Source of the DNA: Schmidtea polychroa
Taxonomy: Eukaryota
NCBI GenBank assembly: GCA_044892525.1
Contig: CM097886.1
Coordinates: 93,186,001 to 93,250,000 of the forward strand
Length of the DNA stretch: 64,000 nucleotides
Direction of reading: 5' to 3'
The position numbers were made by a program, and so were the translations under genes. Numbering within the stretch: the first letter of the stretch is position 1; each line of letters begins with the position of its first letter. The notes under the pieces are model-generated. The model had not been told where the DNA came from and did no database searches. It saw only the letters and a list, made by a program, of their open reading frames with translations. Positions 1 to 64,000 of this stretch are shown one piece after another.

Positions 1-714
1 AAATAATAAAACTCCTGATCGCGCCTGTGTGCGCACACATACAAGAAAAAGAACTTTTAACAATAAACGCACACATAGGCGCAAGCCCAAAACAGGCCGA
101 AATAGCACCTTTTATACCCATCTCATAATCATCCTTTCGTCATTAAATTAATTTTGATATTCTCACTCAGGGCTTCCCCTTGTCGACTTAATTGGCTTGG
201 GCAATTTATTTATTTTGACAACCTACTCAAATATAATTTCCCGTCGAATAATTACAATTTTCTCATTATCTTTCATTTACATTAAATATTATTATTATAT
301 TTTTTGTAGTATAATATTTCTTGATATTTATTTCAAGAAATTTCTAATATAGATTAATATTATTTTTAATTAATATAATAAGTTTCATAGTAATTTTTAT
401 AATTTTCCTTTGTGTTAAATGTTATTGTTATTAACATACCAGAACAATTATACAACAAATAAAATACCCAAGACATTTAGTTTAAATACGCAATTAATGA
501 AATAATATAGAGTCAAATAAATATATACACAGGATGAATCAATTTTGATAAATAATTAATAGTCACCTTGGATGAAACAGTTTAAATTCAATATAGTCAC
601 ATAAAATAACCAAATCACCGAATGTTAAAGTAATTTTTATCAATTATATACAGAATAAAATGAATTGCATTTGAATTGAATATATTGTTTGATTGTGTTT
701 GATTTGGATATATA

Positions 715-1725
715 TTTGGACTATAGTTTATTGTCTTTCTTTGGAAAACACGTTAATTCTATAACTTCTAAGCCCTATTCTGTAATATTTATTTAATATG
801 AATATGGTGATAGGTAGACCCTCATCATCCAACACAACAATAACATATTGAGTAAAACAATGTACGCCGCATCACAAATTGAGTGTAAGTAAATTTAAAT
901 GGTATTGTAGAGAACTCGCTATCTGCTTTCTCAACTTTACTGGTTCCTATATATCTACTGAGTATGAAATAAACAAAAGACGGTTGTTTTCAAATATATA
1001 TTTATAATAAAAGATTTGCCAAAAACTTAAATCAATTTCTTGCTATTCGATTCAAAATTTCCAGTAACTGCAATAGAATTGTGTAGGCAAATTATGTATG
1101 TGTGAATGTTATATTATCCTTGCTGTGTTGCGTGCAGTAGTTAGACTTTTTTGTTGTATCCTTCTTATTTTTTAATCTAACGAGGATTCACCTTCTTAGA
1201 TATTAAAAGAGTTGTTAGTTACGAAAATAAGGGTTATATTTAGTTGTTAAGTAAATTATGGTGTAACATTAAGTAATAAATAATAATTAGGTAAATTAAG
1301 GATAAGTAAATTAAAGTTAAAAATTTCAAATATGTAAATTTAGGTTCAAAATTTTAAATTAAGTAATCAATGGTTCAAATTTTAAATTAAAGTTAAATAA
1401 GTAATAATTAATAAAGTAATAATTAATAAAGTATTAATTAATAAAGTAATAATAAAGTAATAATTTTTAAACAAGTAAAGTAATGTAATAAGTAAATTAA
1501 AGTAAGATTTTTAAATTTATTAACAAAAAGTTAGAATAATAATCAATGTTTGAGAAATAAAAATTTAAAATGAAAGTTTTTATGAAATAAATTTTAAAGT
1601 CAATTTTTAATGTAAATTTTAATGGAATAATTTTTTAAGTTAATTTGTATGAAATATTGTTTTAAGATTATTTTAAATACAAATTTCAATGAAATATTTT
1701 TCAATGTCAAATGAAAATTTTAATG

Positions 1726-1760
<35 letters not shown>

Positions 1761-1800
1761 TTCAAAATATAATATTAATATTAATAAAAATAATAATAAT

Positions 1801-1847
<47 letters not shown>

Positions 1848-2468
1848 TAATCATAATAATTCAACAGTTACCAACAATCGGTTACTAAATATTTTTAACT
1901 AGGTGCTAACAAATAACTATTTATTGAATGCAATTTCTACTTTGCAATAATAAGTCAGTAGTTATCATTTAAAAGAAGAATGTTTTGTAAATTAGAATTC
2001 ATTACTCTTTCATTGTAATTTAAATTATCCTCAATTCCACGTGGTGTTTTAAAGTGGTTGAGTTGACAGTTATTCATTTTTTGATGAAAATCAACATTTT
2101 TGTTAAATTTAGACATTTTGAAAAGGTTTTTCTACTGATTGTAATTAAAATTATTTTTGAAGACAAATAAAAAAAATTAATTTGAAAAAGACATTTCATA
2201 AAATACAATGAAGAATATTTAGTTGGTTGTAAGTAGTTAGTTGTAAGTATCTGGTTGTTTGAGTTATTTAGTACATGGTATCATGTTGTAAGTATTTGGT
2301 ACTTATTTATTAGCACCTAGTTAAAAATATTTAGTAACCGATTGTTGGTAACTGTTGAATTATTATTATTTTTATTATTATTATTATAATTATTTTTATT
2401 AATATTATTTTTTGAATATTATTATTATTATTATAATTATCTTTATTAATATTAATATTATTTTTTAA

Positions 2469-2499
<31 letters not shown>

Positions 2500-5035
2500 C
2501 CATTAAAATTTTCATTAAAAATTATTTTTGAAAATTATTTCATTAAAATTTCCATAAAAAATTAACTTAAAAATTTATTCCATTTAAAATTCCATTAAAA
2601 CTAAGCTTAAAAAATATTCCATTAAAATTAACATTGAAAAATGACTTTAAAAATTATTTCATAAAAATTTTCATTTTAAATTTTTATTTCTCAAATATTG
2701 ATTATTATTCTAACTTTTTGTTAATAAATTTTAAAATCTTACTTTAATTTACTCATTACATTACTTTACTTATTTAAAAATTATTACTTTAATTTACTTA
2801 TTTAACTTTAATTTAAAATTTGAACCATTGATTACCTAATTTAAAATTTTGAACCATAAATTTATATATTTGAAATTTTTAACTTTAATTTACTTATCCT
2901 TTATTTACCTAATTATCATTTATTACTTAATGTTACACCATAATTTACTTAACAACTAAATATAACCCTTATTTTCATATTTAACCAATAATTTCATGTG
3001 GTCATCTGGTCCTAAGTACTTGGTATCTAGTTGACAGTGCTTAGTACTAGGTACCTAGTTGCTGCTTGTTTTTGGTTGTTAGTACTTGGTATCTAAGTTA
3101 GTATCTAATTTGGTATCGTAAGTTACTGGTAGATGATACTAAGTTGTTGGTATCTGATTGTTGGTTTGTTGTTAAATTATTATTATTAAATATAATTATT
3201 AAAATTTGTATTTGAAAAATATTTCATAAAAATAAAATTATCTTAAAAGATTATTCCATAAAAATTTTCAATAAAAATTATTTAAAAAAATTTTATTTCT
3301 CAGGAGCTGTCGATTATTCAAACTTTTTGTTAATAAATTTTAAAATCTTACTTTAATTTAATTATTTAAAAATTAATACTTTAATTTACTTATTTAACTT
3401 TAATTTAAAATTTTTGACCATTGATTACTTAATTTTAAAAATTTGGACCTTAATTAACTTTAATTTAATTTTTGGAACCTTAATTTACCTTTTTTAACCA
3501 TAATTTACTTTAATTTAAAATTTTGAACCTTAAATAACTTATCTAGACCATAATTTACTTTAATTTTAAAATTGGGACCATAATTAACTCATTGATTACT
3601 TTAATTCAATTATTAGACCCATAATTTACTTTAATTTAAAATTTCGACCTTAATTTACTTATTTGAGCCCATTGATAACTTTAAATGAAATATTTAGACC
3701 TTAATTATCTTTTATTAAAAAATTTAAACCTTAATTTACTTATTGAGACCATAATTTACTTTAATTTTAAAATTTAGACCATAATTAATTTATTTGAATC
3801 CATTGATTACTTTAATTTAATTATTAGACCCATAATTTGCTGTAATTCATTTTTTAGACCATATTTTAATTTAATTTAAAAATCTGAGCCCACAATTTAC
3901 TGTAATTCATTTTTTAGACCATATTTTAATTTAATTTAAAAATCTGAGCCAATAATTTGCTATAATTAATTTTTTAGACCCTTAATTTACTTTAATTCAT
4001 AAATTTACCATGCTTTTTTATTGAAGACCACCTTTTTCTATTGAAAATCCCAGGACCAAGGAGACCCACCTTAATTTACTTGGGAAAATCCTTGGCTTTT
4101 TTATTGAAGACCGCCTTTTTCTATTGAAAATATCCTGAGACCTTAAATTACCATGGTTTTTTTAGTGGTAATTCAAATTTGTATTGAAAATCCCAGGACA
4201 ATGGAGACTCCTCACTATAGTCTGAAAAATTCCATGCTTTTTTAGTGTAAACAGATTTTTGTATTGAAAATCCCATGACCGTGTGATTGACGTTATCTGA
4301 TAATTAAATCATTGCCATTNNNNNNNNNNNNNNNNNNNNNNNNNNNNNNNNNNNNNNNNNNNNNNNNNNNNNNNNNNNNNNNNNNNNNNNNNNNNNNNNN
4401 NNNNNNNNNNNNNNNNNNNNNNNNNNNNNNNNNNNNNNNNNNNNNNNNNNNNNNNNNNNNNNNNNNNNNNNNNNNNNNNNNNNNNNNNNNNNNNNNNNNN
4501 NNNNNNNNNNNNNNNNNNNNNNNNNNNNNNNNNNNNNNNNNNNNNNNNNNNNNNNNNNNNNNNNNNNNNNNNNNNNNNNNNNNNATAATTGTTTCAGCCA
4601 ATTGAAAATTTAAAGCCCAAAAGTATTGATAAAACAAAATAATAAAAATAATCGGTATAAACATTGTATTTATTTAAGATCCTCAAATTTATTATTTGAC
4701 AATTATAAACATTGTGACAAAAATATTAACATTTCATCTCCTAGCAACGGTTTCCAAAGCTGTATTGTTTAGCATTTAATAGGGAAATATCAGTGAGAAA
4801 TATCACAAATTTATCCAGGAAGGTTTGGCATTGTTGCTTATTGTAAGTTTTATTTGATTGTTTGTTTTATTGTATTCGAAATGGTCTTATTTAGTTGCGT
4901 AACTGCTGTTGCAAGGGTTTGCATGACAAGCGCAATTTGCTGCTGTCTAAATATCATCAAGCAATTCCAAATCATTTCTTTATTCCCATATCTGGTCTCT
5001 AGAATTTATGAAGCCAAGGAATCACTGGAGTGAAG
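715..5035 (+). repeat. Left arm of a giant inverted repeat; AT-rich subrepeats, (AAT)n tracts and an N-gap
   Basis: tttggactatag at 715 is the reverse complement of ctatagtccaaa ending at 13794. The match runs inward to ...cactggagtgaag at 5035, pairing with cttcactccagtg at 9027. Confidence 0.9.
1223..2976. repeat. Nested foldback (long internal inverted repeat) inside the left arm; counterpart at about 11255-13287
   Basis: gaaaataagggttatatttagttgttaag at 1223 pairs with cttaacaactaaatataacccttattttc ending at 2976. An inner pair at 1878-1917 / 2305-2345 flanks a unique loop. Confidence 0.8.
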
Positions 5036-5230
5036 GTTTTCTGTGAGTTCATTATTTGATAAATATTCATATTCCGTATATAATTTAACTATTCATATGC
5101 CGATAACTCCATATGTCGTCTAATAAATCATGAATTTCATCGGGAATATTCATATCAACCTCCAATTTATATCCATATGGTAAATTCTCTAGGTTTGATG
5201 ATTTACACTCTTCTAGAATGGTGTCCTAAT

Positions 5231-6584
5231 CAGTGGCGGATTTAGATTTTGGTGCTTGGGGGCGAGGAAAATTTTCAGGGGGCGCCACAAATTATGAAGA
5301 TGGTACTACTTATTTTCGCGAGTATTGATTGAATACTAATATTATTAAAAAGCATTATATTCAGTAAATTTATTCTAGTAAATTTATTGATGTAACAAAC
5401 ATACAAGTTTTTTTATTATTTAAATTGCTTCCTGCGTGATTTCATTGAAGCAAAACGATTTATAGTCGATTTAAAATCAATGTTCTCAGCCAGTTCGCGT
5501 TCTATTGAAATTAATGCTAATCCAGACAGACGTTCGTTTGTCATTGTTGATCGCAAATAATTTTTGATGATTTTCAGTCTACTGAAACTTCTTTCAGCAG
5601 TAGCAGATGTAACAGGAAGAGTCAAGTATATTTTAAAAAGAATTGCCAAATTGGGAAGTCCTGGTGCCATCTGTTTTTCAACCAAGAAAGGCAGCACCTC
5701 TTTAAGTTGTAGTTCACAAGATAGTAATGGGCGTATTGATGCATACACGTATTTGAAAGTATCATTCTAGGATTGCTTCTTCAATATTAATATCATTTTT
5801 GTAAATGTCGCATAAATTTTGAAAAGATTCTTTATTTTCTTCTGATATTTGTGATGGATCAAGACAGGAGAATAAAGCAACAGTGTTATGAAAATCATTA
5901 AAACGTTCATCTAGTTGTGTTACAAGTGTATCCAAGACAGTGAAATACGTTTCACATTTGAAGCGTGTAGTTGGATCATCAACCCTTTCATATCTGTTAA
6001 GTTCACCTGCCATGCGTTTCCTTTTTGCAACTCGCTTTTCTTTAAATTCTGTTTCAACATCTAATGAGGAACAATTTTTGATAATAAATGATTTTACAGC
6101 AACATTTAGACTTTCAAAAGCTTTATCACTTCTCATATCAGCAAACTTATTTCTGGCAACATAAATCAATTGTTTTGCAAAAGCAATATCAATGTCCTTT
6201 GATTGCAAATAGTTTGATAACACAAAGATATTATCTAACAGCTTTTATAGAAATAGCATCAGAAAAACAAAAGTATTTTGTTATCAAAATAGATAGTCCC
6301 ATAGCTTCTGCTCTGACACTTCCTTTGTGTTCTTTTGATTCCCCAATATTTATATCTTCTAGAGTAGATATAATAACGGAGAATGATCCAACAACTGCAT
6401 CAACTGCATGCTTTCGGCTTGCCCATCTTGTATCAGAAAGTCGTTTTAGAGTATCTACTGTCGATTCATATCGAGACTTTTGATGTTCTTCGAGAATATG
6501 TAGTCGTGGTAGACTTGATGTAAGGAAACTATACAACTTTTCTGTTGTACCAAAAAACAACTGAACATCATTGTTAAGAGACAT
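5231..6584 (-). mobile_element. 5'-truncated hAT transposon (ZMYM1/Tip100-like transposase pseudogene) with its 3' terminus
   Basis: SDTRWASR motif and C-terminal dimerisation motif LTLPVTSATAERSFSRLKIIKNYLRSTMTNERLSGLALISIE, interrupted by a stop and a frameshift. Terminal CAGTGGCGGATTT at 5231. Confidence 0.9.
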
Positions 6585-7244
6585 TGCTTCAATATTATTT
6601 TTGGGGGATTCTGCATATTTATATGTTTTAGGATGTTTTATACAATTTTACACTTTTATATACTAAACTTTGTTCAAATTATTGTCAAAATAAAAATAGA
6701 TTTTTTATGGATAAATGGCTCACATCAAAGAATTGTTAAATTAATAAATTAATGTAAATTTATTAAAAATATAATAAAATTGAAATAAAATAACTTACCA
6801 TTTCCTGAATCTCTTTTCATATTTAAAATAAAATGTCTTGGGAAATATTTGTAAATTTGAATTTAAAGTAAATAATAAAATAAAACACAATTTAAAAATA
6901 AAATGAAAAGATTGATTTTAACTTTATAAATAATCAATTTATGTTTTTATTTTAATTCAATTGAATATTATTTTAATATTTCAATAGTAACGCAATAATT
7001 TGTTTGTCAAAAAAGTCCAAATTGATAATTATTATAGTTAGATTTATGTACAAACACTTTACAAGCTTAAAAACTTCAAACAGTCGCTCTTCACTGGAGC
7101 TATGTAATATTATTAATATGATGCAGCATAACAGCTCGAGTTGCTTAAATCCAGTTGAACTTTGTCTGTGTACAAAACTGTGTACAAAAATGTACAAAAC
7201 TGTAATATTAGAAAAAATTCATAAAATTATCTTTGGGGGGGCGA

Positions 7245-7390
7245 CTCGCAAATAAATTGGAATATTTCACAAGAAGTTCAAAAATTTCATCATCAAATAT
7301 CTTTTCAAAAAATATTGTAGGTGATTCATTATTATGCGGACCTTGCATTTCTTTCCACTGCTGTGATGATCTACTAATATCTTTCATTGA
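7245..7390 (-). pseudogene. piggyBac (PGBD-like) transposase fragment
   Basis: Minus strand reads ESPTIFFEKIFDDEIFELLVKYSNLFA, matching the piggyBac N-terminal motif SPxxxFxxFFDxExxxxIVxxTNxYA. Confidence 0.55.
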
Positions 7391-8411
7391 CTATTTATAT
7401 TGGCGCCTTTTACTCACTATGGCATTTCTTAACGGATGCGAAACTGTTGGACTGAAATGACGAAATCTTTAAGAATACCAAATTCCAATTCAATACAAAA
7501 ACATTTTATTGCAACAATAATTTTCTTATTCAAGAACAATATTAATCCTTGACAATAATTATTTCGGTGTTTTATTTTATTCTTGGTGTTTTTATCTTTA
7601 GTTTATACAAATAACGTTTTTTATTTATTCTTGATAATGATTACTCTATTCTGGTGTCATTTAGATGTAAATAACACTTATATTTTATGTTGGTGTTTTT
7701 TTATTTGTTTTTAATTTTTTTTTACTTTTTAGGTACATATAAATAAACATAAAAATAATTAAAGTATTTTGTAATTAATATTTCTGATCATATTTCTAGG
7801 CAATTTCACCCATAAGCTTGTCTAAAATAATTATTTTAGGCAAGTGAAAAAGCAAATGAAAAGTAAATATATATATTTTAACAGGCGAAAAAAATATCAA
7901 AATACGCGCGACTATCAAATATAAATTAGGGATGATATATTTTAATAAAATCTTTTTTTAGGTTTTGTTATGAGAATTGTATGAGAATAAAAAAACAATG
8001 TATATTTTTAGTAAAGTTTTTTCAAATCCAAGACGATACAACTATGCTCGCGCTAGCTATTCCAATAGTTTGTCGGTCTTTTTTTGCACAAAAAGGTCAT
8101 AGACAAGTGCTGGTTTAACAGGTCCAGTTAAATGCATCGTTGTGCTCGGCTACGCGCGCAAACTACTCTCACTTCTTCGTATTTGACACTTTTACTTGTG
8201 TTAGTTTCAAGTTAATAGTTTTGAAGTGCAATAGTTTCTTTATTTTATATGTAATAAAACGTATAATAATCATTTAAATATTTTCCACTACAATAAGTAC
8301 TATTATTAAAATTATTAAATATTATTAAATTAAAATCAAACCGACTACTGCTGTAGATACACTAGCAGTACGTGATCCAATTTTTTTTATAAAAATATTT
8401 ATATTCTTCTC

Positions 8412-8733
8412 ACAATATTTGCTACTTTGCCGGTATCATATTTAAGAAATACCATGGATGAAAAGGGTTAAATGGTTTGGCTTTGTTATATATTCATCAA
8501 GACATTAAAATAAATCCGGATGAAATACTTTCTGAATTAATGAAAGGACAATGACGAATTAATATTATATTGTAATATATTCTATGTAATATACATTGTT
8601 AATAATTAATAATAAATTTGTAAATTATCTTAAAATATTTTTCTATTTTTCCGTGTCAACTTTTAACATTCCTCGATGAATTGCAATAATTAATAATTTT
8701 GCCCCCGAAGCAGAAATCCTGGCTACGTCTCTG
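8412..8733 (+). mobile_element. Second hAT remnant: internally deleted dimerisation domain plus right terminal repeat
   Basis: Reads TIFATLPVS/YLRNTMDEK then, after a frameshift, RLNGLALLYIHQDIKINPDEIL. End gaaatcctggctacgtctctg is the reverse complement of a CAGxxxCGTAGCCAGGATTT-type hAT terminus. Confidence 0.7.
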
Positions 8734-9026
8734 TTTGTAAGAATATTCAATATTTTATATTATCATGATTAAAAACCATTGCCATAGAACTGGGTCAAGT
8801 ATATAGCACGAACCATTGCTATAGGGGTGGGTCAAGTATATAACAAGTTTCATTTAGAAGTGCATTCAAATGTAAAAAATCAAAAAAAAGCATTATATAA
8901 TCACCACAAAAATATTAAAGTATAAATGAGAAATACCCTCATTAAATGAAAATATAAAAACTAACCGCACCATGAGATGATTAGGAGAGAGATTGAGAAA
9001 CCTTACAGACATTGTGCATTGAGATT

Positions 9027-11729
9027 CTTCACTCCAGTGATTCCTTGGCTTCATAAATTCTAGAGAGCAGATATGGGAATAAAGAAATGATTTGGAATTG
9101 CTTGATGATATTTAGACAGCAGCAAATTGCGCTTGTCATGCAAACCCTTGCAACAGCAGTTACGCAACTAAATAAGACCATTTCGAATACAATAAAACAA
9201 ACAATCAAATAAAACTTACAATAAGCAACAATGCCAAACCTTCCTGGATAAATTTGTGATATTTCTCACTGATATTTCCCTATTAAATGCTAAACAATAC
9301 AGCTTTGGAAACCGTTGCTAGGAGATGAAATGTTAATATTTTTGTCACAATGTTTATAATTGTCAAATAATAAATTTGAGGATCTTAAATAAATACAATG
9401 TTTATACCGATTATTTTTATTATTTTGTTTTATCGATACTTTTGGGCTTTAAATTTTCAATTGGCTGAAACAATTATNNNNNNNNNNNNNNNNNNNNNNN
9501 NNNNNNNNNNNNNNNNNNNNNNNNNNNNNNNNNNNNNNNNNNNNNNNNNNNNNNNNNNNNNNNNNNNNNNNNNNNNNNNNNNNNNNNNNNNNNNNNNNNN
9601 NNNNNNNNNNNNNNNNNNNNNNNNNNNNNNNNNNNNNNNNNNNNNNNNNNNNNNNNNNNNNNNNNNNNNNNNNNNNNNNNNNNNNNNNNNNNNNNNNNNN
9701 NNNNNNNNNNNNNNNNNNNNNNNNNNNNNNNNNNNNNNNNNNNNNNNNNNNNNNNNNNNNNNNNNNNNNNNNNNNNNNNNNNNNNNNNNNNNNNNNNNNN
9801 NNNNNNNNNNNNNNNNNNNNNNNAATGGCAATGATTTAATTATCAGATAACGTCAATCACAGGTCATGGGATTTTCAATACAAAAATCTGTTTACACTAA
9901 AAAAGCATGGAATTTTTCAGACTATAGTGAGGAGTCTCCATTGTCCTGGGATTTTCAATACAAATTTGAATTACCACTAAAAAAACCATGGTAATTTAAG
10001 GTCTCAGGATATTTTCAATAGAAAAAGGCGGTCTTCAATAAAAAAGCCAAGGATTTTCCCAAGTAAATTAAGGTGGGTCTCCTTGGTCCTGGGATTTTCA
10101 ATAGGAAAAGGTGGTCTTCAATAAAAAAGCATGGTAAATTTATGAATTAAAGTAAATTAAGGGTCTAAAAAATGAATTATAGCAAATTATTGGCTCAGAT
10201 TTTTAAATTAAATTAAAATATGGTCTAAAAAATGAATTACAGTAAATTGTGGGCTCAGATTTTTAAATTAAATTAAAATATGGTCTAAAAATGAATTACA
10301 GCAAATTATGGGTCTAATAATTAAATTAAAGTAATCAATGGATTCAAATAAATTAATTATGGTCTAAATTTTAAAATTAAAGTAAATTATGGTCTCAATA
10401 AGTAAATTAAGGTTTAAATTTTTTAATTAAAGATAATTAAGGTCTAAATATTTCATTTAAAGTTATCAATGGGCTCAAATAAGTAAATTAAGGTCGAAAT
10501 TTTAAATTAAAGTAAATTATGGGTCTAATAATTGAATTAAAGTAATCAATGAGTTAATTATGGTCCCAATTTTAAAATTAAAGTAAATTATGGTCTAGAT
10601 AAGTTAATTAAGGTTCAAAATTTTAAATTAAAGTAAATTATGGTTAAAAAAGGTAAATTAAGGTTCCAAAAATTAAATTAAAGTTAATTAAGGTCCAAAT
10701 TTTTAAAATTAAGTAATCAATGGTCAAAAATTTTAAATTCAAGTTAAATAAGTAAATTAAAGTATTAATTTTTAAATAATTAAATTAAAGTAAGATTTTA
10801 AAATTTATTAACAAAAAGTTTGAATAATCGACAGCTCCTGAGAAATAAAATTTTTTTAAATAATTTTTATTGAAAATTTTTATGGAATAATCTTTTAAGA
10901 TAATTTAATTTTTATGAAATATTTTTCAAATACAAATTTTAATAATTATATTTAATAATAATAATTTAACAACAAACCAACAATCAGATACCAAGTACAA
11001 GATACCAACAACTTAGTATCATCTACCAGTAACTTACGATACCAAATTAGATACCAACTTAGATACCAAGTACTAACAACCAAAAACAAGCAGCAACTAG
11101 GTACCAGATACCCAGTACTTACAACCGACAACAACCAGGTACCAAGCATTATCAACTAAGTACTAACAACCAAGTTCGAAATACCTAGTACTAAGCACTG
11201 TCAACTAGATACCAAGTACTTAGGCCAGATGACCACATGAAATTATTGGTTAAATATGAAAATAAGGGTTATATTTAGTTGTTAAGTAAATTATGGTGTA
11301 ACATTAAGTAATAAATGATAATTAGGTAAATTAAAGAGAAGTAAATTAAAGTTAAAAATTTCAAATATATAAATTTATGGTTCAAAATTTTAAATTAGGT
11401 AATCAATGGTTCAAATTTTAAATTAAAGTTAAATACGTAAATTAAAGTAATAATTTTTAAATAAGTAAAGTAATGTAATGAGTAAATTAAAGTAAGATTT
11501 TAAAATTTATTAACAAAAAGTTAGAATAATAATCAATATTTGAGAAATAAAAATTTAAAATTAAAATTTTTATGAAATAATTTTTAAAGTCATTTTTCAA
11601 TGTAAATTTTAATGGAATATTTTTTAAGCTTAGTTTTAATGGAATTTTAAAAAATTTTTTAAGTTAATTTTTTATGAAAATTTTAATGAAATAATTTTCA
11701 AAAATAATTTTTAATGAAAATTTTAATGG

Positions 11730-11805
<76 letters not shown>

Positions 11806-12658
11806 TAAAATGATGATTGCTTGGTAGCAGCATTTATTATTTAAAACAATAAAATGATAATTTAAGCCTTTTGCTGCAAATAATGTATTTAATGAAAGAA
11901 TTTTCGACTATACGATTGACAAGGACTATCGTATAGTCGAAAATTCTTTTATTAAATACATTATTTGCAGCAAAAGGCTTANNNNNNNNNNNNNNNNNNN
12001 NNNNNNNNNNNNNNNNNNNNNNNNNNNNNNNNNNNNNNNNNNNNNNNNNNNNNNNNNNNNNNNNNNNNNNNNNNNNNNNNNNNNNNNNNNNNNNNNNNNN
12101 NNNNNNNNNNNNNNNNNNNNNNNNNNNNNNNNNNNNNNNNNNNNNNNNNNNNNNNNNNNNNNAATCGGTTACTAAATATTTTTAACTAGGTGCTAACAAA
12201 TAAGTACCAAATACTTACAACATGATACCATGTACTAAATAACTCAAACAACCAGATACTTACAACTAACTACTTACAACCAACTAAATATTCTTCATTG
12301 TATTTTATGAAATGTCTTTTTCAAATTAATTTTTTTTATTTGTCTTCAAAAATAATTTTAATTACAATCAGTAGAAAAACCTTTTCAAAATGTCTAAATT
12401 TAACAAAAATGTTGATTTTCATCAAAAAATGAATAACTGTCAACTCAACCACTTTAAAACACCACGTGGAATTTAGGATAATTTAAATTACAATGAAAGA
12501 GTAATGAATTCTAATTTACAAAACATTCTTCTTTTAAATGATAACTACTGACTTATTATTGCAAAGTAGAAATTGCATTCAATAAATAGTTATTTGTTAG
12601 CACCTAGTTAAAAATATTTAGTAACCGATTGTTGGTAACTGTTGAATTATTATGATTA

Positions 12659-12705
<47 letters not shown>

Positions 12706-12733
12706 TTTATTAATATTAATATTATATTTTGAA

Positions 12734-12783
<50 letters not shown>

Positions 12784-13794
12784 CATTAAAATTTTCATTT
12801 GACATTGAAAAATATTTCATTGAAATTTGTATTTAAAATAATCTTAAAACAATATTTCATACAAATTTACTTAAAAAATTATTCCATTAAAATTTGCATT
12901 AAAAATTGACTTTAAAATTTATTTCATAAAAACTTTCATTTTAAATTTTTATTTCTCAAACATTGATTATTATTCTAACTTTTTGTTAATAAATTTAAAA
13001 ATCTTACTTTAATTTACTTATTACATTACTTTACTTGTTTAAAAATTATTACTTTATTATTACTTTATTAATTAATACTTTATTAATTATTACTTTATTA
13101 ATTATTACTTATTTAACTTTAATTTAAAATTTGAACCATTGATTACTTAATTTAAAATTTTGAACCTAAATTTACATATTTGAAATTTTTAACTTTAATT
13201 TACTTATCCTTAATTTACCTAATTATTATTTATTACTTAATGTTACACCATAATTTACTTAACAACTAAATATAACCCTTATTTTCATAACTAACAACTC
13301 TTTTAATATCTAAGAAGGTGAATCCTCGTTAGATTAAAAAATAAGAAGGATACAACAAAAAAGTCTAACTACTGCACGCAACACAGCAAGGATAATATAA
13401 CATTCACACATACATAATTTGCCTACACAATTCTATTGCAGTTACTGGAAATTTTGAATCGAATAGCAAGAAATTGATTTAAGTTTTTGGCAAATCTTTT
13501 ATTATAAATATATATTTGAAAACAACCGTCTTTTGTTTATTTCATACTCAGTAGATATATAGGAACCAGTAAAGTTGAGAAAGCAGATAGCGAGTTCTCT
13601 ACAATACCATTTAAATTTTCTTACACTCAATTTGTGATGCGGCGTACATTGTTTTACTCAATATGTTATTGTTGTGTTGGATGATGAGGGTCTACCTATC
13701 ACCATATTCATATTAAATAAATATTACAGAATAGGGCTTAGAAGTTATAGAATTAACGTGTTTTCCAAAGAAAGACAATAAACTATAGTCCAAA
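9027..13794 (-). repeat. Right arm of the giant inverted repeat
   Basis: Reverse complement of 715-5035 with scattered substitutions and indels. The N-gap at 9478-9823 has the same flanks as the gap at 4320-4584. Confidence 0.9.
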
Positions 13795-14520
13795 GTAGTA
13801 GGATTGGGGCCATCCAGGCCAGGGGCCCTCCCGGCCACATATACCCCCTCCCCCCCCCGGGAAAAAATTTTTTTTTTAAATAAAAGGTCAAGGTCATTTA
13901 TTTTTTTTTTTTAATTTTTTGTTTTAATTAATTGGCCGGGATGGCCCCTACTTTTTGTCATCCCAAAAATTAATGTTCCCGCCAACGGATTTTATTGGAC
14001 GATACCTCATCTTAAAGCTCAGTCCAAGACCTTTCGAATGAGCTATAGGTATCCTATATATCTTTAATAGTTTTAATGTTATTAACAATTGATGACCACC
14101 ATCTTTTCAACGTTAAATTATTATTATTTTCCAAAATATTATTAATTGGCCGGGAGGGCCCCTACTTTTTTTCATCCCAAAAATTAATGTTCCCATTATC
14201 CGAATTTATTGCTCGATATCTTATTTTGAAGCTTAGTGCAAGACCTTTCGAATGAGCTATTGAAGGTATCATCATCATTAACATCGGCAAAGTTATTAAC
14301 GTTTTCCCGAGACCATTTTCAAGGTCATTTATTTTTCAAAATATTATTAAGTGATCTGGCGGGCTCACACTTTTTTTCATCCCAAAAATTAATGTTCCCA
14401 TTATCCGAATTTATTAACCGATACCTCATCTTAAAGCTCAGTCCAAGACCTTTCGAATGAGCCATAGAAGGTATCATCATCATTATTATTAACAAAGAGA
14501 ATGAGTCACCCAATGACTCA
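13794..14520 (+). mobile_element. Non-autonomous repeat element beginning AGTAGTAGGAT with internal ~200-bp subrepeats
   Basis: GC-rich terminus, a ccccccggg run, and repeated tcaaggtca / aaaattaatgttccc / gacctttcgaatgag blocks. Same architecture as 31730-32290 on the minus strand. Confidence 0.5.
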
Positions 14521-14523
14521 CCC

Positions 14524-14690
14524 AACGATGCCTAATATTTTTAGAACGATGCCTAATATTTTTAGAATGATTACGTCATAATTTTAGAACGATGTCTATT
14601 ATTTTTAGAACGATGCCTAATATTTTTAGAACGATTACGTCATACTTTTAGAACGATGCCTAATATTTTAAGAACGATGCCTAATATTTA
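14524..14690 (+). repeat. Minisatellite with a ~21-bp unit (aacgatgcctaatatttttag)
   Basis: About seven head-to-tail units with minor variants and no unique spacers. Confidence 0.85.
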
Positions 14691-14785
14691 ATATAAAATG
14701 TCTTTTTTCTTTTTATGTATATTATGGGTATTATGTGTTTACTAATATTTCTGTAAAATTAACCATTCTCCCTTCCCTACCGAGC

Positions 14786-16435
14786 ATGGGAGGGTGCTGC
14801 TATGGGCCCCAGCACTCTTTTAAAGGGGGAAACCAAGGGAACAGGATAAAGAACAGAGCTAAGTCAAGGGTGAGGGCGAGCGAGGTAATGGGTTTTGAAT
14901 TGCGATGGGAAAGTATAAATCAAATATTTGTCAAAACTCTTACTGGTAAGACAATTACTCTTGACGTTGAATTGAATGGCACGATTGAAAAGGTAAAAGG
15001 AAAAATTCAGGACAAAGAAGGAATTCCGGTAAATTATCAAAGGTTAGTCTACGCAGGGAAGCAATTAGAAAATAAAAGAATATTGAATGATTATAGCATA
15101 CAAGTAGGTTCGACACTTCATTTGTCACTCAGGCTGTGCGGTGGCAATGACGAAGAGATTTTAGAAGAAGAATTGTGGAAAAAGAGAATGAAAAAAGGAA
15201 AATTAACGAGATTTAGAAACAAGATTCTGAATGATATAAAGGGTAAGGATGTTAGCAAATGGTTGGAGGAATATGAAGATCAAAAGGAGAGTCTAGATGA
15301 AGAATTAAGAGATCTAAGAACGATCAGTGAAAAATTGCAAAGATTGGACATCACTGCAATCTTAGATAAAGACCTGGAGGAGATCGAGGAAAAACATCAA
15401 ATAATTGGGGCATTGATGGAAAGAAAAGCAAATCAATCTTTTATGGAAAAGAAGGAAAAGGTGAATGATGATACCATCAAGAAGAATAATGCAGTGCATA
15501 AAAGAAAACTGGAAAGTCTACAGAAAATTACAATACCTGTCTTTGAAGGCAAGATGAAAGAGTACGAACCATGGCAAGCAGCTTTTACGGCGTGTGTTGA
15601 CGAAGCGGAAGGTGATGAGGTTGAAAAGATGTTTCACCTGCACAAGTACCTTCACGGAGAGCCATTAAAGTTAATTGAAAATCTAGGATATTCGACAGAG
15701 GCTTATCAAATGGCAAAAGAGAAGTTGGATAGGCGATATGGTGGGGATGAAAGGATATATTTATCAATGTTAGAGGAGATGGAACAGTTCAGGCCAATTC
15801 GAGAAGGAGATTTGAAGAATCTAGACTTATTTGTTGGATTATTAGAAACAGTCACCGTGCGATTTAAATCCACTGGGAAAGATTCCGAGTTAAATACTGG
15901 ATATCTTTTTCAAAAGTGTTTGGGCAAGTTAACAACGGATCTTGTGTATAAATGGAGGAAAGAGAAAATAGAAAAGGAATTGCGGGAGACGATAGAGAAT
16001 TTGAGAAGATGGATACAACAAGAAGCGGAGATCCTAAGGTCCACTAACGAGGTCGTGTATGGGACTCAACCATGCACCAGGGCTTATGATGGGTCAAGAG
16101 TAGAAGGTGTGTCTGTAGAAAGAGAAAGCTTCAATCCAGGAGGTTGGACGCATTTTACGGGGCAACCAGATGGCAAAGTTAAAAGTGGAACGGTTATACA
16201 GGTGAATAACTCTAATGGCTATAGATCAGAGTGTGTACAATGTGGTGGTCAACATTACCTAGACCAATGTGACAAGTTTAAGCAACTCACAATTTCAGAA
16301 AGGAAAAGAGTCATCGAAGAAAAGAAACTGTGCCGGAATTGCTTCAAAAGAAATCACATGGCCAAGGAATGTCGTAAAGAATCTTTCTGCAAGGTTACCG
16401 GATGTAATCAAAGACACAGCGAATTATTAAATTAA
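14786..16435 (+). CDS. gag: Ubiquitin-Gag fusion protein (ubiquitin domain 14918-15145, DUF1759-like BEL/Pao Gag, C-terminal Cys/His knuckles)
   Basis: [18 protein letters not shown]...[12 protein letters not shown] is about 55/76 identical to ubiquitin by manual alignment. [18 protein letters not shown] and [17 protein letters not shown] match DUF1759 Gag; [27 protein letters not shown] and [10 protein letters not shown] are the knuckles. The ATG at 14786 has a strong Kozak context; the ORF track starts at 14735. Confidence 0.9.
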
Positions 16436-16444
16436 AACGCATCA

Positions 16445-17574
16445 ATGAGGACGGTTCAGAGTTATTTTGCGGTAACTGAAATGTTCAATGACGAGTTACG
16501 GGCATCTCGAGGAATTGAGGACACGCCACTCGACAGGAGTAAGGCATCTAATGAAGAGCAAGGAGCTCAGAGTCATTTAGATGGGCAAATATTCAATTCT
16601 GGAAGAACTAACGAATTAGTTAACGTTATGACAATCACACAAAATGTTCAAGGAAAAATGAATACAGGGGAAAAGCAAGATGAGGCTTGCCGGGCTGGTG
16701 AGATCATAAAATTATCCGACGATAAAATTGTGGAACCGAAGACAACGGAAGTGATGAGTAATTGGGAAAAAGACAAACCAGAATCAGAGGATTTAACGCC
16801 CGAGGCGGCGGTTAATGATATGCAGGTCGACGAATGGGAAGTTATTCGATTAAAAGAAGAACGTGATAATGTAAAAGGGGCAGAAGACTCCAGAGGGGAG
16901 AGGCAAAACAAGGAGACCAGTATGGTATATGGAAATCATGGGAAACTGTACGGGATAATGATCAAGGGGCCAAGGAAGTTTTGGAAAAATTGAACGAATC
17001 ATCGAACAGTTTAAAACAACAAGGATCACTGGAACTCGCTTGCACGCCTCTAAAGATGCACATGAAAGACAAGGTGTCAATTAGGGAATCGAAACACGAA
17101 GCAATCAAAGAACGACTTTGTAGGATGCTTATAAAACCATTAAGTGAAAACTGGTCACTAAATGAAATGCAACAGGGAAAAGGGTGGAATATTGAATTGG
17201 CGAAAAAGGGAGAAAGAATAATGGAGAGATTACACCTAAACAAACTGAACAGAGACAGCTGCTTGGCCGAGTATAGCGATGGTGGGTGGAGAATCCACAA
17301 TGATGTTTCAAAAAAGGTGCGTGGTGCGGCGGCTTATATAATACAAAGATGGGTTTGTGAGGGTTATTGGAGATTGAGCCAAAATGCAGAAAATGGAGGG
17401 CGAAGGGATAAAATGGCGAGGGAAGTGCAAGAAATGAAGGGGAAAAGGGATAAGCTGACACGGGAATGTATCTTCAAATTATGTTGGAGTATAAAAGAAG
17501 AAGGAGAAGCTGATGGGGATTTGAGATTGACACTAAGGTGTCAAGGGGGGGGGGGGGAGGATGGTAAATTATGA
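16445..17574 (+). pseudogene. Degenerate pol-region remnant of the BEL element (ORFs 16445-16993 and 16981-17574)
   Basis: The first ORF is in frame with Gag after a single TAA. The second weakly resembles the BEL pre-RT region ([15 protein letters not shown]...EY). No catalytic motifs are recognisable. Confidence 0.45.
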
Positions 17575-18440
17575 GCTCAATGCGCGTCTGTGTGCGCGTT
17601 GTATTGTGTGATGGGTTTGTGTGCGCACACAGACGCGAGCAATGTCATTTTTGTGTTGGGTTGTTAGTTTATCTCGCGTCTGTGTGCGCTTTCTTTTCTT
17701 TGTTTTTGGCTTGTGTGCGCACACAGACGCGAGCAAGAGGTATGGCAATTTTATTAAGTAGTTTTGTAATTTTTTTTGATTTAGAAGTTAATTAGATTTT
17801 TGAATGTGAATGGATTTAGAGAGTTGTTAATGGTATCGATTTCGGTTTTTTGGAGTTTATGATTTTTCGGATAAAAGATGGCTGCTTTTAATGAAGAAAT
17901 TTATGAATCTGATAACTCAATGGAAATTGGAAATACTACCAACGAAACTGATGGTTCATTTTTTATGATCCCAAGAGATCCTGATAACTTTAATGGTGTT
18001 TTTGGCCAACTAATATTAAATTTATTTGGTGGATGGATTTCCGTTGGTATTCGATGCAATAATTGTGATGTAGTAGCTACACAAAGAAAGGTTCCAGATA
18101 AAATGATTGAGAAGAGTACAGCTACAAGATTGTTTAATATTACTGAAAGTACTGGAGGTGTTATGACTGGTATGATCCCTAATTATCGATCTCAAGTATG
18201 TCGTGCACAAATGGAAGCAGCTCGATTTAGATATAAACATGGATATGAAATGCCTTGTGACATAATATGTCGTTCTATTGCGGATATTAAGCAGCTTTCT
18301 ACCCAATCAACTGAGACGCAACCATTAGGTTGTTCAATGATGGCATTATCTTATGGTATTGAAATGGACAAATTGTTATTATTCAAAACCGGCTCTATGG
18401 ATGAAAATAAAATTATTATTCGTGATCCTGAATTTAAACA
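17562..18440 (+). repeat. 3' LTR of BEL copy A (879 bp)
   Basis: Starts TGGTAAATT right after the PPT and ends AATTTAAACA (imperfect inverted termini). Homologous to 56616-57414 and 59496-60361. Confidence 0.85.
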
Positions 18441-18447
18441 ATTATAG
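17878..18447 (+). CDS. PSMA6: LTR-borne ORF: novel acidic leader fused to a truncated proteasome subunit alpha type-6
   Basis: GGWISVGIR...TQRKVPDKM...LFNITE..G.VMTGM...RSQV.RA..EAA.F.YK.GYEMP.D..C..IADI.Q..TQ..E..PLGCSM aligns with PSMA6 (roughly 55% to the human sequence as I recall it, over ~107 aa; homology 18028-18390). Lacks the N-terminal gate and most of the C-terminal half. The stop codon lies just outside the LTR. Confidence 0.9.
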   Translation: MAAFNEEIYESDNSMEIGNTTNETDGSFFMIPRDPDNFNGVFGQLILNLFGGWISVGIRCNNCDVVATQRKVPDKMIEKSTATRLFNITESTGGVMTGMIPNYRSQVCRAQMEAARFRYKHGYEMPCDIICRSIADIKQLSTQSTETQPLGCSMMALSYGIEMDKLLLFKTGSMDENKIIIRDPEFKQL

Positions 18448-19275
18448 CAATCCAATAATTGTTTAAACAATTTAATGCTAAAATTTAATATCAACAAAAA
18501 ATATCAAAAATTAATTTCCACAGATAAAATTTTCAGTTTTAATATTTTAACATTTCAAATTCTTGCTACAGTAGCATGGCCCAACATAACTGCTTGTTAC
18601 GCACTTGTATTCTAGTGATCATGGTTGTTATTCGGTGTTTTATTGATTGCAGCTTCCAAATCTCGGATCATCTTCGATTATTGTAGCAATAAGTGCGGAG
18701 GAAAGTAAAATCACTACGAAAGAGTGCTTCAACAGTCCTAATGTCAATTCCTGGATTTCATATCTCAAATCGAATACAGCAGAATATTGAAATAAATGAA
18801 AAGAAGTAAAAAATATTATTTGACGAAGACAGAGAAATGAATATAATTTACAAATATATTTTTACATTTATTACCAACGCTAAAATAGATATAACGATAG
18901 AAACATGTACAAATACGATACATAAATAATTCTAAAACTAAAAGTCATTCAATCGTAATTTATTACGAAGCTTAATAATCCAAATAATCATTAAACAAAT
19001 ACACAACATAGTTGGGATTAGAATAAGCAATATTTGATACAAACTTATTTGCGGTTTTCCCAAATCTAAAACAGATATAAGTAAACATGATGGTAAAAAA
19101 CAAAGATAATGAAGAACTATAATATAATACAAAATTTCGTTACTAATTATAAATTATTAAAAACTCTCAAAAAGAACTTTATCGAAATTTGTTTTTATCA
19201 CAAGGGAATTATAATAGAAAAATATAATTAATTAAAAAATATAATTAATAATATAATTAAGGTAAATCCAGAGGG

Positions 19276-19705
19276 CTTTAACAAAGATGTTATTTTGAAT
19301 ATGTTTTAATTATCGGTATTGAATTTCACCAATAATAAAATTCTATCAAGAAAGACAATGCGCATAAAGTAGATATTACTAAAATATTTGTAGGATGCCT
19401 GTAAATAATACCTATTCGAAATTATATAATATTTATGCATGTTGAATTTGTATAATTAATCTTATTAAAAAGATTGAAAATTTTGAAATCTCAAAATGTG
19501 TTAAAAAATTACGAATTATTTTGAATATTTTTTAATTATCGGTATTGAAGTTCACGAATAAAGATACTCATAATAAAATTCTATCAAGAAAAGAAAGACA
19601 AAGATAAAGCGTAAATAATTAATATTGCTAAAATATTTGTAGGATGCCTGTAAATAATACCTATTCGAAATTATATAATATTTATGCATGTTGAATTTGT
19701 ATAAT
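19276..19705 (+). repeat. Local tandem duplication of a ~245-bp unit (also at about 61215-61640)
   Basis: The block ...aaatatttgtaggatgcctgtaaataatacctattcgaaatt... occurs twice. Confidence 0.75.
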
Positions 19706-19899
19706 TGTTTTTTTTAAGAGATAAGATTTTTAGGACATGTAATAAACGATGAAGGAATACACGCTAATGACAATGAAATTATCGTGATTGAAAATTTCGA
19801 AATCTCAAAATGTTTAAAAAAAAATTATTATAGTTGATTTATAAAGAAAATAATAATATGTATTCAAAACCACTCGTAAAATTGTGCGATATAAATCAA

Positions 19900-19975
19900 A
19901 CAGAAAATATGTGGACCAATGAATGCGAAGAGTCCTTTCAAGAATTAAAGAAAGGATTAATAACAGCTGATAATA
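19900..19975 (+). pseudogene. Tiny Ty3/Gypsy RT-RNase H connection fragment (duplicated at about 61830-61900)
   Basis: Reads MWTNECEESFQELKKGLITA, matching the WxxxCxxAFxxLKxxLxxA motif. Confidence 0.6.
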
Positions 19976-21219
19976 AATTCTATATCTGCTTTTAATTGTA
20001 ATCAACAGTTTTAATTTAAATTGTATAAATAAATAAGAAATGCCAAAAATAGAATTCAATTTTATTTAAAATATGCATATAATCAATTATTGAAATAAGA
20101 ATTGACTTAATTACAGATTTAATATTCGAAATCTAAATAAATCTGGATTCTCGCCAATACTGCTTGTTGAGAGAAAGGAAATATTTCTTTCAATTCGTTC
20201 ATTGAATTTAATTGATCAATTCATAATTTAATTGTAAATATTTAAGAAAAAACGATATAGAATAATTCAACAAAAAACAATAATTCGAATAGACAAAAGC
20301 AAAAATTGGAAAATTAGTTTTATGATTACCAATTATGCCCACATTTCAGCATGATACAGAAAGAAACTGATATAGCGTTTTTATCTTTAGGCGAATGAGG
20401 TCATTTAATAGTTTGATGCATAAGTTCCGAAATCCTCATTTAAAATTCATATTTAATTAAAACTCTTTTCCTATATATGATGTATTTACAATTTAATTAT
20501 TAAATTAATATTTATTATTTGGAAAGTTAGGGACACTAAACAAATATCTCTCGCGCAGAATTTCTTTTAGTTGATTTCAATTAAAATTTTTCCAATAAAA
20601 TAAAATAATCATTAAATAGAATTAATTTAAAAAATAAGGTTTTCCTGCAAAAACAAGAATAAAAGAATTAATATTTTGAAGTGTCACAAAATTTATTATT
20701 ATTGTTATTGATATAATTATTNNNNNNNNNNNNNNNNNNNNNNNNNNNNNNNNNNNNNNNNNNNNNNNNNNNNNNNNNNNNNNNNNNNNNNNNNNNNNNN
20801 NNNNNNNNNNNNNNNNNNNNNNNNNNNNNNNNNNNNNNNNNNNNNNNNNTATAGTGATGATTAAATTTAAACAATTAAATGATAATTTAAGCCTTTTGTT
20901 GCGATTAATATATTTAATATAAATGAATAAATTGTCGACTATTAGATAGGCTTTGACAATCGAAATTTTTTTCATTTGTATTAAATATTGATATAATAAT
21001 TGTCAGAAATATTTTGGTTAATATCAATATTATTATTATTATTATTATTATTATTGATAAAATTACTATTAATTTATTATTGAAAAATTGTTAAGTTAAA
21101 CTCTGTTTATTAAGGATGATTAACTCAAACCCCCCTCATTTAGTAACCCATATTCACCATATCAAAATAGCTAAAATTCAGAATGGGAAATGTAATAAAT
21201 GAGATAATCAGAAATATAA

Positions 21220-24200
21220 TCACATACTTGTATAATTTGATAACAGTTTTATGGAGTAATCCGCTGTGATCCATTTATATTCAGCACCATTATATAGCTT
21301 GTCAAGATCCTCCTTTACTCCATGACAGCTCACGGATTTGATGGAATCTTTTACGTATAATATTGTCAGGTATTTCTGATATGTAGGAATGATGTACTGA
21401 TTCGGATCGTTCTTCACGATCTCTAAAACATTATAAAATGAAGTTATCGGAACTGGAAAGAAAGAGATTGAAATGACCGAAAAGTCGGTGAAATTGGAAA
21501 ACTTAAGAAAGATATTGAAGTAAAATGGAGCATTAATTAAAATATTAGAAACACGAAATGGAGAACAATTGAGAAATGATAAAAGTAGTAGAATATGTCC
21601 CCTCCAGGATATCATCCTCCCTCCCGTGTGGAATAATACAATATTAAACTAAAAAATATTTTGTTTGTTTAAAAAATTTTTGAAAAAATTTTAAGTTCCA
21701 AACACAGGAAATTTTTCGAAAAAAATGATGAATCATACTGTCGGACCAAGTCCTAAAAACAACTTAAAGAATCTTCTTCTTGTCTTCTTAATTTTTTGTT
21801 TTACCTAGCACCAAGGTTAAAATTCAGCTGAGACGATCCTATAAAACAATCAAACCTTACTAAGAATCGCTATTCGAACATCTTTTTCACTATATACTTC
21901 GATAGCATCACTATCATCATCAGGTTACTTACATTCACGACGGATGAATAACTATACTATATTGATAATATATAAACAAATTATAAAATCTATAAATTTT
22001 AAATTATAAATAAAAATTTTAAACAATTATTTTTTTTTAAATTATTTTAAAATTATTTTAATTATTTAACATAACTAATATTCAATATACATCAATATAC
22101 AAAAACTTAATTAAAAACATTCAACACACACTGTATTCTGCACATTGATTTTAGGATTAAAAGTCCTTATCAATAATGCTTCACATATCACACACTTAAA
22201 ACAATTATCAAAATTTTTTGATAAGATTTTAAAATCAGACATTCCTAATTCTCTCATGCAGACTTTATTGTGATCCTTAATATTGGACATGATGATATTG
22301 ATTCTATCGAAATATATAGTGAAAAAGATGTACAAATGGTGATTTTTATTAATAAAATCTTTACCGTGTTTATTTAGGTATTTATTTAAAAATCTTAATA
22401 ATTATATTAAACATTAAATAAAACAAAATTAAAAATTAATAAAACACGAATAATAAAATAAGAAAATCAAGCAGTTCCACATGAAAGTATAAAATAAATA
22501 GCTGAAAAAGACAATAGCAGAAATACCACCTTATCCATGGGATAATTCAATCAATGAGGAACAAAAAGAAAAGAAAGAATTTACTTCAAAACAAATAAAT
22601 AAACTAACCAATCAAAATGATAGTAATTTGAAAGTTAAAAATGATCACAAAAAACGATCAAAAACACAACAGATCAATCCTGATTGTCGAATACATTCAC
22701 AAAAAACTATATAAGGCAGTCTTAGCAGGCACTACCGCTTTTTATACATCAAACGTTTGCGCCTTCAAATTTTAGGCGAATACTTTTTGTGATCTAAAAA
22801 AACCAATTTTCTGACGATTAGCTAAACCGTAATTTCAAATTCATCAAAACTCGTATAACCCGATTTTTGGATTTTATTTTTTTCAATCACTTATACGAGG
22901 GGTGGGGAACCTGCGGCCTGCCGGAGCTTCATGTGTGGCCTCCGGAGCCTTATCGAAATCAATCTTAATTTATATAAAAAACCATGAATTTTGAGGATTT
23001 ACAAATAAAATACTCGTAACTACTGAACTGTATATATACCGAACTGTACAAAGAAGAAAATATAAAAGTCAATCATTCACATCCATAAATACAAAATGTA
23101 TGTAGACGAATAAAAAAGATTATTGAGCCCTTATTTGTGAAATGATGACTTATTTGCATCATTTTTTCCATTCAGAAATAATAAACATTTTCAAGAATAT
23201 TTCGTACAGCCGCATTTTTCAAATCTGGAGACTGATTATAAATATTGTTTTAATTAATAACTGTATATAAACAAAAGATTTAAAATGAAATTAATTAATG
23301 TTAAAATACTTTTTGACTGCGGCCCCATTTGGAGGCGACAAATTTCAATGTGGCCTTAGAAATATAAGAAATATAAAAGTTCCCCAACTTCGGACTGTAT
23401 TCACAGCACAATCGGTAATAATTTTATTGCTATTTCTATTTTTATAGGTAATATTTATGCATGTGTAATCCAATTTAATTTTCATTAAAATTATTTACTA
23501 GATTCGTTCTTCCTCATATTTATTAACTAAACTTTTAGTATTTTATAATTATCATTTTATCTAATGTAGGTCCTAAACTTCATAGGTTTACTTAGTTTGT
23601 ATTTTTAAATATATAGCGGTGGAACTACCGTGAATTGACTTATTTTCCTGCAGGCTACTTTGCGATGTTTTCTCGCTATCGGTAGGATGGTTGCAGCGAG
23701 ATCTCCATACTGGGATCGCGTCGTAGATACTGCTGTTCCTTTTTATTAAAATCTTGCATCGAAAATAGTTTTAGTGAGCTAAAAATCTTAAAAATTCGCA
23801 TATCCAATATCATTTCCAATAATATAACCCATATTTCTCTCACAGACGGTTCCAAATATATTTAGAGAACACCAGAATTCATTTTTAACCAAAATTATGA
23901 AGAATAAAATAATGATAAATAAAATTACTCTCATTGATTCGCCATTGGATTTCCCCCCGCCAATATTCCGAATTCTTACAATAAAGGCTAAACGGGACTT
24001 TATCATCATTGGTTCTCATATCTACATTTTGATTGGAAGGTTTAATAAATGTTGCGCATTTGAAACCGCGATCCAGCACATCTTGCACAATTGATTCCGC
24101 CCTGATAAACAATCAATTGCTCATAAATGTGCAAATAATAACTGAGATTGGGCCGCATTATATTCGATGCATCCTTTCTTACCATTGTCCCACATACATT

Positions 24201-24306
24201 CAGGATCACTTGCGCAATTAATACATGTTGTGTAATTCATTGAACAATTGGTCTTCATATTGACCGGGTGGATGTTATTTGTTGTCAACACGTGCAAATA
24301 ATTCCC
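21220..24306 (-). CDS. 3' exons of a semaphorin (Sema C-terminus, PSI, Ig; no TM, class-2/3-like secreted type). Predicted exons 24306-24143, 24101-23929, 21422-21220
   Basis: YLHVLTT...CSMNYTTCINCASDPECMW (PSI), QDVLDRGFKC, and LYC...IQWRINE|KIVKNDPNQYIIPTYQKYLTILYV...SC (Ig). GT-AG introns at 24142-24102 (41 nt) and 23928-21423 both join in frame. Confidence 0.75.
21860..22380 (-). mobile_element. Penelope-like element fragment: GIY-YIG endonuclease C-terminus flanked by inverted copies of the terminal repeat
   Basis: Reads SNIKDHNKVC...FKILSKN...CEALLIRTFNPKINVQ (22290-22135). The terminal repeat lies on the minus strand at about 21923-21850 and on the plus strand at 22290-22380. Confidence 0.75.
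21897..21923 (-). ncRNA. Degenerate hammerhead ribozyme core of the Penelope terminal repeat
   Basis: CUGAUGA-U-GAUAG(ugaug)CUAUC-GAAG on the minus strand. The inverted copy at 22290-22320 retains GAAA but has lost CUGA. Confidence 0.45.
22897..23392. mobile_element. hAT-Charlie-like MITE (second copy 63219-63715)
   Basis: Termini gaggggtggggaacc ... gttccccaacttcg with subterminal gcggcc motifs. No target-site duplication found. Confidence 0.65.
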
Positions 24307-24400
24307 CTGCAATAATTTCATTTATCATTTATCATTGCCATTTATCATCGAGTTACTTTTCTCAAAACATCTTTCACAATATGAAATTGTGGATCTCGAT

Positions 24401-24690
24401 TTATTGGAAAGCTCGACTGGTCTTCACTAGTGACAATTTCTTGTCCATTAATAAAGAACTGGCTCGGAATTGAACGGATTGACCTCTTTTCCGAGATTCC
24501 ATCGGTGTGTATTGCCGATATAGATACGGTTGATTAGTATGCCGGAATATGCACCAATTGTACCATTCTCCTGAGGATTTATCCTCTCCATGATTCAGCA
24601 TCCCATTGTCGAAATCACAGAGAACAACTCGATATAAATGGCCATGAGCTGGAACGTTATATTCGTAATAATATCTATAGCAGATGAAAG
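24401..24690 (-). CDS. Probable Sema-domain exon(s) of the semaphorin gene
   Basis: Open frame YRVVLCDFDNGML...SSLLMDKK just upstream of the PSI exon, loosely like the last Sema blade. Exon limits uncertain. Confidence 0.5.
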
Positions 24691-25269
24691 AACTCATAAT
24701 CTCACCAGAATTATTGTTATTATAATTTAATAATTTGCAATTTATTATTATCCGATTTTATTATTAAAATTATCATACTTGATATAATATTAACAATCAT
24801 GAGAGGAGAAAATAATTTCCTGTAACCAAGACTCATCACGTTTTCCTTCTTTATTTCATGCCTGGAAATAATGAAGATCAAAAAAATTTCAAATGAAAAC
24901 TTTTATGTTTGGAATGTCTATAGATTTCAAAAAACCTTTTTAAAGGTGATTTATGTTAAGTTTGATCTTTAAATGTTGATTTAATGAACGAGAATGAACA
25001 AAAATACATAAACATATAAAAAACATATAATACATTGTCATTTTAAAAAAATTAGAAACAAAATAATTATAGCTAAACAAAAATTCTATTTATTATTAAT
25101 TTAATATATTACAGCGTTTCTCAGATAAATAAAACTATATTAACAAATAAAAAAACTACATACTACATTTGATTTAAGTTATTTAATTAAAATTCTCCGC
25201 GACGAATCGCCTTTAAAGCATACATCTTAACATCACCATAAAAACCTAAACAATCATTTTCCGTTACAA

Positions 25270-26165
25270 AAGAAACTCCGCCTAGAATTGCGTTTCAAGT
25301 TCACCAACGGTATTCAAATTCATCGATTTAACATAGTTCTTCCATTTACTAAAAAATTCTTCAATGGGATTCAATTACGGACTATATGGCGGAAGAAATA
25401 AAATATTGTGTCCATATTCCGCTATAAAATTTTCAACGCTCAAAACCCTGTGGAAAGCCACATTATCCATAATTATCGTATTATTTTCCATGTTCAACTC
25501 TTTCATTTTTCGAAATAGCTCTGTCAAGAATTCAATATCTACATTATAAGTTCGATTTTGTGTCTTATGAAAAACTATTCCGCCCTTAGATATCCCAGCA
25601 CAAACCGAATAGTTTCTAGACCTTATTGCTCTTACCACTTTCCTGGTTGGAGTCTCCAAAAATTTTCTTCCATAATTGAGTGTAAGTGAACAACTCACTC
25701 CCATTTCATCGACAAAAATCGTTTTATCTTCATCAAGTAGAAGATATGCGTTCCCATAATCATATCTCCTAGTTATATTATCAGGACTGTTTCTAGCCTC
25801 AGGGATCAAGCTTACCCGTTTTAAGGAATAATTCAGGCTCTGTAAAGATCTCTCTATCGTTGGCAAAGATACAACTATTCCCTTTTCGGTGTAAATGCGA
25901 CTTTTAAGCGACTTTAAAGTAATAGAAACTTCATTTTCGATTTCATTAACTATGAATGTTTCAACATTTCAGTCAATTTTCCTTGCTTTTGGGACTCTCC
26001 GTTTAATAGATTCGGTTCTTCCAAATCGTCTGTACGTTCGTAAAACACTTCTAATTGTCTCATAGTTCAACTCCAGGGCCGCCGCAATTTTTTGAGGCGA
26101 TTTTCCAGCCTCATGTTTATTTATTATAGATCTTCCTGTTTCATCTGACATTTGCCTTTTCCTGT
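25270..26165 (-). mobile_element. Tc1/IS630-like (DD34E) transposase pseudogene, 5' end replaced by the duplicated hAT block
   Basis: HTH-like ELNYETIRSVLRTYRRFGR, FVDEMG, IMDNVAFH and LPPYSP*LNPIE with 34 residues between D and E. Confidence 0.85.
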
Positions 26166-28279
26166 TTAAGCAACTCGAGTTGTTATGCTGCATCATATTA
26201 ATAATATTACATAGCTCCAGTGAAGAGCGACTGTTTGAAGTTTTTAAGCTTGTAAAGTGTTTGTACATAAATCCTACCATAATAATTGTCAATTTGGACT
26301 TTTTTGACAAACAAATTATTGCGTTACTATTGAAATATTAAAATAATATTCAATTGAATTAAAATAAAAACATAAATTGATTATTTATAAAGTTAAAATC
26401 AATCTTTTCATTTTATTTTTAAATTGTGTTTTATTTTATTATTTACTTTAAATTCAAATTTACAAATATTTCCCAAGACATTTTATTTTAAATATGAAAA
26501 GAGATTCAGGAAATGGTAAGTTATTTTATTTCAATTTATTTATATTTTTAATAAATTTACATTCATTTATTATTTTAACAATTCTTTGATGTGAGCCATT
26601 TATCCATAAAAAATCTATTTTTATTTTGACAATAATTTGAACAAAGTTTAGTATATAAAAGTGTAAAATTGTATAAAACATCCTAAAACATATAAATATG
26701 CAGAATCCCTAAAAAATAATATTGAAGCAATGTCTCTTAACAATGATGTTCAGTTGTTTTTTGGTACAACAGAAAAGTTGTATAGTTTCCTTACATCAAG
26801 TCAACCACGACTACATATTCTCGAAGAACATCAGAAGTCTCGATATGAATCGACAGTAGATACTCTAAAACGACTTTCTGATACAAGATGGGCAAGCCGA
26901 AAACATGCAGTGATGCAGTTGTTGGATCATTCTCCGCTATTATATCTACTCTAGAAGATATAAATATTGGGGAATCAAAAGAACACAAAGGAAGTGTCAG
27001 AGCAGAAGCTATGGGACTATCTATTTTGATAACAAAATACTCTTGTTTTTCTGATGCTATTTCTATAAAAGCTGTTAGATAATATCTTTGTGTTATCAAA
27101 CTATTTGCAACGAAAGGACATTGATATTGCTTTTGCAAAACAATTGATTTATGTTGCCAGAAATAAGTTTGCTGATATGAGAAGTGATAAAGCTTTTGAA
27201 AGTCTAAATGTTGCTGTAAAATCATTTATTATCAAAAATTGTTCCTCATTAGATGTTGAAACAGAATTTAAAGAAAAGCGAGTTGCAAAAAGGAAACGCA
27301 TGGCAGGTGAACTTAACAGATATGAAAGGGTTGATGATCCAACTACACGCTTCAAATGTGAAACGTATTTCACTGTCTTGGATACACTTGTAACACAACT
27401 AGATGAACGTTTTAATGATTTTCATAACACTGTTGCTTTATTCTCCTGTCTTGATCCATCACAAATATCAGAAGAAAATAAAGAATCTTTTCAAAATTTA
27501 TGCGACATTTACAAAAATGATATTAATATTGAAGAAGCAATCCTAGAATGATACTTTCAAATACGTGTATGCATCAATACGCCCATTACTATCTTGTGAA
27601 CTACAACTTAAAGAGGTGCTGCCTTTCTTGGTTGAAAAACAGATGGCACCAGGACTTCCCAATTTGGCAATTCTTTTTAAAATATACTTGACTCTTCCTG
27701 TTACATCTGCTACTGCTGAAAGAAGTTTCAGTAGACTGAAAATCATCAAAAATTATTTGCGATCAACAATGACAAACGAACGTCTGTCTGGATTAGCATT
27801 AATTTCAATAGAACGCGAACTGGCTGAGAACATTGATTTTAAATCGACTATAAATCGTTTTGCTTCAATGAAATCACGCAGGAAGCAATTTAAATAATAA
27901 AAAAACTTGTATGTTTGTTACATCAATAAATTTACTAGAATAAATTTACTGAATATAATGCTTTTTAATAATATTAGTATTCAATCAATACTCGCGAAAA
28001 TAAGTAGTACCATCTTCATAATTTGTGGCGCCCCCTGAAAATTTTCCTCGCCCCCAAGCACCAAAATCTAAATCCGCCACTGATTAGGACACCATTCTAG
28101 AAGAGTGTAAATCATCAAACCTAGAGAATTTACCATATGGATATAAATTGGAGGTTGATATGAATATTCCCGATGAAATTCATGATTTATTAGACGACAT
28201 ATGGAGTTATCGGCATATGAATAGTTAAATTATATATGGAATATGAATATTTATCAAATAATGAACTCACAGAAAACCT
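26164..28279 (+). repeat. Inverted 2.1-kb duplicate of 5033-7149 containing the hAT transposase pseudogene (26730-27897; terminus about 28082)
   Basis: Near-identical reverse complement with the same stop and frameshift. Junctions at ttgcttaaa and agaaaacct. Confidence 0.92.
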
Positions 28280-28350
28280 AAAAACATTTGATTGAACAAG
28301 TGCAAATTGATTGATTAAATTTCCTATAAAATATGTATTAAAAACAGAAG

Positions 28351-28662
28351 TTAAAAGTGGGGGGTGGCAGGTGGTTTATTATAGGGATAATGTAGATAAA
28401 ACCTACTGGATAACACCCAGGCCATCGCAGATGGAAGTGTAAATAAATTTCTATACAATCTCCAATCCGCATAGAGCATTGTTGAATTATTATTTGGAAC
28501 GTCCGGATCCTTTTTATCTGGTCGATATAGACCCCAACCAGAAGCTACATACAAGTTGTTTAGTTTATCTCTGTACGTGGCCATCGGTTCATCCTCATAT
28601 CTGCCACAACTCATCACATTTGTGTCGAGGAATTTAATGAATTCTAGAGTAGTTTTATCCAC
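28351..28662 (-). CDS. Possible Sema-domain exon
   Basis: Open frame SCGRYEDEP...LYVASGWGLYR...FTLPSAMAW, on the same strand and between the other semaphorin exons. Resemblance to the CP..P...LY.AT...YR blade is loose. Confidence 0.4.
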   Translation of the reverse strand: MDKTTLEFIKFLDTNVMSCGRYEDEPMATYRDKLNNLYVASGWGLYRPDKKDPDVPNNNSTMLYADWRLYRNLFTLPSAMAWVLSSRFYLHYPYNKPPATPHF

Positions 28663-28681
28663 GCTTGAATATAAACATCAA

Positions 28682-28684
<3 letters not shown>

Positions 28685-28752
<68 letters not shown>
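28685..28752. repeat. (AT)n microsatellite; further arrays at about 31467-31521, 32290-32381 and 33279-33346
   Basis: Pure dinucleotide runs. Confidence 0.95.
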
Positions 28753-28754
<2 letters not shown>

Positions 28755-28974
28755 CTATCTATATTTCTATCTCTATTTCTATCTGTTTGTACCTATATTA
28801 TATCTACAAACTATTAAGTTTTAGATAATAAGGACAACATTAAATTAAATAACAATTTAACTATTAATTAGAACAAATCTCTATAATCAATCAATATTCA
28901 AACAACTTGGCCAATATTTCTAATATCTATAATCTAGTAATAACGATATTTAAGTTGAGATTATAGAGATTATT

Positions 28975-29105
28975 ATTAATCATTAACATTAATCAATCAA
29001 TCATTATCCATCAATCATTAACATTAATCAATCAATCAATCATTGATATCCATCAATCATTAACATCAATCAATCATTGATAACCATCAATCATTAACAT
29101 TAGTC
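28975..29105 (+). repeat. Low-complexity (ATCA)n / atcaatcattaac repeat; related tract at about 30325-30405
   Basis: Visible tandem atcaatcattaac and atcaatcaatc units. Confidence 0.7.
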
Positions 29106-30672
29106 AATTAATTCTAATATATAATTACGCTCATCACTGATTCACTGACTGATTCACTGACTGATTCTATAACGCTCGCTGATTGGTTGATCCTAACAAT
29201 ATCATAAAAAAATTTCTCTAGCTTGATTTTAACTAATTTCACCTAAAAACTAATTAATTTCCGATCTTTATAAAATCTATAATAAAGGGAATCCTCATAA
29301 ATGAAAAATATTTTTATTATCTTTTAATATATATTTCAGCCTGACCCCCAATAAACTAAATCTCATATGTATAAATCTACTTATTTGACATTTAATTTCT
29401 TTATTTTTCAATGATTGCTTGCGGGATAATATTTGGAAATCTGGTGGAAAATTCGGTAAAATGAGAGTTTATAGTGATAATTCTGCTGAATTGGAAGTGA
29501 ATGGAGTAATCCACGAAATATCTTCATTTATAAAACAGAATATGGTAATTCATTTGATTATTAATTCATAAAATGATTCTTATGTTGCCATAACCATTTA
29601 ACATAATTTTTATCTAACTTTTCAACTTAATAATGCAATGATTAATTCTGACTTAATATAGCTTAAAACTCACAACAAAGGCTAATTTTATAATTTATTA
29701 TTATTATTGATCTTTAAATAATGATCGATAATTAATATAATTTCGAAAAATGATTAAACTATTCTAAATTATTTATGTTTTATAAATATTCTGCTACTGA
29801 TAACATATAAAATTGAAAACAATGAAAATCTATAATTATATTTAGGAATTAAATTTTATTAAATAAATATTTTTTAAATAAATATTAATTAAATATTTTT
29901 CATCGCTTCATATCTTCATCATTATAGTTATTCCATTATCAATCGTGTAGTTCATACTAAGTATTGGTAAGGTAATTTGCGCAATAACATGAGTAAATCT
30001 GTGTGTGTGTTTGACTAAATCCTAAAAACTTCTGAAATTTTCTGTGTGCATGAAATTTAAGGGGAACATTATGATATTTTTGTAAGTGATTAGGATTTAA
30101 AAGCAATTTTAAAAGTAGTTTTTCAAGAAGTTCTTCAATAAAAACAATTTTTTTGGTAATTTTTTTTTCATTCCATATATTCCATATATATAACAGAAAT
30201 AATTTTCAAATTGCTTAAGAATACAATTTTTTTTTGTATTGAATTTTTAATAAATATTTAGTATGTCAAACTGTTCATTTATTTTATGATTTGTCAACGG
30301 GCGCCTTGCAATTAACTAGTCAATGATATCAATCAATAATTAACATCAATCATTAACATCTATCATCAATCAATCAAACATAACCAATCGTCAATCATCC
30401 ATGATCACTGGAAACAACCTGTAACATAATTGGCACGTATACCATATATTTACGAGTAACAGTAACTAAAAGTTATTTATTTTCAGTTTATAAGATACCA
30501 AAATCATTTCCATAGCTTATTTTTGCCCTAAAAACCAATTCGATTAAATTCGATTTCAAGAATGTTCATCACAATTTCATTGGATAAATATTTAATTTAT
30601 ATATATAAATGAAACAATGCTTGATAGCTGTTAAAATGTGAAATAGAAATGAAAATCATTAAGCACCAATCA

Positions 30673-30770
30673 TATAAAGCATACTCGAGGAAAAGCTCCA
30701 AATGTTCCACAAACCCAAAGAGAGTCATTGTCAAGATTTTCTACGGATTTGATAAAGCTATTCATGCAGC
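30673..30770 (-). CDS. N-terminal Sema-domain exon of the semaphorin gene
   Basis: CMNSFIKSVENLDNDSLWVCGTFGAFPRVC matches the conserved CxNxIxxLxxxxxxxLxxCGTxAFxPxC motif. Confidence 0.65.
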
Positions 30771-31463
30771 TGTAATTCATAGCTATCCAATCGCCACTGG
30801 GCGTATGGTATCTCGAATGCTGATAATCGAATGCATTTTATCTCACTGTGGAATCCACGCTGTATTACATTAATACAATAAAACTTCATTTAAATTCTAA
30901 CTGATCTTGTTTCCAATTGAGACAGGCATCAAAGGAATATAACCAGGCCAAAAAGGAATTCGAAAATTAAATCCGATGTCAGATCCATTCATTAGTTGAC
31001 TATTAGTCCAATCTTTGTATTTCATTTTCGTCTTTACAATCAGTTGTAGCTAATTTATGTAACGCGGTCAATATATATACTAAAAAGAGAGTTTGAAGAC
31101 TATGAATCAGTAATATATCGATTTTTGTTGATACTCACGAATTTTCAGCACTGCATTTTTCAAGTGAAAATTCATATAGTGATTTTACAGGCGTTTAATA
31201 TTTTCAAAAAACCGTTTATTTAAATTATAATGAAAACAGTTTAAAAAAATTTTGTTATTTCAGAAAAAGCATGTTGTTTAAATATTTGTAGGATTTGAAT
31301 ATAGCTGAATTAAACATTTTTGCTATTTTTAAATGTTTTAATACAATATATTTATTGTTTATTTTTAGTTAATTAATGAAGGATTTATTAACTAATTAAT
31401 TAACTATTGAAGAAGCAATTTCATTTAAAACAAATTCGAATAAAGTTAGATAAATTAATTATT

Positions 31464-31522
<59 letters not shown>

Positions 31523-31729
31523 TTAAATAAACACGGTAAAGATTTTATTAATACAAATCGCCATTCGTACATTATTTGACCATTATAATATTTTTTTATA
31601 ACTCAATATAGCTTTGATTATCTTTAATAATATAATTAGAGATGAAATTATATATACTTAATCTCAAATACCTTTTGTTTGATATGTATATTATAAGGTT
31701 TTAAAATTTTTGAACCTTGGACCCTTCGA

Positions 31730-32290
31730 CCCTTGGACTTTCGAACTCACCGTCAAAAGTCCTTTTGAATGATATATATTATATATATATATTATATGAT
31801 ATATATATATATATTATATGATTTGAAAAATATTTAATTTTGGACACCCTTTGAAGGTTATTGACCCATCATATCCCTTCCAAGGTATAGCCATTAGATA
31901 GACCTCTCAAATACCTTTCGACTGATAAATATATTATAAAGTTTGAAAAAATTCGAAGGTTTTTTACCCTTTGAAGACCGAGGACCCACCATTCACCTTC
32001 GAGGGTATGACCATCATACTTACCTCTCAAATACCTTTCGAATGATACCCTTTGGTGAAGGTTTGACCTTAAATATGACCTTGATCTTTAAAAATATGAC
32101 CTTGACCTTAAAAATATGACCTTGATGAGTCATCCAATGACCTTGAATGAGTCATGGCCTTTGTTTCAGTGACCTTGATGAGTCAATTGACTTTGTTTAA
32201 AATTTGACCTTGAAAAAATATTGTTCATTGAACCCCCGGGGGGTAGTGTGCCAGAGGTGACATCTGCCAGTGGTGACACATCCTACTACT
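31730..32290 (-). mobile_element. Non-autonomous AGTAGTAGGAT-terminus repeat next to a (TA)n array
   Basis: Ends ...gacacatcctactact|atatat and contains repeated tacctctcaaatacctttcg and gaccttga blocks. Architecture parallels 13794-14520. Confidence 0.5.
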
Positions 32291-32295
32291 ATATA

Positions 32296-32385
<90 letters not shown>

Positions 32386-32465
32386 TGATTATTAATGATT
32401 TTAAGAATAAGAATTACTGAATAAGAATTATGTTTGAAAACATCCTTTTTTTTAATTTATAGCTT

Positions 32466-33275
32466 TTATTTATATGGCGGAAGAAATAAAATATTGTGTC
32501 CATATTCCGCTATAAAATTTTCAACGCTCAAAACCCTGTGTAAAGCCACATTATCCATAATTATCGTATTATTTTCCATGTTCAACTCTTTCATTTTTCG
32601 AAATAGCTCTGTCAAGAATTCAATATCTCCATTATAAGTTCGATTTTGTGTCTTATGAAAAACTATTCCGCCCTTAGATATCCCGGCACAAACCGAATAG
32701 TTTCTAGACCTTATTGCTCTTACCACTTTCCTGGTTGGAGTCTCCAAAAATTTTCTTCCATAATTGAGTGTAAGTGAACAACTCACTCCCATTTCATCGA
32801 CAAAAATCGTTTTATCTTCATCAAGTAGAAGATATGCGTTCCCATAATCATATCTCCTAGTTATATTATCAGGACTGTTTCTAGCCTCAGGGATCAAGCT
32901 TACCCGTTTTAAGGAATAATTCAGGCTCTTTAAAGATCTCTCTATCGTTGGCAAAGATACAACTATTCCCTTTTCGGTGTAAATGCGACTTTTAAGCGAC
33001 TTTAAAGTAATAGAAACTTCATTTTCGATTTCATTAACTATGAATGTTTCAACATTTCAATCAATTTTCCTTGCTTTTGGGACTCTCCGTTTAATAGATT
33101 CGGTTCTTCCAAATCGTCTGTACGTTCGTAAAACACTTCTAATTGTCTCATAGTTCAACTCCAGGGCCGCCGCAATTTCTTGAGGCGATTTTCCAGCCTC
33201 ATGTTTATTTATTATAGATCTTCCTGTTTCATCTGACATTTGCCTTTTCCTGTTATTCATAGGGCTTTTACTCAA
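32466..33275 (-). mobile_element. Second Tc1/IS630-like transposase copy, 3'-truncated, between (TA)n arrays
   Basis: Near-identical to 25375-26165, keeps the original N-terminus (MSKSPMNNRKRQ) and breaks off at LPPY. Confidence 0.85.
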
Positions 33276-33277
33276 TC

Positions 33278-33358
<81 letters not shown>

Positions 33359-34679
33359 TTGAGTCGCTATTGTTGGGCTAGAACTAAGAACTGATTTCTA
33401 AACCCAAAGTTAGGAATGGGACGAAATGTGTCAGTACACAACACGCATACCAAGCATTAAGTTTATTTAAAAATATATATGTAAAGCACCAAGAAACCAT
33501 GATAATAGAGAGATAATATACCAAAAAATAAAACATCTGAATTAAAAATAAAATAAAACACGAGCAAGAAGTATTACACGAAAACTTACTCAAATATAAC
33601 CGAAAGACATAAAACAACAAAAAACAAATTCGAATAAAGGCGATTAGTAAAAATTCAAAAAGAAAATTTAAGAAAATCTCCATAAAATCTTACATAAAGA
33701 AAATTATATCGATATTTTGAATAAAAATCCAGAGCAATTCATAAAAATGGCGAAATTCATCATGACCGCTAAACGACCCAATAAAATTTATAAAAAATTA
33801 ATATTTTAGTTTAAGAAATAAATATTTTAGAAAAGAAATCATAAAATATAATTTAAAAATAAGAAATAGATTAAATTTAGCATGGAATGTTCTGGAAATG
33901 CTGAAATCCATCATGGAGGCAAATTTAATAAAAAATAATTCGAAAATGAAATTTCAAAAATAAAAAAAAAAATTCTTACGGAAAACTCGCCATCAAAATC
34001 GATAAAAATTAAAAATCGAATGTTCGAGAATTAAAATGATCCGAATTTGTTTTACTACATCAATGCACGCATGTATACTTACACGTCAAACAGAGGTTAT
34101 ATAAACTAACACATTTCGTCACTTTTCAAGGAAAAAAATGCTAATGCTTACTCTTATGCCAAATTTTTGATTTTGATTTTTCTGAGATTGTAAGTAAGGA
34201 TGATTTCATTGTGAATTATAAATTATTATTATTGAAACCTTGTTTTCATTATTTCTATTTAACTATAGAGGTGTAGGTTTGAGTGAGATCGTCGGTCATC
34301 AATGATTTTGAAGCGAGATCCCAGCCAACCCTGCACCTATGCACTTTATCATTTATGAATGCACAGTTCATAATGATTTCGGGTCCTCGACCCTACATGC
34401 ATTAAAATGATTTCAACTGCCAGAGGTCGCCACGAACAAATGGTGTTTAACCAGGAGTAGGGCGTATAAATCCTTCTTGGTAGTCGGCATAGTCACAGGG
34501 ACTATGCGGACGAAGTAATTATGGGAAAATAATTGTGGATACATATTACAATAGGGCCTATTGTACCGTACTCAGTTTAGTCGGGAAAGTAGGTAAATTT
34601 TAATCAAATCCACCTTTTCGTTAACTTACATATCTAAAGTAACTCTTAAATTATACTACTTTGCACAACATTAGGAACT

Positions 34680-35160
34680 GATAAACGGGGAATATCCTCT
34701 GACTCAAATTTCACACAATACAACATGCTAGTGTAGCTGGTTATTTCTAAACGAATCCCTCTTAAACTATAAATTCAAGGTGAATCTAAAAAACTAACTA
34801 ACTTAAAATAACAGGGAGATCCATGCGCAAAAGTTTTTAATGCAACTAAAGACTAAAAAATTCTGAACTATTCACTGTCAAAATGATGCAACCTAAAATT
34901 CATACGAAGAGTAGATGATATAATCTCAATCACATTGGTAAGCGAACTAATATCTATAGATGCTTACAAAATAACCTATTTTGCTGTAAGTTAAAATTCT
35001 TTATCGTAAATGGTATGCACAAATTCCCGTCAACAACTTGACCAAGTGTCCTTATCTTTAAACTACTAATGGCATATTTATAACTTATAACTCGAGTAAT
35101 GTCTCCCCATTTTATAAACTAAGTTGAATAACGATGAAAAGTAAATTGTCGGTACAGAAG
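34680..35160 (+). pseudogene. Highly degraded non-LTR (LINE) reverse transcriptase remnant
   Basis: QGDPCAKVFN (QGDPLS-like) followed by RRVDDII (YxDD-like) among stops and frameshifts. Confidence 0.4.
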
Positions 35161-35319
35161 TTAAGTAATTACAATATATAAATTCATAAAGTAGAAATTT
35201 TTTTCTGATAAAAATGGTTTTGTTCGATTCAAAAGCTGTTGAAATGATAATTTAGAGGCATAAATTTTCTCTAGATCTTAATTATGTATATTGAACTTTT
35301 GTTAAGAATTATTTTTTAC

Positions 35320-36365
35320 TTAATGCCCCTCAAGTTGTGTAATAGTCCAAAACAAGGTTAATAATACTAATTCAAATTAGATATCTAGATAATAAACTCA
35401 AAACTAAAATGTACAATTCTTTCCTAATTACCCCTAAGTCGTATAATAGGTAAAATAAAACTAATATTAATAGTATATATATAAGTATATTAAACTTTAA
35501 AAAGCAAAAATTATAATTTTTCCTAACTACCCCCAAAGTTACGAAATCGTCGAAACGAATGTTCATTTTCATAATCTAACTTATATATGTAGATTTGAAA
35601 CTTATAAAAGTATAACTTATATATGTATAGACATCAAATTTTAAAAAAATAATTCATAGATTTTCATAAATAACCCCTCAGAGCAAATAACCATTAATTA
35701 TTATCTAAATGCATTAATTTAGAATATTTTATATAATTATACTTAACTTAGATTACCTTTAAAATGATAGTTGAAAATTTTTATCAATAAACCATATCGT
35801 CATCAACTACCACCTAAATATACTAAATTAGCTTATCATAATATACATTTAACTTATAGTATATTTTAAAATATAAATTGTAAATGTTCATAAATGACCC
35901 CCTCCGAATTATACATTCATTGTCCATTACTTAAATATACTAAATTGACTTATTTTTAATATATATTTAACTTATATTATATTTAAAAATGTAAATTGTA
36001 AATATCCACACATGATCCCCCCTCAAACTTATACATACTAAATTGGCTTTTTTTAATATATATATTTAAATTACATTATAATAAAAAATATAAGTTGTAA
36101 AATTTCATAAATGACCCCCTTTCAGATCATATAGTCATTAATGATTACCCAAAAGTACTAATTTAATTTGTTTTCAGATATATTTAACTTATATTACCTT
36201 TAAAAATATAACTTGTATTTTTCGAAACCGACCCCTTCAAATCATGTAGCCATTAACTATTCCTTAGGTATACTGAATTATATCATCTTCGTATAGAGTT
36301 AAATTATATTTCAAACCAAAAATCAATTCCATAATTTTTCGTAAATGATCCCCCCCCATATGTGG
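35320..36365 (+). repeat. Degenerate tandem array, ~100-120-bp period, anchored on an aaatgaccccc motif
   Basis: C-run motif recurs near 35330, 35428, 35528, 35672, 35808, 35895, 36013, 36113, 36229 and 36346, then runs into an N-gap. Confidence 0.6.
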
Positions 36366-37994
36366 TAATCTTGTAAAAATTATAAACTTACANNNNNNNN
36401 NNNNNNNNNNNNNNNNNNNNNNNNNNNNNNNNNNNNNNNNNNNNNNNNNNNNNNNNNNNNNNNNNNNNNNNNNNNNNNNNNNNNNNNNNNNNNNNNNNNN
36501 NNNNNNNNNNNNNNNNNNNNNNNNNNNNNNNNNNNNNNATTTTATAAAAATAAAATTATAAACCAAATTATTGATTTTGGGATTCCCATATCTCTAAATT
36601 TGGCTTCAATGGCCCTATCTTCCAATAAAATTAGCGAAAACCACTAAAATCTATTTTTAGTAACAGCCCCCCCCCCCCCCCAGAAAACGACGACACTATT
36701 AATAATTTAAATTAAATATATAAATATGTATATATGTGTGGGCGTATGTATATGTAGGTGTATGTGTGTATATATACATATATATAAATAACCTTATAAA
36801 AATACAACCACCTTTCCCCCTAAAGACCCCAAGTTGTATAATAACAAGAATTAAGGTTATTGCTAGTCGTCCTATAATCCTAAAAAATTTTATAATTTTG
36901 CATTTATTATTATTCTCATTATTACCCTTAGTGTTATTATTATTACAACGATTATTATCATCATTATTATTATTATTACTATTATTATTATTACTGCTAT
37001 CAATGTTATTATTATTATTATAAATAGAACAAGAAAGCATAAGAATGAATGAATAAAAAAAATAAATAAATAAAATAGGAACTTTTATTGTGCGAAATGT
37101 TACACCAAATGTTATACCCAATCATTATTTCATCGAATTGAAGTTCGAAGACTCTTTTGATAGTAGATTTTGATAGTTTGATTTTTGCATGATCACCTTG
37201 CTCTGAGCAAGAGCATTTGTTCTAGGAAAATGAGAAATTGCATAAAAGTGAATTAGAAATGTCATGGATTATGATTAGAGTATAAATTCCGACTTCATTG
37301 AATAATTGATGGACATTCATACCTAAGAAAATTCTAGAAACACAATATATAAAAATCACATATTATTAAGGAAAGAGTACTTGATATATTACGAATTTAA
37401 GGTACCATATCCAATAAAGTTTTAAACAGAAAATTAATTTTATATCCGTTTACATTTTCTGTCATCTAGTAAGTGAAAAATTCGTTTTGAGAGCCGATAG
37501 AATTCCAATAATGAATGGAAATTCACCTTTTCCTGAAAAGTTTACTAAGTAATTTATACCCGTGTGCTCCGACTAGTGTTTCTATTTCAGGTTTAAAATC
37601 GTTTTCAGTTGTAAACTTTCCGTTCAAATATTTAAAAATAAGCATTTTATATAAAATAAATTACCCTCCAATAGGAGAAATGGTAATTACACCACTCATG
37701 ACGAGTACAACTGAGGGATAAGTAAGTAACACGAGTAGCTAGGCTCGTCACTATTACTGATCACCCCAGTGTACCCGAATTTATTGGTAAAATCCGATTT
37801 ACTGGTTTAATCCTGAAAATAAAAAAAAATTATTAAATTTCAAATTACCATCCAGTGGTAAACAAGATTTTAAATTAAAATGGTTAACTTAAACAAAGTT
37901 AATTAATAATGTAATTTAAAAAGATCAACGTTTTTTGTATGTTTTTGAAGCAATAATGAATACATGAAATTGAATGTTTTCTCTAAATTTCTAG

Positions 37995-39048
37995 TGTTAG
38001 GTTCGATGGGTATGTATTCGAACTAACACAAAAACGTTTCACTGACTCCAATTAATTTATAACGCGTGTAGGTAAATAAAATAACGAATATGATTTAAAT
38101 ATTTATTAACAATAAATAAGTAGTAACACAATTGTTTATATTACACAATTAATCACGCTGCTTTCTAAAGAACAGAAAACGGTTATACAAACCGCCCTAA
38201 AGAGTATTACTAAGAATCAAGGCTGGCCCTAAATGCGCCAACAGCCCGATATAGATGAACGGGAAAGAGATAGGGAGGTTTACCAAATTTTAACGCGATA
38301 GTGTCAACCAAGAAAATGGTTAACACTTTAAATTTTATTTGAAACGAAACAGCTACAAAAAATATGTGCTGACGTTGCAATCCCCTTTTATATTAACTTA
38401 AATAAATGAATATAATTATATGTATATATTACAAAGCAAAATTACTAACTAATTAGAAATCCAAAAGAGATAAAACCACAGATGTGTTATTCGAGCTTAA
38501 TTTCTTGTGGATAGAATTTTCTCTCTTGTTTCGATTATAGCTCCAACAAAGATTGGAGATGGGTTCTTGTAGTTTTGAATAAATATTGTAATTTTGAATA
38601 AATAATTCCAAATCCCGAATTGATAAAATTAATTTTCGATCGATGTGAAATTCTAATGTCTACTGTTAAATCTCCAATTAGATAGGAGATGTAAAATTGC
38701 AAAATTAGTTTCGTTAAATGTCAAATGACACAAATTTGTTTCTAATCAAATCGATTGCTTCTTTAACTACTACGTCTCAAATGTTTCTTTCGGTTCTACG
38801 TGACTTAACTTTCTCTCCCCTCAATCTAATTTTTCAACTAGTATTTATATAAATTTATTTATTTTAAATCTATTAATAGTAATTATTTAATTACTATTTT
38901 TATTATATATTTTTAAACAATTACTATTTTTGTTACCAATCTATTTTTAGTAATTATTTATTACTATTTATATTTTAATTCCAATTTTAGTAATTAATTA
39001 TTATTTAATTTCAAAACTTTTGATTCCGGTTCCTACTGAACCCCAACA
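37995..39048 (-). repeat. 3' LTR of the Gypsy element (1054 bp)
   Basis: TGTTGGGG...CCTAACA. 38631-39048 matches 51412-51829 with two substitutions. Confidence 0.88.
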
Positions 39049-39376
39049 TGTCTTCCCCCTAACAAGATTTTAGTCCCGAAAATTAAAGCGGTAAAGATAA
39101 GACAATTNNNNNNNNNNNNNNNNNNNNNNNNNNNNNNNNNNNNNNNNNNNNNNNNNNNNNNNNNNNNNNNNNNNNNNNNNNNNNNNNNNNNNNNNNNNNN
39201 NNNNNNNNNNNNNNNNNNNNNNNNNNNNNNNNNNNNNNNNNNNNNAATTAATCAAATATTGTTCATAAAATTAATGTTTGTCAATTTGAATAACTGGATT
39301 GGATTGAATTGTCGAAGGTGCTTTGATTGAGGACGTATAGCAAATTGCTAGGTCCATTGAACACATAGCCGAATTG

Positions 39377-41539
39377 CTAGTATTTTCTCCTTTTCATGAT
39401 CTTGGCACTTTCGTTACGGATCCTTTGTTCTACTATGTCTGGTCTGTAACTGACCACCAAAGTCTCCCGTGTACTTACCTCTTTGTACACAATTGAGGAG
39501 ATGATGTACGAGCCCTCATTAGCCTCCAATACTCCGTAATCGGGAAAATTGGATACGGCTACTTCATGGATTGGGCCTCCGTCGTATTCCTTGATACGTG
39601 GTTTCCATTTGCTGTCGGGTCTCTGCCACCAACTAGGATCTTCTCTGACGAAATCTTCCCGTATTTTGATTGAGTTGCCCCTTCCGACGAACTCGCCTTC
39701 ATTCACGATAATAGGCTCTCCTGCAATCGTGGGTTCACTCTTTGTTGCCAATATCTTGGTCAATGCAGGATCTGGTGGCTGATAATGGGTTTCTAAGAGA
39801 TCGTCATCCTCATCCTGGATGGGTATCCTAGGCATTTTCTTTTTTGTACTCTTAGGAATCTCATTTTTGCTTTTCGTAGAGGTAGGGACATTTTTCTCCT
39901 TTTCCTCTTTCTGGGTGGGTTTCTCTGTTGTTTTCTTTTTAAATTTTAAATCTTGTAGCTTAAGTAGTGGTGCTACAGCTTGGGGTAATGCTCCTTCTTC
40001 TGCTCCTTGTTTGGGTTCACTCAACGGGGCCAATGCTTTCAAGATCTTGGTGACCCGTTCAACTAGTTAACTGCCGGCGGTGGTTTTTCTGTTTCCATTT
40101 TAGCCGAATTCACCACTCTACTGTCATTGCTAAGGGTGACTTGGAGGCAGTTATCATCCGCGCTCTCGCAAGTGGCATAGTCGTCTTCGTCAGCAATAGA
40201 GATGGCTGGCGGCGACAATGAATCTTCTTCCACTATTTTCAGCAGCTTCGACCTGGGAATATCTTCTTTTACATAGCTCTCCATAGCTAAAGGTTTCTGC
40301 ATGCTTGAGGTTCCGGGATCCATCTGCTTTATTTGTGAAGACACCACCTCTTTCCGGTTGTCTGGTGAAAAAGTCATCTACCCAGATATCTCGTAAATTG
40401 TCGTATATCTCCATAATGGTTGTTACATCATTCTCCGTTTGAAGGTCCGAGAAGTGATATGCCTCTTTACCGGTGACTGCTTTTGCCAAATATGCCAAAC
40501 GGTAATACCCGTTGCATTTCTTTAAGTCCCTACTTTCGAGGCATTTAGCTGCGCCTAACTTACGGATTCCGAGTGCGCGCTGCATTGGGAATCTGATTAC
40601 TTCTAATAGGTCCTTTACTAGCAATCCCACGATGATTTCCCGATCGCAGATTTTCCTAATTCTTTCGGCACAGTCTTCTCCGTCGAACTGTCCGGTTATT
40701 TTTCTCTCGGTCATACCATGCGCATGCGATTGGTAATGTTTGACCTGTGCTCTGGGGGTAACTCTAGTGTTGAGTATCAGATCGCCATTGAAATGTGAGA
40801 TTGAGATGGCCAAAATTGCCGGTTTCAGGAATTGTCGTAGTGTAGCGTAGTGAGCTGCTACGAAAATGGTGAGGTTATCCTCTTGTTTAGGGTCCAAGCC
40901 CTGTCTTACGAAAGACTTAAACGTTTTGATGTCATTATCATTGACATTATATGTCCAATTTGGGTCATTAACCCATCTCGTTTGTGTTTCTCTGTGAGGT
41001 TCCAGAATTTCCATTGCTACGATGGTATCTATTCCTTCACATAACAGTGAGATGTTCTTTTCCCTTCCATCCCCGTTTTCTATTTCGAGGGTTGTGTGCT
41101 TTTGCAGCAAAATAGGGTTTGTGGCACCAGGAACATAAACCGTAAATGGTTTGTTAATGGCGTGTATCCACAGGTGGTTGGTCAGAGTATGTCTGCCAAA
41201 CTCAGGCATGACCTCGGTAAGCCTAATACTGCCGTTATGCTTGCCCTGGATTCTTGAAATAATCATTTGACGCTTTGGGGCCTCGTCAAATTTGAAATTA
41301 TTGGGTATGCCTGAGCAATGTCCGTAAAACCAGTGCCTTTGTCCTTTTCTGCTTTGCTCCATTACCTGCTTCTCCAGGTTTTTATAAATAAGTTTTTCCT
41401 TTAGTAAGTTTGTAGCACGTATAATGCTATGTCTTCCTTGATATTGGGATATTGGATGGCTCTGCATTCCTGAAATAAAAATCATTAACCATAATATCAG
41501 ATATACTGATATGCCATAATAGGCTAAAAAGATATGCAT
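39377..41539 (-). CDS. Accessory ORF of the Gypsy element (pieces 40190-41539, 40063-40377, 39377-40042) with a degenerate REX4/ISG20-like DEDDh exonuclease domain
   Basis: ISISHFNGDLILNTRVTP...VKHYQSHAHGMT...IIVG...YRLAYLAKAVTG...NDVTTIMEIY follows the REX4/ISG20 pattern. The Exo I motif reads FVAAHYAT instead of VAxDCEM. The pieces can be joined by two single-base frameshifts. Confidence 0.6.
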
Positions 41540-41669
41540 GAGTCTTATTATAAAAGATCTACATATGCTGAATTTTAATGCTACCTGGAGCTCTACGTAA
41601 ATATAGATTTTAAGATATATATAAATATTTATATATGATTTTTCCCCCGGGGAAGTCTGTAATTGTCAT

Positions 41670-42570
41670 AATTGCGACATCAGTACTCCATCGTAAGCCC
41701 TTATGGCTTGTCTAAAATATAGCTTGGTCCAAATACCCATAGCTATCAGTGTAGTTATTAGTGATAGTACGGCCGATACCGTAATCCATACCCCTATGGG
41801 TATTTTCAGAATGTATCACAACAGTTTGTCAGGTTTGGGGGCGTTTGGCAAGATATTGGTTTGATAGGTGACAACTGTCTAAGATGTTGCCACATTGCGG
41901 GATGTATCACCATGTTTTCCCTGACTACTTTTGGAGGTGTTTTCGTTATAACTGGCTGTTTCAGAGGTAATATCTCCTCGAATACCTCGAACCACCTATC
42001 GTCCTGCCGTTTCCTCGGACTATAGTATATAACTAGGACCGAATATTCTACGGACTGATTTAGATACATTTCTTGGGAGGGAGAGTTCTGGTCTAACCAT
42101 AATGTGTCTCTCGTGGTTGGTCCGTCTAGAATACAGACTTTCACCTTTTCCTCCCTGGTAATTTGCTGACTAAACTTTACTTTATCCCTTTCGTAGGATA
42201 TCGATATGCGATTTGTGAAATCTGCCGTCCGTAGGATCCAATTTGATACGTGATAGGTATACCAACCACTCTGATATAACCTTGATGCTGCGATATGCAG
42301 TTTATAATCCCTCTCAGCTTTTAAATCATATATAATTCCCACTCTTTTTCTTCTGAATTGAGTTGGCGGATCCGCAAGTACTTGTTGTAGACATGTAAAT
42401 TGAATTTTGTAGCGTTATCGCACGTTGTGAGTATGCTAATTCCGTGATACGTTCTTATAAAATGTAAGTGTTCCACTTGCATAGCCATAGGCTGAAAATA
42501 TGCCTTTTTAACCCTTTTTGCCATTGCCAAAGTTATCATACAGCTTATTATCAACAAAAAGGTTACCGAT
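41670..42570 (-). CDS. Second membrane-protein region fused to the integrase C-terminus (signal-like segment, RRKR, C-terminal TM; two frameshifts)
   Basis: VTFLLIISCMITLAMA is in frame with the integrase tail; then FRRKRVG after a frameshift at about 42345 and IPIGVWITVSAVLSLITTLIAMGIW after a frameshift at about 41815. Confidence 0.55.
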
Positions 42571-45500
42571 TTTGGAACACCCCGTGATCTCAATGGGTAT
42601 CGGTGTTCTTGTGGTTCTTCGGTAGTGTTTGGTTTCACTTGTTTCTCTGGTGCTTTTACTTTTGAATTTCCAGAGGTTCCTTTTGTTGAGATTTCGCACT
42701 TTTTACACCGATTAGCATGCACCATTATTGGTTCTGCTTTTCTGTTGGCCACAAGTTGTAATATGAGATTTGTATCTGTGGTTCTCAGTACCTCATATGG
42801 CCCTTTGAAATTCCGCATGAGTTTTGGTGATAAGCCTTTCTTTTTATAATGACTTTCCAACATCACCTGGTCTCCAACCATTATGCCATGATCCTTGGCT
42901 TTTCGGTCATGATAATCTTTGGATGCCTCCTGATTATATTTTATACTGAGGCCTGCTCTAGCCCATGCTTCCTGCATTCTTTCCCTCATTTCCATTAGAT
43001 AATCTTCCTGATCTAAATACTGTCTTGCTTTAGGGAAAAACAACAGATCTACTGACATTTTACTTTGCCTTAGATACATTAGGTAAAATGGTGTTTCACC
43101 TGTTCCTTCGTGCACTGCATTTCTCTATGCAAATAAACAGGATGGAATGTGGATGTCCCAGTCCGTTTGTCCCGAATTTACATATGATGCTAACATATTA
43201 GCTAAGGTTCCATTAAATCGTTCTACTAGCCCATCCGTCTGTGGGTGATATGGGGAAGTGTTCAACTTTAGAACTCCGAAATAATCATTTATTCCTTTGA
43301 GCAAATTACTCATGAAATCAGCTCCCCGATCCGTTAATAACTTTGTAGGTACTCCATACCTAAAGACAATTTGTTCAACGAAAATTCTAGCTATTGTATC
43401 AGCTTTGTGATTAGGCATCGGGTAGGCTTCTGGCCACTTAGTCAAGTAGTCGCAGAAAACTAATATGTACTTGTTTCCGCTATTAGATTCTTTGAATGGC
43501 CCCAACACGTCCATTGCCGTCATTTCCATAGGTGTAGATGGTACTGGCATCGGCTTCATTGGTACGTGTGGTTTCTTTCCGGTGTTTCTTCTGGTGATAC
43601 AGATCCTACATGTCTGACACCAGGTTTTGACGTCTTGTTTCATGTCGGGCCAAAAGTATTTTTGTTTTAACCTCGACAATGTTTTTCTGGATGACAGGTG
43701 GCTTCCTAAGGCTCCATCGTGATACTGCAACATGAGTGCTTCACGATATTTCTTAGGAACCATTATAACGTTATCTCTTACATCTGAATATTTAAATAAT
43801 CCCTCTTCCAGCACAAATTTGTCTTTATTCTTTTCCCAGTATTTCGTGAATTCTGTGGGCACGTATTTTGCTTCCAAGGCTTGACGGATAATATTGATTT
43901 CTTCGTCAGATTTTTGTGCCTCCATTAAATCAGCTAGCCGGTTGGCTTCTCGAGTCAGTGTGAAGATAGTCCCTTCGAGACGTCCTTCCTTCACATCTTC
44001 TACTTCTTCTTCCTGGTCCATTCTTGATAAAGCATCTGCATTACCATTGTGATATCCTTTTCTGTAATGGATTTCTATGGCATATGGCTGTAAAATTAGT
44101 GCCCATCTGATTAGTTTTGATGTATCCATTGTGTGTTTTGTCAGCCACTGTAATGGTCTATGATCGGTGTACACTATAACCTTTCGACCCCATAGATAGG
44201 TCCTAAACTGGGTTATAGCATAAAAAATTGCTAAAGCTTCTAGTTCTATCACTGCGTAGTTTCTCTCGTGTGGTTTTAACCCTCTGCTAGCGTATGCAAT
44301 TGCATACTCATCTCCTAGGTCATCTCTCTGACCTAGCACAGCACCTATGCCCGAGTGCTGGCGTCTGTCATACCCAAAATTGTCTCTCAAAGTCTGGAAA
44401 TCGCAATATAGGTGGCTTGACGAGATTTCCCTTGAGCATATCAAATGCTTCTTGCTGTTCTGTCCCCCACACAAATTTGACATTTTTGCCCTCTAACTGT
44501 GTAAGTGGAAAAGCTATAACCGAGAAGTTTCTAATGAATTTTCTATAATATCCAACTAGGCCTAAAAACCCTTTGATATGTTTAACGGTTTTAGGCTCTC
44601 TGAAATTCTTTACCTTTTCGACATTAGCTGGATCGGGTTTAACCCCGTCTCGTGATATGATATGTCCAACATATACTACTTCTGGTTCAGCCCATTTACA
44701 TTTGATTGGTTTCGCTTTCATGTTTGCGTTGATCAACCTCTTGAATACATCTTCTAAATGTTCCAAGTGTTTTTCCAAATTTGGCGAGAATACTATGACA
44801 TCGTCAATGTATACCATCGCATGATGTACATCCATGAGCATCAAATTCGTTGCTCTTTGAAATGTGGCTGGAGCTCATGTGAGTCCAAATGGCATTACGT
44901 TATATTCGTAATGACCCATACTCGTAGAGAACGCTGTTATTGGTATAGTCTCATCTTTTAACTTAATTTGATAAAATCATATTTGGACGTCCATTACTGA
45001 GAAGAACTTAGCGTTTCTCATGCGTCCATAGATATAATCTAACAATGGCAATGGATGGCTATCTTTGCATGTTGCTTTGTTAACCATGCGATAGTCGTTA
45101 CATAATCGTATGATCCATCCTTCTTGGCTACCACTATCATTGGCGATTGATATGGTGATTTACTATGCCTGATTATGCCATGTTTTAACATCAATTTCAC
45201 CTGTTTATCTACTGATTCCTCCAGACTGAATGGGATACGGTATGGTCTCAACTTTATAGGTTTTGTATTGGTGAGAACAATCTCATGTGCTAACAGGTTT
45301 GTTTTTCCCAGATCGTATTCATGTTTTGCGAATACCTGATCATTTTTCCTCAATAGTATATTTACTTGGATGTTTTCCTTTCTGGTTAGCATTTTGCTAT
45401 TTGCCGTAGGTGCATCGTAGTACTCAATGTCTGGATCTCTTTCTTCTGCCTTTACGGTGAGTATCGACCCTTCTCCGGTGGCTTGTGGCTCGTTTTGTTT

Positions 45501-46130
45501 CCAGATTCTGCCCACTCTGGTATCTGGATATAAGTAAAATGGTTTAATGTCCAGATTGGCTACCCTGATTGGTATTCTACCATTGACTATTAAACCTACG
45601 CTATGCGTAACTGGTATATTGTATTTCTCCGAAAATCTTTCGTCTGGTTCAAATGCAACTTCACCTTCCCAATTATTGCTTGTAGCTACAAAGCATACCG
45701 TTTCTGCTCTGGGTGGTATGATAGTTGTATGATCTATATAAGCTGTATCATCGTTGTAAATTTTTCTCTTTTTACCTCGTGCTCGGATTAACAATCCAGA
45801 TGCACAATCGAATACTACTCCTCGTAGTCTTTTTAGGATGTCCATACCCAATAGACATTCGGCTGGGAGCATTCTCATCACTATGATGTCGTGATGGAGC
45901 TCCTGGTCACATAGCTTAATCTGTCATGATAATGACCCTATTACGTTTAATGAGGATCCGTTTGCTCCTGTTAATTTTACTCCTGCCGGTTTTAGCGACT
46001 GCAGTTCATGATGGTTTAACAATTTAGCTTCAATTATGGTACCATCTGCTCCTGAGTCTATCACCGCATTAACTGTATGTCGGTTCACTCTTATTTTTAT
46101 CATTGGCTTTTTATCCAAATTCACTGGGTT
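42570..46130 (-). pseudogene. pol: Gypsy pol: protease, RT, RNase H, integrase, disrupted by stops and single-base frameshifts
   Basis: AVIDSGA (46058), MPFGL, VYIDD, TDAS/IAYASR, an H-H-C-C zinc finger, MDVLGP, TDRGADF and DGLVERFN. Confidence 0.95.
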
Positions 46131-49112
46131 ATTGACCATCAAGATAGTATCGTGCGAGATACCGATTGTATTGGCTCTCGTTTGTTCTGCTTCCAGTAAT
46201 TCAGGATCACTCAGTTGAGGATTATACTCTTTAAATTTAGCTTTAATTGACTCTAACGCTTCCTTTGGATAGTGCACTTTAGGTAATTCTGGCAATGTTG
46301 AACATGTTAGATTATTAAATATGGTATCTTCACTGATTTTCCATTGGTGTCGTCCTGTTCTGAATGTTGTTTCCTTTGAATGTTCCCACCCCTCGTTTGG
46401 TGCGGATGGTAAACTCCTCAAAGTTGGCAATTGTACATATCTTGGACTTCTCTTGAATCTGGGTGACCTTATGTCGAATTTTTGGTCGGAACTGTCATAT
46501 TCTCCTTCTGAGGACGGTTTTCTCACGTAGATTTCCTTTGATTGGTCATATGGAGGAAGATATTCCTTAAATCTCGATTTTCTTTGTTGCTGACTCGGTT
46601 TTTTGTTGTAGTTCTGTTTTCGTGATTGATTTGATCTTGAAGATGTTTCACGAGAGCCTCCATTACCTCCTCCCTTTGAATTGTTATCGTCCCGATAACT
46701 CGAATACTCCTCCATTTCTGTTCCAATTACTTCATATTTGACCAAATGTTTCTGTTTAATTTCTTTAATTTCTTTTCTGTGATGTTTGAATAATGCAAAC
46801 TCTGCACACATAGGACATAGTCCTAACAGCAGTTTCCATGACCATCCCCCAATTTTGAATATGCTATATGTTGACATCAATTGCGTAATTATCAGCTTTA
46901 AAATAACAAATATTGCGTAAATTCCTGAACATCCAGCGACGAAAATACCAAAATTGGTAAATCGTCCCCATATTTTCATCATTACGTTCTTTGCTGCTTC
47001 TTTATAGTGTTCCGGTCCAAATAATAAATTGTAGTCTGGTCGTATTAAGCTATCATGATAAATTGTTCTTATAATTTCCGTGATACCTCTGTCTCTGATT
47101 TGTGGGAATAGCAATGTCCTTCTTGCTTCCTCGATATCGTCGGGAGTATAAATCCCTCCTTTTGCTAATTCGTATAGTGACTTGAATTCCAGATTATCCT
47201 TTAATTTAGTTACCTCCAAGGTCTCTACCCGTTGTGTAGATGGTTTTCTTTCCGTCAGAGATATCCACATGTCATTTATTTTGTATAATGGTGATATTGC
47301 CGGGTTGCATATAGCTGGTTGAGGTTTAGCGTTTTCCTCAAGTAACTTTCTGGTTACTGGCATAACAAATCTCAATTTTCCTTGGTAAGACACTGGCAGT
47401 TCTAGAGTGCATTGATTAAATCTGGCTAATTGTTCTTCCACTGGTTTACACTCATAGCTATATATAGCTTCTCCCATGATTCTGCCAAACATTCCATCTT
47501 CCAATAACATTGGAGTAACCAACTCTGGATTAACGATAGATATTGCTAATCTATTTCGGACTATTTCACGATTTAGCTTGCAATCGTTTAGTATTACCTC
47601 TTGATACATATCTTGCACTTGTCCTTGCAGATCATGATATAAATAATCTACTTTATTATTTATATAATTCGTGATTTTGATATCCTTTACATGTAGGACC
47701 TTGGAATTCCGAATATATTCTCTTGACAAGAAAATTCCTTTGTAGTTCGTTTCGTATACTCTTTTCCCACATTTAGTCTGTTTATCTTTTCGGACAAATC
47801 GAATTGCTTCCGTCTTGTCTTCCGATATCAACACTAGAGGTGTGTTTTCCTCTCCGATATCTTCCTTCTCTTGTTTGTTGATTTTCTTCAACGTTTTTGC
47901 TTTATCCCAAACCTTTTCTGGATTCTGGGAGTCCCGATATTTAGTTCCATTTAATTTTCTAAAAGGAATTTTCTTGAGGAAAGCCAACTCACAATGATCT
48001 CTCATTTGTTCGTAAATTAATGTGGTGGTTCCCGTTTTACAACTGCCGAACTTGGCATTGCATTGCGGATGTGCCATCAATTTTCCTGTGGCCACATCGA
48101 ATGTTCCCTCGTACTCTCGTAATTCCACTGAGTAATCTTCTATGTCTACCACATAGGAAACTAAATTGCTACCGCGAATTTTCTTTCTGCCTTTGCAGGT
48201 TCCATCTGAGGCAATTGTTCCTCCTCGAGTGATTGTTATTCCCAGTGTTTTCCCAATTTCTGCCGAGATTGATACCTCGTTATCTATCCTCACGCTTCCT
48301 TTTCGAAATGCATCTAGGCAGTCTTCGGGCATTATGTTTACCGGTCTTGGTATTAATGTTACAGATAGAAAAGCAGAATAGTGATTACTACCGCAATAAT
48401 ATTCAAATGTAGCTCTCTGGATTCTACATTCCTTTATCGTGGTTCTATAAAATTCACTCTCTTGGTAGACGTAATATTCTACCTTTTCCCCTTGATGAAC
48501 CTTCTCTGGATACGCCTCTTTGCACTCAATTACATCTACTAGCGAATATATCCGAGATAGTTTAGGATTTCCACAGTCAAATACTGTTAGTGAATTTGTT
48601 TGTTTTAATATGCCCATCATTACCAGGAACATCAGGATCATGCTTGTCATGTTTCCTGTGCCTGAACTACCATTATTTATGGCTTCTTCCACGACTTCAT
48701 ATCGTGGTTTTGGAATTATTTCCTTTTCCCAAAATTTGTTTACGGTCATCCATACCTCCAGGTTATAATCTACCATTTCGACTATTTGATCGATTTCTCG
48801 TTCTATAAGCCTTTTATCCTCCCCTACTCGGGCTAAGGCATTTTGAATTAACAATGATAGTGATGTTACCACTTTCCCTCTTGTTAATCCTTGCTGCACG
48901 AATGCTTTTATGGCATCCTGAATATCTCCTGTTGATACATCTTTGGGTACTCTTTCCATTGTCTTCTTGACCTCTTTTATTATCTTCTTTACTTCGATGC
49001 CCTTGATTTTTTGAATTCTCCATTCGGGCCTGATGATCCCGATTATTTGTTGTATTCGTTTCCACAATAACAACCTTTCTGGCGTTGTCTCATCTCCCGC
49101 CTGGTTGTCCAT
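45924..49112 (-). CDS. env: Chuvirus/Jingchuvirales-type envelope glycoprotein in one uninterrupted frame with the retroviral aspartic protease
   Basis: Internal signal-like MILMFLVMMGIL (about 48650-48590), then LTVFDC...SLVDVIEC...CRIQRATFEYYCGSNHYS, a Cys-rich ectodomain, TM FGIFVAGCSGIYAIFVILKLII (about 46955-46875), a cytoplasmic linker and DSGA. Confidence 0.82.
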   Translation of the reverse strand: MDNQAGDETTPERLLLWKRIQQIIGIIRPEWRIQKIKGIEVKKIIKEVKKTMERVPKDVSTGDIQDAIKAFVQQGLTRGKVVTSLSLLIQNALARVGEDKRLIEREIDQIVEMVDYNLEVWMTVNKFWEKEIIPKPRYEVVEEAINNGSSGTGNMTSMILMFLVMMGILKQTNSLTVFDCGNPKLSRIYSLVDVIECKEAYPEKVHQGEKVEYYVYQESEFYRTTIKECRIQRATFEYYCGSNHYSAFLSVTLIPRPVNIMPEDCLDAFRKGSVRIDNEVSISAEIGKTLGITITRGGTIASDGTCKGRKKIRGSNLVSYVVDIEDYSVELREYEGTFDVATGKLMAHPQCNAKFGSCKTGTTTLIYEQMRDHCELAFLKKIPFRKLNGTKYRDSQNPEKVWDKAKTLKKINKQEKEDIGEENTPLVLISEDKTEAIRFVRKDKQTKCGKRVYETNYKGIFLSREYIRNSKVLHVKDIKITNYINNKVDYLYHDLQGQVQDMYQEVILNDCKLNREIVRNRLAISIVNPELVTPMLLEDGMFGRIMGEAIYSYECKPVEEQLARFNQCTLELPVSYQGKLRFVMPVTRKLLEENAKPQPAICNPAISPLYKINDMWISLTERKPSTQRVETLEVTKLKDNLEFKSLYELAKGGIYTPDDIEEARRTLLFPQIRDRGITEIIRTIYHDSLIRPDYNLLFGPEHYKEAAKNVMMKIWGRFTNFGIFVAGCSGIYAIFVILKLIITQLMSTYSIFKIGGWSWKLLLGLCPMCAEFALFKHHRKEIKEIKQKHLVKYEVIGTEMEEYSSYRDDNNSKGGGNGGSRETSSRSNQSRKQNYNKKPSQQQRKSRFKEYLPPYDQSKEIYVRKPSSEGEYDSSDQKFDIRSPRFKRSPRYVQLPTLRSLPSAPNEGWEHSKETTFRTGRHQWKISEDTIFNNLTCSTLPELPKVHYPKEALESIKAKFKEYNPQLSDPELLEAEQTRANTIGISHDTILMVNNPVNLDKKPMIKIRVNRHTVNAVIDSGADGTIIEAKLLNHHELQSLKPAGVKLTGANGSSLNVIGSLS

Positions 49113-51351
49113 TTCTTGGGCTATCCCTGCTAATGTTTTTTAGCTGAATTTTCCGAATCGTTTCCGGATTTAATTGCTCCTTAGGTGGAGGTTTCATTTG
49201 ATCCTTTCTAGGACGTCCTCGTCCATCTTTTTTCACTTTCTCCGGGGGTTTTTCAGTCTCTGGATTTGTTATAGCTTGAGACGTAGTGGCTCCTACGTTT
49301 GTTTCTCCTGGATTTAATCTGACGTACTCTGAGAAGTAATCTTGCTCGTCAATGTCCACCATTTGACAGGGACTAATTTCCTCTAGCCTTATTTTCTCGA
49401 TCTCTTCCGCAATTTCATTTGCTATATCTGGCAGTCTCATTAATGACCACTGGGACTCAGGTGGAGTTACTGGGATGATCATTACCGTGGTTGTTGCCAA
49501 TGGTAGACAACCCACATCCACTAGATATTCATCGTCATCCACTTGCCTACCATGGACCATTATCAGGAATATACCTGTAGATTGATCGGTGGCAATCACA
49601 TCTCTCCTCAATATTTTAACCTTGATATAACAATTATAAATCATTGTTAATGGTTCTTTCCCCATCATTCTCACGTCTAGATTAATGTTGCCTTGTCTAT
49701 CAGGCTGACTTCGGATAGCTTTCCCATTTTTCCTCATCAGTGCCTCGATCTGCGTCTGGAATAGGCTTGTTTCCTTTACCACTGGTAGTATAAGCGGAAT
49801 GATTGCTTCCAACAAATCTACTGGCATTCGTAATACTAACATCCAGTCTAGTATTTCTTTTATAGTTTCTCCATCTCGTGGAGATTTCTGCAATTCCAAC
49901 CCTAGTCGCTTGGTTAATTGTTGAGTTTCCTCCAATCTCTCTATTTCCATCTGAGTAATCAAGAATACGCTATCTTGATCCATTACTGCTACTGGCTTCT
50001 GAGCTCTCTTTGCTGTGAGCTTCGTCACTCTACCTGGAAGTATCCCGTTCTGTAGAAGTGTTTGGTTTGCCTCTAATTTTATTCCGCATAAGTATAAGTC
50101 ATATCCTTGATGCTTAATACTTGTCAATGTTTCCGCTAATTTATCGGCTCGACTTCTTACGTTTATATCGAGATTATACTCTTTATCCTGTGGGAGTTTT
50201 ATATTGAGTTGGGCATCTTGGAGATCCTATTCATGTTCCATGAGTTTTCCTAATTTCCTTAGGATTTTGTACGTGTCGTTATGATACTTTGGATCATCTT
50301 CGACCTGCGATATCAGTTTTACTACTGTATCGATTTCGTGAATTTTAATTTCTGTTTCTCCCAATTTTCCCAATTGTCTGGCCAGCTTCTGCTGGTACTC
50401 ATATCTGGAATCCACCAGTTTTAAACATTTTGTTAGGGTATCTGACCCTTCTTTTACCTTTGCTTTCCCTGGCAAGGTTCTATCGAACTCGCTTAGTATG
50501 GTGGCCATACTAGGTTCATCATCGGAACTCTCCTCTGATTCCGTTTCCTGAAGGTCCTCTCTAACGGAGTCCTTTTTTCTGAGAAATTCATCTCTTCCAA
50601 CTACCATAAAGATGGTACCTTCTTGGTCGGTCAATCTAGCCAACCTATTCTTTTCCTCCTGGATTTCCATTTCCAGTTGTTGCAGATACGTTAAGCCTTG
50701 ATCCTGGTTAACCATAAAGGTCGTCTTAGACTTGTTCACATTACCCTTATCGGTATTTTTATTGAACTGCCTCGTGTTTCCACTCTGGTTCTGAGGACAT
50801 GACCTCATCATATGTCCAAATTTCCCACATCCGTGACATTTTATCTTTCCTGATGAATTTACATCATCTCTTTTGATTGTACTAAAATTATTGCTGTTCT
50901 GAGGACTTCTAGTTTTTCAGACCGCAGCAACATGTCCCTTACGTTTACATTTTTCGCATTGCAAATTCTGTACTCTACAGTTTTCCGCATCGTGGTTATT
51001 CCGTCCACATTTGGTACATTGTATACCTTTGCGATTGTCCATAATTTTCCTGCTGGTACAATCTTTCGCTATATGTCCTTTTCTATGGCAAATGAAACAC
51101 TCTACCGGTGTTCTCTCACTGTTTACCAGGAACATGGTTGACTTTTCCAAGCTGCTTTCAATTACGACAGCTTTCCGTGTCAATTCATCAAAATCGTCAC
51201 TAGTATGTAATATTAGAGCGTTCCTCATTGTAGGAGTTAGTCCTGCCCATAGCTGATCTTTAACTAACAATTCTGTTGGCTTTGCCCATGTGGTTTTTGG
51301 TCCAAATGCTCTTTCGGCAATTAATGATAGCTGGTGTGCAAATTCCCCCAC
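49090..51351 (-). CDS. gag: Gag C-terminal region and extension: four CCHC knuckles, ubiquitin-like domain (about 50005-50208), AT-hook (about 49201-49235); one frame with two in-frame stops
   Basis: CFICHRKGHIAKDC, CTKCGRNNHDAENC, CEKCKRKGHVAAV*, CHGCGKFGHMMRSC and KKDGRGRPRK. ORFs 50917-51351, 50227-50811 and 49090-50127 share a frame. Confidence 0.85.
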
Positions 51352-51411
51352 ATGTTCATTAGCATTCTGTTTTCGATGATAAAATTGTTGTCTAAATATT
51401 CTTGTTGTCTA

Positions 51412-51829
51412 AATTTTCGATCGATGTGAAATTCTAATGTCTATTGTTAAATCTCCAATTAGATAGGAGATGTAAAATTGCAAAATTAGTTTCGTTAAAT
51501 GTCAAATGACACAAATTTGTTTCTAATCAAATCGATTGCTTCTTTAACTACTACGTCTCAAATGTTTCTTTCGGTTCTACGTGTCTTAACTTTCTCTCCC
51601 CTCAATCTAATTTTTCAACTAGTATTTATATAAATTTATTTATTTTAAATCTATTAATAGTAATTATTTAATTACTATTTTTATTATATATTTTTAAACA
51701 ATTACTATTTTTGTTACCAATCTATTTTTAGTAATTATTTATTACTATTTATATTTTAATTCCAATTTTAGTAATTAATTATTATTTAATTTCAAAACTT
51801 TTGATTCCGGTTCCTACTGAACCCCAACA
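51412..51829 (-). repeat. Truncated 5' LTR (418 bp); the rest of the LTR, the PBS and the gag N-terminus are deleted
   Basis: Identity to the 3' LTR stops at 51412 and is followed almost directly by mid-gag sequence. Confidence 0.88.
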
Positions 51830-52655
51830 CTAGGAGATAATGCCTCATCAAGATCGATATTTTGTTAAAAATTAAATTAATTAAAAGCCAAATTAGGCAT
51901 TTATAAACTAATTGATAAAAACAAGGATCGAGAATGCAGTAAATTTAAATAGAGTATGTTGGATGTTTGAACGTGATTAAAACCGAATCGAATACACCCA
52001 GATAATCCGGCAAGCTCACGGACGTGAATAGATGGGCGTATACAGGTGTATGAAGAGATAGATGGGGAGGCGAATACCTATGTGTGTACACGCATACAGG
52101 GATATGTCTGAAATGGAGTGTGAGTAACGACAAGCGGGAAATCTATGAATAAAGAAAACGTGGTTTTGTATTTTGTGTTTGGGTTACTAAAAATGGAACG
52201 ACACTCAATTGGTAGGAATAGACGGGGACCTGAATAAAAAATCGGACATAAGCCTTCTATCGGCAGTCCGTGAACCCCAGTTGGTGCTAGACAATTATAG
52301 TATGCTACGCATGCTCACTTTTTGCTAGTACTCAAACCCTTGATACAGTACCAACGTTGATTGCTCAACGGGTATCAAGTGGTCAGCTGTCAATTGTATT
52401 CTGGGTTATGCTGGAAACAGCACGAGTAGGTAGAAACCTTGAATTACCTGTATATATATATATTTTAATTGAATTTTAAAAACGTATAAATTAAATGTAT
52501 AATCAATTTAAACACTTGGTTTAATTTTATAAAAAAACTGGCCATGTATTTGCATCGTATAATAATATATACCTTTTGCTTTTTAAATAGATTTGTGTTT
52601 TTTTTAATATAATATATTTATGTTAACATAGTTTTTAATGTGAGAAACGCTGTAA

Positions 52656-52727
52656 CCGTTTGCGGACGTAATTAATTTTAATTAAACCATTTAAGCCCAT
52701 CACTGCTGGCCTACCGTCCGCAAACGG
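52656..52727. mobile_element. 72-bp piggyBac-like mini-MITE
   Basis: ccgtttgcggacg...cgtccgcaaacgg, flanked by gtaa / ttaa. Confidence 0.5.
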
Positions 52728-53149
52728 TTAAACTCTAACATTTATTTATAATATTTATTTTTAATTTAATATTTAATTTAATATGTGGGTTAAGTGACGT
52801 GTTTTCATATTTCATACTTATATTAATAAGAATAAAAATAATTCTAATAACAATATAATATTAGCATAACCAATGCTCATCGAGTCACCCCTCATTGTTA
52901 AGAGTGTGGTTTTGATGTCCTTTGGGGCTAATGCGTTAATAAATAATTCAGTGACAATAAGTCCATATTTCATTTGGTATATATATTTTTGTATCTCAGT
53001 TGTGTTTTGGTTTAATTTTGTTTTATGTTTGTTATCTTGCTGTTTTCATGCATATTTTTGCTTGTGGTTTTGTTTCGGAACTTTTCAATCCTATTTGTTA
53101 GTACTGTATCATTTTCCTTACCCCAAGAGCGAAGCTTGACTAGATCGGC

Positions 53150-53600
53150 CAAGGTGGTTTTGTTAATAAGGTTCGGTCGTAGCCTTTTGTCTGTCCGGAA
53201 ATTTGTTGTTCACTATCTATTTGGAATCCTTTAGTTAAATTGGCGTTCAGGTAGAAAGCAAACAAAAGTAGCTCTTAAAGAAAACGCCCGTGATTTGCGA
53301 ATTCTCGACCAGTGTACCCATGATAACTGCCATGTTGATACTGTACATTGTCATTGAAAATGGAGTTTAGAAATTCTTGTTGAGGTCGTCATCACTGGAT
53401 GTGGTTGTCATATTTAGTTATGTCTTAATAAGCCTGTCGATAGTTACTTTTCCTCTTCGATCAAAGTATTGCTGTAATTCGAATATTAGTCATTTGTTAT
53501 CCTTCCATGTGAGGATATTCGTGGTTACATGCTTGATCATATATTTCTCTGGAATAGCAGGTTCATGTATTTTGGTCATCTCCTTATAGTTGTCTTCGGG
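53150..53600 (-). pseudogene. Degraded Penelope-like reverse transcriptase remnant
   Basis: Frameshifted TNI(P)HMEG and FNDNVQYQ..G..MG-like motifs. Confidence 0.4.
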
Positions 53601-54865
53601 GCTTAGGTTGTTCATGTTTATGTTCAGTGCAATATCTTCTATTAAGTTGAGTATTTTGTGATGTTTTCAAGTTTTTCTAGTTATTTTTCTAGAATTTAGA
53701 TTATAAATAGATAATAATTATTTAGTTTGAATAAATTTAATTATAAGTAAACTAATCAAACTAATCATTTTGATTGACTGGTTGCTCACATTATTCAGAA
53801 AATTGAGTATAAATTCATTTACAAATTATCAAAATCAACCAATTACCTTATAAATATTTAAATAATTATCGTTAAATTCCAAAGTAGACTGATATAAGCC
53901 CTCTTATTGATTACATTAAATCATCGAATAAACCTGTAAATTCATTTGACAATATTCTACCAATTGTTATATCCACGCAAATGATTGATTCGCTACCCCA
54001 AAATCATCTACAAAGCACGAAATTTCTAAAAAATATCTATCCATCTTTAAAGATTTATGAGAGCAATAAGTACCTGTAGAAAATCAAAAATTCCATTTTT
54101 AATATTAAATCAATAAGACTTCTTAAAATATCTTTAAATGACTATATCTCTATATTCTACATCTCTTAACTTAGATCTTAATTCATATAATCTAAATATC
54201 ACTCGTTTAAGATCAATAAAAACAACGATAATTAAAATTGATTAAACCTTTGTTCTAAAGTTAAATCACTCCTAAAAATTTAAAATAAAATGACCTAAAG
54301 ATTTTATACTACTGATAAATTCACTCTTAACCGATATGAAATTGGTAATGAAAGCAAGTTGATAACAAAAAAAATTGTGTCTAAAATTTCATCATAAAGT
54401 CTTTTTAAAATGAATTTTCAGTCGGTATTTATACTGATTTTGATTGTACGCCAACGCACTCCCTGCTACTATATCCAATTGGGATGCAAGTAATTTTGAA
54501 TTCATTTACAGACATGCATGAGTGAATGCTTTTATATTAATTTAATTGATTGGTTTACTTAATCGAATTATTTAAATAATTTTATTTTTTATTACTTGTA
54601 TTTATCTATTTTAATGGAAACTTTTAATTTCAATTTATTTCATTTTTTAAATAAATTTTTTCTGTTCATTTTCTTAAAGTATGCACTCTTTGCCATAGCT
54701 CCTTCGTATGTAAATACGAGCTATGACATTCCTAATTAATTCGATTATGGCCTTTCGTATGTAAATATGACTATAACTATGACCAGTATTCATTTTTAAT
54801 TTTTTATATTATCAATTATTTTATTTATTCTAATTAATTTGATTATGGTCTTTTATATGTAAATA

Positions 54866-56615
54866 AAGTGAACGCTCTATATAAGCAACCTCTTTTTAAG
54901 CAACACTTTTTATAAGCAACCTCTATACAAGCAACTTTTTTGAGTTTAACTGAACTGTATAAGCAATTAATTGTAAAATCAGCTGTTCACGACAAATTAA
55001 TTTGAAATTTTAAAAAGTTCTGTTATTGTAATATGTTTGTTTTTTGTGCTGCCAGTATTGAAGAATAGTTAAGTGCATTCTGTTATTTCTGTTAATTAAT
55101 AAATAATTATATTTTTGTTTTCAATTCAGCCATAAAATATGAATCAGAAGAAAAAAGACGTTCTATTGCGTTAAAAGATAAACTATCCATTTTAGAGAAC
55201 ATTGAAATGGTAAAAAATCAAAGTTGCTAAATCTACAATAAGTAGAGTAAAAAAAATAAAGAAAATTTAGAAGAATATGCATCCAAAACCTATGTGAATC
55301 AGAATAAGATTAAGCGAATAAAGACAATAAAATATAGCGAAATCGATGATACAGTGTTTTCTCGGTTCTTGGAGTGACGAAAATAAAACGTTTTAGTTCC
55401 AAATGGAATTATTAAATTAAAGGCAGCTGAAGTTAATAGATTGAATAATGGTCCTGAAACATTTGTAGCAAGTGATGGATGATTAACGAAATTTAAAAAA
55501 CACCATGGTATACGGATTTTGTCTGTTTGTGGAGAGAGTATGTCTTGCAATGTGGAGCTAGCAAATTCGTTCAAAATTTCAAAATTATATTGATAAAAAT
55601 GGCTTTTTGCCTGAACAAATATATAATTGCGATGAAATATATAATTACACAACAAAACTAATATTTCAAATTTTGAAAAATCTCCTGCTGGGAGAAAACA
55701 ATGAAGGAACGAGTAACAATTATGCTATGCGTAAACACTAGAAATACGCATAAATTAGATTTGATGATGATAAGGAAATCGAAATATCCTCATTGCTTCA
55801 AAAATATGGAGTTGCCAATATATTAAAAATCATCTAAAAATGCTTGGCAAACTTAAACACTTTTTAGCGGCTGGTATAATGAAATATTTATATCTTCAGT
55901 AACTCGACACTTGGAATCTAAAAGCCTTCCAGCAAAGGCTCTTCTCTAAGTAGATAATGCAATTTGTCATGGGTTAGAGCATAATTTTAATAGTAACTCG
56001 AATTTCAAAGTTATGTTTTATCCCCCAAATAACACACCATTATTGCAACCATTGGATCAAAATGTGATAAAATCACAAAAACAACGCTATCGGAAACATT
56101 TACTTGCATGTCTTGAAGCCTTAGGTGCAGAAGGTTGAATAGTTTCAGCACTTAAAAATATAAATTTGAAAGATGTTGTTTATTTATTGGTGCAGGCATG
56201 GAATGATATTCCCGTGTCAGTATTACAAAAGTCATTTAAATATCTTTTTCCGTCAAGTGATGAAATTCCATACAACATTCATTCTGATCACTTTTCAGAA
56301 GAAGACGATATTCTCTAGCAAAATTTTATAATTCGATATTTAATGATTGTAATTTGGCAGATACTGAAATTTTGGATTGGGCAAGTGGAACAAGCGAGGA
56401 ATATCATTTATTTGACCTTAAAGAAAATCCAGAATTAGAACATGAAACTGTTTCTGTTGATAGGGTTGCCAGATTTTCAACAAGACAAACCGGGACAATC
56501 CCGGAAAACAGGGACGTCTGGCAACCCTAGTAACTATATAAAAAATTAAAATAATAAACCAAGCATAAATATAAAAATCAATAAACTCACATTTTTTAAA
56601 TAATTAAATAGCTTT
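54866..56615 (+). mobile_element. pogo/Tigger-like DNA transposon remnant (transposase pseudogene about 55140-56330; right end lost)
   Basis: CENP-B-type HTH motifs (KKRRSIALKDKLSIL; FVASDG*LTKFKKHHGI), EQIYNCDE, KERVTIMLCVN, DNAICH and LQPLDQNVIK. Left terminus aagtgaacgctctatataagcaac follows a TA. Confidence 0.85.
56461..56529. mobile_element. 69-bp hAT-type mini element
   Basis: tagggttgccaga...tctggcaacccta terminal inverted repeats with internal ccgggac motifs. No 8-bp TSD. Confidence 0.6.
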
Positions 56616-57414
56616 ACAGACGCGAGCAATGTCATTTTTGTGTTGGGTTGTTAGTTTATCTCGCGTCTGTGTGCGCTTTCTTTTCTTTGTTTTTGGCTTG
56701 TGTGCGCACACAGACGCGAGCAAGAAGTATGGCAATTTTATTAAGTAGTTTTGTAATTTTTTTTGATTTAGAAGTTAATTAGATTTTTGAATGTGAATGG
56801 ATTTAGAGAGTTGTTAATGGTATCGATTTCGGTTTTTTGGAGTTTATGATTTTTCGGATAAAAGATGGCTGCTTTTAATGTAGAAATTTATGAATCTGAT
56901 AACTCCATACTACCAACGAAACTGATGGTTCATTTTTTATGATCCCAAGAGATCCTGATAACTTTAATGGTGTTTTTGGCCAACTAATATTAAATTTATT
57001 TGGTGGATGGATTTCCGTTGGTATTCGATGCAATAATTGTGATGTAGTAGCTACACAAAGAAAGGTTCCAGATAAAATGATTGAGAAGAGTTCAGCTACA
57101 AGATTGTTTAATATTACTGAAAGTACTGGAGTTGTTATGACTGCTATGATCCCTGATTATCGATCTCAAGTATGTCGTGCACAAATGGAAGCAGCTCGAT
57201 TTAGATATAAACATGGATATGAAATGCCTTGTGACATAATATGTCGTTCTATTGCGGATATTAAGCAGCTTTCTACCCAATCAACTGAGACGCGACCATT
57301 AGGTTGTTCAATGATGGCATTATCTTATGGTATTGAAATGGACAAATTGTTATTATTCAAAACCGGCTCTGTGGATGAAAATAAAATTATTATTCGTTAT
57401 CTTGAATTTAAACA
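56616..57414 (+). repeat. 5' LTR of copy B (first 67 bp missing), containing the PSMA6-like ORF 56939-57520
   Basis: About nine substitutions relative to the 3' LTR. The ORF reads through the LTR end into the PBS. Confidence 0.88.
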
Positions 57415-57432
57415 TGGTAGCAGAGCGTGGTT
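57415..57432 (+). promoter_or_regulatory. Primer-binding site complementary to animal-type initiator tRNA-Met
   Basis: TGGTAGCAGAGCGTGGTT immediately after the LTR's terminal CA, complementary to CCA plus the AGCAGAG-type acceptor stem. Confidence 0.88.
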
Positions 57433-57560
57433 CCGGCTAGCCAGCCGGAACAAGGTAATTAATGATTATAAAATGTCTTTTTTGTGTTTATGTATATTAT
57501 GGGTATTATGTGTTTACTAATATTTCTGTAAAATTAACCATTCTCCCTTCCCTACCGAGC

Positions 57561-59342
57561 ATGGGAGGGTGCTGCTATGGGCCCCAGCACTCTTTTAAAG
57601 GGGGAAGCCAGGGGAACAGGATAAAGAACAGAGCTAAGTCAAGGGTGAGGGCGAGCGAGGTAATGGGTTTTGAATTGCGATGGGAAAGTATAAATCAAAT
57701 ATTTGTCAAAACTCTTACTGGTAAGACAATTACTCTTGACGTTGAATTGAATGGCACGATTGAAAAGGTAAAAGGAAAAATTCAGGACAAAGAAGGAATT
57801 CCGTTAAATTATCAAAGGTTAGTCTACGCAGGGAAGCAATTAGAAAATAAAAGAATGTTGAATGATTATAGCATACAAGTAGGTTCGACACTTCATTTGT
57901 CACTCAGGCTGTGCGGTGGCAATGACGAAGAGATTTTAGAAGAAGAATTGTGGAAAAAGAGAATGAAAAAAAGAAAATTAACGAGATTTAGAAACAAGAT
58001 TCTGAATGATATAAAGGGTAAGGATGTTAGCAAATGGTTGGAGGAATATGAAGATCAAAAGGAGAGTCTAGATGAAGAATTAAGAGATCTAAGAACGATC
58101 AGTGAAAAATTGCAAAGATTGGACATCAATGCAATCTTAGATAAAGACCTGGAGGAGATCGAGGAAAAACATCAAATAATTGGGGCATTGATGGAAAGAA
58201 AAGCAAATCAATCTTTTATGGAAAAGAAGGAAAAGGTGAATGATGATACCATCAAGAAGAATAATGCAGTGCATAAAAGAAAACTGGAAAGTCTACAGAA
58301 AATTACAATACCTGTCTTTGAAGGCAAGATGAAAGAGTACGAACCATGGCAAGCAGCTTTTACGGCGTGTGTTGACGAAGCGGAAGGTGATGAGGTTGAA
58401 AAGATGTTTCACCTGCACAAGTACCTTCACGGAGAGCCATTAAAGTTAATTGAAAATCTAGGATATTCGACAGAGGCTTATCAAATGGCAAAAGAGAAGT
58501 TGGATAGGCGATATGGTGGGGATGAAAGGATATATTTATCAATGTTAGAGGAGATGGAACAGTTCAGGCCAATTCGAGAAGGAGATTTGAAGGATCTAGA
58601 CTTATTTGTTGGATTATTAGAAGCAGTCACCGTGCGATTTAAATCCATTGGGAAAGATTCCGAGTTAAATACTGGATATCTTTTTCAAAAGTGTTTGGGC
58701 AAGTTAACAACGGATCTTGTGTATAAATGGAAGAAAGAGAAAATAGAAAAGGAATTGCGGGAGACGATAGAGAATTTGAGAAGATGGATACAACAAGAAG
58801 CGGAGATCCTAAGGTCCACTAACGAGGTCGTGTATGGGACTCAACCATGCACCAGGGCTTATGATGGGTCAAGAGTAGAAGGTGTGTCTGTAGAAAGAGA
58901 AAGCTTCAATCCAGGAGGTTGGACGCATTTTACGGGGCAACCAGATGGCAAAGTTAAAAGTGGAACGGTTATACAGGTGAATAACTCTAACGGCTATAGA
59001 TCAGAGTGTGTACAATGTGGTGGTCAACATTACCTAGACCAATGTGACAAGTTTAAGCAACTCACAACATTAAGTGAAAACTGGTCACTAAATGAAATGC
59101 AACAGGGAAAAGGGTGGAATATTGAATTGGCGAAAAAGGGAGAAAGAATAATGGAGAGATTACACCTAAACAAACTGAACAGAGACAGGTGCTTGGCCGA
59201 GTATAGCGATGGTGGGTGGAGAATCCACAATGATGTTTCAAAAAAGGTGCGTGGTGCGGCGGCTTATATAATACAAAGATGGGTTTGTGAGGGTTATTGG
59301 AGATTGAGCCAAAATGCAGAAAATGGAGGGGCGAAGGGATAA
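57561..59342 (+). CDS. gag: Ubiquitin-Gag fusion, copy B (ubiquitin 57693-57920), knuckles deleted and fused in frame to the pol remnant
   Basis: Near-identical to 14786-16292. An 845-bp deletion at 59067/59068 relative to copy A. Confidence 0.88.
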
Positions 59343-59495
59343 AATGGCGAGGGAAGTGCAAGAAATGAAGGGGAAAAGGGATAAACTGACACGGGAATGT
59401 ATCTTCAAATTATGTTGGAGTATAAAAGAAGAAGGAGAAGCTGATGGGGATTTGAGATTGACACTAAGGTGTCAAGGGGGGGGGGGGGGGGAAGA

Positions 59496-60361
59496 TGGTA
59501 AATTATGAGCTCAATACGCGTCTGTGTGCGCGTTGTATTGTGTGATGGGTTTGTGTGCGCACACAGACGCGAGCAATGTCATTTTTGTGTTGCGTTGTTA
59601 GTTTATCTCGCGTCTGTGTGCGCTTTCTTTTCTTTGTTTTTGGCTTGTGTGCGCACACAGACGCGAGCAAGAAGTATGGCAATTTTATTAAGTAGTTTTG
59701 TAATTTTTTTTGATTTAGAAGTTAATTAGATTTTTGAATGTGAATGGATTTAGAGAGTTGTTAATGGTATCGATTTCGGTTTTTTGGAGTTTATGATTTT
59801 TCGGATAAAAGATGGCTGCTTTTAATGTAGAAATTTATGAATCTGATAACTCCATACTACCAACGAAACTGATGGTTCATTTTTTATGATCCCAAGAGAT
59901 CCTGATAACTTTAATGGTGTTTTTGGCCAACTAATATTAAATTTATTTGGTGGATGGATTTCCGTTGGTATTCGATGCAATAATTGTGATGTAGTAGCTA
60001 CACAAAGAAAGGTTCCAGATAAAATGATTGAGAAGAGTACAGCTACAAGATTGTTTAATATTACTGAAAGTACTGGAGGTGTTATGACTGGTATGATCCC
60101 TAATTATCGATCTCAAGTATGTCGTGCACAAATGGAAGCAGCTCGATTTAGATATAAACATGGATATGAAATGCCTTGTGACATAATATGTCGTTCTATT
60201 GCGGATACTAAGCAGCTTTCTACCCAATCAACTGAGACGCAACCATTAGGTTGTTCAATGATGGCATTATCTTATGGTATTGAAATGGACAAATTGTTAT
60301 TATTCAAAACCGGCTCTATGGATGAAAATAAAATTATTATTCGTGATCTTGAATTTAAACA
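59496..60361 (+). repeat. 3' LTR of copy B (866 bp) with the PSMA6-like ORF 59886-60368
   Basis: TG...CA. A 13-bp deletion relative to the copy A LTR separates the MAAF leader from the PSMA6 frame. Confidence 0.88.
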
Positions 60362-63300
60362 ATTATAGCAATCCAATAATTGTTTAAACAATTTAATGCT
60401 AAAATTTAATATCAACAAAAAATATCAAAAATTAATTTCCACAGATAAAATTTTCAGTTTTAATATTTTAACATTTCAAATTCTTGCTACAGTAGCATGG
60501 CCCAACATAACTGCTTGTTACGCACTTGTATTCTAGTGATCATGGTTGTTATTCGGTGTTTTATTGATTGCAGCTTCCAAATCTCGGATCATCTTCGATT
60601 ATTGTAGCAATAAGTGCGGAGGAAAGTAAAATCACTACGAAAGAGTGCTTCAACAGTCCTAATGTCAATTCCTGGATTTCATATCTCAAATCGAATACAG
60701 CAGAATATTGAAATAAATGAAAAGAAGTAAAAAATATTATTTGACGAAGACAGAGAAATGAATATAATTTACAAATCTATTTTTACATTTATTACCAACG
60801 CTAAAATACATATAACGATAGAAACATGTACAAATACGATACATAAATAATTCTAAAACTAAAAGTCATTCAATCGTAATTTATTACGAAGCTTAATAAT
60901 CCAAATAATCATTAAACAAATACACAACATAGTTGGGATTAGAATAAGCAATATTTGATACAAACTTATTTGCGGTTTTCCCAAATCTAAAACAGATATA
61001 AGTAAACATGATGGTAAAAAACAAAGATAATGAAGAACTATAATATAATACAAAATTTCGTTACTAATTATAAATTATTAAAAACTCTCAAAAAGAACTT
61101 TATCGAAATTTGTTTTTATCACAAGGGAATTATAATAGAAAAATATAATTAATTAAAAAATATAATTAATAATATAATTAAGGTAAATCCAGAGGGCTTT
61201 AACAAAGATGTTATTTTGAATATGTTTTAATTATTGGTATTGAATTTCACCAATAATAAAATTCTATCAAGAAAAGAAAGACAATGCGCATAAAGTAGAT
61301 ATTACTAAAATATTTGTAGGATGCCTGTAAATAATACCTATTCGAAATTATATAATATTTATGCATGTTGAATTTGTATAATTAATCTTATTAAAAAGAT
61401 TGAAAATTTTGAAATCTCAAAATGTGTTAAAAAATTACGAATTATTTTGAATATTTTTTAATTATCGGTATTGAAGTTCACGAATAAAGATACTCATAAT
61501 AAAATTCTATCAAGAAAAGAAAGACAAAGATAAAGCGTAAATAATTAATATTGCTAAAATATTTGTAGGATGCCTGTAAATAATACCTATTCGAAATTAT
61601 ATAATATTTATGCATGTTGAATTTGTATAATTGTTTTTTTTAAGAGATAAGATTTTTAGGACATGTAATAAACGATGAAGGAATACACGCTAATGACAAT
61701 GAAATTATCGTGATTGAAAATTTCGAAATCTCAAAATGTTTAAAAAAAAATTATTATAGTTGATTTATAAAGAAAATAATAATATGTATTCAAAACCACT
61801 CGTAAAATTGTGCGATATAAATCAAACAGAAAATATGTGGACCAATGAATGCGAAGAGTCCTTTCAAGAATTAAAGAAAGGATTAATAACAGCTGATAAT
61901 AAATTCTATATCTGCTTTTAATTGTAATCAACAGTTTTAATTTAAATTGTATAAATAAATAAGAAATGCCAAAAATAGAATTCAATTTTATTTAAAATAT
62001 GCATATAATCAATTATTGAAATAAGAATTGACTTAATTACAGATTTAATATTCGAAATCTAAATAAATCTGGATTCTCGCCAATACTGCTTGTTGAGAGA
62101 AAGGAAATATTTCTTTCAATTCGTTCATTGAATTTAATTGATCAATTCATAATTTAATTGTAAATATTGAAGAAAAAACGATATAGAATAATTCAACAAA
62201 AAACAATAATTCGAATAGACAAAAGCAAAAATTGGAAAATTAGTTTTATGATTACCAATTATACCCACATTTCAGCATGATACAGAAAGAAACTGATATA
62301 GCGTTTTTATCTTTAGGCGAATGAGGTCATTTAATAGTTTGATGCATAAGTTCCGAAATCCTCATTTAAAATTCATATTTAATTAAAACTCTTTTCCTAT
62401 ATATGATGTATTTACAATTTAATTATTAAATTAATATTTATTATTTGGAAAGTTAGGGACACTAAACAAATATCTCTCGCGCAGAATTTCTTTTAGTTGA
62501 TTTCAATTAAAATTTTTCCAATAAAATAAAATAATCATTAAATAGAATTAATTTAAAAAATAAGGTTTTCCTTCAAAAACAAGAAGAAAAGAATTAATAT
62601 TTTGAAGTGTCACAAAATTTATTATTATTGTTATTGATATAATTATTNNNNNNNNNNNNNNNNNNNNNNNNNNNNNNNNNNNNNNNNNNNNNNNNNNNNN
62701 NNNNNNNNNNNNNNNNNNNNNNNNNNNNNNNNNNNNNNNNNNNNNNNNNNNNNNNNNNNNNNNNNNNNNNNNNNNNNNNNNNNNNNNNNNNNNNNNNNNN
62801 NNNNNNNNNNNNNNNNNNNNNNNNNNNNNNNNNNNNNNNNNNNNNNNNNNNNNNNNNNNNNNNNNNNNNNNTATAGTGATGATTAAATTTAAACAATTAA
62901 ATGATAATTTAAGCCTTTTGTTGCGATTAATATATTTAATATAAATGAATAAATTGTCGACTATTAGATAGGCTTTGACAATCGAAAATTTTTTCATTTG
63001 TATTAAATATTGATATAATAATTGTCAGAAATATTTTGGTTAATATCAATATTATTATTATTATTATTATTATTGATAAAATTACTATTAATTTTAGGCG
63101 AATACTTTTTGTGATCTAAAAAAACCAATTTTCTGACGATTAGCTAAACCGTAATTTCAAATTCATCAAAACTCATATAACCCGATTTTTGGATTTTATT
63201 TTTTTCAATCACTTATACGAGGGGTGGGGAACCTGCGGCCTGCCGGAGCTTCATGTGTGGCCTCCGGAGCCTTATCGAAATCAATCTTAATTTATATAAA

Positions 63301-64000
63301 AAACCATGAATTTTGAGGATTTACAAATAAAAATACTCGTAACTACTGAACTGTATATATACCGAACTGTACAAAGAAGAAAATATAAAAGTCAATCATT
63401 CACATCCATAAATACAAAATGTATGTAGACGAATAAAAAAGATTATTGAGCCCTTATTTGTGAAATGATGACTTATTTGCATCATTTTTTCCATTCAGAA
63501 ATAATAAACATTTTCAAGAATATTTCGTACAGCCGCATTTTTCAAATCTGGAGACTGATTATAAATATTGTTTTAATTAATAACTGTATATAAACAAAAG
63601 ATTTAAAATGAAATTAATTAATGTTAAAATACTTTTTGACTGCGGCCCCATTTGGAGGCGACAAATTTCAATGTGGCCTTAGAAATATAAGAAATATAAA
63701 AGTTCCCCAACTTCGGACTGTATTCACAGCACAATCGGTAATAATTTTATTGCTATTTCTATTTTTATAGGTAATATTTATGCATGTGTAATCCAATTTA
63801 ATTTTCATTAAAATTATTTACTAGATTCGTTCTTCCTCATATTTATTAACTAAACTTTTAGTATTTTATAATTATCATTTTATCTAATGTAGGTCCTAAA
63901 CTTCATAGGTTTACTTAGTTTGTATTTTTAAATATATAGCGGTGGGACTACCGTGAATTGACTTATTTTCCTGCAGGCTACTTTGCGATGTTTTCTCGCT

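Follow-up and report, generated by a model that had tools for sequence, protein, structure and literature searches.

A BEL/Pao-type LTR element of Schmidtea polychroa encodes a Gag protein headed by a complete ubiquitin, and the same fusion recurs at the same junction in distant relatives of this Gag. The ubiquitin-Gag fusion is apparently a conserved and undescribed trait of a mobile-element lineage, as judged by comparison of these sequences. Host deubiquitinases probably cleave ubiquitin-Gag co-translationally and release a native-like Gag, a reading to which we assign a probability of about 0.6. The features of the window, by which we mean the whole 64,000-nt stretch of DNA analysed, are collected in Table 1.

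Table 1. Ubiquitin-Gag element copies A and B, their parts, and captured host fragments in the window.
Feature	Position	Strand	Evidence
Copy A, gag-only non-autonomous BEL/Pao-type LTR element, 5'-truncated	14692-18440	+	Self-comparison, LTR alignment, tblastn
Ubiquitin-Gag ORF of copy A, 566 codons stop to stop, no internal stop or frameshift	14735-16435	+	ORF translation, Pfam
Ubiquitin domain, 76 codons, LRLCGG end followed by Asn	14918-15145	+	Translation, Pfam, PDB, canonical alignment, AlphaFold2, Foldseek
Gag proper: long helical hairpin, DUF1759 helical domain, disordered linker, zinc knuckles	15146-16435	+	Pfam, phmmer, AlphaFold2
Internal region at the usual place of pol, two collinear cytoplasmic dynein 1 heavy chain-like pieces	16445-17574	+	PDB sequence searches
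Polypurine-tract-like G/A run of copy A, 5' of the 3' LTR	17545-17564	+	Alignment
3' LTR of copy A, ending in ...AAACA	17629-18440	+	Bounds set by homology to the 5' LTR of copy B
ORF in the LTR, intronless fragment of proteasome subunit alpha type-6 (residues 35-143 of 246)	17878-18447	+	Pfam, PDB
Copy B, both LTRs, one internal deletion of ~0.85 kb relative to copy A	56616-60361	+	Self-comparison, alignment
5' LTR of copy B, 98.9% identical to its own 3' LTR	56616-57414	+	Self-comparison, alignment
Primer-binding-site-like sequence, TGG start, directly after the terminal CA of the LTR	57415-57432	+	Alignment
Ubiquitin-Gag ORF of copy B, broken once	57462-59342	+	Translation
Polypurine-tract-like run of copy B	59476-59498	+	Alignment
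3' LTR of copy B, with proteasome alpha-6 fragment	59563-60361	+	Self-comparison, alignment

The ubiquitin domain is free of stops over its whole length and matched positions 1-71 of the 72-position Pfam ubiquitin profile (PF00240) with E = 2.2e-23. Ubiquitin chains in the PDB matched residues 2-76 with E values near 1e-29, and the best of these sequence matches include several natural ubiquitin fusion-precursor chains. When aligned with a canonical reference, one unit of an animal polyubiquitin returned by database search, 55 of 76 residues were identical (72%), which agrees with the figure of about 72% given earlier in a sequence-only reading of this DNA. Lysines K6, K11, K27, K29, K33 and K48 are retained, K63 is replaced by Val, and the recognition patch carries Val in place of I44 and Ser in place of V70; the same reading had named these retentions and replacements correctly. 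In addition, R74 in the tail is Cys, and position 1 is Asn (AAT) rather than Met. The domain shares its reading frame with a DUF1759 match (PF03564, E = 1.5e-11) and zinc knuckles, so that the earlier claim of an in-frame fusion to a BEL/Pao Gag with an intact diglycine is also borne out.

An AlphaFold2 model of the ubiquitin-Gag protein (mean pLDDT 86, from an alignment of 75 sequences) places a predicted β-grasp ubiquitin domain (pLDDT ~90) first, followed by the junction, the long helical hairpin, the helical DUF1759 domain, the disordered linker and the zinc knuckles. The junction that holds GG|N is predicted as four non-helical residues, after which the first Gag helix begins. In a Foldseek search with the predicted domain, the top PDB matches were ubiquitin, with target-normalised TM-scores of 0.80-0.94. 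The closest matches to model residues 11-86 were 5oxi and 5oxh (rmsd 1.1-1.4 Å), ubiquitin mutants described as ‘C-terminally retracted’, a likeness that may be a by-product of how the model joins the tail to the first Gag helix.

We searched 1.84 billion representative proteins by phmmer with Gag alone, leaving out the ubiquitin, and obtained 9172 Gag homologues. Among the best 150 of these, six carry a ubiquitin directly N-terminal to Gag (P0121, P0122, P0161, P0211, P0235 and P0196). The gene call for P0196 is clipped, and the DNA of its contig (L006) encodes a full 76-residue ubiquitin; another of the best 150 (P0153, on contig L005) has just an 8-residue remnant of the ubiquitin tail, KLKGG|S, before Gag. 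The ubiquitin-bearing relatives, one of them a UniParc entry and the others encoded on short metagenome contigs, are 27-46% identical to the window Gag and hence represent separate lineages. The named Gag relatives without ubiquitin come from the jellyfish Rhopilema esculentum and the clam Mya arenaria. P0121 (contig L003) runs past Gag into the BEL/Pao peptidase region, where the DUF1758 match is weak (E = 0.008), and the contig of another Gag homologue encodes a Pao peptidase, an integrase and DUF5641; these Pao pol domains on homologue contigs place the family in BEL/Pao. A word-indexed search with the whole ubiquitin-Gag protein was swamped by polyubiquitins. A search with the Gag-only region, and a five-sequence Gag profile, returned nothing new, probably because E/K-rich words dominated, and Gag queries run against metagenome and viral contigs gave no relatives. 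Ten ORFs of the window, looked up by exact sequence, had no recorded match.

The junction itself is shared. In all members, the Gag part starts right after GG with an acidic stretch, which is followed by a basic KKR...LTR.RN motif. Close relatives without ubiquitin start at the homologous position with Met and an acidic stretch, and in L006 the junction is GG|M; the ubiquitin was thus joined to Gag at the start codon of Gag itself. Across eight junctions, the residue after GG is Ser in four, Asn in two, Gly in one and Met in one, and never Pro. Asn follows the ubiquitin tail in the window copy and in P0122, its closest relative among the best 150 of the 9172 homologues. Integral ubiquitin-like domains usually lack a GG end, whereas processed precursors keep it. 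Deubiquitinases cut linear ubiquitin-X fusions unless X is proline, and an intact GG before a residue other than proline normally results in quick cleavage.

Residue conservation was counted over six members available at the DNA level, including the window copy. The tail positions L71, L73, G75 and G76 are invariant (6/6), as are Q2, F4, K11, T12, K27 and E34. The recognition patch is looser: I44 is kept in two of the six (Val or Leu in the rest), H68 in three, V70 in one and L8 in five. Of the six members read as DNA, five keep K48 and three keep K63. Tail changes include R74 to Tyr and R72 to Asn in L001, and P0122 has Glu at position 75. None of seven domains (these six as DNA and P0122 as protein) contains a stop, and the family ubiquitins are 50-80% identical to the canonical sequence. 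Synonymous sites are saturated (mean ~0.81), and we therefore used raw proportions and the contrast with Gag instead of a corrected dN/dS. By this measure, the non-synonymous difference is 0.32 in ubiquitin and 0.49 in Gag, with ubiquitin lower in 15 of 15 pairs. The refuting condition set in the sequence-only reading, that the fusion exists at this locus alone and evolves neutrally, holds only in part: the fusion is present in distant lineages and constrained there, whereas the two copies in the window, described below, do drift neutrally.

Several derived residues are held in common, with S20N and L67I each found in four members and E64G, T9S and K6R in three each; together with the common junction, they favour a single capture of ubiquitin. 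Every family ubiquitin is nearer to the canonical sequence than to its siblings, and independent captures would likewise leave each ubiquitin nearest to canonical. In a Gag tree, which is weak because it was built by quick neighbour-joining from saturated distances, the window copy, P0121 and P0161 cluster and P0211 falls apart from them. Given this placement of P0211, a second origin of the ubiquitin, or losses, are possible.

The sequence 5' of the ubiquitin differs wholly between members and, in L001, includes a fragment of HSP90; an unrelated leader fits a part of the protein that would be discarded. Taken together, the invariant tail, the absence of Pro after GG, the fusion at the Gag start and the unrelated leader are what we would expect of a processed precursor, not of an integral domain. 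We propose that a BEL/Pao-type lineage captured a host ubiquitin coding unit once and joined it exactly at the start of gag. The translation product would then be a linear precursor of the order (variable leader)-ubiquitin-GG|Gag, and host deubiquitinases would sever it behind Gly76 while translation is under way or immediately afterwards. The cut would free Gag with a defined, native-like N-terminus, and the released ubiquitin-like moiety would take along whatever had been translated upstream. The element might gain a better yield or folding of Gag, as in ubiquitin-ribosomal protein fusions, or a Gag N-terminus that is independent of a leader prone to pick up host sequence. The Cys (window) or Tyr (L001) in place of R74, and the Asn in place of R72 (L001), could slow cutting by some deubiquitinases.

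Because position 1 of the window ubiquitin is Asn, translation must begin 5' of the domain. The likely start in copy A is an in-frame ATG at either 14888 or 14786, 10 or 44 codons before the domain. Met1 of ubiquitin is replaced in six of seven members. The first codon is AAT in the window copy, ATT, ATA, ATT and TCT in four relatives, and ATG in L002 only; the non-ATG first codons sit at 14918 in the window, 727 in L001, 79 in L003, 381 in L004 and 208 in L006. In L003 and L006, a stop precedes the ubiquitin by a few codons, and no in-frame ATG lies upstream. Such members may start at a near-cognate codon, receive a spliced or trans-spliced leader, or be dead copies. A more speculative extension of the cleavage model, which we put forward tentatively, is that the ubiquitin serves as a host-operated ‘self-removing adaptor’ that turns variable leader starts into one exact Gag N-terminus and co-delivers a variant ubiquitin. 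The start of translation may then vary within a leader that keeps gaining host sequence, and may even lie at non-AUG codons, and the co-delivered variant (K63 lost, tail altered) could itself enter conjugation. In this role, ubiquitin would do for a retroelement what 2A peptides and leader proteases do for RNA viruses.

Ubiquitin could instead stay attached and act in cis as a signal on Gag, recruiting ESCRT-type sorting for particle release, or binding to the proteasome or to shuttle factors. Artificial fusions of ubiquitin to retroviral Gag reportedly stand in for late-budding motifs, and PTAP, PPxY and YPxL are all absent from the ubiquitin-bearing Gags. However, the ubiquitin-less relatives lack these motifs as well, so that their absence does not discriminate. 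In favour of such a signal, five of the six members retain L8 and residue 44 stays hydrophobic; against it, H68 and V70 are poorly conserved, whereas the cleavage tail is invariant. An attached ubiquitin must also escape the fast cutting that an intact GG before a residue other than proline normally brings, and unrelated leaders, with a piece of HSP90 in L001, would be odd in a mature protein. We therefore regard a lasting cis signal as unlikely.

If cleavage does occur, the residue that it exposes could act as a timer that makes Gag short-lived. Asn, a tertiary destabilising residue of the N-end rule, would be exposed in the window copy and in P0122, but the other members would expose Ser (four members), Gly or Met, none of which is an Arg/N-degron residue. 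The proposal in the sequence-only reading that Asn tunes Gag stability consequently does not extend to the family, and we give a degron timer little weight; an N-degron based on Asn would at best be a sub-lineage feature on top of the cleavage mechanism.

In the element in the window, LTRs, a primer-binding-site-like sequence, a polypurine-tract-like run and a DUF1759 Gag with zinc knuckles are present, and the Pao-type peptidase, reverse transcriptase, RNase H and integrase are absent. No remnant of pol was found 3' of gag by tblastn with ~40 long Gag-Pol relatives or by Pfam. Copy A has no 5' LTR and no primer-binding site. The LTRs of copy B measure 799 bp each and end in CA, with a CA|TGG junction at the 5' LTR, whose 5' edge probably lacks ~57 bp; LTR homology begins about 65 nt past the purine run. 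The internal deletion, which takes away the end of gag, is the one break in the copy B frame, and the copy B ubiquitin domain (57693-57920) is intact. No target-site duplication was found for the element in the window, and a tRNA scan of the window found none, with no tRNA matched to the primer-binding-like site. In a self-comparison, copies A and B, which are 99% identical, shared more than 5 kb of 3' flank. They therefore go back to one insertion that was doubled by segmental duplication (or by duplication in the assembly) rather than to two transpositions. Over their shared reading frame, they differ by 11 bases, two synonymous and nine non-synonymous, as expected of neutral drift with no constraint on the window copies. 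These features identify the window element as a gag-only LTR element that is young and non-autonomous, and the LTRs, the primer-binding-like site and the polypurine-like tract led us to reject the alternative of a domesticated host gene.

Ubiquitin is not the only host sequence in this element or its relatives. The proteasome alpha-6 fragment (Pfam Proteasome, E = 5.2e-22; PDB alpha type-6, E = 1.9e-35) makes up ~60% of each LTR, where it forms an open frame of 160-190 codons that reaches the LTR end. It is found likewise inside both LTRs of copy B, and a 13-bp indel sets copy A apart from both of them. The dynein 1 heavy chain pieces between gag and the 3' LTR correspond to about residues 1244-1302 and 1375-1447 and lie in two different frames (E = 1.5e-6 and 5.2e-6). 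The region that contains them had no Pfam match, and we interpret it, from the PDB sequence matches, as a captured fragment of host mRNA. On contig L001 (P0161), the HSP90 fragment (~505-703; Pfam E = 1.1e-11) shares an open frame with the ubiquitin and lies nine codons 5' of it. On contig L005 (P0153; 272-3322), CCCH fingers replace the CCHC knuckles, and a CFAP58 coiled-coil fragment lies near the end. The idea that the element collects components from the ubiquitin-proteasome system as a theme is weakened by the dynein heavy chain, HSP90 and CFAP58 fragments, and a capture of abundant mRNAs would explain the assortment better.

Such a record of capture raises the question of whether the ubiquitin is simply one more host mRNA fragment without function. 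The proteasome and dynein pieces in the window element, the HSP90 piece in L001 and the CFAP58 piece and CCCH fingers in L005 all lend themselves to this view, as do the loss of nearly the whole ubiquitin in L005 and the neutral drift of copies A and B. Unlike the other fragments, however, the ubiquitin is complete, in frame and free of stops. It meets Gag at the same junction in the window copy and in six distant relatives among the best 150 of the 9172 homologues, and it evolves more slowly than Gag in every one of 15 pairs, with its LxLxGG tail invariant. We consider a functionless passenger improbable. Most improbable of all is the suggestion of the sequence-only reading that host deubiquitinases replace a missing protease of the element: the window copies do lack a protease, but they lack all of pol, as non-autonomous derivatives do, the ubiquitin-bearing P0121 on L003 extends beyond Gag into the peptidase region of BEL/Pao (the weak DUF1758 match above), so that the lack of a protease is no design feature of members with ubiquitin, and a cut after ubiquitin performs none of the cuts of a retroelement protease.

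Cleavage of ubiquitin-Gag by the host would have close parallels. Natural ubiquitin fusion precursors (polyubiquitin and the fusions to eL40 and eS31) are processed by host deubiquitinases, and their ubiquitin helps the partner to be produced. They share with the family described here a complete, GG-ending ubiquitin placed head-to-tail with its partner and no Pro next to it. In contrast, the partner here is a retroelement capsid protein, the ubiquitins are 50-80% identical to canonical whereas those of the precursors are near-invariant, and the domain usually follows a leader instead of starting at its own Met1. In cytopathic pestiviruses, host ubiquitin has recombined into the polyprotein, and host hydrolases make the N-terminus of the downstream viral protein. 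Those insertions are sporadic recombinants of RNA viruses, whereas the fusion to Gag is a heritable and diversified trait of an LTR-retrotransposon lineage. Baculovirus ubiquitin genes of the v-ubi type were also captured and are ~70-80% identical to ubiquitin, with the fold and GG end kept. They resemble the present family in having diverged while keeping both, but they are stand-alone genes that are not fused to a structural protein. Among retroelements, other BEL/Pao elements have the DUF1759 Gag, zinc knuckles, LTRs and the primer-binding-like and polypurine-like sequences in common with the window element; the window copies differ in lacking pol and in carrying the additional N-terminal ubiquitin. 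TR-GAG elements and maize Bs1, which are plant LTR elements with gag but no pol or with captured fragments of host genes, are similar to the window element, except that they belong to plants and that the capture here extends into the LTR itself.

Our search of the open-access literature turned up no account of a BEL/Pao family with a ubiquitin-Gag fusion, in keeping with the statement in the sequence-only reading that none was known; the search returned only engineered ubiquitin-Gag constructs and unrelated links between ubiquitin and retroelements. In one engineered construct, ubiquitin was put at the N-terminus of a retroviral Gag, according to the abstract with the aim of enhanced targeting to the proteasome (PMC3914991). 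Such constructs are artificial fusions, whereas the arrangement in the window is natural and conserved.

If cleavage is confirmed, this would be a retrotransposon lineage with a host deubiquitinase cut built into the expression of its Gag, for which we found no natural retroelement precedent in the open-access literature, and natural linear ubiquitin fusions would extend past polyubiquitin and the two ribosomal proteins. These diverged ubiquitins, in which the tail is conserved and the binding surfaces are relaxed, also inform on the purpose of each constraint. Finally, the family is an example of elements that repeatedly capture abundant host mRNAs, here ubiquitin, HSP90, proteasome alpha-6 and dynein.

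The window holds a second LTR element, on the minus strand at 38631-51829, which is 13.2 kb long with 418-bp LTRs that are 99.5% identical. It encodes a CCHC Gag, an RNase H and integrase of Ty3/gypsy type, and a 1062-codon ORF in which a Monjiviricetes-type viral fusion glycoprotein (E = 7.7e-85) is joined to the start of an aspartyl protease. Large, near-identical inverted and direct duplications broken up by N gaps (715-13794; 5034-7149 and 26165-28279; 25383-26166 and 32471-33254) could be real palindromes or assembly artefacts. Tandem repeats at 13927-14690, with units of ~210 bp and then ~22-44 bp, adjoin the truncated 5' end of copy A.

Follow-up and report, generated by a model that had tools for sequence, protein, structure and literature searches.

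The element and its copies in the window

The window analyzed here, a stretch of 64,000 nt from Schmidtea polychroa (GCA_044892525.1, contig CM097886.1, positions 93,186,001 to 93,250,000 of the forward strand), contains two copies, A and B, of a BEL/Pao LTR retrotransposon, identified as such by a DUF1759 Gag with Cys/His knuckles, TG...CA LTRs, a primer binding site (PBS), a polypurine tract and a 5-bp target duplication, as well as by the Pol domains of its relatives. In copy A, the ubiquitin-Gag frame (14672–16435, +) comprises a ubiquitin (14921–15145, ending in LRLCGG), the DUF1759 Gag core (15542–15964) and terminal Cys/His knuckles, and no pol follows. The polypurine tract (17543–17561, +), recognized by its sequence and by other copies with an identical context, is immediately followed by the TG of the 879-nt 3′ LTR (17562–18440, +), whose terminal CA lies at 18440. 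The same ends were found in 5′ LTRs, and also in solo LTRs flanked by 5-bp target duplications (perfect at 4 of 30 loci, with one further case within a simple repeat). A G+C-rich inverted repeat is present twice at the head of this LTR (17583–17637 and 17675–17731) as well as in sister LTR families with other cargo, and is a candidate cis element.

Copy B consists of a 5′ LTR with a cut 5′ end (56616–57414, +), the PBS for tRNA-Met (57415–57432, +), an internally deleted ubiquitin-Gag frame (57459–59342, +) and a 3′ LTR with the same mosaic (59496–60361, +). The LTR frame reads through the PBS and stops 34 codons beyond it, out of register with the ubiquitin-Gag frame and short of Gag. Both copies lack pol and can be regarded as a derivative that has lost the common register of LTR frame and Gag. 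Six relatives with pol were retrieved by their Pao peptidase match and were 92–95% identical in the Gag region; the two that were scanned carried RT, Peptidase_A17, an integrase zinc domain and DUF5641. Among the BEL/Pao superfamilies, Flow is one with described families (PMC3118150). The sequence of the PBS agrees with the 3′ end of tRNA-Met genes of this genome; at C1:79.33 Mb, such genes stand in a tandem array with a 454-nt period (1228 exact matches genome-wide). The pol-less derivative also contains an internal segment of about 1 kb (16436–17574), in which two frames, of 185 and 234 codons, are open; no Pfam match was obtained within 16451–17470, a part that resembles the 3′ end of copies with pol only weakly. 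Among 30 loci with the internal leader, 27 had PSMA6 in the 5′ LTR, two lacked a 5′ LTR and one had other upstream sequence.

Copies A and B are not independent insertions: about 3.6 kb including the 3′ flank are common to both at 98.9% identity, so that they are duplicates of one insertion. The segmental duplication links 17138–20721 with 59068–62647 and 22768–23677 with 63090–64000, at a spacing of about 42 kb, and further copies of the same insertion, some in tandem LTR-internal arrays, are located at C2:93.1–93.4 Mb and 97.5 Mb. The window also holds a large inverted duplication (715–4319 and 9824–13794) with AAT microsatellites and nested palindromes, possibly a DNA element of palindromic type, a Tc1/mariner-type transposase fragment in two copies (25375–26166 and 32466–33254, −), and an unannotated 2.1-kb repeat in inverted orientation (5034–7149 and 26165–28279, 99% identical). 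In a Gypsy-type element (39377–51408, −), the knuckles of Gag are separated from the protease by a fusion glycoprotein of Monjiviricetes-like type, a layout that the portion of the source consulted describes for the planarian Burro elements (PMC6431247).

Spliced host mRNA pieces in the LTR

The ORF at 17878–18447 matches the Pfam Proteasome family (78.9 bits, residues 52–168), and its nearest PDB structures are those of PSMA6. In agreement with the initial annotation, the PSMA6-like fragment is LTR sequence, as it lies within the TG...CA ends after the polypurine tract and these ends recur in solo and 5′ LTRs; in copy B the piece (56998–57363 in the 5′ LTR) is present in both LTRs, which differ by 9 mismatches in 799 nt, and the 5′ LTR is followed by the PBS. 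The piece in copy A (18024–18389, +) corresponds to host codons ~33–153 of 246, with nt 463–828 of the LTR aligning without gaps to nt 96–461 of the host PSMA6 CDS (340 of 366 nt identical, 93%). The host gene has four exons, and the aligned part of the spliced host CDS spans one intron, of 43 nt, which is precisely removed in the LTR; the fragment is thus intron-free, as had been claimed. Judging from this alignment, the piece is a recent capture from an mRNA of the host lineage. Genome-wide, at least 520 spliced PSMA6 copies were counted as exact matches of a 23-nt pattern over the splice junction, a lower bound.

The remainder of the ORF is not PSMA6. The LTR tail (18390–18440, +) carries AATAAA at 18406–18411 as a candidate poly(A) signal, and flanking DNA (18441–18447, +) provides the last residues and the stop, which in other 3′ or solo LTRs is reached after anything from 1 to more than 50 codons. 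The terminal IIIRDPEFKQL had been taken for the PSMA6 C-terminal motif, retained after an internal deletion. That proposal fails, because the end of the ORF is made of LTR tail and flanking DNA: against the 3′ half of the host PSMA6 CDS, the last 51 LTR bases score no better than shuffles (48% of 1000 shuffles score as high), and only 8 of 27 nt match the motif. An AATAAA located 24–44 nt before the LTR end occurred in 34 of 79 loci vs. 22 of 711 background windows, and we tentatively read the one in the tail as a poly(A) signal.

Upstream of the PSMA6 piece, the 'acidic leader' was initially described as a replacement for the gate-forming N-terminus. There is no support for a purpose-built leader; it consists of spliced pieces of the mRNA of a host RNF126-like E3 ligase gene (17887–18034, +; 81–90% identical to the host exons, one intron removed). 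The leader also matches P0014, a protein of 220 residues with a zinc ribbon and a RING (PF14369 + RING), an architecture that we take to be RNF126/RNF115-like. At the junction of the two host sequences (18030–18038, +), a 9-nt word common to both host mRNAs is placed in the same frame and has drifted in copy A; a shared word of this length was reached in 2.5e−5 of random junctions, and the junction sequence has 223 exact matches genome-wide. In a sister family, the exon-exon junction of the RNF126-like sequence has 10 nt in common with the LTR end and PBS, so that microhomology was present at both of the two junctions tested (9 and 10 nt).

The family was delimited with an exact pattern of LTR end plus PBS, which gave 134 matches; 88 of these were taken, leaving 87 usable loci, or 79 after merging those alike at 99%. 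The LTR cargo is interchangeable among its members: Pfam matches included Proteasome, EAP30 + Proteasome, Ras + Cpn60_TCP1, DSPc, WD40, RING and SUI1, while PSMA6 was the cargo in at least 21 of the 87 PBS-linked loci and most LTRs carried other pieces. Two sister families occur as solo LTRs, one with PSMA6 codons 13–187 and the other with most of the RNF126-like CDS (164 matches reported). In 13 LTRs checked, the ends of the PSMA6 piece varied and its identity to the host protein was 58–85%, with codons ~100–128 present in nearly all LTR matches. Rare cargo was seen at L192, L194 and L210, i.e., a piece without Pfam match that we presume to be actin-like, SUI1, and a core histone piece. One subfamily (L107, L132, L158, L162, L169, and L184) has a 26-codon unit repeated two to four times, in frame, before a shortened PSMA6 piece, and the number of units differs by whole units among loci. 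Two proteins in the public assembly collection, P0013 and P0015, are EAP30 + PSMA6 chimeras whose matching part has 82% identity with the piece in the window; LTR products of this kind can thus enter protein databases.

The initial annotation had suggested that half an alpha subunit may serve as a decoy in the assembly of the alpha ring; a decoy acting on this assembly or on the chaperones involved would shield the element's proteins from degradation. Such a role would suit the ubiquitin-proteasome theme of the adjoining RNF126-like and ubiquitin pieces, PSMA6 is a common cargo with a recurring core, and the LTR frame of the window lineage, ending soon after the PBS, could yield a stand-alone product. 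Set against this, most sister LTRs hold unrelated cargo, and the recurring PSMA6 part adjoins the fixed LTR tail, where descent alone explains its recurrence. The fold is also incomplete at both ends: the N-terminal gate segment and the first helix are absent, the match starting at codon ~33 with RNF126-like sequence upstream, and the end of the piece at codon 153 leaves out the last three strands and three helices, while the RING of the RNF126-like piece is cut as well. The predicted model of the piece reached a pLDDT of 44.8 vs. 76.3 for the full-length PSMA6 control, values that rest on shallow alignments of 12–13 sequences (12 common to both) and say little about stability. The divergence of the residues from the host protein, considered below, bears on the same question.

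One common frame and its selection

The cargo of different LTRs lies in one frame, the one that reads through the PBS. Upstream of the PBS, an open stretch of at least 100 codons was present in this frame at 41 of the 79 distinct loci, vs. 0 and 1 for the other two frames, and stops numbered 232 vs. 867 and 519. Host Pfam matches were obtained in the read-through frame for 8 of 17 LTR types, while the other five frames gave 2 in 85 translations, one a tandem-repeat artefact and the other genuine, namely a histone piece whose frame differs from that of the RNF126-like piece in the same LTR. The cargo frame runs on into ubiquitin-Gag in many copies, and in one of the six pol-bearing copies a single stop-free frame extends from the LTR to beyond the integrase. 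The first ubiquitin was in the read-through frame at 38 of 64 loci and in another frame at 26 of 64; we read the latter as decay or as non-autonomous lineages. Upstream ATGs were found in mixed frames with no clean first-ATG rule. The ubiquitin end could be read at 64 loci, where it was GG in 55 and the canonical LRLRGG in 8; the window subfamily has LRLCGG, which may weaken cleavage at the ubiquitin. In a divergent subfamily (L109, L117, L118, L126, L129, L167, L176, L199, and L204), whose Gag showed an identity of about 36% in the members read, the PBS is followed by a pair of ubiquitin units, of which the first often has a canonical end.

To assess selection, we separated singleton variants from those common to two or more lineages after clustering at 99%, which gave 48 lineages for the PSMA6 piece. 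Singletons in this piece (n = 154) had an omega of 1.04 and included 6 stops, while shared variants (56 nonsynonymous, 22 synonymous; n = 78) had an omega of about 0.73 (p = 0.13) and included no stops vs. 4.5 expected (p = 0.01), in tests made without an outgroup species, on lineages that are non-independent and with shared variants that include recurrent mutation. An earlier clustering at 98%, in which most copies were merged into 21 lineages, gave a shared omega of 0.67 and p = 0.068 for stops. The constraint was stronger further downstream, where shared variants had an omega of 0.47 (p = 0.002) in ubiquitin and of 0.34 and 0.33 (p < 0.001) in two parts of Gag; PSMA6 differed from ubiquitin, the first Gag part and DUF1759 with p = 0.086, 0.054, and 0.019, respectively (Fisher). 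With only marginal differences from ubiquitin and the first Gag part, and an omega of 0.57 (p = 0.096) in the most widely shared class of PSMA6 variants, a weak constraint on residues may persist. Selection thus acts on the frame, ubiquitin and Gag, whereas the residues of PSMA6 appear weakly constrained or free.

These data also weigh on the decoy proposal. The omega of shared PSMA6 variants is below 1, but not significantly so, and the residue divergence from host PSMA6 is indistinguishable from neutral; the window copy differs from the host by 19 nonsynonymous and 3 synonymous changes in 116 codons. Together with the unrelated cargo of most family LTRs, this makes a decoy highly improbable, and the PSMA6 piece is most likely a passenger. 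Other cargo in family LTRs and neutral divergence were among the refuting conditions named in the initial annotation, and on both counts the outcome speaks against the decoy. The inert passenger of the initial annotation is retained in that form, as a possible passenger, while 'inert' needs qualifying, since the reading frame, and not the sequence, is under selection.

If the passenger were carried by pure hitch-hiking, the cargo would sit in an untranslated part of the LTR and its open frame would be a leftover of the host frame. Recent captures of coding sequence would indeed be open in their own frame without selection, and the copies are young. This explanation, however, does not account for different host genes all sharing the frame that continues across the PBS, or for the absence of stops among inherited variants as compared with singletons, and we regard it as very unlikely.

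Another alternative is that the cargo is selected as RNA, with pieces of essential, abundant host mRNAs aiding translation start or shielding the element from piRNA silencing, and with the frame being secondary. The identified cargo is all sense-strand and from housekeeping-type genes, and the RNF126-like sister family retains about 26 nt of host 5′ untranslated sequence along with the host ATG, as might be expected for such a function. On its own, however, selection on RNA leaves the in-frame junctions of unrelated pieces and the lack of inherited stops unexplained, and the nucleotide identity of the cargo to the host decays freely (~90–98%), so that we consider this alternative unlikely.

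Proposed origin and comparison with known systems

In our opinion, the observations are probably best explained by template-switch capture of host sequence into the LTR, where the captured pieces would be kept in frame as a dispensable N-terminus of Gag and PSMA6 would be a frame-keeping passenger. The long frame would begin inside the 5′ LTR, cross the PBS and then a single or double ubiquitin, and enter Gag and, in complete members, Pol. While copying the 5′ end of the RNA, the reverse transcriptase may switch to a co-packaged host mRNA or to the RNA of a sister element, and cargo acquired at this step would therefore end up in both LTRs. Transcription is expected to start upstream of the cargo and to stop near the LTR end, with the cargo probably located within a long R region, and active descendants would derive only from captures whose frame reaches Gag. 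Host deubiquitinases could then cut the arbitrary N-terminus off Gag at the ubiquitin, the weakest step of the proposal; given the ubiquitin ends read here, we put such removal at about even odds. A more general version, in which the transcribed part of the LTR acts as a swappable cassette into which pieces of host mRNAs are repeatedly shuffled, filtered only for frame and neutralised by the captured ubiquitin, seems to us slightly less than evenly likely. In that event, each of the hundreds of solo LTRs would combine a likely promoter with an ATG and a chimeric ORF of host origin that lacks stops, and the family would constitute a self-renewing, frame-selected source of new genes by exon shuffling in an animal genome.

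Apart from this interpretation, LTR cargo is duplicated at each insertion and survives as solo LTRs. The family offers a natural series in which the choice of host mRNAs by reverse transcriptase can be studied, as can the question of whether a retroelement with an acquired ubiquitin may bear an arbitrary N-terminus. There is a practical concern as well: apparent 'genes' resembling PSMA6, RNF126, chaperonin or Rab, which number in the hundreds in this genome, are parts of LTRs and can confound annotation, RNA-seq mapping and RNAi.

Individual features of this arrangement are shared with several known systems. Yeast Ty1 likewise has a gag frame with its start in the 5′ LTR and a PBS inside the coding sequence, but this start is short and its own, and Ty1 has no host cargo and no ubiquitin. 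Maize Bs1 is a further near system, grouped with LTR-mediated retroposition. In planarians, a BEL element has a piece matching YLR075W, presumably RPL10. This element, BEL1_SM of Schmidtea mediterranea (Repbase), has a truncated host gene piece near the ORF start (nt 346–589, YLR075W match), as does the family described here, but the piece is single, in the internal region and not ubiquitin, and LTR cargo is unmentioned in the passages of the source consulted (Abrusan et al. 2013, PMC3597677). Host gene sequence as a fixed part of the LTR is found in Cassandra TRIMs, which, according to the portion of the report consulted, are non-coding elements with one conserved cargo, a 5S rRNA sequence that supplies a promoter, in contrast to the variable protein-coding mosaics found here (bioRxiv 10.1101/2023.07.14.548913). 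In cytopathic pestiviruses, a captured ubiquitin is a polyprotein processing signal, placed, as in this family, in frame ahead of a protein for which a separate N-terminus is required; as far as the consulted sections go, capture there proceeds by recombination of an RNA virus and cleavage was shown, whereas here cleavage is conjectural and the end of ubiquitin often non-canonical (PMC8310069).

In the openly accessible literature that could be searched, we found no description of variable in-frame host coding mosaics in the LTRs of BEL/Pao elements, and none was found in the available passages of PMC11410931 or PMC13317346. The process most similar to the one proposed is LTR-mediated retroposition, which, in the sections consulted of Tan et al. 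2016 (PMC5131818), yields partial spliced mRNAs with microsimilarity at the switch points as well as multi-gene chimeras, with Pao/BEL among the carriers. Intron-less partial mRNAs and microsimilarity at fusion points are common to those retrocopies and to the present family. According to the same sections, the retrocopies replace part of the internal ORFs between the LTRs and the copies are non-autonomous (Tan et al. 2016, PMC5131818), whereas in the present family both LTRs contain the cargo, which is in frame with Gag, present also in pol-bearing copies, and spread as solo LTRs. LTR elements are known to capture genes, as a rule in the region between the LTRs and with loss of genes of their own; in this family, host pieces lie in the LTR itself, in frame with Gag-Pol, and also in copies that have kept pol.

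Follow-up and report, generated by a model that had tools for sequence, protein, structure and literature searches.

The window, a 64,000-nucleotide stretch of Schmidtea polychroa DNA (contig CM097886.1, positions 93,186,001 to 93,250,000), carries on its minus strand a Ty3/gypsy insertion of 13.8 kb, bounded by LTRs and flanked by a target duplication of 4 bp. The inserted element is dead, but it stems from a retrovirus-like flatworm family that is young, recently active and present in many copies; this family, here called family A, has a full length of about 15 kb. The following features were assigned, given from the 5' to the 3' end of the element in coordinates of the window:

51830..51833, no strand: target-site duplication, 5' copy, 4 bp
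51412..51829, minus strand: 5' LTR remnant, 418 bp, TG start, 99.5% identical to 38631-39048
50785..51402, minus strand: Gag, C-terminal capsid part and CCHC zinc knuckles, one internal stop (PF00098, E 1e-07)
49990..50214, minus strand: possible ubiquitin-like domain 1 (Ubl1), by eye only
49459..49695, minus strand: ubiquitin-like domain 2 (Ubl2), from a five-lineage profile; conserved in P0004 and P0005
49177..49239, minus strand: GRP motif, which from its sequence we take to be AT-hook-like; P0004 and P0005 have one resembling it, judged by eye
48684..49088, minus strand: Bcl-2-like helical domain directly upstream of the Env signal (profile of four lineages)
48591..48653, minus strand: internal signal segment 1 with a small-residue putative cleavage site (from sequence); the segments aligned to it in lineages B, C, D and in P0010 are stronger
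46960..48590, minus strand: Env ectodomain, chuvirus/mononegavirus-like, 14 Cys (PF24664; pN/pS 0.06, four copy pairs)
46869..46958, minus strand: Env transmembrane anchor (TM), hydropathy 2.28
46128..46868, minus strand: cytoplasmic tail and linker, ending just upstream of PR in a candidate protease site, presumably cleaved
45798..46127, minus strand: retropepsin protease (PR; DSGA), interrupted by the stop 45924-45926 (PF13975, PF00077)
45489..45743, minus strand: PR-RT spacer, placed like the dUTPase-like segment of Burro (by position, from excerpts of PMC6431247)
44067..45293, minus strand: RT (YIDD) and RNase H (RH), broken by frameshifts and stops (PF00078, PF17917)
42696..43745, minus strand: integrase (IN; H2C2, core, SH3-like C-terminus), one internal stop (PF17921, PF00665)
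42516..42578, minus strand: internal signal segment 2, hydropathy 1.74; equivalent in lineages B, C, D and E
41669..42515, minus strand: second membrane protein (GP2) with FN3-like ectodomain, TM and short tail ending S-Q-L; broken in the window copy
41666..41668, minus strand: stop codon of ORF1 (TGA, then CAATTA), past which ORF2 continues in frame (30 of 30 loci; kept in lineage A')
39377..41665, minus strand: ORF2, 761 codons in uninterrupted copies, split in the window
about 40375-40870, minus strand: ISG20/REX4-like DEDDh domain of ORF2, catalytic residues replaced in family A
39049..39062, minus strand: polypurine tract
37995..39048, minus strand: 3' LTR, 1,054 bp, TG...CA
37991..37994, no strand: target-site duplication, 3' copy, 4 bp

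A deletion in the window copy has taken away the remainder of the 5' LTR together with the primer site and the beginning of gag, and homology to other copies picks up again at 51403. In run X2, a joint 37990-51830 was found at which four letters fit both sides. LTRs of other copies are about 1.0-1.1 kb long, and the LTR pairs of all four other copies were 99.3-99.7% identical. The 4-bp duplication was present in four of five copies, the fifth having a truncated 5' LTR. A primer-binding site, found in all four other copies, is complementary to the 3' end of the tRNA-Trp genes of the host genome. Direct LTRs with TG...CA ends, a 4-bp duplication, primer site, polypurine tract and the order PR-RT-RH-IN thus characterize the element as Ty3/gypsy. 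The best PDB match of its RT was Ty3 RT (E 1.1e-85; next group E 1.3e-56), which is a similarity ranking only.

An earlier note on this DNA had described an unbroken 1,062-codon frame in which an envelope glycoprotein stands between Gag and protease. The minus-strand frame 45924-49139 is indeed open, with 1,071 codons from stop to stop and 1,062 from the ATG at 49112, and holds the Env ectodomain, the TM and the protease (aspartyl protease Pfam models on residues 1009-1066). However, it is a fragment delimited by damage peculiar to this copy, with a frameshift on the upstream side and a stop falling inside the protease. The RT begins in the same frame past that stop, as had been stated, but is then broken again. 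The Bcl-2-like region, which makes up the first ~150 residues of the frame, was missing from the earlier domain list.

The position of Env between Gag and protease in one polyprotein was borne out by 43 copies, scored out of 3,805 candidates in the genome. All 43 are colinear over the whole query and keep the order Gag-Env-PR; none of them lacks the insert or places env 3' of pol. Frames of more than 3,000 codons occur in 10 of the scored copies, and four have open frames of 3,366-3,369 codons with a stop-free match region. The repaired frame of over 3,200 aa proposed earlier was therefore right in its order and as a single ORF, but no repair is needed, since uninterrupted genomic copies exist. 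Uninterrupted, ORF1 of family A (~3,369 codons) reads Gag(CA, NC)-Ubl-AT-hook-Bcl-2-like-signal-Env-TM-linker-PR-RT-RH-IN-signal-GP2-TM-tail and is followed by ORF2. The order recurs outside family A: it is shared by lineages B, C and D, which are sister lineages, by Burro-like copies of the host genome and by three unnamed ENA proteins (36-40% Env identity) with Env fused upstream of PR, two of which extend through to integrase. Furthermore, the Gag-Env-Pol frame stays open in lineages only 55% identical in RT, and every segment is under purifying selection (pN/pS 0.05-0.29, four copy pairs), with RT values as low as the 0.06 of Env. A similar picture might arise if a chuvirus-like glycoprotein gene, itself endogenous, had become nested within a copy of a gypsy element, insertions of this kind being described as common in some animal genomes, or from an assembly artefact. 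This reading is refuted by the colinearity of the 43 copies, and the order shared by lineages B, C and D, the Burro-like copies and the ENA proteins also speaks against it; its probability is practically nil.

Within the common polyprotein, the Gag of an uninterrupted copy matched PF03732 (E 0.0029) and carries four knuckles. The Ubl-AT-hook part of the order given earlier stood less firmly. Using a five-lineage profile of Ubl2, 12 of 13 PDB matches were ubiquitin-like chains of ISG15 or UHRF1 (best E 0.011), by which a putative ubiquitin-like assignment is weakly supported, while Ubl1 gave no relevant Pfam match and was, like the AT-hook, recognized by eye. For the Bcl-2-like domain, a profile of four lineages yielded Bcl-2 family members in 60 of 60 matches listed, of 106 (best E 0.0025). 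PF00452 was matched by single lineages (E 0.014 in B, 0.0064 in D), and the window piece alone gave no Pfam match. The domain is most likely an apoptosis modulator, and signal segment 1 may double as its tail anchor.

In agreement with the chuvirus-type ectodomain of the earlier note, the Env ectodomain matched PF24664 (Monjiviricetes_fusion) with E 8.7e-85, and BDV_G with E 0.0042. Against the PDB, a sequence search and a 5-sequence profile gave chance matches only and no fusogen. All 14 Cys are invariant in five of five aligned relatives, which are 37-43% identical. PF24664 and a by-eye match to supplement rows of PMC13524379 show the window Env to be homologous to the gB-type set (Platyhelminthes C1a). 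Given the Pfam match and the classification of relatives in that source, Env is most likely a class III fusogen, which would serve cell-to-cell spread inside the host. Conceivably, the same Env is no longer fusogenic and merely anchors an element that stays intracellular to a membrane, or offers it a platform for assembly at the ER, for example in stem cells of a host able to inherit somatic insertions. Tethering to a membrane follows from the layout alone, the ectodomain of ~540 residues possesses one N-glycosylation sequon only and no strong furin site, and the available part of PMC13524379 calls the transmission mode of most such elements unknown. On the other hand, the whole ectodomain is kept with 14/14 invariant Cys and pN/pS 0.06, conservation which an anchor would not need, and we therefore regard a mere anchor as improbable.

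Hydropathy was evaluated with a threshold of 1.6 over 19 residues. Only the TM (residues 732-750) exceeds it in the 1,062-codon frame. The internal signal segment claimed earlier remains below threshold in family A, but the corresponding segments of B, C and D pass (2.3-2.95). A membrane protein at the C-terminal end of the polyprotein was supported, having a signal and a TM by hydropathy. The best reading of the predicted topology is a co-translational signal-peptidase scheme. Gag would be synthesized in the cytosol, signal 1 would thread Env into the ER, the Env TM would bring Pol back to the cytosol, and signal 2 would thread GP2 into the ER. Signal peptidase would thereby generate three membrane-bound pieces: Gag-Ubl-Bcl-2, an Env-Pol piece with an anchor at either end, and GP2. 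A cut at the C-terminal end of signal 1 would leave Gag-Ubl-Bcl-2 tail-anchored and not released. The element's protease would then free CA, NC, PR, RT and IN at recurring border motifs. Such a motif occurs six times in family A, three of these just upstream of PR, RT and IN, the pattern having been drawn from these sites; it is absent from lineages B and D. Gag, Env and Pol would be made 1:1:1 on one membrane, and assembly of the capsid would in this way be coupled to the fusogen. This membrane topology, like fusion and infectivity, is a property that we infer for the element.

Env and GP2 could also share the frame and yet be produced mainly from processed or subgenomic messages, Pol then not normally being tethered to Env. 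Planarian-type AT-rich sequence offers many splice-like sites, and contigs of run X6, which we guess to be RNA, terminate with poly(T) shortly beyond the Env TM. These ends lie, however, in A-rich stretches, the places where internal priming would produce them. Contigs of run X1, likewise guessed to be RNA, cover 30 of 30 bins, and among the rows listed for X1, X6 and X7 (contigs only) no splice joint was present. Since the Gag-Env-Pol frame is open even at 55% RT identity as well, we consider such messages a very improbable main source.

At the end of the polyprotein, GP2 follows integrase as a second type I membrane protein according to the predicted topology. FN3-like folds were seen in a predicted model of lineage B GP2; the single-sequence fold of family A GP2 reached a pLDDT of 37.5. 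Its pN/pS was 0.18 (28 copies), and the C-terminal tail motif, presumably PDZ-type, is kept in six of six lineages and in the Burro-like copies. HMMER over 1.84 billion representatives returned no match, a GP2 profile none among 7,536 candidates of 680-2,000 aa, and the profile against the PDB chance matches only. FN3 clusters came up in the ESM Atlas at 0.86-0.89, which amounts to no more than a lead. Comparison with the membrane protein of the Burro-like copies revealed no homology (hhalign probability 0.6). Most likely, GP2 would act as a partner in adhesion or targeting. A description was not found in the literature searched, though Grohme 2018, Sacco 2022, Repbase or figures may have one, and the portions of the Troyka and Atlas virus literature covered contained nothing bearing on GP2. 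It seems to be an unreported part of the element.

ORF2 contains a DEDDh-like domain with a profile match to ISG20L2 (E 7.5e-12). Lineages C and D retain its catalytic residues, whereas A, A' and E have others in their place. Codons 66-440 showed pN/pS 0.06-0.07. The TGA-CAATTA junction, which we take to be a tobamovirus-type readthrough context, is absent from lineages C, D and E. Across family A loci, picked by ORF2 score and thus favouring open frames, the 65 codons after the TGA exhibited a pS of 0.017 versus 0.19-0.25 elsewhere, and five in-frame versus one frameshifting indel. The stretch folds no better than shuffles (z -1.2). A splice-acceptor-like TTTCAG resides two bases upstream of an ATG in 30/30 loci of A and in 17/18 of C among the loci listed; this arrangement is not evident in lineages A', D and E. 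ORF2 may be expressed by stop-codon readthrough or from a spliced message. Its DEDDh-like domain was not found for these elements in the literature searched. Excerpts of PMC5408684 describe bdelloid LTR retrotransposons with a DEDD exonuclease as an extra 3' ORF, like ORF2 here, but their ORF3 enzyme is of the DEDDy/RNase D type and not ISG20/REX4-like DEDDh.

The layout with Env between gag and protease is itself not new, and the "undescribed lineage" suggested earlier is not supported. Nematode endogenous retroviruses reportedly have a continuous gag-env-pro-pol ORF (the work of Sacco et al. 2022 is meant); their hosts are nematodes, that of family A is a planarian. As cited in the available part of PMC13524379, they are metaviruses with ENV before POL. 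The same source describes GAG-ENV-POL gB-type errantiviruses from Nematoda, Bryozoa and Platyhelminthes, among them nine flatworm elements, and finds GAG-ENV-POL elements not to be monophyletic. Smed_errantivirus_1-6 resemble family A in being multi-copy Ty3/gypsy elements with GAG-ENV-POL order and gB-type Env, and in size (14.5-18 kb). Counted by eye, the window Env is nearest to Smed_errantivirus_4, with which it agrees at 65 of the initial 100 positions; for lineage B and Smed_errantivirus_2 the agreement is about 245 of 251. Family A is a distinct relative of Smed_errantivirus_4, about 65% identical by these sequence counts. No primer tRNA is listed for the Smed elements in the part available, versus tRNA-Trp here, and the main text, as far as available, does not mention fibronectin, Bcl, exonuclease or Burro.

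Burro/GYPSM1 likewise has Env in frame between gag and pol. Excerpts of PMC6431247 give its single ORF as Gag with CCHC knuckles, Ubi2/SUMO-like, BCL2-like, mononegavirus-like Env, PR, RT, RH and IN. Family A shares its order of Ubl, Bcl-2-like, Env and PR, Ubl and Bcl-2 resting on weak profile matches; the PR-RT spacer gave no dUTPase match in Pfam. The Burro-like copies of the host genome are 36-38% identical to family A in Env, 47% in RT-RH and 51% in IN, and also end in a post-integrase membrane protein. Burro exceeds 30 kb, with an internal region of up to 25 kb and a polyprotein of 4,873 aa (PMC6431247, in part), compared to ~15 kb and 3,369 aa here. Its cargo of MATH, BIR and ankyrin had no match in the family A polyprotein or ORF2, whereas the same domain library found MATH and BIR in the Burro-like copies; family A has the DEDDh-like ORF2 instead. 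Anakin carries the same glycoprotein family on a BEL/Pao backbone (PMC7642597, in part), in contrast to the Ty3-like RT here, and the BEL/Pao-type DUF1759 was present in another element of the window but absent from this one. Thus, family A very probably belongs to the Ty3/gypsy elements (Metaviridae) of the GAG-ENV-POL gB-type errantivirus kind, as a compact relative of Burro with a proposed membrane-threaded polyprotein.

The shared Ubl-Bcl-2-Env block connects Burro with the compact errantiviruses that PMC13524379 describes from flatworms, and with GP2 a further membrane protein, conserved as well, comes to light behind Pol. Only tentatively, we suggest that planarian GAG-ENV-POL elements including Burro are enveloped viruses whose one polyprotein is cut into two membrane proteins, a class III fusogen and a captured FN3-type adhesion protein, besides counter-defence proteins. 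If so, the PDZ-binding tail of GP2 would dock budding particles at cell junctions or bind the target cell, and a tail-anchored Bcl-2 on Gag together with a DEDDh (pseudo)nuclease would act in counter-defence. This would amount to a complex-retrovirus-like entry system within Metaviridae, spreading between cells of a regenerating animal. As the families are young and abundant and their host seems to be one of the standard models of regeneration, cell-to-cell movement of non-insect env-bearing gypsy elements may be studied in the host itself.

At window positions 45924-49139, the minus strand has an open frame of 1,071 codons, 1,062 of them from the ATG at 49112 onward. This frame matched the Pfam model PF24664 (Monjiviricetes_fusion; E 8.7e-85) and, weakly, Borna G (E 0.0042), while its C-terminus matched aspartyl protease models. 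The claim of the earlier note that Env and protease share one frame of 1,062 codons was thus borne out. This length is due to the breaks of the window copy itself, which bound the frame: the stop at 45924 lies within the protease, and ORF1, the Gag-Env-Pol-GP2 polyprotein frame, is split into at least nine pieces. Zinc knuckles reside upstream of the Env frame; RT, RNase H and integrase follow downstream in broken frames. The element was delimited as follows:

51829 to 37995, minus strand: element, TG to CA ends, 4-bp target duplication
37995-39048, minus strand: 3' LTR, 1,054 bp

A joint in run X2 spans exactly 51829-37995 and has four letters common to both sides, as expected of an empty site. 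Only 418 bp of the 5' LTR remain (99.5% identity), because a deletion took the LTR end together with the primer site and the first part of gag. LTR pairs of four other copies were 99.3-99.7% identical, and their primer sites are complementary to the 3' end of the tRNA-Trp genes of the same genome; the 4-bp target duplication was found in four of five copies examined. The primer tRNA-Trp gene lies within an extended tandem array with a 284-bp period (G000:C4:55022433 onward; L112), whose pattern gave 821 matches in the genome, where other tRNA arrays also occur. The window LTR (37995-39048) shared a patchy 72-81% identity with LTRs of the loci L021, L024, L027 and L032, compared with 91-95% in the coding regions, a gap that may reflect fast LTR turnover or LTR swapping.

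The window copy and its flanks are duplicated in inverted orientation approximately 220 kb away (G000:C2:93452001-93465227, L034 and L035; 99.6%), the duplicate having an additional 1.2-kb deletion. Between both copies lies a third ORF2, the frame downstream of ORF1, with an identical 491-codon break (G000:C2:93329035). Contigs of run X6, which we guess to be RNA, showed poly(T) or poly(A) ends at window positions 46769, 50365-50374 and 38254, the first directly past the Env TM segment but in A-rich sequence. Elsewhere on the plus strand, at 14672-17574 and 57459-59342, a ubiquitin domain (E 6.8e-23) is followed in the same frame by a fused BEL/Pao-type gag (DUF1759, E 1.9e-11), and the unit 14692-21075 has a second copy at 57467-63094 (~99%). 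Three near-identical plus-strand segments adjoin this ubiquitin-BEL unit (17629-18440, 56616-57414, 59563-60361); by eye, we take their frame to resemble a proteasome alpha subunit fragment. Further duplicated fragments (25375-25968 and 32466-33056; 5762-6244 and 27069-27551) stem from DNA transposons, presumably Tc1/mariner-like and hAT-like as judged by eye.

A search of the same genome yielded 43 scored copies of the window element's family (family A) among 3,805 candidates. All 43 were colinear with the query at 94-100% identity; none lacked the Env insert or carried it 3' of pol, in agreement with the proposed position of Env. Frames of more than 3,000 codons were open in ten of them, four reaching 3,366-3,369 codons with no stop within the match. 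In natural pieces, Pfam identified Gag, knuckles, Env, PR, RT, RH and IN in one frame, and the closest solved structure to RT-RH was Ty3. Over four copy pairs, pN/pS was 0.05 in RT, 0.06 in Env, 0.11 in Gag and 0.29 in the Bcl-2-like part; Env was therefore under selection during the spread of the family.

The same genome harbors the sister lineages B to E and A'. Lineage B has frames of 3,334 codons; for B and D, identity is 55-57% in RT and 42-45% in Env. Three ENA proteins (of 2,859 candidates) contain Env, 36-40% identical, upstream of PR in a single chain. These ENA relatives have extra retropepsin-like domains: P0004 shows 3-4 matches, P0005 three, with one of them downstream of integrase, and P0006, judged by eye, likewise one downstream of integrase. 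Burro-like elements with BIR domains are abundant, 150 having been scored among 309 candidates. The two copies examined carry Env before PR and MATH cargo, with 36-38% (Env) and 47% (RT-RH) identity to family A; separate 3' ORFs of theirs (L152:8852-10000, L153:432-1607) encode a TRAF-like and an IAP-like BIR-RING protein. The window family works similarly to Burro and is set apart by size and cargo.

While the single Gag-Env-PR-RT-RH-IN frame and the membrane protein after integrase stood, the suggestion of an undescribed lineage did not: PMC13524379, which cites Sacco 2022, catalogues GAG-ENV-POL gB-type errantiviruses of nematodes, bryozoans and flatworms. By eye, 65 of the first 100 aligned positions agreed between the window Env and Smed_errantivirus_4 of this catalogue, and ~245 of 251 positions between lineage B Env and the Smed_errantivirus_2 row; the latter match makes a dugesiid planarian the probable host. 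The window family belongs to this group and is a new member with an already known layout.

The 150 residues preceding the Env signal, a part the earlier note did not mention, are Bcl-2-like. A four-lineage profile hit Bcl-2 family chains in all 60 matches listed (best E 0.0025); the window's piece on its own gave no Pfam match. Ubl2 weakly matched ISG15/UHRF1. In lineages A to E, integrase is followed by a second signal segment and then by an ectodomain with a TM segment and a short tail (GP2); A' has the same protein by homology. The lineage B GP2 model (mean pLDDT 56.7; ~70-80 at residues 101-275) resembled tandem FN3 domains (Foldseek E 2.8e-6), with VIA Z scores of 8.0-9.6 in the top eight rows, little above background. 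Family A GP2 aligns with the last two domains at ~22% identity, and its putative FN3-like fold is therefore transferred from that model. The final three residues presumably fit a class I PDZ-binding motif. Such endings occurred in all six lineages, 29 of 30 family A loci and both Burro-like copies, at a chance of ~0.024 per end, the lineages being kin and the pattern spotted post hoc. Judged by eye, P0006 shares the GP2 layout, its ectodomain being shorter and the PDZ-type ending absent.

ORF2 contains an ISG20/REX4-like DEDDh domain (lineage C, E 2.2e-9; profile, E 7.5e-12), whose catalytic residues are retained in C and D and substituted in A, A' and E; lineage B is without ORF2. Despite the substitutions, ORF2 is strongly selected in family A (pN/pS 0.06-0.07). 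Its first 65 codons (41471-41665, minus strand) showed nearly no synonymous change (pS 0.017 vs 0.19-0.25), which points to a putative cis-acting element that would serve readthrough, splicing or replication. Neither an FN3-like GP2 with conserved tail nor a DEDDh ORF2 was found in the main text of PMC13524379 or in the literature searched.

ORF1 combines, in one frame, two internal signal-like segments and two TM segments with the enzymes in between. Co-translational insertion would leave Gag and Pol cytosolic, Env and GP2 luminal. Since signal peptidase cleaves signals at their C-terminal end, Gag-Ubl-Bcl-2 would remain tail-anchored, like cellular Bcl-2, and Env-Pol would be anchored at both ends, until the element's own protease released the cytosolic domains. 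A border motif, fitted post hoc, occurs six times in family A, three times directly before PR, RT and IN, and likely marks protease sites; it was not found in lineages B and D. Against this mechanism, signal 1 is weak in family A, the Env ectodomain has one sequon and no strong furin site was found in family A Env; according to PMC13524379, gB-type Env does not always keep that site. On a tentative and rather doubtful reading, a putative fusogen Env and an FN3-type adhesion protein GP2 with PDZ-binding tail, both from one polyprotein, would form an entry system of two membrane proteins.

Follow-up and report, generated by a model that had tools for sequence, protein, structure and literature searches.

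Animal retrotransposons of the BEL/Pao superfamily (Belpaoviridae) carry LTRs ending in ...ACA, a tRNA-type primer binding site, a purine tract, and a Gag with a DUF1759 domain and CCHC knuckles, and non-autonomous LTR elements are moved in trans by autonomous partners. Ubiquitin fusions occur naturally in the polyubiquitin, UBA52, and RPS27A genes, whose products are cut after Gly76 by host deubiquitinases. In cytopathic pestivirus genomes, host ubiquitin has been inserted into the polyprotein by recombination, and its Gly-Gly is the cleavage site of host enzymes. Uptake of ubiquitin by RNA viruses is sporadic, and budding is affected by engineered ubiquitin-Gag fusions. LTR retrotransposons also capture host gene fragments, as in Bs1 of maize, retroviruses transduce host mRNA, and the LTR of mouse mammary tumour virus encodes the sag ORF. 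No description of a natural ubiquitin-Gag fusion in BEL/Pao or other LTR elements was found in the searched literature.

We analyzed an LTR element, copy B, located in 64,000 nucleotides of Schmidtea polychroa contig CM097886.1 (this whole stretch is the window, and all coordinates count from its first letter). The reading that we favor, and consider likely, is that copy B is a non-autonomous, gag-only BEL/Pao element that combines an inherited, probably deubiquitinase-cleaved ubiquitin-Gag protein (Ub-Gag) with passenger fragments of host mRNAs, and that its single insertion was duplicated. All of the above BEL/Pao features are shared by copy B, but it lacks protease, RT, RNase H, and integrase, and it has an in-frame ubiquitin before Gag and a proteasome-gene fragment in the LTR. 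With non-autonomous LTR elements (LARD/TRIM-like or gag-only) it shares complete or near-complete cis signals and a missing pol region. In contrast to LARD and TRIM, which have no Gag ORF, it retains a long one, and unlike elements moved in trans it has no target-site duplication and probably no start of the 5′ LTR. The features of copy B are as follows.

56616-60361, + strand: copy B, whole 3.75-kb LTR element
56616-57414, + strand: 5′ LTR, a 799-nt direct repeat with 59563-60361
57002-57364, + strand: PSMA6-derived segment in the 5′ LTR, residues 35-154 of about 246 (Pfam Proteasome, E 6e-23)
57415-57432, + strand: primer binding site, initiator-tRNA-Met type, directly 3′ of the 5′ LTR
57561-59342, + strand: Ub-Gag ORF from the methionine of MGGCC, in a frame open from 57462
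57693-57920, + strand: ubiquitin domain, 76 codons with a Gly-Gly end (Pfam, E 7e-23; solved-structure search)
58317-58739, + strand: DUF1759 core, the BEL/Pao capsid-like Gag domain (Pfam, E 2e-11)
59474-59495, + strand: polypurine tract, 22 purines, mostly G, read directly from the sequence
59496-59562, + strand: 67-nt interval separating the purine tract from the LTR identity (alignment; repeat families D2 and D3)
59563-60361, + strand: 3′ LTR, portion common with the 5′ LTR, a direct repeat with 56616-57414
59949-60311, + strand: PSMA6-derived segment in the 3′ LTR (Pfam; tblastn)

The LTRs, the tRNA-iMet-type primer binding site, the polypurine tract, and the Gag ORF had been reported in the preliminary description of this locus, and repeats, the primer-site match, and Pfam confirmed each of them at the coordinates listed here. 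Repeat search and alignment gave an LTR pair of 799 nt each with 9 mismatches (98.9% identity), which points to a young insertion. The 18-nt primer binding site is unique within the window and found a match in one of 100 shuffles. It agrees at 16 of 18 bases with the 3′-end primer of human initiator tRNA-Met, a human tRNA rather than the host's own, as quoted in bioRxiv 10.1101/2021.12.17.473132. An identical 18-mer lies upstream of Ub-Gag in the related contig L005, and its first 12 nt likewise in L003; the first 240 nt of the latter contig are GC-rich and may be chimeric. Instead of adjoining the purine tract, LTR identity begins 67 nt farther 3′. The 5′ LTR is therefore probably missing ~67 nt at its beginning, and the 59496-59562 interval probably represents the opening stretch of the 3′ LTR, with a further partial copy of a ~92-nt unit. 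The 5′ start of the identity has no TG, whereas the 3′ end reads ...ACA. The five bases on either side of copy B differ, leaving no target-site duplication. The window contains no tRNA genes or Rfam families, and the surroundings of copy B are a field of transposon remains.

The Ub-Gag ORF of copy B encodes a 45-residue leader followed by ubiquitin, a helical region, the DUF1759 capsid core, and a zinc-knuckle region. The Pfam match of the ubiquitin spans positions 1-71 of 72, and 55 of 75 residues are identical to canonical ubiquitin (~27% differ); L71, R72, L73, G75, and G76 are kept, whereas K63, V70, and R74 are changed. In the AF2 model of Ub-Gag, the ubiquitin fold reached a pLDDT of ~83-86, with the leader and the Gly-Gly linker below 50. 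The Gag is collinear with polyproteins bearing Peptidase_A17, RVT_1, rve, and DUF5641, and this collinearity together with the DUF1759 domain assigns copy B to the BEL/Pao superfamily. When the Gag model was searched against known folds, the PNMA2, copia, and dARC1 capsids ranked first without significance (E 0.4-4), and this ranking was taken as a hint alone. A myristoylated leader was considered in view of the Met-Gly start and was rejected, as the usual downstream consensus is absent and the leader is not common to the relatives.

Searching the window by tblastn with ten BEL/Pao polyproteins matched Gag only, with protease, RT, and integrase absent, which bears out the reported loss of RT and integrase; no Pfam domains were found on ORFs downstream of gag. 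Since pol is absent while a BEL/Pao Gag is kept, copy B appears to be a non-autonomous derivative, and to move it would need enzymes supplied by an autonomous relative outside the window. Our searches yielded no autonomous partner from this family, and the neighboring 13-kb element was rejected as a candidate because it is of Ty3/gypsy type.

The window holds a second copy of the element, copy A, with the following features, listed together with the flank of copy B.

14692-18440, + strand: copy A, paralogue of the same insertion, 99% identical to copy B, with identity extending into the flank
14786-16435, + strand: Ub-Gag ORF of copy A, counted from MGGCC, 549 codons
14918-15145, + strand: ubiquitin of copy A
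17629-18440, + strand: 3′ LTR of copy A
17878-18447, + strand: LTR ORF of copy A, with an ATG of its own and 189 codons from there
18028-18390, + strand: PSMA6-like segment in the LTR ORF of copy A
60362-64000, no strand: 3′ flank of copy B, ~99% match to 18441-23677 (window self-comparison)

Copy A has no 5′ LTR and no primer binding site, and its Gag region is longer, with more zinc knuckles. In the window self-comparison, 14692-23677 and 57467-64000 matched at ~99%. Because the 3′ flank is common to the two copies, they point to a segmental duplication (or haplotypes) and not to two insertions. Judged by this comparison, copies A and B are one insertion that would have been duplicated later along with its flank. 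The Gag ORF of copy B is open but, measured against copy A, has a single internal deletion, the one large internal length difference between the two; their Gag sequences differ by 9 nonsynonymous and 2 synonymous changes (dN/dS ~1.1). Many other ~99% identical blocks and several N runs occur in the window.

The Gag search retrieved 9172 relatives, many of them with Peptidase_A17 and RT, and ubiquitin was looked for among the best 150 of these. Within this set of 150, it stands directly before Gag in P0134, P0135, P0174, P0224, and P0248, which come from four other datasets and are 26-45% identical in Gag; P0134 and P0135 are also the closest relatives in the set. In P0134, a single ORF runs on from Ub-Gag through a protease-like region and reaches the beginning of RT. 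This continuation, together with the recurrence of the fusion in distant relatives, argues against the earlier proposal that the RT-less unit itself captured ubiquitin. The junction is alike in all seven Ub-Gag proteins (ubiquitin residue 76, N/G/S, an acidic stretch, and the same helical Gag N-terminus), and the C-terminal Gly-Gly of ubiquitin is present in six of the seven. In most pairs, ubiquitin (34-67% identity) is as conserved as the Gag core (21-51%) or more so. Across the Ub-Gag relatives, dN of ubiquitin is 0.25-0.56 and dS is saturated, and the ratio is confounded if ubiquitin was captured repeatedly from different hosts. The leader before ubiquitin varies between 11 and 45 residues, and in two relatives the stretch from the last upstream stop to ubiquitin contains no ATG. 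From these comparisons, ubiquitin on Gag looks like an inherited trait of the wider Gag lineage and not a recent local capture.

A protein word search with Gag only returned nothing at E 1e-20, and the results with the whole Ub-Gag ORF were dominated by polyubiquitins. Nine ORFs of the window were looked up as exact sequences, and none of them had a recorded match. The scan of metagenome contigs and prokaryotic genome contigs revealed no relatives, and the viral-contig scan, with a query still including ubiquitin, returned giant-virus ubiquitin genes only.

Like the natural ubiquitin-fusion genes, Ub-Gag has a full 76-residue fold with the partner protein directly after it; unlike them, its ubiquitin follows the leader and departs from the canonical sequence, and its cleavage is a prediction. 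Conservation of the Gly-Gly and the fit with these comparisons suggest that the junction is probably cleaved by host deubiquitinases, which would cut at the Gly-Gly in the flexible linker before Gag and free Gag from the leader-ubiquitin. Deubiquitinase-dependent Gag maturation, as envisaged in the preliminary description, fits the recurrence of the fusion in distant relatives and the Gly-Gly at an identical junction. The pestivirus insertions, found in RNA viruses, are sporadic and recent, whereas the Ub-Gag fusion is kept across highly diverged retrotransposon relatives. We give slightly less than an even chance to the view that the Ub-Gag module alone is adaptive, as a host ubiquitin fusion stably inherited by a retrotransposon lineage. 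If the module is conserved and selected, it would represent long-term use of host ubiquitin by such a lineage, and ubiquitin on Gag may serve as an N-terminal tag that removes itself or may offer host machinery a handle.

Alternatively, ubiquitin could have been captured several times in different BEL/Pao Gag lineages, or refreshed there by recombination with host polyubiquitin mRNA, which we regard as unlikely but deserving of attention. The divergences of ubiquitin and Gag are poorly correlated: the Gag core and ubiquitin of the window are 51% and 47% identical to those of P0135, but 32% and 62% identical to those of P0248. In addition, the ubiquitin of two relatives is much nearer to the canonical sequence (56-60 of 75 residues), and the leaders cannot be aligned among the Ub-Gag proteins. 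The neighbor-joining tree of the Gag core (129 tips) gives no clean Ub clade and places the six Ub-bearing sequences inside one 18-tip split with weak bootstrap. This concentration in one region of the tree speaks against repeated capture, as do the common downstream junction of all seven proteins and the fact that the closest relatives of the window Gag among the best 150 of 9172 are themselves Ub-bearing.

The second host-derived piece lies in the LTRs. The preliminary description had reported host ubiquitin on Gag and host PSMA6 in the LTR, and both identifications stand on their Pfam matches (E 7e-23 and 6e-23, respectively). The PSMA6 segment is present in each LTR in sense orientation and is collinear with the protein. 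The best solved-structure matches of the LTR fragment are PSMA6 (E 2e-35), with residues 35-143 aligned without gaps, and tblastn with three bona fide PSMA6 proteins set the limits of homology at residues 35-154. The segment covers profile positions 4-121 of 189 (PF00227), approximately half a fold, and the N-terminal motif of alpha subunits, Proteasome_A_N (PF10584), which is present in all 12 bona fide PSMA6 proteins found, had no match in the LTR fragment. Identity of the fragment to real PSMA6 proteins is 51-58%, against 61-97% among those proteins. The PSMA6-like part sits on a long branch with no indels and aligns over 109 residues with neither gap nor stop in the three window LTRs; unless the host PSMA6 is itself divergent, this alignment is a hint that the reading frame was once under constraint.

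In both copy B LTRs, the LTR ORF as a whole is broken 5′ of the PSMA6-like part; it is also interrupted in the sister LTR L001 and internally deleted in L006; it is uninterrupted from its ATG in one of the five LTR copies seen, that of copy A. The earlier statement that both cargos are open is thus correct for the Gag ORF and the PSMA6-like part and fails for the LTR ORF of copy B, and the Gag has its internal deletion. Compared with L001, the differing codons of the PSMA6 segment are 13 nonsynonymous and 4 synonymous, and the 5′ LTR differs from each 3′ LTR in 4-5 codons, every one of them nonsynonymous, both being small samples; purifying selection on this cargo did not appear in these comparisons. 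The fragment looks like a passenger, neutral baggage rather than a working part, and a role as a proteasome subunit is not plausible for it. Template switching in the course of reverse transcription is the most likely way in which a piece of the abundant host PSMA6 mRNA would have entered the LTR of the family, and this piece would now be carried as LTR sequence, drifting neutrally. As in Bs1 and retroviral transduction, the host coding fragments are sense and protein-collinear, with several unrelated ones among the relatives; here, however, the PSMA6 fragment lies inside the LTR itself and is thus carried twice per element. Like sag, the LTR ORF has its own ATG inside the LTR, but it is a cut-short host gene that is broken in most copies seen and bears no sign of selection.

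The PSMA6 part was seen only in a close LTR family, in which the window LTRs are 92% identical in nucleotides to L001 and L006. In these two sister LTRs, an SNF8 fragment replaces the portion upstream of the PSMA6 piece, and one sister variant has a PSMA6-SNF8 mosaic ORF. The flank of L006 beyond the LTR resembles the window flank no more than shuffles do, and a full second element was not found outside the window. Other Gag relatives carry pieces of HSP90, CFAP58, or CCDC149, with the HSP90 piece sitting in the leader of its relative, and the source genes of the captured fragments plausibly give abundant mRNAs. The spread of these fragments weakens the coincidence of two captures from one pathway.

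The two pieces could nevertheless belong together. In the broader form of this idea, Ub-Gag, the PSMA6 and SNF8 pieces of the LTRs, and the HSP90 piece are kept by a parasite directed at proteostasis for action on host turnover or budding, with a deubiquitinase-matured Ub-Gag and an LTR ORF acting as a decoy peptide; we consider this quite improbable. We find it very improbable that, as first suggested, ubiquitin for Gag maturation and an LTR fragment interfering with the proteasome act jointly on host proteolysis in a parasitic or domesticated unit. The presence of both pieces in sense orientation, the stop- and gap-free PSMA6-like part of all three window LTRs with its long branch without indels, and the SNF8 (ESCRT-II) and HSP90 fragments, readable as a proteostasis theme, are in favor of joint action. 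However, the cargos are unlike in age and in spread: Ub-Gag is old and lineage-wide, recurring at 26-45% Gag identity, whereas PSMA6 was seen only in LTRs that are 92% identical. Moreover, the PSMA6 fragment is about half a fold without the alpha-subunit motif, it has changed recently in a neutral-like manner, its ORF is broken in both copy B LTRs and L001 and deleted in L006, and the CFAP58 and CCDC149 fragments are unrelated to the theme. The two-part ubiquitin-proteasome system is thus unsupported, and the finding is less striking than first judged. The LTR mosaics and the fragments in relatives are further animal cases of host-mRNA capture by LTR elements, and they call for caution in annotation, where such fragments could be called "proteasome subunit-like" or "polyubiquitin-like" genes.

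We attach hardly any probability to domestication, in which the locus would be a host gene and the host would have co-opted the Ub-Gag protein. An ORF that stays open over a long stretch of AT-rich DNA and an architecture kept in distant relatives would agree with it. Against it are the LTRs, primer binding site, and purine tract that are still present, the near-identity of the LTRs expected of a young insertion, the mostly nonsynonymous differences and large Gag length difference between the copies, the polyprotein relatives with protease and RT, and the surrounding transposon remains. Finally, chimeric assembler joins at the PSMA6-in-LTR or Ub-on-Gag junctions, which the ~99% identical blocks, the N runs, and the possibly chimeric L003 might suggest, are scarcely credible, as the same PSMA6 junctions occur in three window LTRs and in two contigs of other datasets at 92% identity, and the Ub-Gag junction in five independent proteins from four datasets.

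Copy B, the element under study (window 56616-60361), has a G+C content of 34-40% compared with about 22-28% in the AT-rich background of the window, and its + strand is strongly purine-skewed. The following features were assigned to it.

Features of copy B
56616-57414 and 59563-60361, + strand: LTR pair, direct repeats of 799 nt with 9 differing positions
57415-57432, + strand: primer-binding site (PBS), 18 nt, adjoining the 3' end of the 5' LTR
57462-59342, + strand: long ORF encoding ubiquitin (Pfam E 7e-23) and then DUF1759, the BEL/Pao Gag core (E 2e-11)
59474-59495, + strand: purine tract, a 22-nt purine run

The LTRs, PBS, purine tract, Gag ORF, ubiquitin, and a sense fragment of the proteasome subunit PSMA6 within each LTR were all present as described in the preliminary description, and the reported absence of reverse transcriptase (RT) and integrase was also confirmed: a tblastn search of the whole window with ten BEL/Pao polyproteins matched only Gag, and the ORFs located 3' of gag had no Pfam match. 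The PBS sequence occurs once in the window and was found in 1 of 100 shuffles. It shares 16 of 18 bases with a reverse primer for the human initiator tRNA-Met (sequence quoted in bioRxiv 10.1101/2021.12.17.473132), a human tRNA that may differ from that of the host, and its assignment as a tRNA-iMet PBS is thus reasonable; no tRNA genes were found within the window. By its DUF1759-type Gag the element belongs to BEL/Pao, and by its missing pol it is a non-autonomous derivative, which would depend on an autonomous relative.

Using the Gag part alone as a query against 1.84 billion representative proteins, we obtained 9172 matches at E ≤ 0.001. Among the best 150 of these, the two closest, P0134 (35% identical) and P0135 (46%), carry ubiquitin directly N-terminal of Gag, and P0174, P0224, and P0248 likewise have ubiquitin immediately ahead of Gag; these five relatives are drawn from four different public assemblies. 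The single ORF of P0134 reads on through zinc knuckles and a protease-like region and, at the end of its 2.6-kb contig, into the first part of RT, which indicates that the fusion exists in pol-bearing elements and that its maker is not the RT-less unit, to which the capture had originally been ascribed. We consider ubiquitin on Gag to be a feature of this lineage, as judged from the compared sequences. The junction is identical in all aligned proteins (ubiquitin residue 76, then N, G, or S, an acidic stretch, and the helical Gag N-terminus), and the terminal Gly-Gly is kept in six of the seven aligned fusions. Upstream of the fusion, the same 18-nt PBS was found in contig L005 and its first 12 nt in contig L003. 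The first part of L003, a metagenome contig, has 57% G+C (L003:1-240) versus 35% in the remainder; it is a possible chimera, and whatever precedes its PBS is not to be trusted. Two of the ubiquitin-Gag relatives (L002:1-120 and L005:264-383) have no ATG in the stretch separating the ubiquitin domain from the nearest stop upstream, for which a non-AUG start, splicing, or defective copies are candidate explanations.

The window ubiquitin differs from the canonical one at 20 of 75 positions, with substitutions including I44V, K63V, V70S, and R74C, and keeps K6, K11, K27, K29, K33, K48, L8, H68, L71, R72, L73, G75, and G76. Between relatives, dN for ubiquitin is 0.25-0.56 with saturated dS; repeated uptake of ubiquitin, if it occurred, would confound these dN/dS values. 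Pairwise identity is 34-67% for ubiquitin versus 21-51% for the Gag core, being equal or higher for ubiquitin in most pairs, and the divergences of the two parts correlate poorly. In a distance tree of 129 tips, the six ubiquitin-bearing sequences fell inside an 18-tip split with weak support. In the AF2 model, the leader is disordered and the ubiquitin fold confident (pLDDT about 83-86); a Gly-Gly linker of low confidence leads into three long helices and then into a capsid-like domain, which is also helical.

Where the Gly-Gly is intact, ubiquitin fusions undergo co-translational cleavage, whereas those that cannot be cut are routed to degradation; the retention of Gly-Gly in the Gag fusions thus argues for cleavage. 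Host deubiquitinases would cut after Gly-Gly and free Gag from the leader-ubiquitin part. Alternatively, uncleaved ubiquitin could be recognized by the budding or sorting machinery as a handle. The module is similar both to ubiquitin-fusion genes that occur naturally and to the ubiquitin insertions found sporadically in some RNA viruses; no description of a ubiquitin-Gag fusion in LTR retrotransposons was found in the literature searched, the coverage of which was incomplete and without Repbase.

Both LTRs encode a proteasome fragment whose top matches among solved structures are PSMA6 (E 2e-35), gap-free over residues 35-143. In tblastn searches with three bona fide PSMA6 proteins, the homology was bounded to residues 35-154, and no other parts of PSMA6 were found in any frame. 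The piece covers about half of the fold and does not include the alpha-subunit N-terminal motif, which is present in 12 of 12 bona fide PSMA6 matches. Word searching with the LTR ORF as query returned P0133 and later P0285, relatives from two short contigs of other samples (L001 and L006) that match the window LTR at 92% identity across 240 nt of the PSMA6 part and are unrelated to it upstream. There, a fragment of the ESCRT-II subunit SNF8 (Pfam E 2e-9, PDB E 7e-12) lies upstream of the PSMA6 piece and in frame with it.

Sister LTR variant
L001:257-763 and L006:170-697: SNF8-PSMA6 mosaic, with SNF8 residues about 114-195 of 258

These contigs therefore carry within an LTR a mosaic ORF from two host genes. 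The L006 LTR, which is internally deleted, ends in a flank whose similarity to the window flank is no better than shuffled (222 of 500 shuffles score at least as high), which indicates that PSMA6-bearing LTRs exist at other loci.

Purifying selection on the PSMA6 cargo was not borne out. In the PSMA6 part, the window and L001 differ nonsynonymously at 13 codons and synonymously at 4, and the 5' LTR of the window differs from either of its 3' LTRs at 4-5 codons, all nonsynonymously; these small numbers look as expected under neutral change, and the piece appears to behave as a passenger. A single observation speaks against this: identity between the piece and real PSMA6 proteins is only 51-58%, compared with 61-97% (median 79%) among those proteins over the same stretch, and yet the piece is free of gaps and stops there. 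This may reflect either an earlier constraint on the frame or a host PSMA6 that is itself divergent.

The preliminary description had also proposed that the cargo comes from one host pathway. That argument weakens in view of the other fragments in the relatives, namely HSP90 between the PBS and ubiquitin in P0174 (L003:280-1857), a CFAP58 coiled coil with CCCH fingers in P0166, and CCDC149 in P0199. Including SNF8, the source genes are six different ones, some unconnected with proteolysis; for this pattern, promiscuous uptake of host mRNA is a simpler explanation than a designed cargo. The cargo of P0174, P0166, and P0199 suggests that this Gag lineage often takes up pieces of host mRNA, and such fragments would have arisen by template switching.

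Copy A, the second copy in the window (14692-18440), has neither a 5' LTR nor a PBS. It is about 99% similar to copy B, and the similarity continues into the 3' flank (14692-23677 matches 57467-64000 in the self-comparison of the window). By this shared flank, the two copies represent one insertion, either duplicated with its surroundings or present as unresolved haplotypes, and two insertions are excluded, so that the window holds a single insertion of the family; no target-site duplication was found around copy B. The Gag region of copy B has one internal deletion relative to copy A, removing most of the zinc-knuckle part. The 9 nonsynonymous and 2 synonymous changes in Gag between the copies (dN/dS about 1.1) point to neutral decay since the duplication.

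The LTR ORF, which holds the PSMA6 piece, is mostly broken: it is uninterrupted from its own ATG only in the LTR of copy A (189 codons), and both LTRs of copy B differ from the latter by one stop and one frameshifting length difference, located upstream of the PSMA6-like part. Both copy B LTRs share states absent from the orthologous 3' LTR of copy A (17629-18440), and 8 of the 9 differences between them lie in the PSMA6-like half; these observations suggest gene conversion, either between the LTRs or involving another copy of the family. In its 5' part, the LTR is composed of tandem units.

Tandem units of ~92 nt, each bounded by a 15-nt palindromic pair
56662-56723, 59517-59576, and 59609-59670 (and 17583-17736)

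The palindromic pairs could form a hairpin. LTR identity begins 67 nt past the purine tract, and these 67 nt are a further partial copy of the unit, so that the 3' LTR region exceeds the 5' LTR by one partial unit, and the latter has probably lost its first 67 nt. The end of the 3' LTR (its final 13 nt) and the flank form, at 60354-60388, a near-perfect palindrome with a sequence 9 nt on (arms of about 13 nt), which may be due to chance in AT-rich DNA or be a target-site feature.

Copy B sits among a field of transposon remains, and the window is full of about 99%-identical blocks, several of them inverted.

Surroundings in the window
38631-51829, minus strand: Ty3/gypsy-like LTR element, 13 kb, LTRs of 418 nt, 99.5% identical
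45924-49112: its ORF of 1062 codons, in which a viral fusion glycoprotein domain (PF24664, E 8e-85) precedes an aspartyl protease
43125-44483: its RNase H and integrase
56001-56135: pogo/Tigger-type DDE_1 transposase remnant (Pfam E 2e-6), directly upstream of copy B
715-2343 and 12163-13794; 5034-7149 and 26165-28279; 25383-26166 and 32471-33254: examples of near-identical block pairs
20722-20849 and 62648-62871: N runs, at homologous places in the two copies of the large duplication

The near-identical blocks may represent recent segmental duplication or unresolved haplotypes. The glycoprotein of the Ty3/gypsy-like element occupies an unusual place for an env-like gene.
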